31,155 nucleotides of DNA from positions 1 to 31,155 of IMG/VR virus record IMGVR_UViG_3300035494_000079; one strand, written 5' to 3'. Origin of the DNA: a virus (taxonomy: Duplodnaviria > Caudoviricetes). Positions 1 through 31,155 of the stretch are shown in pieces (the stretch's first letter is position 1; the number at the start of each line of letters is the position of its first letter). The notes beneath the pieces are model-generated. The model saw only the letters and a list, made by a program, of their open reading frames with translations. It was not told the DNA's origin and ran no database searches. The translations under genes and the position numbers were made by a program.

Positions 1-214
1 TGACAGCCAAGTGAATTTTGTTCACTTCCATCTTTGGCTTGTTTTCGAATTGCGCGCCAAGCTCACCTTCCCACTGCGCACCAGCAATGGAATAAAAACG
101 GCGGTCGTCAAGACACTGTTGTCTCTCATCACGGACGGATGATTGAATGTTGTCGAACTCTACCAACGCCTCAGCGTGTATGTCCAACAGAATTTGCGCT
201 TTTGATTTGGCCAT
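1..214 (-). CDS. Portal protein, P22-like (N-terminal part, runs off the left edge)
   Basis: Not in the ORF track. Manual translation from ATG 214 (RBS CAGGAG) gives MAKSKAQILLDIHAEALVEFDNIQSSVRDERQQCLDDRRFYSIAGAQWEGELGAQFENKPKMEVNKIHLAV. The D-xx-F..G-x-QW..P...NKI pattern fits P22-type portals, and the gene lies directly after terL. Confidence 0.85.
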   Translation of the reverse strand, partial: MAKSKAQILLDIHAEALVEFDNIQSSVRDERQQCLDDRRFYSIAGAQWEGELGAQFENKPKMEVNKIHLAV

Positions 215-238
215 GGAGATCTCCTGTACAACTATTAT

Positions 239-1570
239 CTACCAATGGTTCAAAGTTGGCAACACTTTTGTTGTAACTTTTTTGCGCTCACGCTTCCCAA
301 CAACGGACGGGAATAGCTCTGCAAGGCACCAAAACGCTGCGTCTGCGCGGTTCGGAGACTTCTCTCCTGTGAAGCCGTGTGTTGAAAAGCCGGTCAACTC
401 TTCTTCAAAGTCATTTTGTCGTCCGACAACACGTATGCGACCGTCCTCGAACAACGGTGAAAAGGGTTCTGCGCGTTGAACTTTGCCGCGTGAAGCGTTG
501 ACTATCTTGTAGTTAACGCTTCGGTCTGCTGTCTGAATGACGAACTTAACCATTGCGCCACCGAAGTTCTGCTCACCAACCATAACATCAGCGTCGTGTC
601 GGTGGTAGGCGGACACTGCCATGCGCCCCCATGTCGCTGGACCAGCCTTCACCGTTGCGTCTTCCAACAAGTAGGCAACGCCGTCCGTTCCTAGCCCTGC
701 GACGTATATGCCAATTGCGTCATTGCCTTCGTTGTTATCATCGTCTGACCCTGACGGATCTACACCAACGACAATGCGAACCATTGACGGCAAATCTGCT
801 GGGTCGTCAACACGCCATCGGTCTAATGAACTTTCGCTGAACAAAGCGTTCGGATTCGCGTCTTTGAACTCTCCATCCAGGAATCGCTTGCGCAGGTGTG
901 GCGGCAGACCTTCTAGTGTTTCGATGTAAGACGATGGCAGGTTGGCGAGATTGTCTTTTGGGTTCATTTGGATAGAACCATAAAGATGAAGATTCTGAAT
1001 TGGTTGTTTTGTGTCTGGGTCTAGCTTTTGTTCAAACACCTTGTAAGTCCAGTGGTTCTTGTCCGGCGGATTACAGTCAAACAACATGCGAAGCTTCAAT
1101 GGCACGCCGTCGTCTTGTAAACAGCTTTGCGCCAAACGTGTAATCACGATCCCAACTGAACCCCAAGGTATCTGCGAACACTCATTGAGGTATATTGTCG
1201 CGAATTCTTGACCAAGGATCTTTTCTGTGCGCTCCTTATCATCCAGACCGCCGAACCAAATTTCAGAACCGTTGCCGAACTTTACAATCCAGTCTGTCTT
1301 AGAGATTTCATATTGTGTTCCTGGAAAACAAATCCTCATCACCTTCGGGAATGTGTCCATTATGATTGATGCTTTCACAGCGTTGAAACGGAAACGCAAT
1401 ATAGCATGGCGAGAGTTTGAAGCCTTCATTGCACGCACGACTATTGCGTAAACAGCAAGGAATGTTTTCCCAGAACGTGAACCACCGAACAGCATGAAGT
1501 ATTGAAACACACCTGCCATCAAAGAACGCGCTTCCTTTTGGCGAGGCGTGAATTCAAAGGTTTGCATCAT
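239..1570 (-). CDS. terL: Terminase large subunit
   Basis: Walker A GGSRSGKT, Walker B-like IYLNE, coupling motif DCNP, RNase H-like nuclease VGVDPS and C-terminal PNRADA. Confidence 0.95.
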   Translation of the reverse strand: MMQTFEFTPRQKEARSLMAGVFQYFMLFGGSRSGKTFLAVYAIVVRAMKASNSRHAILRFRFNAVKASIIMDTFPKVMRICFPGTQYEISKTDWIVKFGNGSEIWFGGLDDKERTEKILGQEFATIYLNECSQIPWGSVGIVITRLAQSCLQDDGVPLKLRMLFDCNPPDKNHWTYKVFEQKLDPDTKQPIQNLHLYGSIQMNPKDNLANLPSSYIETLEGLPPHLRKRFLDGEFKDANPNALFSESSLDRWRVDDPADLPSMVRIVVGVDPSGSDDDNNEGNDAIGIYVAGLGTDGVAYLLEDATVKAGPATWGRMAVSAYHRHDADVMVGEQNFGGAMVKFVIQTADRSVNYKIVNASRGKVQRAEPFSPLFEDGRIRVVGRQNDFEEELTGFSTHGFTGEKSPNRADAAFWCLAELFPSVVGKRERKKVTTKVLPTLNHW

Positions 1571-1988
1571 CGCCTCGCACGATTACTGCTAGTGGAGCCT
1601 CTTTGTCACCGGACAATTCTAGCTTGTCTCCGTATTTTTTTGGCGCTACCTTGCTCAGAAGCCATTTTCTAGAGTCAACCCTTAGTCGTTGATGCTGCAC
1701 CGCCGCTGAGTCGTACCTTGCTACTCCGTTTTGATCCACGATCATCGCTGGTGTTTCATCGCTGATCTCCATGATTTCTTGAGCGATTGCTTCTTGCATT
1801 TCCTCTCTTGCGCGCGCGTATCGTTCGGCGAGCGCTGTGTCATCATTCACCCAACCCAAGAATGTGGTTTGAGGAACACCAGCCTGATCACAAGCCTTTT
1901 TGCACGACAACCCTTCGGACATGAACAACAAAACTTTTGGGGAAATCTTGTCTTTTTCTGCTTGTGTGTATTTTTGTTTACGAGCCAT
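1554..1988 (-). CDS. terS: Terminase small subunit
   Basis: HTH-like N-terminus and RLRVDSRKWLLSKVAPKKYGD, typical of Sf6-like TerS. Overlaps the terL start. Start moved to ATG 1988 because GGAGG lies at 1994-1998 and a promoter lies inside the longer ORF. Confidence 0.88.
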   Translation of the reverse strand: MARKQKYTQAEKDKISPKVLLFMSEGLSCKKACDQAGVPQTTFLGWVNDDTALAERYARAREEMQEAIAQEIMEISDETPAMIVDQNGVARYDSAAVQHQRLRVDSRKWLLSKVAPKKYGDKLELSGDKEAPLAVIVRGDDANL

Positions 1989-2015
1989 TTCAACCTCCAA
2001 ATCTAACCTTAAAAC

Positions 2016-2044
2016 ATTATGTACTTTTTGCACGGGAAACGCAA
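2016..2044 (-). promoter_or_regulatory. Sigma70-type promoter for terS-terL-portal
   Basis: TTGCGT-N17-CATAAT on the minus strand, ending 28 nt upstream of the terS ATG. Confidence 0.65.
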
Positions 2045-2060
2045 TCCAAATTTAATGCGC

Positions 2061-2180
2061 AGTCCTTCAAACGCCATAATTATAGTAGAATATATAATTG
2101 TTTATTATTCATATATTTCCTTATTTCTTTACTTATTTTTGATTAAATTTTCAACGTAGTATTATGAAGTTTGAAGGACT
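2061..2180. repeat. 20-bp imperfect inverted repeat flanking an AT-rich core (candidate replication origin or packaging region)
   Basis: AGTCCTTCAAAC-gc-CATAAT (2061-2080) versus ATTATG-aa-GTTTGAAGGACT (2161-2180). The core 2081-2160 is extremely A/T-rich and non-coding. Confidence 0.7.
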
Positions 2181-2289
2181 CAGACAATTCCAAAAAAACG
2201 GCGTAAGTGCCTCCGTATATGGGCTTTCGCCAATACACGACCGTCGATGAAAAAGTCCCGAAATCAGCAACTCTGCCTCAGCCGCACTT

Positions 2290-2628
2290 TCACTCATTTT
2301 GACCTCCTGAGGCAGTTGACAGGAAAATTACGAAATTTTCTTTTATCAATTCTGGTCGCAATTTCCGAGCCGAATTTCGTTTATAAACGTTAACTCTCTT
2401 GCCATCCAAAACCCAACGTCCGTCCTTGCGGTCTGGATCCGGAAACAAAGAGTATCCCATGTCTTGCATAACAACTTTCATATTCATCCGGAGCGAAGCC
2501 AAGTTGCCAACCTTTTGCAAACAACGTTCCAACAAAACATCACTGCGAACGTAATCAGGCCAACCAAGTTCCTTGACGGCGTGCAAAAAAGACTCATCAA
2601 CTTCTTTTGGATTAACTCTCTTCACCAC
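2290..2628 (-). CDS. Hypothetical protein, stand-alone paralog of the primase-helicase C-terminal domain
   Basis: ELGWPDYVRSD...MGY...DPDRKDGRW..G..V.VY aligns by eye with the primase C-terminus. Start overlaps the upstream stop. Confidence 0.75.
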   Translation of the reverse strand: MVKRVNPKEVDESFLHAVKELGWPDYVRSDVLLERCLQKVGNLASLRMNMKVVMQDMGYSLFPDPDRKDGRWVLDGKRVNVYKRNSARKLRPELIKENFVIFLSTASGGQNE

Positions 2629-2999
2629 TCCAACTTCTCCTTCAACTGCTCGGCGTTCAGCTCATCAACATCATTGCGGCGGAAAACGAATACATTCTTG
2701 CCGAACGCCTTCCACCGACCGTCTTTAGAATTTGGATTAATCAAGACGGTGTATCCAATTCGCGCCATGGACTTTTTCATATTTCGTCGCAAAGAATAAT
2801 AATATTGGTGGTGCGGTGCTGCGTATTCCAGCAAAAAGTCGCTTTGAATATAATCAGGCCAGCCATTTTCTTGCAACGAAATTTTGAAGGCTCCGTCAAT
2901 CCCTTCAATCCAAGCCTTTTCATCAGCTTGGATTTGTTCTTTTGTTCTGCGCTTACGGCGATCACGATTGTTTGGATCAAATGGATCAAAATGCTTCAT
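2622..2999 (-). CDS. Hypothetical protein, second paralog of the primase-helicase C-terminal domain with a basic N-terminal extension
   Basis: ENGWPDYIQSD...IGY...NPNSKDGRW..G..V.VF. Probable start ATG 2999 (MKHFDPF) with AAGGA upstream, overlapping the primase end. Confidence 0.75.
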   Translation of the reverse strand: MKHFDPFDPNNRDRRKRRTKEQIQADEKAWIEGIDGAFKISLQENGWPDYIQSDFLLEYAAPHHQYYYSLRRNMKKSMARIGYTVLINPNSKDGRWKAFGKNVFVFRRNDVDELNAEQLKEKLEW

Positions 3000-5148
3000 G
3001 TTGTAAATCCTTTGTTGGGTCATAATCTTTTGGCGTTCCGGTTTTGCAAAACACGGTAACGAGTTTATTGCCGATTTTCCAGCGCCCATCACGGCGTTGC
3101 GGGTCGCGGTGCATTTGATATCCTGATCGACTCATTGAATTTGCAAGCTTGCGCTTGATGTCGCTTTCCTTTTCTCCGTTGGCGATTGCTTTTGTTAAAA
3201 TCCAATCTGACCGAATTGATTTCGGGTAGCCTAATTCATCAATGATGTCATCAAGCCATTGATCTCCGTGCATTCCGCCAGCAACGACCGTCTTGTGTGC
3301 ATCGGTCTTGCGTTGTCCATTGGCTGCCGAAAAACCTGAAATATCACGTTCATGCAAATAAGCGGCAATGTGTGTTGCGCCACCGGCGTAAAACCACGCC
3401 CACAACTCAGAGAAATACTCACGCCGCGCATCTTCTTCCGTCAACCCCATGTCCTGCATTGTTGCGCAGTCAATTACGTCATAACGGCGGTCGTCTTCAG
3501 GGATGTAAATGCCGTTGGCAAGGTGGTTGGATGTGATGATCACGCCGCAATACATTCGTACGGAATATTTTTGTCCGTATTTGGGGTTGATTGTGCAAGT
3601 GTCTGGAGAACCTGCTATCAACACCTTGGTGCGCTCATTGAATGCCCACTTGGACATGTCTTGCAAGTTGGCTGCTTCAGAGATTCTCACCAACGTTGCT
3701 GCAGCATACTCGTTGAAACTTTGTTCGAATGCTGCAGGGTCAATATTCGCCACATTCCAAACTCCGATTGCAGGAGAGCAAAATTCAATAGCTGTGTCCT
3801 TACCAACGCCTTGTCCACCAGCAATCAGCAATGCAAAACGCGGCTTTTCCCAAGGCTTTTGCACGCGGTGCGCCATGTAATCCAAAAACTGATCTGCGTC
3901 TCCGTCTTTGTTGAAAACGCGCTTCACATGCTCCAAGAAAGGTTGCGCAAGTTTTGCGTCTCCGAGTTCAATGCTTGGACGACGGTAAGAATTGAACAAC
4001 GCTGCGCCAGGAGACAAAACAACTTCTCCTTCACGACAATCGTAGCCCTTGACGTAGTCGTCTTCACGCTCCGGATCAGAAGTCATCGACGTTGCCAGTT
4101 GATTCGACTTCAACCACTCAGAAGCTTTTATCAACTTTCCATCTTCATTAACCGGAGACACAGCTGCATCAACCGCCGCCGCAATCCAAAATGAAGTCGT
4201 AGGCCGATAAATATAATTATTTCCTGGACCATAGTAGATGAAGTTGCCAATTGGAACTTCACCATTTTTTGGTGCCCAGCCGTTGTCCAAAGCCGCTTTG
4301 ACGATTGTTCCGACGGAAAGTTGCTTTTCCGCGCCTTGTTGGGACAATTCATAAAACGCTTCGTGCATTATTGTATCGTGGTTACGACCTTTTTGCCCAT
4401 CGAACTTGTCAGCCCAGGATGTGTAAACTGCAAATGCCTCGTCAACTCGATCGAATTCTCTACCTAGGATTATCCCAACCGCTCTCCACAAATCACGGTC
4501 ATCAGCAGGAACAACCTCCAACATTTCAGAAATTTGCTCTATCGTGTATTTCCCGCGATACATGTCGTCTTTTTTTGGACGCCCCCGAGTTTCCTTTCGA
4601 CGAGACAAGTGAGCAGGAAGCTGCGCCAACGGCGCTCCCCAATTAATCCAAGAATATTGACCACCGGATCTATGACGACTCGGCGCGCCAACTATGTATC
4701 CGCCGTCATTGCGTGAATCAACACCTTTTCCAAGCACGTTTGAAGCGGTTTTCAAAGCGGAATTGTACTTGAATATCACGTGCATTCCGCCAGAACCAGT
4801 TTCCGCCATCAGCGTGTCTGGCTCTCCATGGTCTTGAATGGCATCAGCCCAAGATTCTGCTCCGAATTTGCCATCTCCAATGTCGATGTCTATGACCGTT
4901 ATTCCGGAAACTTCTCCTGTGACGATTCCTATGTTGCTTGGCGGAGCGCCGTCACCGAACCACGCGTCAATTTGCTCAAGGTCTCTGGAAGCTTCTTTCA
5001 ACCCTCGCGCAACACGGGGGTGCTTCCCTGCGTCATAGCAAGTTGGATTGCCGCAAGTGCAAACGCTGTCCGCACCAATGGAGTGCAGAGGAAAAACAAG
5101 CCAACCTAATTTTGCATATTCAACGGCTGCTGCGTGAACTTCATTCAT
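2986..5148 (-). CDS. Bifunctional primase-polymerase (Prim-Pol) / PriCT-2 / helicase fusion
   Basis: N-terminal Prim-Pol motifs GWLVFPL, NIGIVTG, VIDID, ETGSGGMH, GVDSRNDGGYIVGAPS; central PriCT-2-like WRAVG; C-terminal P-loop GGQGVGKD with FN, ITSN and DDRRY motifs (NrS-1-polymerase-like helicase). Confidence 0.9.
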   Translation of the reverse strand: MNEVHAAAVEYAKLGWLVFPLHSIGADSVCTCGNPTCYDAGKHPRVARGLKEASRDLEQIDAWFGDGAPPSNIGIVTGEVSGITVIDIDIGDGKFGAESWADAIQDHGEPDTLMAETGSGGMHVIFKYNSALKTASNVLGKGVDSRNDGGYIVGAPSRHRSGGQYSWINWGAPLAQLPAHLSRRKETRGRPKKDDMYRGKYTIEQISEMLEVVPADDRDLWRAVGIILGREFDRVDEAFAVYTSWADKFDGQKGRNHDTIMHEAFYELSQQGAEKQLSVGTIVKAALDNGWAPKNGEVPIGNFIYYGPGNNYIYRPTTSFWIAAAVDAAVSPVNEDGKLIKASEWLKSNQLATSMTSDPEREDDYVKGYDCREGEVVLSPGAALFNSYRRPSIELGDAKLAQPFLEHVKRVFNKDGDADQFLDYMAHRVQKPWEKPRFALLIAGGQGVGKDTAIEFCSPAIGVWNVANIDPAAFEQSFNEYAAATLVRISEAANLQDMSKWAFNERTKVLIAGSPDTCTINPKYGQKYSVRMYCGVIITSNHLANGIYIPEDDRRYDVIDCATMQDMGLTEEDARREYFSELWAWFYAGGATHIAAYLHERDISGFSAANGQRKTDAHKTVVAGGMHGDQWLDDIIDELGYPKSIRSDWILTKAIANGEKESDIKRKLANSMSRSGYQMHRDPQRRDGRWKIGNKLVTVFCKTGTPKDYDPTKDLQHEAF

Positions 5149-5248
5149 CCTTGACCCCTTTGCTTCTTTGTTCGAAGTAATAACGCGCTGATGCGCGCAT
5201 GATTGGTTTGCTCAAAGACGGGAAAGGCATTTTTACGTTGCTGCTCAT
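5141..5248 (-). CDS. Small hypothetical protein (35 aa)
   Basis: Not in the track. MSSNVKMPFPSLSKPIMRASARYYFEQRSKGVKDE with a GGAGG RBS; overlaps both neighbours, consistent with translational coupling. Confidence 0.5.
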   Translation of the reverse strand: MSSNVKMPFPSLSKPIMRASARYYFEQRSKGVKDE

Positions 5249-5334
5249 GACCACCCTCCAAAAATAAACCACAACCACAAGCAAATAGCAAAAGCCATCA
5301 ACCATTCTTTCAGAGTCTTGTATTTAATGCTCAT
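5245..5334 (-). CDS. Small single-pass membrane protein (29 aa)
   Basis: Not in the track. MSIKYKTLKEWLMAFAICLWLWFIFGGWS with an AAGGAG RBS and an ATGA overlap with the next gene. Confidence 0.5.
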   Translation of the reverse strand: MSIKYKTLKEWLMAFAICLWLWFIFGGWS

Positions 5335-5336
5335 TT

Positions 5337-5576
5337 TTAATTCTCCTTTTTCGATCTCAACCAAGACCGGACGTATTTTGCCGCTTCAGCATTGCAAGAG
5401 TAATGTTCTGGATATTCAATTCTGCTGAAAATTATAGGCATATTGCGGCCTTTCTTGCCTTTCCAACGCAACACTTCAAAAGATCCTTTCGGCTGCATCA
5501 AAACTTCCCCACGGTCTTCGAGCCATTTTCTGAATTCATTGAATTTATTTTTGTGCAATAAATTAGCGTTTCCCAT
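5337..5576 (-). CDS. Hypothetical protein
   Basis: Basic 79-aa ORF. Start set at ATG 5576 (MGNANLL) by the GGAG RBS; fits the minus-strand operon. Confidence 0.65.
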   Translation of the reverse strand: MGNANLLHKNKFNEFRKWLEDRGEVLMQPKGSFEVLRWKGKKGRNMPIIFSRIEYPEHYSCNAEAAKYVRSWLRSKKEN

Positions 5577-5817
5577 TTTTGTCTCCAGTTTCCGGCAAGT
5601 CGTAGCCGTTTGCAATCAACCAACGGCGTGAATCAAAAGCCAAATCAACTTTCAAAAATCCATTCCTAGCGAACCAAAAACGCGCCTTGTGTAGCGCGGC
5701 AAGCGCCTGCTGCTCCGTGCATTGTTGGACTTGTTCTTTCATCTCTTCGATAAAAGTTTTGGTGTCTAGCTCACGCGCCATTCGAATCTTTTCTCTTTGT
5801 TCATCAAAAGAACTCAT
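5563..5817 (-). CDS. Hypothetical protein
   Basis: Start set at ATG 5817 (MSSFDEQ) with a GGAG RBS; the longer track start would run through a terminator. Confidence 0.65.
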   Translation of the reverse strand: MSSFDEQREKIRMARELDTKTFIEEMKEQVQQCTEQQALAALHKARFWFARNGFLKVDLAFDSRRWLIANGYDLPETGDKNGKR

Positions 5818-5827
5818 CACATTCTCC

Positions 5828-5858
5828 AAAAAGCAAAAGGGCGCACAAAAGCACGCCC
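5828..5858 (-). terminator. Rho-independent terminator
   Basis: Minus strand GGGCGTGC-TTTT-GTGCGCCC followed by TTTTGCTTTT, just after the 5887 stop. Confidence 0.75.
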
Positions 5859-5886
5859 AAAATTTACAAAAAATCAAGCGTTCAAA

Positions 5887-6672
5887 TTAAAAACGACCGT
5901 CGTCACTTTCCGCATGAACGCCTTCCTCAACAGGTTCAGACACTTGAACCTCACCAGCAAGAACTTGTTTTGAGAACTCTTTGGCTTTGTTGTAGATCTC
6001 TCCATCAACAACAGGTTCAACAAGTTCAATGTTGATTCCCCACCAAGAGCCTTTTGAATTTTCTTCCTTGACGCCAGTTAACTTGTAAATGTGTGAAAAA
6101 CTAGGCGGCGTGAACGTCTTGCCTTCAGGCGTGCGCATTTCAACACCTTGAATCAAAGACATCCAACGCTTAGATTTCTTGATTTGCGTGCTGCTCAATG
6201 AAAGCAAAGCAGGTTGCCAAGAACCGTTGGCCGCATAAACAAGCACGAAGTGATTGCGCGTGTCTTTGAGTTGATCGCCTTCAATCAGCAATTGTCCATC
6301 GTCTGTTTTTTGCAGACCTTGCAGCTTACCAGTTTCAACTTCAATCGGTGAATAATCACCCTTGAATCCGCCGCCAGCTTCGCGTGGAGCCCATCGCAAG
6401 AATCGACGTTGATAAGCACAAGGAACAACATAACATTCCTTGAACAATTCATTGGTGATCGTGTTGATCATCAATCCTGGTTTTGCTCCATCAACTTCTT
6501 CAACCTGCGGAGACAATCCCTGCAGCATAGTCAAGAATGGAATCGCAAAGGAATCTTTGTCAGCCCCTTCAAGACCCATTCCGGCGTCTGCCATCATGTC
6601 CGTCATCATCGCTGCTGGAAGACCAACTTTTGTTTCTTCAGTTTTTGCTACTTCTTTTTTCGCTGTTGCCAT
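5887..6672 (-). CDS. Conserved phage replication-module protein, putative ssDNA-binding protein
   Basis: ADAGMGLE..IPFL.MLQ.LSPQ N-terminus, aromatic beta-rich core and an acidic tail ending in F (ESDDGRF), typical of phage SSBs. Start ATG 6672 by RBS. Confidence 0.6.
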   Translation of the reverse strand: MATAKKEVAKTEETKVGLPAAMMTDMMADAGMGLEGADKDSFAIPFLTMLQGLSPQVEEVDGAKPGLMINTITNELFKECYVVPCAYQRRFLRWAPREAGGGFKGDYSPIEVETGKLQGLQKTDDGQLLIEGDQLKDTRNHFVLVYAANGSWQPALLSLSSTQIKKSKRWMSLIQGVEMRTPEGKTFTPPSFSHIYKLTGVKEENSKGSWWGINIELVEPVVDGEIYNKAKEFSKQVLAGEVQVSEPVEEGVHAESDDGRF

Positions 6673-6687
6673 GATAATAATCTCCAA

Positions 6688-7188
6688 TTACTTGATTTTT
6701 GCCGTCCAAACAGGACGAGCACCAAAAAGGTCTAATGGAACGTTTGTTCCAGATGAAATTTGTTCTTTGAGGAACGCCTTGAGAGTTTGAGGGTGAACTG
6801 ATTCGTCGAACTTCGCTGTCAGCCCTCGTTGTTGCAATTCTTGGAAAAAATCCAAAGCGGCTTGCTTTTCACCTTTTCCATATTGCGCTGTTACACCAAC
6901 TTTGATCAAGCCTCCGAAGCCGTGCTCATCCAACCAACGGAATGCAGCGTCTTTGTCGCCATTGGCGATCGAGGCGTAAACTTCTTGTTGAATTGTAATT
7001 TTTTGGCCTGTTGAAAGTTCAAGCTTGTCAATTCCAAGCTCTTGCATAGCAGACGGGATTGTTTCTTCACGCAAAATACGCGCAGCCTCCTTGGAAGCCT
7101 TTAGTGCATTTTCAGCGTGCTTGACAGCTTCGTCTGCATCAATCAACGCTCTCGAGAGAGCGGCCATTTCATCGAGTGTGATACTCAT
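6688..7188 (-). CDS. Conserved phage hypothetical protein (coiled-coil N-terminus, VHPQTLKAF motif)
   Basis: Strong RBS AGAAAGGAG; motif pattern seen in phage replication modules; function unknown. Confidence 0.75.
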   Translation of the reverse strand: MSITLDEMAALSRALIDADEAVKHAENALKASKEAARILREETIPSAMQELGIDKLELSTGQKITIQQEVYASIANGDKDAAFRWLDEHGFGGLIKVGVTAQYGKGEKQAALDFFQELQQRGLTAKFDESVHPQTLKAFLKEQISSGTNVPLDLFGARPVWTAKIK

Positions 7189-7190
7189 AC

Positions 7191-7207
7191 TTTCTCCTTT
7201 CTAAGTT
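7191..7207 (-). repeat. 17-nt leader/RBS repeat AACTTAGAAAGGAGAAA, copy 1
   Basis: Exact copies at 7191-7207 (-), 7716-7732 (+) and 9107-9123 (+). Confidence 0.85.
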
Positions 7208-7208
7208 T

Positions 7209-7547
7209 TCAGACAGCAACATGACTAGGCATGTATCGCCCGACGTTTTTGTCCCACTTGAGAACGGTGAACTTGCCGTGCAATTTACCAAGAATCGCAC
7301 AGGCCACCGCAATCACAGCAGGGTCTCCCATGGCTACCAAGCTGTCTCCAGCTTCGTAATCATAATCTTTTAATTTGTCTTTGAGTTGCTTGACCAAATC
7401 CGCAGTAGCATAAAACGCTGCGCGCGGAGGCATCATCACCACGACTTCTCCATGTTCAGAAGCAGGAGCAACATTAACTGTGGGCACAAAAGAGCTTGTC
7501 TCTCGATCGCGGCGGTGCGGGATCTGGGTGATATATACTTTTTTCAT
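7209..7547 (-). CDS. Hypothetical protein, first gene of the leftward operon
   Basis: 112-aa alpha/beta ORF with AGAAAGGAG RBS and an upstream promoter. Confidence 0.75.
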   Translation of the reverse strand: MKKVYITQIPHRRDRETSSFVPTVNVAPASEHGEVVVMMPPRAAFYATADLVKQLKDKLKDYDYEAGDSLVAMGDPAVIAVACAILGKLHGKFTVLKWDKNVGRYMPSHVAV

Positions 7548-7575
7548 TTCTTAGTTCTCCTTTCTGTCGCGACCT

Positions 7576-7604
7576 ATTATCTTTCGGTTCGCGGACTTTG
7601 GCAA
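7576..7604 (-). promoter_or_regulatory. Leftward sigma70-type promoter
   Basis: TTGCCA-N17-GATAAT. A second candidate, TTGCTT-N16-GATAAT, lies at 7625-7652. Confidence 0.7.
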
Positions 7605-7676
7605 GTTATTTTTGCTTGCAATAAATTATCGTTGATACCATCAAGAAAGCAAACATTTTATTTGATGAAAAATAAT

Positions 7677-7705
7677 TTGCGAACTTAAAAGTATTCAGGC
7701 ATAAT
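7677..7705 (+). promoter_or_regulatory. Rightward sigma70-type promoter
   Basis: TTGCGA-N17-CATAAT, divergent from the leftward promoter. Confidence 0.7.
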
Positions 7706-7715
7706 ACAATTTGTG

Positions 7716-7732
7716 AACTTAGAAAGGAGAAA
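7716..7732 (+). repeat. 17-nt leader/RBS repeat AACTTAGAAAGGAGAAA, copy 2
   Basis: Exact match to the other two copies. Confidence 0.85.
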
Positions 7733-7735
7733 ATG

Positions 7736-8623
7736 ATGAAAATTTTTGGAGCCGGATTGGCAGGCTTGCTTGCTGGTTGTCACTTTCAACGCGCTACTAT
7801 TTTAGAAGCAGGGAAAGAAGACGTTGAGAACCACAAAGCCGTTTTGCGTTTCCGTAGCAGCGCAGTTGGCGACAGTGTTGGGATAGATTTCCGGAAAGTA
7901 AAAGTGCACAAAGGACTTTGGGACGGAAAAGACGTCACACCTTCAATAATGCACGCAAACCAGTATTCTATGAAAGTTATTGGGCGCTTGGCTGATCGAA
8001 GCATTTGGAATTTGGATGCGTGCGAACGTTTTATAGCGCCTGAAGATTTTATTGCTTTGTTGGCAGAACGTTGCGCAGGCCGGATAGTTTGGGAACACAA
8101 AGTTTCTCCTGAAGAGTTCGCAAATCCTGGTGAAGCAAAGATCAGCACAATCCCTTTGAAAGCCGCAGCGGCAATGCTTGGTGAGCAAGAAGCGCCTGAT
8201 TTCAACTTTGCGCCAATCACCGTGCGTCGATGGAAGATTCCTAATGCGGATGTATTCCAAACTATTTATTTCCCCTCACCAGAAACAACCCTTTACCGCG
8301 CAAGCATAACAGGGGATTTGTTGATTGCCGAATATGCAGGTGAAAGCGACGATTATGACCTGTTTGCTGCATTTGGGTTGTTTGAAAGCGACTGCACTCC
8401 TATTGAAAAGGTTGCGCAGCGTTACGGGAAAATTTCACCAGTTGAAGATGCTTGGCGCAAAAAGTTTATTTTTGACATGACAACTCAACACAATATTTAC
8501 AGCCTTGGGCGCTTTGCCACTTGGCGAAACTTGCTGCTGGATGACGTGCTGCAGGACATTTGCGTGCTCAAAAAGTTGATGAAGTCATCAAGCTATGAGC
8601 GACAAAAAATAAACTCAAAATAA
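7736..8623 (+). CDS. FAD-dependent oxidoreductase (Rossmann fold; UDP-galactopyranose-mutase/amine-oxidase-like architecture)
   Basis: N-terminal GAGLAG (GxGxxG) with acidic ILEA, and C-terminal YSLGRFATW flavin-binding motif. Alternative start 7733. Confidence 0.8.
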   Translation: MKIFGAGLAGLLAGCHFQRATILEAGKEDVENHKAVLRFRSSAVGDSVGIDFRKVKVHKGLWDGKDVTPSIMHANQYSMKVIGRLADRSIWNLDACERFIAPEDFIALLAERCAGRIVWEHKVSPEEFANPGEAKISTIPLKAAAAMLGEQEAPDFNFAPITVRRWKIPNADVFQTIYFPSPETTLYRASITGDLLIAEYAGESDDYDLFAAFGLFESDCTPIEKVAQRYGKISPVEDAWRKKFIFDMTTQHNIYSLGRFATWRNLLLDDVLQDICVLKKLMKSSSYERQKINSK

Positions 8624-8626
8624 ATG

Positions 8627-8655
8627 TTGCCTTTTGTTCTCGAATATTGGATAAT
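8627..8655 (+). promoter_or_regulatory. Sigma70-type promoter
   Basis: TTGCCT-N17-GATAAT in the intergenic gap. Confidence 0.7.
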
Positions 8656-8684
8656 ATGTTTAAAGGACTTAACAAGACCTTCAA

Positions 8685-8701
8685 AACTCAGAACTGGAGA
8701 A
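8685..8701 (+). repeat. 17-nt leader/RBS repeat AACTCAGAACTGGAGAA
   Basis: Exact copy at 17483-17499 and a one-mismatch-region copy at 11947-11962. Confidence 0.85.
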
Positions 8702-8706
8702 ATGCT

Positions 8707-9108
8707 ATGAAACCGATAAACGAAATGAGTACCGCTGAAATGCTTGCTGAACATAACGCGCTAACAGGCAAAAACACCAAAAGATTTGCAAGCCGTGCAG
8801 CAGGTGAAAAGCAACTCGCCAAAGCTAGAGAACAAAACAAAATGGTTGAACAACAAACTTTACCAGCAATTGAAGAAACAAAAGATCAACGTGCGGAAGC
8901 AATCGCGAAGTCTTGGGGCGACGCTGAAGTTGCTGCAAAACGCACGCGGCGCAATGGCGTGCTTGTTGATGGAAAAACTGAATACCGCTCAGTAAAAGCG
9001 GCGTTCATCGACCTTGGTTTGCCGCTTGGCAGCCATATCAAATTCCGAATGGATCTCAAAAAAGATAAAAATTTGGAGTTTCAAGGGCATGAATTTGCTC
9101 TAATCTAA
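8707..9108 (+). CDS. Hypothetical basic protein, possibly DNA-binding
   Basis: Start moved to ATG 8707 (MKPINEMS) by the GGAG RBS. Lys/Arg-rich; the C-terminal VLVDGKTEYRSVKAAF..LG resembles small HTH/NUMOD-type modules. Confidence 0.7.
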   Translation: MKPINEMSTAEMLAEHNALTGKNTKRFASRAAGEKQLAKAREQNKMVEQQTLPAIEETKDQRAEAIAKSWGDAEVAAKRTRRNGVLVDGKTEYRSVKAAFIDLGLPLGSHIKFRMDLKKDKNLEFQGHEFALI

Positions 9109-9123
9109 CTTAGAAAGGAGAAA
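9107..9123 (+). repeat. 17-nt leader/RBS repeat AACTTAGAAAGGAGAAA, copy 3
   Basis: Exact match; 9107-9132 matches 7716-7741 at 25 of 26 positions. Confidence 0.85.
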
Positions 9124-9126
9124 GTG

Positions 9127-9846
9127 ATGAAAGTTACACTCATCAACCATACGCAGGATGCAGACAATCTGCTCCTGTTCACAAAGGCGACACGCTTGGA
9201 GCTTAGCCCAGGATTGTTAGACGAGATCCGCAGCAAAACTCCTGAGCAAAAACTTGAAGAGCTTGAATACATGGCAAACACCATCCCAAGTTCTTGGGAA
9301 TTCGTTGATTATGTTTTCCTTGTTGAAGGGGTGAGCCGTGCTTATACGCACCAGCAGGTTCGAACTCGCGCAGCAAGTTATGCGCAGCAGACCATGCGTG
9401 TGTTGGACATGAATGAATTTGATTACATCTATCCGGAAAAAATAAAAGATTCTAAGCAAGCAACAAGCGTTGTTGACCAAGCGTTGAAAGGTATTAAATA
9501 CGCTTACGGCAGATTGCTTGAGCTTGGTTTTGCGCCGGAAGATGCCCGTGGGTTGTTGCCGACAAACATCAGCACGAATATTGTTTGCAAATTCAACTTG
9601 CGCACGTTTGTGGATTTGGCAAAGTCTCGCACAGGCGGTCGCACGCAAAGTGAATATCAAAAGGTCGTCAACGCCATGGTCGATGAGGTGCTTAAAGTTC
9701 ATCCTTGGGCAGAGAAGTTCTTGTTCAAAGAAGGCCGTGATTATTTCGCTGAAATTGAAGCGTTTGCAGAACGTGAATACGGCGGAGACCTTAAGAAAAA
9801 GGGTGAATTGTTGAAGATCGTTGACAAAATGCGCAAAGGCGGTTGA
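9127..9846 (+). CDS. thyX: Flavin-dependent thymidylate synthase (ThyX) family protein, divergent active site
   Basis: GVSRAYTHQQVRTRAASYAQQTMR (ThyX signature region), EDARGLLP and NLRTF motifs. The canonical RHR-x7-S appears as RTR-x7-T. Confidence 0.85.
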   Translation: MKVTLINHTQDADNLLLFTKATRLELSPGLLDEIRSKTPEQKLEELEYMANTIPSSWEFVDYVFLVEGVSRAYTHQQVRTRAASYAQQTMRVLDMNEFDYIYPEKIKDSKQATSVVDQALKGIKYAYGRLLELGFAPEDARGLLPTNISTNIVCKFNLRTFVDLAKSRTGGRTQSEYQKVVNAMVDEVLKVHPWAEKFLFKEGRDYFAEIEAFAEREYGGDLKKKGELLKIVDKMRKGG

Positions 9847-9847
9847 T

Positions 9848-10291
9848 ATGATTATCATCGACTTAGACAACACAATCAGCGATGATGGTTGGCGTATTGG
9901 CGAGATCGATTTGGAAACTGACGATCTGATTAAGCGTTATCACACATATCACATGCTTTGTGGTTTTGATGAGTTGCGCAACCGCGAACTTTTCGAAGAC
10001 AAAGATGATGTCTACGTATTCACAACGCGACCGCATTTTTATATGCCTATGACGGTTGAGTGGTTGCGACGCAACAAGGTGGTTGTGAAAGGGTTGTTTA
10101 TGCGCAATGGACACGAACGTTCTGTGGTTGCAAAAAAGTTGTTTTTGGAAGAACTTCTTTCAGCGACCAACAAGAGCGCCGCAGACATTGTTTGTGCTTA
10201 TGATGACCGAGAAGACGTTGTGAAAATGTACAAGGAAATGGGTGTCAATGCAAAATTGATTCAAATTAACAAGCCTTTGGGAGTTCACTGA
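9848..10291 (+). CDS. HAD-superfamily phosphatase (polynucleotide-kinase-phosphatase-like domain)
   Basis: Motif I IIDLDNT, motif II FTTR, motif III K, motif IV YDDREDVV..Y. Start at ATG 9848 right after the thyX stop. Confidence 0.82.
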   Translation: MIIIDLDNTISDDGWRIGEIDLETDDLIKRYHTYHMLCGFDELRNRELFEDKDDVYVFTTRPHFYMPMTVEWLRRNKVVVKGLFMRNGHERSVVAKKLFLEELLSATNKSAADIVCAYDDREDVVKMYKEMGVNAKLIQINKPLGVH

Positions 10292-10674
10292 TGGAAGAAG
10301 ATTATTACCACATTGATGCTGCTCACGAGTTGCACGAACAGAATCACAACTTGAAAGAGCCGATTCATCTAGGCAAGAAAAAGCAGCCGACAGCAGCCGA
10401 CATCCTTGAAGAAATGGGGAAAACTTTCCGTGAACGCAATAAAGTTTATGGGGACAATTTCCGCATGGTCGGTGCAATGATGAAGATTTTGTTTCCTGAA
10501 GGCGTTCCGCCGGAATTGTTGCACAGCGACAAGTTCCATTTGTTCGAACTTAAACTGGTGAAGATTTCTCGCTTTGCAATCAGCGGAATGACTCACCAAG
10601 ACAGCATTCATGATGATGCCGTTTACAGCGCCATGATCGAAGCAATTTTATTAGAAGAGGAAAACGCAAAATGA
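10291..10674 (+). CDS. All-alpha nucleotide-modification-associated protein (DUF6378/MazG-like, putative dNTP pyrophosphatase fold)
   Basis: IL...ERNKVYGD.F...LK..K.SR.....HQDS..D.A.Y pattern typical of this phage family. Confidence 0.65.
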   Translation: MEEDYYHIDAAHELHEQNHNLKEPIHLGKKKQPTAADILEEMGKTFRERNKVYGDNFRMVGAMMKILFPEGVPPELLHSDKFHLFELKLVKISRFAISGMTHQDSIHDDAVYSAMIEAILLEEENAK

Positions 10675-11357
10675 ATATTTTAATCACAGGCCATCTGCAC
10701 GGCCTAGGCGCAGCAATGTTTGATGCGCTTGCTGAAGCAGGCCATCATGTAATTGGATACGACATTGAACTTGGAAAGGATGTTTTGAACCCTGACATGA
10801 AGTTCATTGAAGAAATGTTGGATGGAGAGAAGCTTGACGTGCTGATCAACAATGCTGGTGTGAATTTGATTGATTGGTTGGAAAACTTCACCGAAGATCA
10901 ATGGGACAAGGTTCTTGACACCAACGCAAAAGGAATTTACAAAATGACGCAGGCGTTATTGCCGCATCTTGTTGAAACAAAAGGAACCGTGTTGAATGTG
11001 GTTTCCAACGCGGCGCACATGCCGATGACGTGCTCATTAGCTTACAACGCTTCCAAAGGCGCTGCGCACATCATGACGTTGCAGTTGGCGCGTGAGCTTA
11101 CCAAGAAACACGGCATCACAGTTTTCGGAATCGCACCGAACAAGTTGCGCGGAACTGAAATGAGTCATTCAATCGACGATCAAGTCGTGCAAACACGCGG
11201 ATGGACAAAAGAATTTGCGCAGGAATATCAACTCAACGGCCTTTTGACCGGAGAAGAGACAGATCCTGCTGCAGTTGCAGAATTTGTGGCATTCTTGTTG
11301 CAAGACAAGGCACACCACAAGTATTTAACTGGTTGTATTTTACCTTACGGAGCTTAA
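10671..11357 (+). CDS. Short-chain dehydrogenase/reductase (SDR)
   Basis: TGHLHGLG (TGxxxGxG), NNAG, catalytic S and YNASK. Asp after beta-2 (GYDI) suggests NAD(H). Confidence 0.92.
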   Translation: MNILITGHLHGLGAAMFDALAEAGHHVIGYDIELGKDVLNPDMKFIEEMLDGEKLDVLINNAGVNLIDWLENFTEDQWDKVLDTNAKGIYKMTQALLPHLVETKGTVLNVVSNAAHMPMTCSLAYNASKGAAHIMTLQLARELTKKHGITVFGIAPNKLRGTEMSHSIDDQVVQTRGWTKEFAQEYQLNGLLTGEETDPAAVAEFVAFLLQDKAHHKYLTGCILPYGA

Positions 11358-11361
11358 TAAA

Positions 11362-11853
11362 ATGTTAAAATTTAAAATCGAACAAATTGCAATTTGCCCA
11401 AAAGACCCTTTCGCAGCACGCGAACTTCTTGAAGCCATCGGCGCTGTTGAATGGCACGAAGACCATGTTGTTGCAACTGGCGAAGTTTTTGGCGCACACG
11501 GAACCAACGAAGCTGATCTGTCTTTCAACTATGACATGTTTGGAGGCAAAGAATTCGAGTTGCTTAATTACACAGAAGGCAATGACTGGATGCAGCACGG
11601 CGGTCGTCCTAACAGCGTCAGCCACCTTGGAATGCATTGCTCAGTTGAAGAGTTGATTCTTTGGCGAGACTTTTTCGCTGAACGCGGAATTGAAGTTGCT
11701 CAAGAAGTGTTCACCGACTCGCACACCAACCCTGTCATTGCAGGAAAGCGTTCGTACAACTACGTGATTTTCGACACAAAAGACATTTTGGGCGTTGACT
11801 TGAAATTCATCGTGCGAATCAACTTGGAAGAAATCGTCACACCGAACGATTAA
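11362..11853 (+). CDS. VOC/glyoxalase-fold protein (methylmalonyl-CoA-epimerase-like)
   Basis: Paired beta-alpha-beta-beta-beta pattern: IEQIAI...EFELL...SHLGMH...FDTKDILGVDLKFI. Confidence 0.65.
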   Translation: MLKFKIEQIAICPKDPFAARELLEAIGAVEWHEDHVVATGEVFGAHGTNEADLSFNYDMFGGKEFELLNYTEGNDWMQHGGRPNSVSHLGMHCSVEELILWRDFFAERGIEVAQEVFTDSHTNPVIAGKRSYNYVIFDTKDILGVDLKFIVRINLEEIVTPND

Positions 11854-11863
11854 CCAAATCAAA

Positions 11864-11962
11864 TTTCCAGTTTGCGGTCTGGAGAACTTTGAAGCGCCTG
11901 TTGGCTACGCAACGGAAGCGGACAAATAAACAAAACCGCCTAAATTAACTCAGAACTGGAAA
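11864..11962 (+). promoter_or_regulatory. Structured intergenic RNA / 5' leader of the exonuclease-polymerase genes
   Basis: TTTCCAGTT (11864-72) is complementary to AACTGGAAA (11954-62, the RBS); GCGGT/ACCGC pair; internal hairpin CTGTTG-GCTACG-CAACGG. Confidence 0.45.
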
Positions 11963-11967
11963 CGAAA

Positions 11968-12519
11968 ATGAAAGCGATAATATTTGACACAGAGACAACT
12001 GGATTGCTGATGCCGTCTGTTGCAGACATCGAAAAGCAACCTAAAATAATAGAAATTGGCGCGCTTGCAGTTGATGAAAATGGTGTCGTTGGAGAACTTT
12101 CTCAACTGCTGAACCCAAACGAAATTCTAGATCCGCAAATCACAAAGATAACCGGAATCAAAGATGAAGACTTGGTTGGAAAGCCATCATTCATTGAATT
12201 CCTTCCGCAGTTGAAAGAGTTTTTTGATGGAACTGACTTTTTGATCTGTCACAATGCGCCATTCGACACAGGACTTTTGAAAAATGACCTTGTCCGTGCT
12301 GATTGCGATGACTTTCCTTGGCCTGCTGAAATAATTTGCACGGTTCAAGAATACAAGCCGCAATTCGGATACAGACCAAAATTGCTAGAGCTTTATGAAC
12401 GCATTTTAGGCCGGAAGCTTGCGCAGACACACAGAGCGTTGGACGATGTTCATGCATTGTATGAAGCAATCAAGGCTGACGGTTTTATGGACTTGTTGTT
12501 TGGTGTTGAAAATGAATAA
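11968..12519 (+). CDS. 3'-5' exonuclease, DEDDh family (Pol III epsilon/DnaQ-like)
   Basis: ExoI FDTETTG, ExoII HNAPFD, ExoIII HRALDD. Confidence 0.93.
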   Translation: MKAIIFDTETTGLLMPSVADIEKQPKIIEIGALAVDENGVVGELSQLLNPNEILDPQITKITGIKDEDLVGKPSFIEFLPQLKEFFDGTDFLICHNAPFDTGLLKNDLVRADCDDFPWPAEIICTVQEYKPQFGYRPKLLELYERILGRKLAQTHRALDDVHALYEAIKADGFMDLLFGVENE

Positions 12520-12763
12520 GCAATTCACATGCAACTGCAACGCTTATAAGTTTCCGCACCGCTTTGGTTCCGGGAAATGCACTGGAGCGTTCATAGCACA
12601 GGAAACTTGGGAAAGAAATTACGGAGGAGGGATTTGCTCTTCTTGCAATTCATTCAACGAGCAAGAGCGCCGTTGTGAAGTCGTTGACGGTCAAGAAAGC
12701 ATCAAAGAGTGCGAAGCTTGGCAAGAATTCGTTGAATTCAATGAAATAAAGGTGTACAATTGA
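12512..12763 (+). CDS. Small Cys/His-rich (zinc-binding) hypothetical protein
   Basis: From ATG 12512: CNC..Y.FPHR..SGKC...CSSC...C...EC; overlaps both neighbours. Confidence 0.65.
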   Translation: MNKQFTCNCNAYKFPHRFGSGKCTGAFIAQETWERNYGGGICSSCNSFNEQERRCEVVDGQESIKECEAWQEFVEFNEIKVYN

Positions 12764-15528
12764 TGATACAACTCAGAATAAGAACGGAATATAGCTTTGG
12801 GGAAACGTTCGCCCCAATAAACCGCGTCATTGAACGCTTGAAGGAAATTGGTTGCAAGGCAGCTGGGATTGTTGACGGATCCACTTGGGGACACGTCGCA
12901 TGGTTCAAGGCTTGTACGGCGGCTGGGATTCAACCGATTCTAGGCGTTGAGTGCGTTGTTAGCGACGACGAGTCAACTCCAAAAATGTGGTTCCTGGCCA
13001 AAAATAAAGCAGGCTTAAGCGAACTTTACAATTTCACCAGCAAGAGCCACCAACAAACAATTCCAACCAAGCGCGGCTCTCTACCTAGGCTTTACCGCAA
13101 TGACGTTTTGAATATGAGCGACAACATATTCAAGTTTGCTGGAGAAGTAACAGACGGAAGTTTCCTAGCAGACGTTGGTGCTTATATTGATTTGAACCCT
13201 GCCAGCAGAATACTCAATGCACGCAAAAAGAATATAGCAAAGCAACAAGGGTTGAAGTTGGTTGAAACTTCAGACAATGCTTATGCATTCGAGGAAGACG
13301 TTGAAACGTTCGAGTTGGCTTCCAAAGCAGGAACAAAAGCAACCGCGCAGCACATCTTAGATGAGCTTGATTTTTTGGAAACGTCTCAGGAAATTGCTGA
13401 CCAATGCATTGGTCTTGAAATGCCTGTTGCACCAATGATCCACCAAGAAGGGAATTTGGAAGAGATTTGTCGTGAAGGGATAAAGTTCAGAGGCATGGAG
13501 GAAAGTTGGACGAAGGAATATGAAGAACGGCTTCTTTATGAATTGGACTTGATAAAGCTCAAGGATTATGAAAGTTACTTCATCGTCGTTGCAGATATGG
13601 TGCATTATGCCAAAAAACACATGCTTGTTGGTCCAAGCCGTGGGTCTGCAGCAGGCTCTTTGGTTTGTTATCTTGCGCGGATTACAGAAATTGATCCGAT
13701 TCCACCAAAACTTTACTTTGAACGTTTCATTGACGTAAGCCGTACAGACTTGCCTGATATTGACCTGGACTTCCCAGACAATAAGCGCCAGATGGTTTTC
13801 GATTATATGGCAGACAAATATGGGTTCAACAACGTTGCGCACATTGGAACAATCGGTCAGTTCCGGCCTAAATCTGCACTAATACAAGTGTGCAAAGCAT
13901 TGAACATCCCTCCGCAAGCAACAGGCGCGGTAAAGGTCGCAATGATCGAGCGCTCTTCAGCGGATTCACGCGCCAACAACTGCCTTGAAGACACATTCAA
14001 GGAAACAAATCCTGGTCGAGATTTCATCAAACAATACCCACAAGCAATGAGTGCAATGCGGTTGGAAGGACACGCAACGCACACAGGCGTACACGCTGCA
14101 GGATTGCTGGTTTGTAATGACGAAATAACGAATTACGCAACAGTTGACGCCAACGGAATTGCTCACATCGAAAAGGGAGCTGCAGAGTCTCTTGGGTTGT
14201 TGAAAATCGACGTTTTGGGGTTGCGCACGCTTGGCGTTTTGGAAGACAGCGGAGTTGACATAGACTGGTACAATCTGCCGTTCAACGACGAATTAACTTT
14301 CAATGTATTCAATGAAGGACGGATGTGTGGCATCTTTCAGTTTGAAGGAAACGCCTTGCGTGCAATTAGCAGAGACATTCACTTTGACAACATCATTGAA
14401 ATTGATGCTGTGACCGCACTGGCGCGTCCTGGACCATTCGCAGGCGGCGTTACTGAAAAATACGTTGACCGAAAAAATGGTGAACCTTATGAGCCAATTC
14501 ACCCTCTTGTTGAAGGGTTCATGAAGGAGACGTTTGGTTTGCCGGTTTACCAAGAGCAGACACTCGCCATCGTGCGTGAAATCGGAAAATTCGACTGGGC
14601 AGAGACTTCCACGATCCGTAAAGCAATGTCCAAGCGCATGGGTAAAGAATTTTTCAACACCTATTGGGAAAAATTCAGAGCAGGCGCAGAAAGCCAAGGA
14701 ATCAATGAACAAGAAGCGCGTCAGACGTGGGAGACAATCAACGCGATGGGTGCTTGGCAGATGAACAAGGCGCACACGTACAGTTATGCTGTAATTAGCT
14801 ATTGGACGGCTTATCTGAAAGCACACCACCCTTTGGAATTTGCTGCAGCAAACCTGCGCAACGCAAAAGACGACGACAGTGCAATTGAATTATTGCGTGA
14901 AATGGTGCGTGAAGGCGTTGAATACGTTCCGTTCGACTTGGAAAAATCAGAAAAGAATTGGTGTGTAAAAGACGGCAAGTTGTACGGCGGATTTATGGCG
15001 CTGAAAGGATTCGGACACAAAAAGGCCGAAAAATTCATTGAAGCACGCAACAACGGATCTCTAACCAAAAAGAATATTGAAGACATTGAAAAAGCTCACA
15101 ACACATTCGCAGACATTTTCCCATTCAATGAGCATTATGGACACCTTTACCAAGACCCAGCAAGCAACGGCATTGCAAGCGCAGTCGTTGAAATAAAAGA
15201 TCTTGAAAATATTCCGCACCAAGAGGAGCGCGTTTTCCTCGGTGAATTGGTTTACAAAAACGCGCGAAACTACAATGAAGAAGTTAACGTCAAAAAACGC
15301 GGCGGAAAATTAGGAACTGGTCCATTGGAATTCGTCGATGTGCGATTAAGAGACGACTCCGGAACCATTGGTGGAAGAATCGGCCGATACGACTTTGAGC
15401 GCATTGGACGTGAATTGCTTGAACGCACGCCAGTTGGTTCTCACCTTATGGTGCGGGCGAAATTCTTCAACAACATTCGATATGCATTCATAACAAAATG
15501 GAGACGATTAGATGGCGGAGAACAATGA
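12763..15528 (+). CDS. dnaE: DNA polymerase III alpha subunit-like (family C) phage polymerase
   Basis: PHP-like N-terminus (RTEYS, PILGVE), GPSRGSAAGS, FERF, catalytic PDIDLDF, HAAG, KIDVLGL, GIFQFE, RPGP, YQEQ, NKAH..SY. Confidence 0.95.
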   Translation: MIQLRIRTEYSFGETFAPINRVIERLKEIGCKAAGIVDGSTWGHVAWFKACTAAGIQPILGVECVVSDDESTPKMWFLAKNKAGLSELYNFTSKSHQQTIPTKRGSLPRLYRNDVLNMSDNIFKFAGEVTDGSFLADVGAYIDLNPASRILNARKKNIAKQQGLKLVETSDNAYAFEEDVETFELASKAGTKATAQHILDELDFLETSQEIADQCIGLEMPVAPMIHQEGNLEEICREGIKFRGMEESWTKEYEERLLYELDLIKLKDYESYFIVVADMVHYAKKHMLVGPSRGSAAGSLVCYLARITEIDPIPPKLYFERFIDVSRTDLPDIDLDFPDNKRQMVFDYMADKYGFNNVAHIGTIGQFRPKSALIQVCKALNIPPQATGAVKVAMIERSSADSRANNCLEDTFKETNPGRDFIKQYPQAMSAMRLEGHATHTGVHAAGLLVCNDEITNYATVDANGIAHIEKGAAESLGLLKIDVLGLRTLGVLEDSGVDIDWYNLPFNDELTFNVFNEGRMCGIFQFEGNALRAISRDIHFDNIIEIDAVTALARPGPFAGGVTEKYVDRKNGEPYEPIHPLVEGFMKETFGLPVYQEQTLAIVREIGKFDWAETSTIRKAMSKRMGKEFFNTYWEKFRAGAESQGINEQEARQTWETINAMGAWQMNKAHTYSYAVISYWTAYLKAHHPLEFAAANLRNAKDDDSAIELLREMVREGVEYVPFDLEKSEKNWCVKDGKLYGGFMALKGFGHKKAEKFIEARNNGSLTKKNIEDIEKAHNTFADIFPFNEHYGHLYQDPASNGIASAVVEIKDLENIPHQEERVFLGELVYKNARNYNEEVNVKKRGGKLGTGPLEFVDVRLRDDSGTIGGRIGRYDFERIGRELLERTPVGSHLMVRAKFFNNIRYAFITKWRRLDGGEQ

Positions 15529-15964
15529 CTACAAGGTGTTGAAAAAGAATCTTCCGCAAGGCAAAGACCGTCTTGACAGGATAGAAAATGTTGTTGTTGC
15601 TGGAATGCCGGACATCAACTTTTGCTGCGAAGGTGTTGAGTGTTGGTTAGAACAAAAATCGCCAAAAGAACCCAAGCGTAGCACGACGAGGCTTTTCGGA
15701 TCCAACCACAAATTGTCGCAAGACCAGATGAATTGGTTCAAGCGTCAAATGGATGCCGAAGGCAATGCTTACATATTAATAGCTTCCGACAAGCGTTGGA
15801 TGCTGATCAGCGGTGAGCATGCCGATGTCGTCAACGAATTAACAGTTGAACAACTGCTTGAAATTTCACTTTGGAACACAAACAAGCCAGTCAGGGATAA
15901 AGAATCATGGAAACAATTACGCCAAATACTAAATTCAAAACACAACCTTACAAGCACCAATTAG
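15512..15964 (+). CDS. PD-(D/E)xK nuclease (VRR-NUC / Holliday-junction-resolvase-like)
   Basis: RIEN...GMPD.....WLEQK and LS..Q..W motifs; directly upstream of an SNF2 helicase. Confidence 0.8.
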   Translation: MAENNDYKVLKKNLPQGKDRLDRIENVVVAGMPDINFCCEGVECWLEQKSPKEPKRSTTRLFGSNHKLSQDQMNWFKRQMDAEGNAYILIASDKRWMLISGEHADVVNELTVEQLLEISLWNTNKPVRDKESWKQLRQILNSKHNLTSTN

Positions 15965-17418
15965 AGTGTCTCAACAAATTCGGTCGCAAAAAAGCCTTTG
16001 CGTTGTTGGCTGAAATGGGGACAGGGAAAACTTGGATAATCATCAACAACATCGCTGACCTTTGGTCTTCTGGAGACTGCGACTCCGTGCTAGTTTTTGC
16101 ACCCAACGGTGTTCATACAAACTGGACACGTCTAGAGTTGCCGAAGCACATGCCAGACTGGGTTAGATATAAAGCTGTTCCGTGGATAGCCGGAGGTCGC
16201 AAAGCGGAAGTTGAAGAAATTGAAACGCTGTATGAACCTCGCAATGGCGAATTGCGAATCATGACAATGAACTGGGAAGCACTGCAGTCCAAAAAAGGTG
16301 TGGAAGCCGCAAAAAGATTTGCGCTTTGTTCAGGCAAGTTGATGATTGTGTGCGATGAAAGCGACTCGGTGAAAAATCCAACAGCAAAACGTACGCAAAA
16401 TTTGATGGCTTTGAAGCCGTACAGCCATTGGCGGCGCATAATGAGCGGAACACCAATCAATAACGCTCCGTTCGACGCCTTCAGCCAATTCAGTTTTCTT
16501 GACGAGCACATATTGCAAACAACTAGCTTTTACGCATTCAAAGCTGAATACGCTGAGATGCTGCAACCAGGAAATCCTCTTTTGGACAATATAAAAGCAC
16601 GCACCAAATCTCGTGGAACGCCGCAGGTAGTTGCGCGTGGACCAGGAGGAAGACCGAAGTATCGAAACTTAGACAAGCTAAGCGCGTTGATAGCTCCGCA
16701 CTCATTCCGCGTGCTGAAAAGTGAGTGTCTTGATTTGCCAGAAAAGATCTACAAAACGCTTGTTTTCAACATGACACCTGAGCAGATAAAAACGTACAAA
16801 AAGGCCGAAAAAGAATGTCGTTTGGTTTTCGAAAGCGAGGAAACGCCGTTCAACAAGTTGGTTGCTGTCACAAAATTGGCGCAAATAACATCAGGTTATT
16901 ACATCCATCCTCTGTCCGAAGAGCCAGTGCGCATTGAAGGAAAGAATCCGAAGCTCGACTTGCTCAAAGACCGTGTTCAAAAGATAATTGAATCCGGTGA
17001 AAAGGTTATAATATGGGCGCGTTACCGCATTGAAATTGAAGACATCGTTGCAACCTTGACGCAAGAAGGAATCAACTGTGTGCAATACCACGGCGGAATA
17101 GCCAAGGACGACCGCACTGCGGCGATAGATTCTTTCGAGAATGGAAATGCTCAGGTATTCGTTGGAAACCAACAAGCTGGTGGCACAGGCATCACGTTGG
17201 TTGCTGCTTCCTACGTTATTTACTTTTCCAACAACTTCTCATTGCGAGACCGCTTGCAATCTGAAGACCGCGCTCACCGTATTGGTCAAACCAAAAATGT
17301 AACTTACATTAATATCGCAGCAAAAGGCACGATTGACATGCACGTAATCGGCGCGTTGACAAACAAAAAAGACGTCGCGGACACAATAATCGACAAAGGG
17401 TTGAAAATATTTTCATAA
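15907..17418 (+). CDS. SNF2-family (SF2) helicase
   Basis: EMGTGKT, CDES, MSGTP, GGTGITL, QSEDRAHRIGQ motifs. Confidence 0.93.
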   Translation: METITPNTKFKTQPYKHQLECLNKFGRKKAFALLAEMGTGKTWIIINNIADLWSSGDCDSVLVFAPNGVHTNWTRLELPKHMPDWVRYKAVPWIAGGRKAEVEEIETLYEPRNGELRIMTMNWEALQSKKGVEAAKRFALCSGKLMIVCDESDSVKNPTAKRTQNLMALKPYSHWRRIMSGTPINNAPFDAFSQFSFLDEHILQTTSFYAFKAEYAEMLQPGNPLLDNIKARTKSRGTPQVVARGPGGRPKYRNLDKLSALIAPHSFRVLKSECLDLPEKIYKTLVFNMTPEQIKTYKKAEKECRLVFESEETPFNKLVAVTKLAQITSGYYIHPLSEEPVRIEGKNPKLDLLKDRVQKIIESGEKVIIWARYRIEIEDIVATLTQEGINCVQYHGGIAKDDRTAAIDSFENGNAQVFVGNQQAGGTGITLVAASYVIYFSNNFSLRDRLQSEDRAHRIGQTKNVTYINIAAKGTIDMHVIGALTNKKDVADTIIDKGLKIFS

Positions 17419-17423
17419 ATTAG

Positions 17424-17452
17424 TTGCTTTAAAGGACTTGTTCAGGGATAAT
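17424..17452 (+). promoter_or_regulatory. Sigma70-type promoter
   Basis: TTGCTT-N17-GATAAT; the -10 box is bracketed by the inverted repeat TTGTTCAGG (17438-46) / CCTGAACAA (17472-80). Confidence 0.7.
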
Positions 17453-17482
17453 TTGTTCTAAGGAAGAGATTCCTGAACAAAT

Positions 17483-17499
17483 AACTCAGAACTGGAGAA
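17483..17499 (+). repeat. 17-nt leader/RBS repeat AACTCAGAACTGGAGAA
   Basis: Exact match to 8685-8701. Confidence 0.85.
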
Positions 17500-17504
17500 T
17501 TATC

Positions 17505-17804
17505 ATGAAAGCACACAAAATCACAAAAGCTCAACTTGAAAGTGTTATTCGCAAAAACAATATTTTGTCTGTTCGCAAAGGTCACACCAAAACACGCCAC
17601 ATGCGAAACAATTGTGTTGGTCTTAAAGTTTTGTTTGAAGATCAAACTTCTTTGAGATGTCACTTTGTTGATGGGTATGAAAGACCTGAAGTTTATTTGA
17701 AAAAAGGAGACGTTGTGATTTGGTTCGGTTTTTTAACAAAAGGTGAAAGACAAGAGCAGTTTGATGCTTGGCTTGAAAATATTTATGCAGGAGAGCAATC
17801 GTGA
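17505..17804 (+). CDS. Hypothetical protein
   Basis: Promoter and RBS upstream; GTGA overlap with the next gene. Confidence 0.7.
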   Translation: MKAHKITKAQLESVIRKNNILSVRKGHTKTRHMRNNCVGLKVLFEDQTSLRCHFVDGYERPEVYLKKGDVVIWFGFLTKGERQEQFDAWLENIYAGEQS

Positions 17805-18004
17805 AAGAAATTGCAAAAACTGGAAGCGTTATTTTAGGCTTTTTGATTTTGTTCGCTGTTGTTGGGTCGATGGACGCAGTTGACGCTCAGGCAAGTTCAG
17901 AAAATTATTGCGCAATGGTTGAACTTTGGGAGCAAGACTCTCACCTTGCTCCTGAACAACGACGCGGTTGGCCTCCGTATAAAGGAGTTGAAAAATGTCA
18001 ATAA
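17801..18004 (+). CDS. Hypothetical membrane-anchored protein
   Basis: N-terminal hydrophobic segment VILGFLILFAVVG; GGAG RBS; YC.MV..W..GWP.Y pattern. Confidence 0.7.
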   Translation: MKEIAKTGSVILGFLILFAVVGSMDAVDAQASSENYCAMVELWEQDSHLAPEQRRGWPPYKGVEKCQ

Positions 18005-18330
18005 CAACAATCGACCACCACATCTGCGGCATCCCGTGCAAAATTGAAGTGACTTATTTTCATCACCAAGAACCTTGGCGCGGATCGGCGCACAACTGTC
18101 CTAGCGCAGACGATTATTACGGCTTCACGGAAATTGAATACAACGTTCTTGATCGCAAAGGTTATGCGGCTGATTGGCTTGCAAGAAAAATAACATCTGA
18201 AATTGACTCAGAGATTCGCGACGCGATTTTTGAACAGACGATACAAGATGCAGAACCGGATGAAGAAAAAATAGCCGAAATTTTCACCAAGCTCGGCTAT
18301 TGGAATTACACCAACGGTCTTGATCAATGA
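17995..18330 (+). CDS. Hypothetical protein
   Basis: AAGGAG RBS; GIPC.I.V and VLDRKGY.A.WL.RK patterns; ends convergent with the endolysin gene. Confidence 0.72.
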   Translation: MSITTIDHHICGIPCKIEVTYFHHQEPWRGSAHNCPSADDYYGFTEIEYNVLDRKGYAADWLARKITSEIDSEIRDAIFEQTIQDAEPDEEKIAEIFTKLGYWNYTNGLDQ

Positions 18331-18755
18331 ATCTCGAAGTGTGGGAAATCCCATCCATTGAATTCGTCGCTTCCGAAAGTTCCGCCCCAACGCAGGTTGA
18401 TTGAAATTTTCCCTGCGTTCTTCATCTCTTTAGCTGTGCTCAATATAACTCCGGCAATGATTCCAAGGTGAACTTTGCTCCAAGACGCTTTTCCTGCAAC
18501 GTAAGCAAAGACGTCCAACGCATGGCCGAATCCGTCTGATTGAATTTGGTGTTTCCCTTTGCGTTCAAAGCCGTCGACTTTTGACTTGCCTTGCAAGAAC
18601 AACTCGTTTTGTTCTTCGTCCTTACGCACCCCTCCGTGTTCAGGGATTCCGAAGTCGATTGGCGATCGTTTTATTGCTTCTTCAAAAACTGCAATCAATT
18701 CAGGGTGAACGCCTTCCATGCGTTGTTTTGATTTTTTCGAAAATTTGAACATCAT
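18324..18755 (-). CDS. Endolysin, M15 family (L-Ala-D-Glu) peptidase
   Basis: FS..S..R.EGVHPEL, G.R..EEQ..L, KH...GHALD, RWGG, D.PHFE zinc-peptidase motifs. Confidence 0.9.
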   Translation of the reverse strand: MMFKFSKKSKQRMEGVHPELIAVFEEAIKRSPIDFGIPEHGGVRKDEEQNELFLQGKSKVDGFERKGKHQIQSDGFGHALDVFAYVAGKASWSKVHLGIIAGVILSTAKEMKNAGKISINLRWGGTFGSDEFNGWDFPHFEIH

Positions 18756-19144
18756 TTTGCTCCGTTTTCAAGCACCACAAATAAAAACGCCGCTCCGCCT
18801 GTGATTGCAGCGGAAGTTATTGCCCAAGCAATTTTCCCCGCAACCGAAGCGGCCATTGTGTTTTTTTGTTGTTCCTTTTCAAGGTCTGTCATGCGCTTTC
18901 CTTGTTGTTCAACGCGCTCCCAGATACGACCTTGTCCTTCCTTTAAGCTGCGAAGCTCGGCAGTTACGACATCGCATCTGTGCTCCATTTCTTGCTTCAA
19001 CAGCTTTTGGTCCATTTGCATGTCTACAAGTTGTTTCATGGACTGTGCCATCTCGCTGACTGAATGGGTCATTGTTTTGATATCTTGCTCCAGCTTGATG
19101 ACTACGCGTTCGATGCCGTCTAAACGTTCTCTTTCTTCACCCAT
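18752..19144 (-). CDS. Lysis-cassette membrane protein (coiled coil plus C-terminal TM; holin/antiholin-like)
   Basis: Long heptad helix followed by a hydrophobic C-terminus; located between the holin-like gene and the endolysin. Confidence 0.6.
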   Translation of the reverse strand: MGEERERLDGIERVVIKLEQDIKTMTHSVSEMAQSMKQLVDMQMDQKLLKQEMEHRCDVVTAELRSLKEGQGRIWERVEQQGKRMTDLEKEQQKNTMAASVAGKIAWAITSAAITGGAAFLFVVLENGAK

Positions 19145-19145
19145 G

Positions 19146-19661
19146 CTATTTCCCTTTATTCAAGCTTGTTAACTCAACAGCCTTGTCTTTGCTTCCAGAG
19201 CTTGAACCAAACCAAAACTGCATGATAGTTGGCACTTCTCTCGTTAGAATGCCAAGAAGAAGAACAACAACGTCCTGCATCGAGTCTGGTGTTGAAACCT
19301 CGCCAAACATTATAAAGGACAGCACGATAAAATATCCCGTGATGAAAACAGAAGACAGCACGATTTGTGGCCATTTGTTTACGCTGAACAACGTTCTAGC
19401 TGAACTGCGGTCTTTCTGGTGCAGTTCTTCAATCTTATAATCCAGCTCTTTAAGTTTTACAATGAAGTCCTGTTCAGCCTGCTTTAATTTAAGCATAACT
19501 TCTGGATCACCTGAAACAATTGCCTTTTCCAATGCTTCTGGACTTTCTTCAACACCCAGTGCAGATGCAGCCATTTTCACAGCCATACCTGCCATTGGAC
19601 CACCTATTGCAGTAGCAACTGTTGGTGCGATTGCCGCTAATGTTTCTTTCCAATTTGACAT
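19146..19661 (-). CDS. Putative holin-like membrane protein
   Basis: APTVATAIGGP N-terminus, DRSSAR, two TM helices and FWFGSS ending, typical of 3TM-holin-like phage proteins. Confidence 0.7.
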   Translation of the reverse strand: MSNWKETLAAIAPTVATAIGGPMAGMAVKMAASALGVEESPEALEKAIVSGDPEVMLKLKQAEQDFIVKLKELDYKIEELHQKDRSSARTLFSVNKWPQIVLSSVFITGYFIVLSFIMFGEVSTPDSMQDVVVLLLGILTREVPTIMQFWFGSSSGSKDKAVELTSLNKGK

Positions 19662-19678
19662 ATTAATTTCCCTAATTA

Positions 19679-21628
19679 TTATGGATATTCCATTCTTGAT
19701 ACTTCAATCCATGAAGACAGATTGCCGTCATACTTTAATGTCAAACTATCATAAACTCTATCAAGTGTGAAATCTAAAGCGCCAGACAGACGAATATTAC
19801 CTTTGGCATTCTTAACGACAACATCCCTAGCATCGTTGTTTGCTCTAATATGTAATATCTGCCCATCAACTCCACCGTTTATAGTAACAAGGTCATCAGT
19901 AGCCGCAGAAGCTTCTGTGTCAATTGTACAGTTTGATTGTGAAACTGTGATTACACCAGCTGAAATAGTTAGTGATTCCTTCTTATACACTTCTTTAACA
20001 GTGTTAGTAGTTACATTAGTAAATACCTGTTCAAGAGTAGTTATCTTCTGGAACCTTCCATCATTTACTAGGTTGTAGTATAACCCAATAATCACACCTC
20101 GCTTACCATTCAAGTCGTAAGATGGGTTCTCCGAATTTGGAGTGAAGCTTGAATAAATGAATGTATCTTGTGCATGCTCAAGGAAAATATCCGTAATTCC
20201 AGTATTAAGAGCACCACCATTTCGAATGACATTTGCAATAGTATTAGATTCAGATTCGTAACCAGAGTTGGCTTTAAAGTAAACTAGGTGATTCGTGTAT
20301 AAAGCATTATCCCAGAAAGATTGATTTTCAATAGTATTTGCTTTTGCATTCTCAAGAAGTAAACCACCACCAGCACAAACTTCATAGTTAATGTTTGAGA
20401 ACTTATTGTTTACGAGATATGTAGTTAAGTCAGTATTTTTCAAAGCAAAAAATTGAACGGTGCTTGCATTGTAAACTCGTAGATTTCTAAAATGATTCTC
20501 ATTACATCTAGTACCATTAACTGTAATGTCAACACCGCTGACAGTTGAACCATTTGCAAGATACCAGTCCCCGCCCTCAAAAATAGAGTCATAAATTCCA
20601 GATGTAGGATTCAGTGAATAGATAAGTGACTTGCTTGTTGACTGTACATACATATCGACATTATCAACTTTTAGCCCAGTTACACCATATTTGATATTAA
20701 GCACATGACCTGATTCAGAGCGTAATTCACAATTTTGGATTAGTGAATTCTTGAGAACTTGCGTGGTAGATACATCAAATACATCCTTACCAGTGCCGTT
20801 CACGTATAGCTTTGACGTGTTACCTGTACCAATGACAGAGATACCTTGAGTATAAATACCTGTGTCTAAAGTAAACGTGTCAGAAGATAACAACTTACCG
20901 TCTTCTAATCTGATAAAACCAATGCTTGTACTGATACAGAAATCAATGTATTTCTGCATCGGAATAAAATTATCTGTACCGGTAGCATTTACCCCGGTCA
21001 GACCATTCCAATCACACTTGACACCAAAATCTGACGGGTATCGAGGTTTAATCTGTTTAACCCAACAACCTGTACCAGTTCCAGCAGTAAACCAAGTAGT
21101 AAGTTGAGTTTGGTTAGTCCAATCTGTAGGGAATGGTCTATCAGGGTCAATGATTGTCCCTCCATTGTGGTTTGCCTTGTCTTGAGTAGCATCCCAATAG
21201 AAGTTATCCCCACCACCTTCTACGTCTGAGTGGTAGTTGAGGACAGTGATTGCTTGTTTATCTGAATTTCCGCTGCCGTATTCAACCAAATCAGCAATAG
21301 AATTTAGTGAAAACGTTCCGCTTGCTTCTAACTTTGACGCTTGCAACGACGACTGCACCAAAGACCCGTTTTTGTTCTTAACAACCATTGAGAATTTCGC
21401 TTCAACGATGTAAATATTTGTTGGCGTGCCGTTTCTGCTTACATAACCGTTAATAGTGCGCAATGGTTGCGCAGCTGGAATCGTCAACGCTTCATCGAAG
21501 TAAACTTGGATCGGATTGCTTTCCGCGTCCAACCCTGACTCACCAATATACACATAACCTGCATCGAGAGGGTCGCCGTCTACGTCGTGCAAAAGCACAT
21601 AAGGTTGAATTATTCTGTAAGATGACAT
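19679..21628 (-). CDS. Tailspike / receptor-binding protein with P22-type head-binding domain and beta-helix body
   Basis: N-terminal G.PL..GYVYIG..G.D...NPI.VY.D..AQPLRT..GY head-binding motif; DFGVK.D..TDN then Asn/Ile-rich parallel beta-helix repeats. Confidence 0.85.
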   Translation of the reverse strand: MSSYRIIQPYVLLHDVDGDPLDAGYVYIGESGLDAESNPIQVYFDEALTIPAAQPLRTINGYVSRNGTPTNIYIVEAKFSMVVKNKNGSLVQSSLQASKLEASGTFSLNSIADLVEYGSGNSDKQAITVLNYHSDVEGGGDNFYWDATQDKANHNGGTIIDPDRPFPTDWTNQTQLTTWFTAGTGTGCWVKQIKPRYPSDFGVKCDWNGLTGVNATGTDNFIPMQKYIDFCISTSIGFIRLEDGKLLSSDTFTLDTGIYTQGISVIGTGNTSKLYVNGTGKDVFDVSTTQVLKNSLIQNCELRSESGHVLNIKYGVTGLKVDNVDMYVQSTSKSLIYSLNPTSGIYDSIFEGGDWYLANGSTVSGVDITVNGTRCNENHFRNLRVYNASTVQFFALKNTDLTTYLVNNKFSNINYEVCAGGGLLLENAKANTIENQSFWDNALYTNHLVYFKANSGYESESNTIANVIRNGGALNTGITDIFLEHAQDTFIYSSFTPNSENPSYDLNGKRGVIIGLYYNLVNDGRFQKITTLEQVFTNVTTNTVKEVYKKESLTISAGVITVSQSNCTIDTEASAATDDLVTINGGVDGQILHIRANNDARDVVVKNAKGNIRLSGALDFTLDRVYDSLTLKYDGNLSSWIEVSRMEYP

Positions 21629-23583
21629 TATTTTTTCTCCTTCTCAAGACCTGCCAAGGCTGAGTCTACTTTTTTCTTGATTTGATTGTCTTTGATTCGA
21701 TCTCGCAACCATTTCAAGCCTGTTATGACCGGGACAGGAACGCCGGTTGTTGCACCATAAGTTCCTGCTTCACCAATTGCAGCAAGAATCATTCCTGCTG
21801 TTCCGCTGTTGTTTATTAATGTTCCCGGAGGAACGGTGTTCACATATCGCACCACATCGTTTAGATCACGAATTATTGCGCCTTGCTTCTTGCCGAAAAT
21901 TAAATCCAAGCGGTCATTAGCATCAAGTTGAGAAACGACACGGTGCAATTGAGCAGGGGAAACAATCGGATTGTCTGCAGAATCCATCCCCATTCCTTTC
22001 GTCGCTTGCTCCATGATGTGCCGTGCTGTTGCACCTTGCAATTCTTTCCAAGCCTGTTGACCGTCTTCACCGGACGTTTGCAGAACACGCTTCATGAACG
22101 TTATCTCTTCTGGTGAGCTGTTCAAAATTGATTTCTTGAACACTTGGTCTGCTGCGACTTTCGGATCGTCCATACCGCGAACGTTGGTGACCAAACGCGC
22201 CACAATTGCGCGGTTTTCGTATTTTCGAGCTTGTTCCTTGCGCAATGAACGCGCTGTTTTGTAAAGCGTTCCGCCTGCTTCTTCCGTTGTTGCATCAACA
22301 AGATTCTTCAAAATTGTTTCGTCACGCAATCCGGTTCTGTCGCCTAGATTTGCCATGCCGCTCAATTCACGGCGAAAATCTTCCATTTTTCCAAGCGTGA
22401 CACCTTCTTTCGGAATCAAATTTCCATCCGCGTCTTCCGCAGCAACGCCAAGTTTAAGCGCTGTTGCGCGTGCAGAATCAGTCACTTTTGAAGATTCAAC
22501 GCCGCGTGGCTTGGAATTGATGTAATCCCAAATTGTGCCTTGAATAAGGTCATCTTCTGGTCCAACTGTGACGACTTTTGCTGTGTCAACAGGTGTCAAT
22601 GCTTCATCAGATTCACGCGCCGCCTTGTAAGCCACACGAGTTTTGTTTTTTGCTTGTTTGTAACCTTGCGACAATGCCTTGATGACCGCATTTCCAGTTC
22701 CTGCGATGTCTGGCTCTTGCGCTGCGGTCATGTCAATCAAGGCATCAAAGTTTTGCAATGCTTGCAGGTTGTTCTCTTCAGCACGGGCGCGTAGTGGCGC
22801 GCCGAATTCTGGAGACTTCATCGTTTCTTTTTCGAACGCCAATTGTTCCGCTTCGCGGCCTGCTGCGCCTTTGGTCAACTTGACAGGCACAGGAAGAGCT
22901 TCTGCCTTTTGCGCGCGGATTTGCTCTTGCGGAATTCGTGCTGCGCCGACAGATTTGTCTGTCATTCTTGCTGAAGGTGTCGGAACTTTTTCTTTGACTT
23001 GTGCTGCGGTTCTGGTTGCAAAATCACGCAACACAGGAGACGACATTTGCGCAGCATTGGAAATGATTTGCAATTCTCCTGTCATGCCTGCCAATGGAGC
23101 CAATGGAGCAAGAGCCTCACCAACTTCCTGCAAATATTCTTGACCAGTTTCCGTGCGTGGAGCGTAAGTTAATTCACCAGCCATTCTCATGGCTTCCTGT
23201 TCAACGCGATCGGCTGCTTCTTTAGTTCCGTACTTGCCAGAAGCGATCTCTTGCGCAAGCTGCGTCAATGCGCCATAAATCATTCCAGCAGTTCCGCCGG
23301 TTGCTCCTGTAGCCATTGTCAATCCAGTTTCAGCAGCGCCGGTTAATTTTTCGCCAAGCGTTGGTTCTTGCTCTGGAACAATTGGTTGCTGCGGAGGCGA
23401 AACAAGGTTTCCATGCCAATCAAGCACGGGAACGTCTGGTTGTTCTGCAGCTTGCTGTTGCATTGCAGCATATTCTTGCTGCTTGGCTTGTTCATAAGCT
23501 TGCGACACTGTCTGGAAATCAACCGTTCCTTGCTTGTCTTGGTTGTTCACAATCCATTGTGCGTATTCTTGCGCTGTTGCCAT
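21628..23583 (-). CDS. DNA ejection / internal virion protein (P22 gp16 position)
   Basis: Large Ala/Gln/Gly-rich helical protein, third of three ejection genes; assigned mainly by synteny. Confidence 0.65.
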   Translation of the reverse strand: MATAQEYAQWIVNNQDKQGTVDFQTVSQAYEQAKQQEYAAMQQQAAEQPDVPVLDWHGNLVSPPQQPIVPEQEPTLGEKLTGAAETGLTMATGATGGTAGMIYGALTQLAQEIASGKYGTKEAADRVEQEAMRMAGELTYAPRTETGQEYLQEVGEALAPLAPLAGMTGELQIISNAAQMSSPVLRDFATRTAAQVKEKVPTPSARMTDKSVGAARIPQEQIRAQKAEALPVPVKLTKGAAGREAEQLAFEKETMKSPEFGAPLRARAEENNLQALQNFDALIDMTAAQEPDIAGTGNAVIKALSQGYKQAKNKTRVAYKAARESDEALTPVDTAKVVTVGPEDDLIQGTIWDYINSKPRGVESSKVTDSARATALKLGVAAEDADGNLIPKEGVTLGKMEDFRRELSGMANLGDRTGLRDETILKNLVDATTEEAGGTLYKTARSLRKEQARKYENRAIVARLVTNVRGMDDPKVAADQVFKKSILNSSPEEITFMKRVLQTSGEDGQQAWKELQGATARHIMEQATKGMGMDSADNPIVSPAQLHRVVSQLDANDRLDLIFGKKQGAIIRDLNDVVRYVNTVPPGTLINNSGTAGMILAAIGEAGTYGATTGVPVPVITGLKWLRDRIKDNQIKKKVDSALAGLEKEKK

Positions 23584-23584
23584 A

Positions 23585-24976
23585 TCAACCGCCTGAAATT
23601 ATCTTGTCAGCCTGCAACATGATGTTTGAAGCTGGAGTTTGTGTTGAGCTGGCTTGCGGTGTAGTAGTTTGTTGGGAACTCGGAGGTGCGACATTTTCAA
23701 TTGGGCTAGCAGGCACGAAAATGTCTCCAATCGCTTCGCTGAATGAAGTTCCTTTTGGAATTGTTTTTCCTGCAATAACGACATCTTTTGGAGTTGGCTT
23801 CAACGATCCAACTTGGCTGACCCAGTCTGCTTTTGCGCCATTCAAGTTGGCGTCATATTTGTTGAGTTTTGACATCCCACGCAAGAATGAAGAAATTGTT
23901 TCAGGATTTGCAGTTTCAGACGGGAAAACGCCCATGGCAACTTCAATGTCCTTGTCGGATGCAACTCCTGGAGGAAGAGACTGCAACACTTGTGAATTGC
24001 GCAAACGCATGTATTCTTGTCGGATGCGTGTTACTTCGTCTTCCGAACCCCAAATCTTTTTGACAGCTTCTGCAGCAGAGGCGTATTTACCGGATGCCAT
24101 TTGTGTGTCTATGTTGTCGGCAAGTGTCTCGTATTGGTTGGAAAGGCTTTGCAAATTGACCTGACTTTGCACGGATTCGTTGATGAGCTTCTCCGCGTCC
24201 GTGCTCAAATCTATTCCGCCGCCAGCCAACTTTTGCTGGTATTCAAGTTGCTTGAGCTTGACGTCCATCGCAACTTGCTCTGCGTCTTTGTTTGTTTTAC
24301 CGATAACCGCAGCAATGCGCTTGGTGTCCATTTTTTGTTGATTGATTTGCGCTTTGGTTAAATCCAAGTCTGCCAATTCTTTGTCGAATTTAACACCTGC
24401 AAGTTTTTGCGATCGGCCTTCTTCTTGCAGTTTTGTCCAAGTTTCAGCGAACTTGTCTGCTCCCATTGTGTTTGCTAAGAATAGACCGGCGGAAGTCTTA
24501 GCCGCTTCTGGATTCATTTGCACCAATTGCAGCATGGCTTGCGCAGACGCTTCATCTTGTTTGTTGCCTGAATTTTGCGCAGCTGCCAAATTGTCTTGCA
24601 GCAATTGAGTTGCGACTTCAGTTTGACCGGCTTGTAGCGCGCTGAATACGTTGAGAGCTTGAGAACGCTTAACGTTGGATTGCTGTTCTGTCATGCCTGC
24701 CATCGGCGCTTTAAGGCTTTCTGCAATGGTTGGGTATTTCACCATCATTGAGATGTAATCTTGGGGTGTGGCGTCCGTTTTTTGCGCCAAAGTTGCTAGA
24801 TCCGTTTGCATCGCTTGCGCTTGTTGAAGCTTTTGCGCTTGCAATGCTTGTTGCTGCTCTAGTCCGGCTTTCTCTAGTTGCATCTTTTTCAACGCGTAGG
24901 CGCTTTGGATTCCCTGCATAGAGCTTTCAATTGGACTTTGAACAGTTCGGAAATAATCTGCATAATTAAGTGCCAT
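23585..24976 (-). CDS. DNA ejection / transfer protein (P22 gp20 position)
   Basis: Gln/Ala-rich coiled coil with GVASDKDI motif. Start moved to ATG 24976 (MALNY), coupled to the upstream stop. Confidence 0.65.
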   Translation of the reverse strand: MALNYADYFRTVQSPIESSMQGIQSAYALKKMQLEKAGLEQQQALQAQKLQQAQAMQTDLATLAQKTDATPQDYISMMVKYPTIAESLKAPMAGMTEQQSNVKRSQALNVFSALQAGQTEVATQLLQDNLAAAQNSGNKQDEASAQAMLQLVQMNPEAAKTSAGLFLANTMGADKFAETWTKLQEEGRSQKLAGVKFDKELADLDLTKAQINQQKMDTKRIAAVIGKTNKDAEQVAMDVKLKQLEYQQKLAGGGIDLSTDAEKLINESVQSQVNLQSLSNQYETLADNIDTQMASGKYASAAEAVKKIWGSEDEVTRIRQEYMRLRNSQVLQSLPPGVASDKDIEVAMGVFPSETANPETISSFLRGMSKLNKYDANLNGAKADWVSQVGSLKPTPKDVVIAGKTIPKGTSFSEAIGDIFVPASPIENVAPPSSQQTTTPQASSTQTPASNIMLQADKIISGG

Positions 24977-25620
24977 CAGAACATCCCCAATAATTTCATT
25001 GTTCCAAGTTGTGAAGTCGTGCTTCCGATGTTGCCCCACATCTGCGCTTGTGCTGCACCAGAAGTTAGCGCTGCTTGCGCTTGCGCTTGACCAGCTTGCG
25101 ACAATAAGTTTCCGATATTAGTTGCGGATTGCATTCCCTGAACAGATTGTCCGGCGGCAGACGCTTGACCAATTTGCCCCAATCCAGCGAGTTTTGAATA
25201 TTGACTTTCGATTGCTTGCTGCAACATCTGTGGGCGGTATTGCGCCAAAGCAGACTGAATATTGCCGCCACGCAGGCCGCCGGTTGCTGAAGCTTGTTGC
25301 AACATCGCTTCTTCACCTTGACGAACTTGCGCTTGGAACAGTGGGCTTTGCTCGATGGCTGAAATTGCAGCTTGTTGCTCCTCTGGCGTGCCTAGACCTG
25401 CTAATGCGCTCATTTGTGTCATCGCAGGCTCACCAACTGCTACATATGGAGCAAGCGTTTCTTTCATTATGTCGAATTGGCGGCGTTGTTCGGCGATTGA
25501 AGCCTCTGATGCTGCGGTTTGCGCTCCGGCAGCCGTTTCTGCAGCTGCTTGTTGAGCATTAGAACTCATAACACCTGATATTACGGCACCGCCAACGACC
25601 GCTGTTGCTATTCCTGACAT
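24976..25620 (-). CDS. DNA transfer protein (P22 gp7-like)
   Basis: Gly/Ala-rich N-terminus, LAPY...G, ASATGGLRGGN...ALAQ motif. Confidence 0.8.
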   Translation of the reverse strand: MSGIATAVVGGAVISGVMSSNAQQAAAETAAGAQTAASEASIAEQRRQFDIMKETLAPYVAVGEPAMTQMSALAGLGTPEEQQAAISAIEQSPLFQAQVRQGEEAMLQQASATGGLRGGNIQSALAQYRPQMLQQAIESQYSKLAGLGQIGQASAAGQSVQGMQSATNIGNLLSQAGQAQAQAALTSGAAQAQMWGNIGSTTSQLGTMKLLGMF

Positions 25621-26474
25621 TGTTCAACTCCTTGGATTCCAGACAATTCCAGAGCTTGTCTGTAATCGACGGTTAATTCTTCACCTTTGCTTCCGCCGAC
25701 ACAACCTTGAATGTCTCTATTCGCAACAAGGTAAATGTCTTCGTTTTCAGTTTTCACAAAGACGCAATTTGGATTTTTAGAATGGTTTGTGAATCTTCCG
25801 GCAGGCGTGCGCTTTCCGTTGATGCGTGCAGGAGCTATTACGCTTCCTGCTTCAACAGGCCAACTCAAAAATAAGCCTTTGCCTTCAATTTCAGAGTCTC
25901 GCACGGATGTTGCCGCGTTCCATGGGGAAGGCATTTCAATTTGGTCGAACTCATTTTGGGATTGCGCGCGAACTGTGTCTTCATCAAAGCCATATTGTGC
26001 GATGGCGCTAAGATAATCGTCTCTGTCTTCTTGGCGCAAGGCGCAATTCAATTCTTCAACTTGTTCATTGAACTCGCACCAAGTTTCGCTTTTGTCAAGG
26101 AACATCTCTTCAAGCTTGTCGATGTCGGTTTCTTCAGTTGCGTAAATGTTTTGCCAAACACAAGTCTCAATAACATATCCGACCTTGCGTCCGGGCTTGC
26201 CAACAAAAATCATCGGCGCTTGCAACACCTTGACTTTTCCGTCATCGATGATCGCGACTTTTCCTGTTAGCATGACATTTAGGTGTTCGAAGCGTTGCGC
26301 GTGGCCGACAGCCAATGCGCCTTGCGGAAGCGTCACCTCTCGAACATAAATTCCTGGTCCAAAATGGTGAGCCACAGGACAATCGATCTGCGGAAGGTTA
26401 AGCATATGAGCTTCAATTTGCTCGACACCTTCATTTTTTGCGATTGCTGTTGGTTTTGAAATTGACAATTCCAC
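25608..26474 (-). CDS. Cupin-like domain plus SET-domain (lysine methyltransferase) fusion protein
   Basis: N-terminal HHFGPGIYVRE...G..VGH.....H cupin-like barrel. C-terminal SET motifs SEIEGKGLF, GRFTNHSKNPN, GEELTVDY. Likely GTG start at 26474 after GGAG (track start 26486). Confidence 0.85.
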   Translation of the reverse strand: MELSISKPTAIAKNEGVEQIEAHMLNLPQIDCPVAHHFGPGIYVREVTLPQGALAVGHAQRFEHLNVMLTGKVAIIDDGKVKVLQAPMIFVGKPGRKVGYVIETCVWQNIYATEETDIDKLEEMFLDKSETWCEFNEQVEELNCALRQEDRDDYLSAIAQYGFDEDTVRAQSQNEFDQIEMPSPWNAATSVRDSEIEGKGLFLSWPVEAGSVIAPARINGKRTPAGRFTNHSKNPNCVFVKTENEDIYLVANRDIQGCVGGSKGEELTVDYRQALELSGIQGVEQCQE

Positions 26475-26527
26475 CGATCTCTCCAAAATAAAGCTGCCGG
26501 AAGCTCATATTTACTCGGCTTGCGTTT

Positions 26528-26556
26528 ATTATCTAACTTTTATAAAGCAAAAGCAA
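26528..26556 (-). promoter_or_regulatory. Internal sigma70-type promoter in the virion module
   Basis: TTGCTT-N17-GATAAT upstream of the cupin-SET gene. Confidence 0.65.
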
Positions 26557-26560
26557 CATA

Positions 26561-26899
26561 TTAACTCGTAATTACACGACCGCTTGCGCTGATGGTCAAA
26601 GAATTTGCCGCTCCAGCCAACGTGCTGATGAATCCGCCAGACTCCAAAATCTGTCCGACAAGCTCCGTGCAGGAATAAGTTTCACCGGCTGCAATTGTGC
26701 GTGTCTTGAGCACCAAGTTGTTGTCTCCTGCAGTTTCGCCATTGGCGACAAGGTTGACGCTGAAATCAACGTTTGCAGAACTTGTGTTAGTTACAGTGAA
26801 TTTGTCAATTACCGTTTTTGCGTTGTCTGATGTGTATTGCGCAGTTTGCGTCGCTTCCGCCTGTTTGCGCGGGATGATGTTAAGAATTTCAACAGCCAT
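26561..26899 (-). CDS. Small beta-rich virion protein
   Basis: GGAGG RBS; Thr/Ser-rich beta-sandwich-like sequence in the tail module. Confidence 0.7.
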   Translation of the reverse strand: MAVEILNIIPRKQAEATQTAQYTSDNAKTVIDKFTVTNTSSANVDFSVNLVANGETAGDNNLVLKTRTIAAGETYSCTELVGQILESGGFISTLAGAANSLTISASGRVITS

Positions 26900-26908
26900 T
26901 TCGTCCTC

Positions 26909-28114
26909 CTAAAATTGAATTTGTGTCATTGTAACGATGGCGCTTGGCGCTTCTGGCGCAAAGGCCGTTGCTGGTATTTCGTCTAGTGTCAAATTCACTG
27001 TGTCTCCAGCCCACATCAATTCAATGTAATCTCCTGCCGCCAAGCTGATCTGATAAGATGCAGAAACAACTTTTGTGTCGCCATTGGCTTTCACGGTAAA
27101 ATCAAGGCGAGAACGAGCAACGTCAGTTCCGTTTTTAGCCATCCATGCATAAAAGGTGGAGCTTGATGAATTGCTGGAAGTTACTTGGTAAGAAACCGTA
27201 ATCAAATACAAGCCAGATTGCGAAACGGTCAATTGCGAATTTGAAACGAGTGATATTCCACTTTCAACTTCTGTTGTGTCGAATTCAACAGGGTAAGCTG
27301 TGTCTGCAGCAGCAAGAGTTTGATCTGTCGTGCTTGTGTAAGATGCATAATCATATCCAGGAGGGATTGTTGGCCTTACGAACAATTCTCCATTTGTCGC
27401 GTCTTGCACAAGAACCGTTGCAACTGGAATAACCACATCTGGCGCACTAGGACGCGTGCTTGTCAATGCTCCCGCAGTTGTTGGAGAAGCATACAAAATT
27501 GTTCCGACAGGCCAAGATGATGTATCAATTCCGCGAACTTTGCCGAATGTAGTTGTTTCTCCGATGTCGCCGTTCGGCATATCATTAGTCGTCAAGCCGA
27601 TGAAATAAATAGATGAAACGGAACCGTCTGCAATGTATTTGTTTATTTTTATCTCGCCATTAACGCCAGCAAATCCAACAACGGTTCCGTTGCTTATTGT
27701 CGCTCCAGTGTCATTTTCAGTGCGCATGTATTGTTCGAATCCAACTTGCAGCACGACATTGTCTTTCAAACAAACATTCAAGCAATTTTCTGATTCGCTC
27801 CACCAAACACGACCATTTTTTGTTGCAACACTTGGTGATGTGTTAAAATCAACATAAGACACTCGAATTTGGTCTTCATTTTCTTTTGCTGGCTGTTTTG
27901 CTAGCAATTCAATTGCATCTGCTATGCGTACTAATGAATCAGACGTTGCATTTGCAGCAGCAAGCGCATTACCAGAAGCCACAAATGCTTCTTCAATTAA
28001 TGAATTGAATCCATCAGGCACCAATTCAAATAATTTTTCAAATGCTCTGATGCTGCGCTGATCTGGAAGGAATTTTGCAAGATCTGCTCTTGTTGGTGCG
28101 CGCGGATCAGCCAT
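26909..28114 (-). CDS. Tail needle/fibre-like protein with a C-terminal C1q/TNF-like beta-sandwich
   Basis: Helical N-terminus at the gp26 position after gp10; C-terminal F......GI......TV...GLY.I...Q...L.AGDYIEL pattern. Confidence 0.6.
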   Translation of the reverse strand: MADPRAPTRADLAKFLPDQRSIRAFEKLFELVPDGFNSLIEEAFVASGNALAAANATSDSLVRIADAIELLAKQPAKENEDQIRVSYVDFNTSPSVATKNGRVWWSESENCLNVCLKDNVVLQVGFEQYMRTENDTGATISNGTVVGFAGVNGEIKINKYIADGSVSSIYFIGLTTNDMPNGDIGETTTFGKVRGIDTSSWPVGTILYASPTTAGALTSTRPSAPDVVIPVATVLVQDATNGELFVRPTIPPGYDYASYTSTTDQTLAAADTAYPVEFDTTEVESGISLVSNSQLTVSQSGLYLITVSYQVTSSNSSSSTFYAWMAKNGTDVARSRLDFTVKANGDTKVVSASYQISLAAGDYIELMWAGDTVNLTLDEIPATAFAPEAPSAIVTMTQIQF

Positions 28115-29515
28115 CTACCACACCATCGGCTCTATTCGAGCCTCCAATCTTGCAAATGACAATCTTGATTTGCTTGTTCCTCTGAATTTTTGAATCCGGA
28201 AATTCTTCAACGTTCCTTGTTGCAGCCACAAAAGGCGCTTCATCCGTTCACCAGACTTCCCTGCTTTTATTGACTTTTCCATCGACCAAGTTCCGCCATC
28301 AAGAGAGTATTGTGTCCAAATAACAGGATCGTCTCCAAACGCTGCTCTTCCTGTCAACGCGATCAACTCCAAATCATGGATTATTGCACCGCGCCCTTCG
28401 TTGTAAAGGATTTGCGTTGAAAATTCCCATCCGACCTCTTGTCCCCAGTGCGATGAAACTTCGTCGGACTGCACACCTATTGCGTTGCTTTGTGGATCGC
28501 CGACAATCCACTTGTCATAACACCAAGTTCGATTGCTGACTCTGTGTTGTCCTTTACCTTGCAAACTTGAAGTCAATGTGAACCAAACAGATTGACCCAT
28601 TGCTTGCGATGCAACACCGTCAAAAACCAAAGTTTGGTCTGGAAGTCTGATGTATAGGTGATTCAACCCTGCTTCAGAATGGTGTTCAAAAACAACTGTT
28701 GCAAGTTGTTGTTCTGTGTAGCCAAGCAAAAGTTGATCAATTTCACGTGTTGAAATTTTCGTAACATTGCCGTTGACACCAAGCCAAACAGCCGGAGCCT
28801 CATTCCGACCGCTTCCTAGGAACGCTATAGCATCCATGTAGCACGTCAACGAGTGAGTGCCTATCGAGCCTTTTTGAATCTGTGCGCCATCAATGCGTTG
28901 GAACGGGAAAACAGAGCCTCCGACGTTATCGAACATTTCCATCGTGTAGCGGTTGACAGCAACAGGCTCATTGCGAACCTTGATTATTGCCTTGACCGGG
29001 TCAGGGTCTGCTTCAGAAGAACCGTATTTCAAAGGATTTACAGAAAATGGATCATTCAATTCTGTTACAACAAGGAATTCTCCGTCCGTTGTCATGAAAT
29101 ATCCGTCAACCCAAACAAAATCAACAACAGTTCCAAGGTCAGCATCAGTGACTTGCGTCAGTGTATAACCATCCCAATAGAACAAATTTCCGCCAGATGC
29201 GATTGCCAAATAATCGAATGAATAATCCATTGTCACTTGGCCGGAACCACCAACATCACCAAGAGTTGTTGTTGTGCCGTCAGAAGCAACGGAGACCAAC
29301 TTGGTGCCCATCACACGATAACAAACACCATTCCAGTTGATTGCCCCACGGTCAATTCCTGGTCCAGAACCAATTTGAACAACGCCTTCAGCAGGACGCA
29401 AATAGCCGTCGCTGATTCCTTGACGCTTAGGCACTGGCACCAAGTTGCGAGGATAAGCAGATCGAAAATCTGAATTTTCGTCTGTGTAAATGCCGTTCAG
29501 AATTGGTATTTGCAT
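28115..29515 (-). CDS. Packaged-DNA stabilization / tail hub protein (P22 gp10-like)
   Basis: YPRNLVP, GYLRP..G, YRVMGTKL, DGYF, SE.DPD, FRIQKFR beta-propeller pattern. Confidence 0.88.
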   Translation of the reverse strand: MQIPILNGIYTDENSDFRSAYPRNLVPVPKRQGISDGYLRPAEGVVQIGSGPGIDRGAINWNGVCYRVMGTKLVSVASDGTTTTLGDVGGSGQVTMDYSFDYLAIASGGNLFYWDGYTLTQVTDADLGTVVDFVWVDGYFMTTDGEFLVVTELNDPFSVNPLKYGSSEADPDPVKAIIKVRNEPVAVNRYTMEMFDNVGGSVFPFQRIDGAQIQKGSIGTHSLTCYMDAIAFLGSGRNEAPAVWLGVNGNVTKISTREIDQLLLGYTEQQLATVVFEHHSEAGLNHLYIRLPDQTLVFDGVASQAMGQSVWFTLTSSLQGKGQHRVSNRTWCYDKWIVGDPQSNAIGVQSDEVSSHWGQEVGWEFSTQILYNEGRGAIIHDLELIALTGRAAFGDDPVIWTQYSLDGGTWSMEKSIKAGKSGERMKRLLWLQQGTLKNFRIQKFRGTSKSRLSFARLEARIEPMVW

Positions 29516-29527
29516 TTGTTTGAATCC

Positions 29528-29998
29528 TTATCCAACCCGATACCAAGTATTTGTACCAGCATCGTATTTCAATCGGAAAAAGTCGTCCGCTCCAATTGAT
29601 GAAGGCTCCCCTGTGACCGCCGTTGCGCCATTGCCGTCAACAGTTAGACTTGTCACCTGTTGAGTGCAGTTAACCAAAACTTCTTGCTTGTCAACAACAT
29701 TCGCAATGGCAGGAAGAACAATTGTTCCAGCGGCAAATCCTGCGGTTGGCGTCAAAATGAGGTGCGTGTTATTTGCATCGTCATTAATTTGCACGGAAAA
29801 ACCTGTTGAGCTTGGCGCAGAACGTTGCGTTACGAACGTAGAAATTCCGGCGCCTGGAAAAGTTAAGTTGTCTTGCAACCATGATTTGAACAGCGACAAA
29901 GACGATTTGCGTGCATCACCGTTGCTTTGATCAAAAATTGGAATTTGATCTGAATTCTCCAAGGAATCCGTTGCTGAAAGTCGATTGATTTGTGTCAT
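29528..29998 (-). CDS. Hypothetical virion protein
   Basis: GGAG RBS; between gp4- and gp10-like genes; ends with WYRVG. Confidence 0.7.
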   Translation of the reverse strand: MTQINRLSATDSLENSDQIPIFDQSNGDARKSSLSLFKSWLQDNLTFPGAGISTFVTQRSAPSSTGFSVQINDDANNTHLILTPTAGFAAGTIVLPAIANVVDKQEVLVNCTQQVTSLTVDGNGATAVTGEPSSIGADDFFRLKYDAGTNTWYRVG

Positions 29999-30007
29999 TG
30001 TTTGCTC

Positions 30008-30490
30008 CTAATCAAATTCAATTGGTCCATCTGGTCCAGCAGCCAACGGATCATCAGGAACGTCCACAAAATTAGCGCTGCCTTGTGACCAAGTTTTATT
30101 GCCTGCTCCACGAGGAAGCGTTTTAGGAAATTGCATCTCTTGCGGCATTGCGCTTATTGAGACCAGTCCACGATAAGCGTTACGTGCAGAAAGTTTCGTG
30201 TCTGCAGAAACAGACTTTCCGAATCCAGGAGCAAGGCGCACAGCCAAGTTTAAGATTATAGCTTCATTGGCTGAGTCAGGCACGCCAGAGTCTTCATCAA
30301 GGTCGCTGGAAGTTGCTGATGACGGCAGTGGATAACCAAGTCGAATTCCTTTTGTGTTCCAAGTTGCCATCATCGAATCAAGGCGTCGCAACGCCATGTT
30401 AAGTTGTTCAGGTTGCAAATCGAAGACATAATAGGCCAATCCGATCTCTTCAAAAGCTGCTTCCACGAATTGTCTCTTTGTCCACGGCAT
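30008..30490 (-). CDS. Head-to-tail connector / packaged-DNA stabilization protein (P22 gp4-like)
   Basis: TK..FV..A..EIG, L..LD.MMA.W...GI.LGY, NLAVRLAP.FG, P.GAGN. Confidence 0.88.
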   Translation of the reverse strand: MPWTKRQFVEAAFEEIGLAYYVFDLQPEQLNMALRRLDSMMATWNTKGIRLGYPLPSSATSSDLDEDSGVPDSANEAIILNLAVRLAPGFGKSVSADTKLSARNAYRGLVSISAMPQEMQFPKTLPRGAGNKTWSQGSANFVDVPDDPLAAGPDGPIEFD

Positions 30491-30532
30491 GGCTATTTAC
30501 CTCGTCTTGTCCCTTTGGAACCTTTGCGCTTT

Positions 30533-30841
30533 TTACTCTTGCACGGCATTGACTATCGCCTCCTCAATTTTGGCTTTTGACCAAGATTTTTTGACTTCAA
30601 TGCCATTCGCTTCTGCGTAGGCAATCATTTCATCTTTGGAAACATACCCGTTGTCATTGGCGTCAAGACTTTCATCTTGTTCGTTGGCGTCAAGCGCCTT
30701 TGCTGGTTCGTCGAACCAACCATCTTCAAGACAAGATTCAACTTCGTCTGCCTTCACGACAACAATATCGAATTCATTTTCTTTTCCAACTTTGACACGA
30801 TTGCGCGTCTTGGCTGGGAATTTGTACAACATGATTGACAT
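30533..30841 (-). CDS. Small protein after the coat gene with an EF-hand-like loop and HeH/LEM-like C-terminus
   Basis: DANDNGYVSKDE loop, then M.AYAEANGIEVKK.WSK.KI...I; AAGGAG RBS. Confidence 0.7.
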   Translation of the reverse strand: MSIMLYKFPAKTRNRVKVGKENEFDIVVVKADEVESCLEDGWFDEPAKALDANEQDESLDANDNGYVSKDEMIAYAEANGIEVKKSWSKAKIEEAIVNAVQE

Positions 30842-30854
30842 TAAAACTCTCCTT

Positions 30855-30878
30855 AAAAGCGGGAGGGCGAACCCTCCC
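30855..30878 (-). terminator. Rho-independent terminator after the coat gene
   Basis: Minus strand GGGAGGG-TTCG-CCCTCCC then GCTTTT. Confidence 0.75.
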
Positions 30879-30898
30879 TGTTAACCGCTAATCAGCTA

Positions 30899-31155
30899 TC
30901 AGACTTGGCCTTCAAGCATGATACCGGCAAGTTCATAGTTGAGAACTTCAACGTTTGCCCAAACGAACATACGATACTTGGCGACAAGTGAATCAACGTT
31001 CGAATCAGAAAGCATTACGATTTGCACGCCGCTGTCTGTGGTTGCTTTACGAACTTTTTTGCCTGTTGCAGCAAAAGGATCCGTGTTGAAGTCTGCGTGA
31101 ACAATCTCAACAGCGTCTTTTTCAAAGAACACAGAAGCAGGCTTGGTTGTGGTGT
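30899..31155 (-). CDS. Major capsid (coat) protein, P22 gp5-like, C-terminal part
   Basis: Frame is open to the right edge (TTTKPASVFFEKDAVEIV...AGIMLEGQV); followed by a terminator and the gp4-like gene. Confidence 0.75.
   Translation of the reverse strand, partial: TTTKPASVFFEKDAVEIVHADFNTDPFAATGKKVRKATTDSGVQIVMLSDSNVDSLVAKYRMFVWANVEVLNYELAGIMLEGQV

Follow-up and report, generated by a model that had tools for sequence, protein, structure and literature searches.

Related DNA modifications in described phages

Sugar-bearing thymidines have been reported from the DNA of two Pbunaviruses, with a mass of 362 Da in phage F8 and 390 Da in phage 14-1 (Yee et al., 2025, PMC12191111). That report calls these bases thymidine derivatives, places the F8 modification at about a quarter of T in a TG-specific manner and, in the text examined, makes no mention of free hmdU; we found no gene assignment for either modification in the literature searched, that text included. 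Bacillus phage SP-15 carries a C5-linked sugar-like chain, as 5-(4,5-dihydroxypentyl)uracil made before replication (PMC5977210), a finding now 50 years old. In hmdU-based hypermodification (M6, ViI, PaMx11) and 5-hydroxycytosine arabinosylation (RB69, DLP3), a repurposed thymidylate synthase is accompanied by interchangeable tailoring enzymes near the replication genes, and in PaMx11 a flavoenzyme, gp47, acts on modified DNA (PMC8989533).

Here we analyzed a stretch of 31,155 nucleotides (the window) that makes up positions 1 to 31,155 of the IMG/VR virus record IMGVR_UViG_3300035494_000079, from an uncultured phage (Duplodnaviria; Caudoviricetes). F8 and 14-1 share with this phage, in the same order, orthologs of a flavoprotein (42%), a ThyX variant (38–39%), a HAD-DUF6378 fusion, an exonuclease and DnaE. 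They differ from it in lacking the SDR and VOC genes, while the window phage has separate HAD and DUF6378 genes and a P22-like virion module. The likeness to SP-15 lies in the type of base, in two ThyX-fold genes and in an SDR (gp129) directly before a divergent ThyX (gp130). However, SP-15 has no detectable flavoprotein homolog, gives only a weak 39-aa VOC match (E 0.014) and uses PolA, not DnaE. Its gp130 matches the window ThyX clade at only 7.7% and falls outside it. SP-15 was rejected as a true homolog on these grounds and is treated as an analogy. The hmdU and arabinosylation systems differ in using ThyA-fold enzymes with an hmU kinase, aGPT-Pplase or glycosyltransferase. No match to a glycosyltransferase, TET, aGPT-Pplase, dNMP kinase or ThyA family was found among the 37 ORFs of the window, which is an incomplete genome, or among the 62 of 91 F8 proteins scanned.

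Gene content and layout of the block

The block lies entirely on the + strand. It opens with a core gene for an orphan flavoprotein of 296 aa (7733..8623; phrog_4828, E 7e-82) with UDP-galactopyranose mutase-like motifs, followed by orf153 (8647..9108, likely start 8707), which matches phrog_4730 but no enzyme. Three further core genes encode the ThyX variant (9124..9846), a PNKP/LNS2-like HAD phosphatase (9848..10291, longest ORF from 9821; phrog_415, E 3e-18) and a DUF6378-like four-helix domain (10291..10674; phrog_4889, E 4e-24; PF19905, 18.8 bits, below the cut-off of 27.1). Two optional genes, a classical SDR with a putative tailoring role (10671..11357; PF00106, 118.9 bits) and a glyoxalase/epimerase-like VOC protein (11362..11853), complete the cassette. 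Downstream are a DnaQ-type 3'-5' exonuclease (11968..12519; PF00929, 96 bits), a 114-aa ORF and a C-family DNA polymerase, DnaE, of 922 aa (12760..15528; PF07733, PF17657 and PF02811; phrog_405).

The original prediction of six co-oriented enzyme genes was borne out for all six, but it missed a seventh co-oriented ORF, orf153, in the interval between flavoprotein and ThyX. Tight coupling, also predicted, was found from ThyX to VOC, where successive genes are separated by a gap of 1 (HAD start 9848), overlap by 1 and 4, and are separated by a gap of 4. The family labels held for ThyX and SDR, both above Pfam cut-offs. HAD and DUF6378 scored below cut-off, and flavoprotein and VOC, without a Pfam or NCBIfam match, owe their labels to motifs and the ESM Atlas. 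Predicted promoters and terminators were at chance level (15 vs 14.3 and 16 vs 13.8).

Conservation of the cassette across phages

A single flavoprotein sequence recovered no locus in a viral scan, while a flavoprotein alignment used as query did. The flavoprotein family is represented in 362 GenBank phage records, 292 of them Pseudomonas, and forms 1090 clusters at 50% identity. The core of flavoprotein, ThyX, HAD and DUF6378 was complete in all 54 viral loci that ran from flavoprotein to exonuclease, 26 of which also carried SDR and VOC, and in 51/51 loci with 6 kb of downstream sequence; orf153 accompanied the cassette, at varying positions, in 45 of these 51. The SDR gene was directly upstream of VOC in all 42 VOC-bearing loci, and VOC was never seen without SDR among the loci examined. 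Wifcevirus Bas98 and Carpasinavirus XcP1, which represent a Wifcevirus/Carpasinavirus/Myosmar-type block, match the block in both gene content and order (VOC 54–60% and SDR 48–51% identical), but are myoviruses of 62–72 kb. Given this shared order and the 42/42 SDR-VOC pairing, the arrangement is far beyond chance. The cassette thus keeps its gene order across many phages that are unrelated, and the co-occurrence with DnaE that a gene-neighbourhood survey was expected to reveal is present. Long flavoprotein ORFs at three loci (L072, L119, L128) were rejected as fusions, being upstream open-frame artefacts.

Tailoring genes vary. Genes for a carbamoyltransferase, methyltransferase, radical SAM protein, class II aldolase or Nmad5 are inserted in cassettes elsewhere. 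After deduplication, a methyl- or carbamoyltransferase was present in 8/20 SDR-less but 0/21 SDR-bearing loci (Fisher p 0.0013), although SDR and methyltransferase occur together in Cluster D and Gordonia actinophages, which counts against strict exclusion. The commonest insertions are DenV-like UV-repair glycosylases (26 and 18 loci). These, together with the fact that SDR and VOC proteins commonly detoxify carbonyls, would fit a product that acts elsewhere than in DNA, be it a modified nucleotide or a cofactor, for instance a small molecule that blocks defences or a product of repair. We regard such a role as very improbable, given the fixed position beside exonuclease and DnaE, the hydroxyl-tailoring transferases within the cassette and the modified T reported in core carriers (PMC12191111).

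A ThyX clade with altered folate-site residues

The window ThyX exceeds both the Pfam cut-off (PF02511, 121.3 bits against 24.8) and that of the NCBIfam thyX equivalog (TIGR02170, 96.6 against 87.9). In ThyX, His53 stacks the folate, Ser88 and Tyr91 are critical, and formaldehyde can be used via a flavin carbinolamine (PMC11940539). Aligned with T. maritima ThyX, the window protein shows His53 replaced by Ile, RHR by RTR, Ser88 by Thr and Tyr91 by Val (Ile54, Thr90 and Val93 in its own numbering for the His53, Ser88 and Tyr91 sites). These changes run through the clade, with Ile or Val at the His53 position and Thr or Ser at His79, the middle of RHR, each in 88/89 sequences, and Tyr91 gone in all but one; the Ser88 position holds Thr, Ser or Ala. 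The exception at His53/Tyr91 comes from a genome (G001) whose second ThyX is of a more conventional kind; this is the only locus with two. Corynebacterium ThyX naturally has Phe at the Tyr91 position. In contrast to the replaced sites, equivalents of Q75, R78, R80, R90, R147 and R174 are retained; clade-wide, Q77, R80, R92, R142 and R169 are present in 89/89 sequences and R82 in 88/89. Of the retained residues, we take Gln75, Arg147 and Arg174 to bind dUMP and flavin. The altered ThyX of the original prediction is thereby confirmed, in that the carbon-donor residues His53 and Tyr91 are replaced and the dUMP/flavin residues kept. K21 and R24, considered as new sugar-phosphate ligands, were rejected, since T. 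maritima has R25 and R28 at the aligned positions.

The equivalog score, the intact dUMP and flavin residues and the absence of ThyA from 5/5 genomes checked would also suit a normal dTMP synthase whose neighbours clean the pool, the Pbunavirus modification then coming from other, unrecognised genes; many F8 proteins are indeed without a family. We consider this improbable. His53 and Tyr91 are lost clade-wide, G001 has a second ThyX, and flavoprotein, HAD and DUF6378, superfluous for dTMP synthesis, stand alongside in 54/54 loci. Furthermore, beyond replication and structural genes, the overlap between F8 and the 40-kb phage PY059YO380 is limited to the cassette, orf153 and two Pam3-like genes.

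A weak, possible resemblance of the flavoprotein to UDP-galactopyranose mutase

UDP-galactopyranose mutase (UGM) forms a flavin-N5 sugar iminium (PMC7662398) and has a conserved Arg327. The GxGxxG, YFP...YR and GRF-x-W-R motifs of fungal and trypanosome UGM are collinear in the flavoprotein, at a non-significant E of 0.2–0.26; in the same comparison a ribosomal protein reached E 0.099. UGM Tyr317 and Arg327 align with Y179 and R189 (numbers counted by hand from the alignment), which, like G259, are kept in 147/147 sequences. The flavoprotein is shorter (296 aa against 367–510 aa), the comparison with E. coli UGM gave a probability of 5%, and a Pfam scan of 70 members returned zero matches, GLF included. 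Its structure model is confident (pLDDT 96.4). A PDB sequence search with the first flavoprotein alignment returned nothing meaningful. Co-folding of two ThyX copies with the flavoprotein scored 0.00, which carries no evidential weight.

HAD, DUF6378, SDR and VOC proteins

The HAD phosphatase has Pfam scores just under cut-off, and its DxD, T/S, K and DD motifs are intact and conserved in 93 sequences. It is fused to DUF6378 in Lindbergviridae-type phages. The DUF6378-like protein, all-alpha in its model, is a candidate dNMP kinase or pyrophosphohydrolase. In phage Ss1 its place, fused to HAD, is taken by DUF3310, the family of T7 gp1.7, which, going by its RefSeq label, we take to be a nucleotide kinase. 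Direct DUF6378-DUF3310 homology was dropped, as hhalign, run against an alignment of two sequences, gave a probability of 0.1%, lower than shuffled controls; the link is the positional replacement in Ss1. A PDB sequence search with the DUF6378 alignment found nothing meaningful, and none of the 5 genomes has a thymidylate kinase.

The SDR has the TGxxxGLG, NNAG, Ser112 and Y125xxxK129 motifs, present in 93% or more of the 65 sequences compared. VOC resembles Glyoxalase_4 clusters in the ESM Atlas (0.93, 182 shared features) and gave zero matches in Pfam, PHROG, NCBIfam and PDB. Its conserved residues are Q8, E64, E66, H88 and K148, the last replacing the final acid of the metal site, which we mapped onto methylmalonyl-CoA epimerase by assumption. 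The actinophage proteins Adjutor gp63 and LuckyLeo gp71 were rejected as VOC.

Modified thymidine in carriers of the core

In F8 and 14-1 the core stands without SDR or VOC, and yet their DNA is modified (PMC12191111). SDR and VOC are therefore not needed to build the chain and are optional genes, contrary to the proposal that they build it. Searches of the literature found no virion DNA analysis of the window phage or of any SDR+VOC phage. The F8 and 14-1 flavoproteins are 97% and the ThyX proteins 94% identical although the bases differ, so something else must set the difference.

A mass of 362 Da matches 5-(tetrahydroxypentyl)-dU exactly, in line with the predicted polyhydroxyalkyl-uracil, but an O-linked isomer has the identical mass; both 362 and 390 Da fit C-linked structures and O-linked hmdU isomers equally. 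In the F8 genome 27.2% of T precede G, in agreement with the reported quarter. By our computation, with 25% of T substituted at random, 56% of FspI or ApaLI sites could still be cut. Placement at nearly all TG sites is hard to reach by incorporation from the pool. The original prediction of a C5 carbon-carbon linkage made at pool level is thus not supported as written, because of the isomer of equal mass and because TG placement suggests a possible DNA-level step.

The same cassette could then finish its product on DNA. ThyX would provide a starting group, for instance hmdU, to which the flavoprotein, basic and mutase-like, would attach a sugar at TG steps as a flavin-dependent transferase. 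The result, an O-linked pentoside (390) or tetritol ether (362), would then be tailored by SDR and VOC. The TG context and its share, nine flavoprotein Arg/Lys residues conserved in at least 140/147 sequences, the lack of a conventional dNMP kinase (thymidylate kinase in 0/5 genomes) and the precedent of PaMx11 gp47 point this way. We nevertheless find it rather unlikely. Non-TG sites would need reduction back to T, as the examined text of PMC12191111 does not mention free hmdU; matches to hmU kinase and glycosyltransferase are missing from the scanned F8 proteins; HAD and DUF6378/DUF3310 resemble pool enzymes; and, up to an E of 0.001, the flavoprotein profile matched no PDB entry that would link it to gp47.

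Proposed pathway and implications

Taken together, the cassette probably makes a sugar-modified thymine, a putative function under which a sugar-bearing thymidine analogue would be placed in phage DNA by the phage's own DnaE, blocking restriction nucleases. That it does so at pool level by a carbon-carbon route, with ThyX joining a sugar carbon to uracil C5, is a fair way short of assured, at somewhat less than an even chance. In this route the mutase-like flavoprotein may draw on a host NDP-sugar, either activating it as a sugar adduct at flavin N5 or remodelling it into a donor. The ThyX variant, in which the folate-holding His53/Tyr91 are gone but the dUMP site is kept, would place sugar C1 rather than a methylene on C5 of dUMP; a pentose plus hydride would give 362 Da and a hexose with ring closure 390 Da. 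HAD may strip a side-chain phosphate or trim pools. The swap with a T7 gp1.7-family domain suggests that DUF6378 phosphorylates the bulky dNMP. Side-chain hydroxyls would be edited by SDR and VOC, or by a methyl- or carbamoyltransferase in other phages, so that the base of the window phage would differ from those of F8 and 14-1. DnaE and the exonuclease would incorporate the modified nucleotide beside normal T.

More speculatively, and doubtfully, two flavin-N5 enzymes may work in relay. A mutase-derived protein would open the NDP-sugar on its flavin, a folate-independent ThyX would weld sugar C1 to uracil C5, and a gp1.7-like helical kinase would feed DnaE. C-glycosyl or alditol-yl uracil nucleotides would arise without a glycosyltransferase, and SDR+VOC, methyl-, carbamoyl- and radical-SAM genes would swap across about a thousand flavoprotein clusters, giving a large family of DNA bases, possibly with the SP-15 base made by analogous chemistry.

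Wifceviruses bearing the full cassette are resistant to the RM systems tested, apart from EcoP1_I, and neither a known means of protection nor a mechanism is reported (PMC11990801); the supplements of that study yielded no EcoP1_I or EcoCFT_II recognition site. From the spread of the cassette, so far unrecognised modified DNA would be expected in Wifcevirus, Carpasinavirus, some Rhizobium jumbo phages and marine and freshwater phages and, more distantly, in cluster D-type actinophages. Wifcevirus sensitivity may reflect a recognition site without TG, an idea not used as evidence here. If ThyX transfers a sugar carbon, this would be a new flavin chemistry and would open an enzymatic way to C5-functionalised nucleotides, along with a polymerase able to use them. 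For Pbunaviruses, which rank with the most widely used therapeutic Pseudomonas phages, the cassette supplies four candidate core genes for the modified thymine; it would also indicate the bacterial defences (RM systems, END nucleases) that cassette phages encounter.

Organization of the gene block and its surroundings

The window, part of a phage genome, encodes a P22-like virion module on its minus strand; its replication genes occupy the plus strand. Positions 7733-11853 hold seven co-oriented ORFs (a flavoprotein assigned to phrog_4828, a 153-aa ORF, ThyX, HAD, a DUF6378-like protein, SDR and a VOC-like protein), tightly coupled from ThyX to VOC and followed in order by a DnaQ exonuclease, a 114-aa ORF, DnaE and an SNF2 helicase. 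The original prediction of six small-molecule enzymes forming a base-modification block upstream of DnaE described the arrangement correctly, with the addition of one extra ORF; neither the flavoprotein nor the VOC label found support in Pfam or NCBIfam. The 153-aa ORF (orf153, phrog_4730; 8647-9108, plus strand) had no enzyme match. It lies beside the cassette, inside or upstream, in 45 of 51 loci and is also present in the Pbunaviruses F8 and 14-1. An identical leader, AACTTAGAAAGGAGAAA, precedes the start codons of the flavoprotein and ThyX genes (7712-7732 and 9103-9123, plus strand).

Divergently oriented to the cassette is a trio of genes resembling Pam3 gp32-34 (5887-7547, minus strand). 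The replication module closes with a gene similar to YuA gp49 (17995-18330, plus strand). The minus strand also encodes a tailspike/depolymerase-like protein (19679-21628), a BclA_C-like minor tail protein (26909-28114) and a 292-aa virion-module protein (25608-26486) whose N-terminus resembles a short tail fibre (phrog_12032) and is joined to a SET domain that exceeds its Pfam threshold (37.2 > 22.4 bits). A SET methyltransferase fold is unusual within a phage structural operon.

Distribution of the cassette

Among 50,697 GenBank phage records, the flavoprotein matched 362 (292 from Pseudomonas), ThyX 510 and VOC 55. The full set, ordered as in the window, was found in Wifcevirus Bas98 and Carpasinavirus XcP1, and the core (flavoprotein, ThyX, HAD and DUF6378) without SDR and VOC in F8, 14-1 and Ralstonia phage PY059YO380. 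The flavoprotein family comprises 1090 clusters at 50% identity. When viral contigs were scanned using an alignment of the flavoprotein, 158 loci were confirmed, the best 80 of which were analyzed; 54 spanned flavoprotein to exonuclease, and the other 26 were too short or lacked this span. ThyX, HAD and DUF6378 were each present in 54/54 spanning loci from these best 80, with SDR plus VOC in 26, SDR alone in 4 and neither in 24. A second cut, taking 6 kb downstream in 51 of the best 80 loci, recovered the core in 51/51 and never VOC without SDR. SDR was directly upstream of VOC in all 42 VOC loci found, many of them near-copies. Well-supported branches of a quick ThyX tree (70 rows) force at least six gains or losses of SDR and VOC, which are therefore an optional unit of the cassette.

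A distant version, with a homologous oxidoreductase, phosphatase, SDR, DnaE and a His-less ThyX, occurs in the actinophages Adjutor, LuckyLeo and RikSengupta; among these, VOC and DUF6378 were detected in RikSengupta only. Their oxidoreductase matched the flavoprotein profile with a probability of 93% (E 5e-8) in global mode and 70% in local mode, and a shallower flavoprotein alignment with 31%.

Conserved and altered residues in the ThyX variant and flavoprotein

In ThyX, His53 stacks the folate and Ser88 and Tyr91 are critical, and formaldehyde can be used via a flavin carbinolamine (PMC11940539). Aligned with Thermotoga maritima ThyX, the variant carries His53->Ile, His79->Thr, Ser88->Thr and Tyr91->Val and keeps Q75, R78, R80, R90, R147 and R174 (T. 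maritima numbering). Across 89 sequences, counted with SP-15 and actinophage rows excluded, position 53 was Ile or Val in 88 and Tyr91 was kept in one. The sole exception is the second, more conventional ThyX of a complete 49-kb phage genome (G001), which also encodes the variant (the two genes lie at L091:9340-9948 and 14840-15616). With Q75 and the arginines retained, the acceptor site seems preserved, and the changes at His53, Ser88 and Tyr91 suggest an altered donor site. Arguing against an altered role, the variant scores above the thyX equivalog threshold, Phe occupies position 91 in Corynebacterium ThyX, and ThyA was found in 0/5 genomes.

For the flavoprotein, whose predicted model had a pLDDT of 96.4, a 147-sequence profile gave as best enzyme matches in the PDB the UDP-galactopyranose mutases (UGMs) of Aspergillus and Trypanosoma. 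These matches were weak (E 0.2-0.26), and a ribosomal protein scored better (E 0.099), but the UGM alignment contained three collinear motifs. In this weak match, invariant Y179 and R189 line up with UGM Tyr317 and Arg327, the latter a conserved residue (PMC4192007) that contributes to the flavin-sugar adduct (PMC7662398). The Atlas placed the protein near amine-oxidase/NAD_binding_8 flavoproteins (0.92, with few shared features). At nine positions an Arg/Lys residue is conserved in at least 140/147 sequences, a pattern compatible with binding of a nucleotide-sugar or DNA.

Partner and tailoring genes

SDR and HAD retain their catalytic motifs, and VOC resembles Glyoxalase_4 clusters in the ESM Atlas. 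One SDR-only locus (L098) has a class II aldolase/epimerase gene ahead of SDR, a single hint that VOC may be involved in sugar-phosphate chemistry. DUF6378 is predicted to form four helices. Cronobacter phage Ss1 has, following ThyX, a HAD whose fusion partner is instead DUF3310 (36.8 bits); T7 gp1.7, which carries a nucleotide-kinase annotation, belongs to this family. Direct homology between DUF6378 and DUF3310 was undetected. As thymidylate kinase was found in 0/5 genomes, DUF6378 may act as the missing kinase.

Hypermodification clusters typically have swappable tailoring enzymes (PMC8989533). In other phages the cassette includes a carbamoyltransferase (4 loci), a methyltransferase (6 viral loci and 2 actinophages), an FkbM methyltransferase (1), radical SAM proteins (2), a 2OG-Fe oxygenase (1) and Nmad5 (2). 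A carbamoyltransferase requires a hydroxyl. With near-duplicates removed, methyl- or carbamoyltransferases occurred in 8/20 SDR-less and 0/21 SDR-bearing loci (p 0.0013, kinship ignored); the two actinophages, with both SDR and methyltransferase, are the exception to this exclusion. The tailoring slot also holds 260-280-aa proteins of GT-A-like appearance (a strand, then DD) in three loci (L126:8431-9267, L127 and L086:13067-13855), which had no Pfam or PHROG match. Between ThyX and HAD, the most frequent insertions are two families of DenV-like pyrimidine-dimer glycosylases (26 and 18 loci; for example L043:3157-3645, L070:10369-10731 and relatives).

Proposed link to a measured thymidine modification

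F8 and 14-1 contain thymidine derivatives of 362 and 390 Da, respectively, which replace about 1/4 of T and whose TG context was deduced from ten restriction enzymes; the authors read them as tetrose sugar-alcohol and cyclic aldopentose derivatives, and the accessible portions of the article name no genes (Yee et al., PMC12191111). In F8, G follows 27.2% of T, which would imply modification of almost every TG site. A Pfam scan covering 62 of its 91 proteins (the non-structural and hypothetical ones) gave no match to glycosyltransferase, TET, aGPT-Pplase or kinase families. Replication and structural genes aside, what F8 has in common with the complete 40.6-kb PY059YO380 is limited to the cassette, orf153 and a pair of Pam3-like genes. 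Wifceviruses, which have no known protection, withstand every tested RM system apart from EcoP1_I (PMC11990801). A search of literature outside subscription journals and bioRxiv supplements returned no gene assignment for the pathway, although the F8 study may since have been updated, and the accessible part of PMC13307970 adds nothing further on cassette genes.

By mass calculation, 362 Da fits 5-(tetrahydroxypentyl)-dU and also an hmdU-tetritol ether, and 390 Da fits C-hexosyl-dU and also an hmdU-pentoside. We tentatively favor, at somewhat below even chances, a carbon-linked route in which a sugar carbon would be joined to the base in the nucleotide pool, before incorporation into DNA, because, if the weak UGM match holds, both core flavoproteins belong to families whose reactions run through a flavin-N5 iminium, the donor site of ThyX appears remodelled, the partner proteins resemble pool enzymes, no glycosyltransferase was seen, and SP-15 offers a precedent. 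In SP-15, the pentyl chain is made before replication and an SDR lies beside a divergent ThyX (PMC5977210), although the likeness to the cassette is one of analogy only. Completion of the modification on DNA is somewhat less likely than this route, but would account better for the TG context, since random 25% substitution leaves 56% of two-T sites cuttable. Neither the DNA-level nor the pool route explains the difference between the F8 and 14-1 bases, as their core enzymes are 94-97% identical. The arabinosyl-hydroxycytosine pathway, which uses ThyA-fold enzymes and glycosyltransferases (PMC13326640), is a different system.

SP-15 genes 127-135 (L014:13730-21106) cluster a deoxyribosyltransferase, SDR, divergent ThyX, kinase-like gp134 and HAD. 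As a candidate for DHPU synthesis, this cluster is preferable to the hmU-synthase role guessed for gp130 (PMC5977210).

The cassette is real and widespread, and no better candidate emerged for the orphan DNA modification already published. The window phage, which has the SDR and VOC form, is predicted to make a further base.
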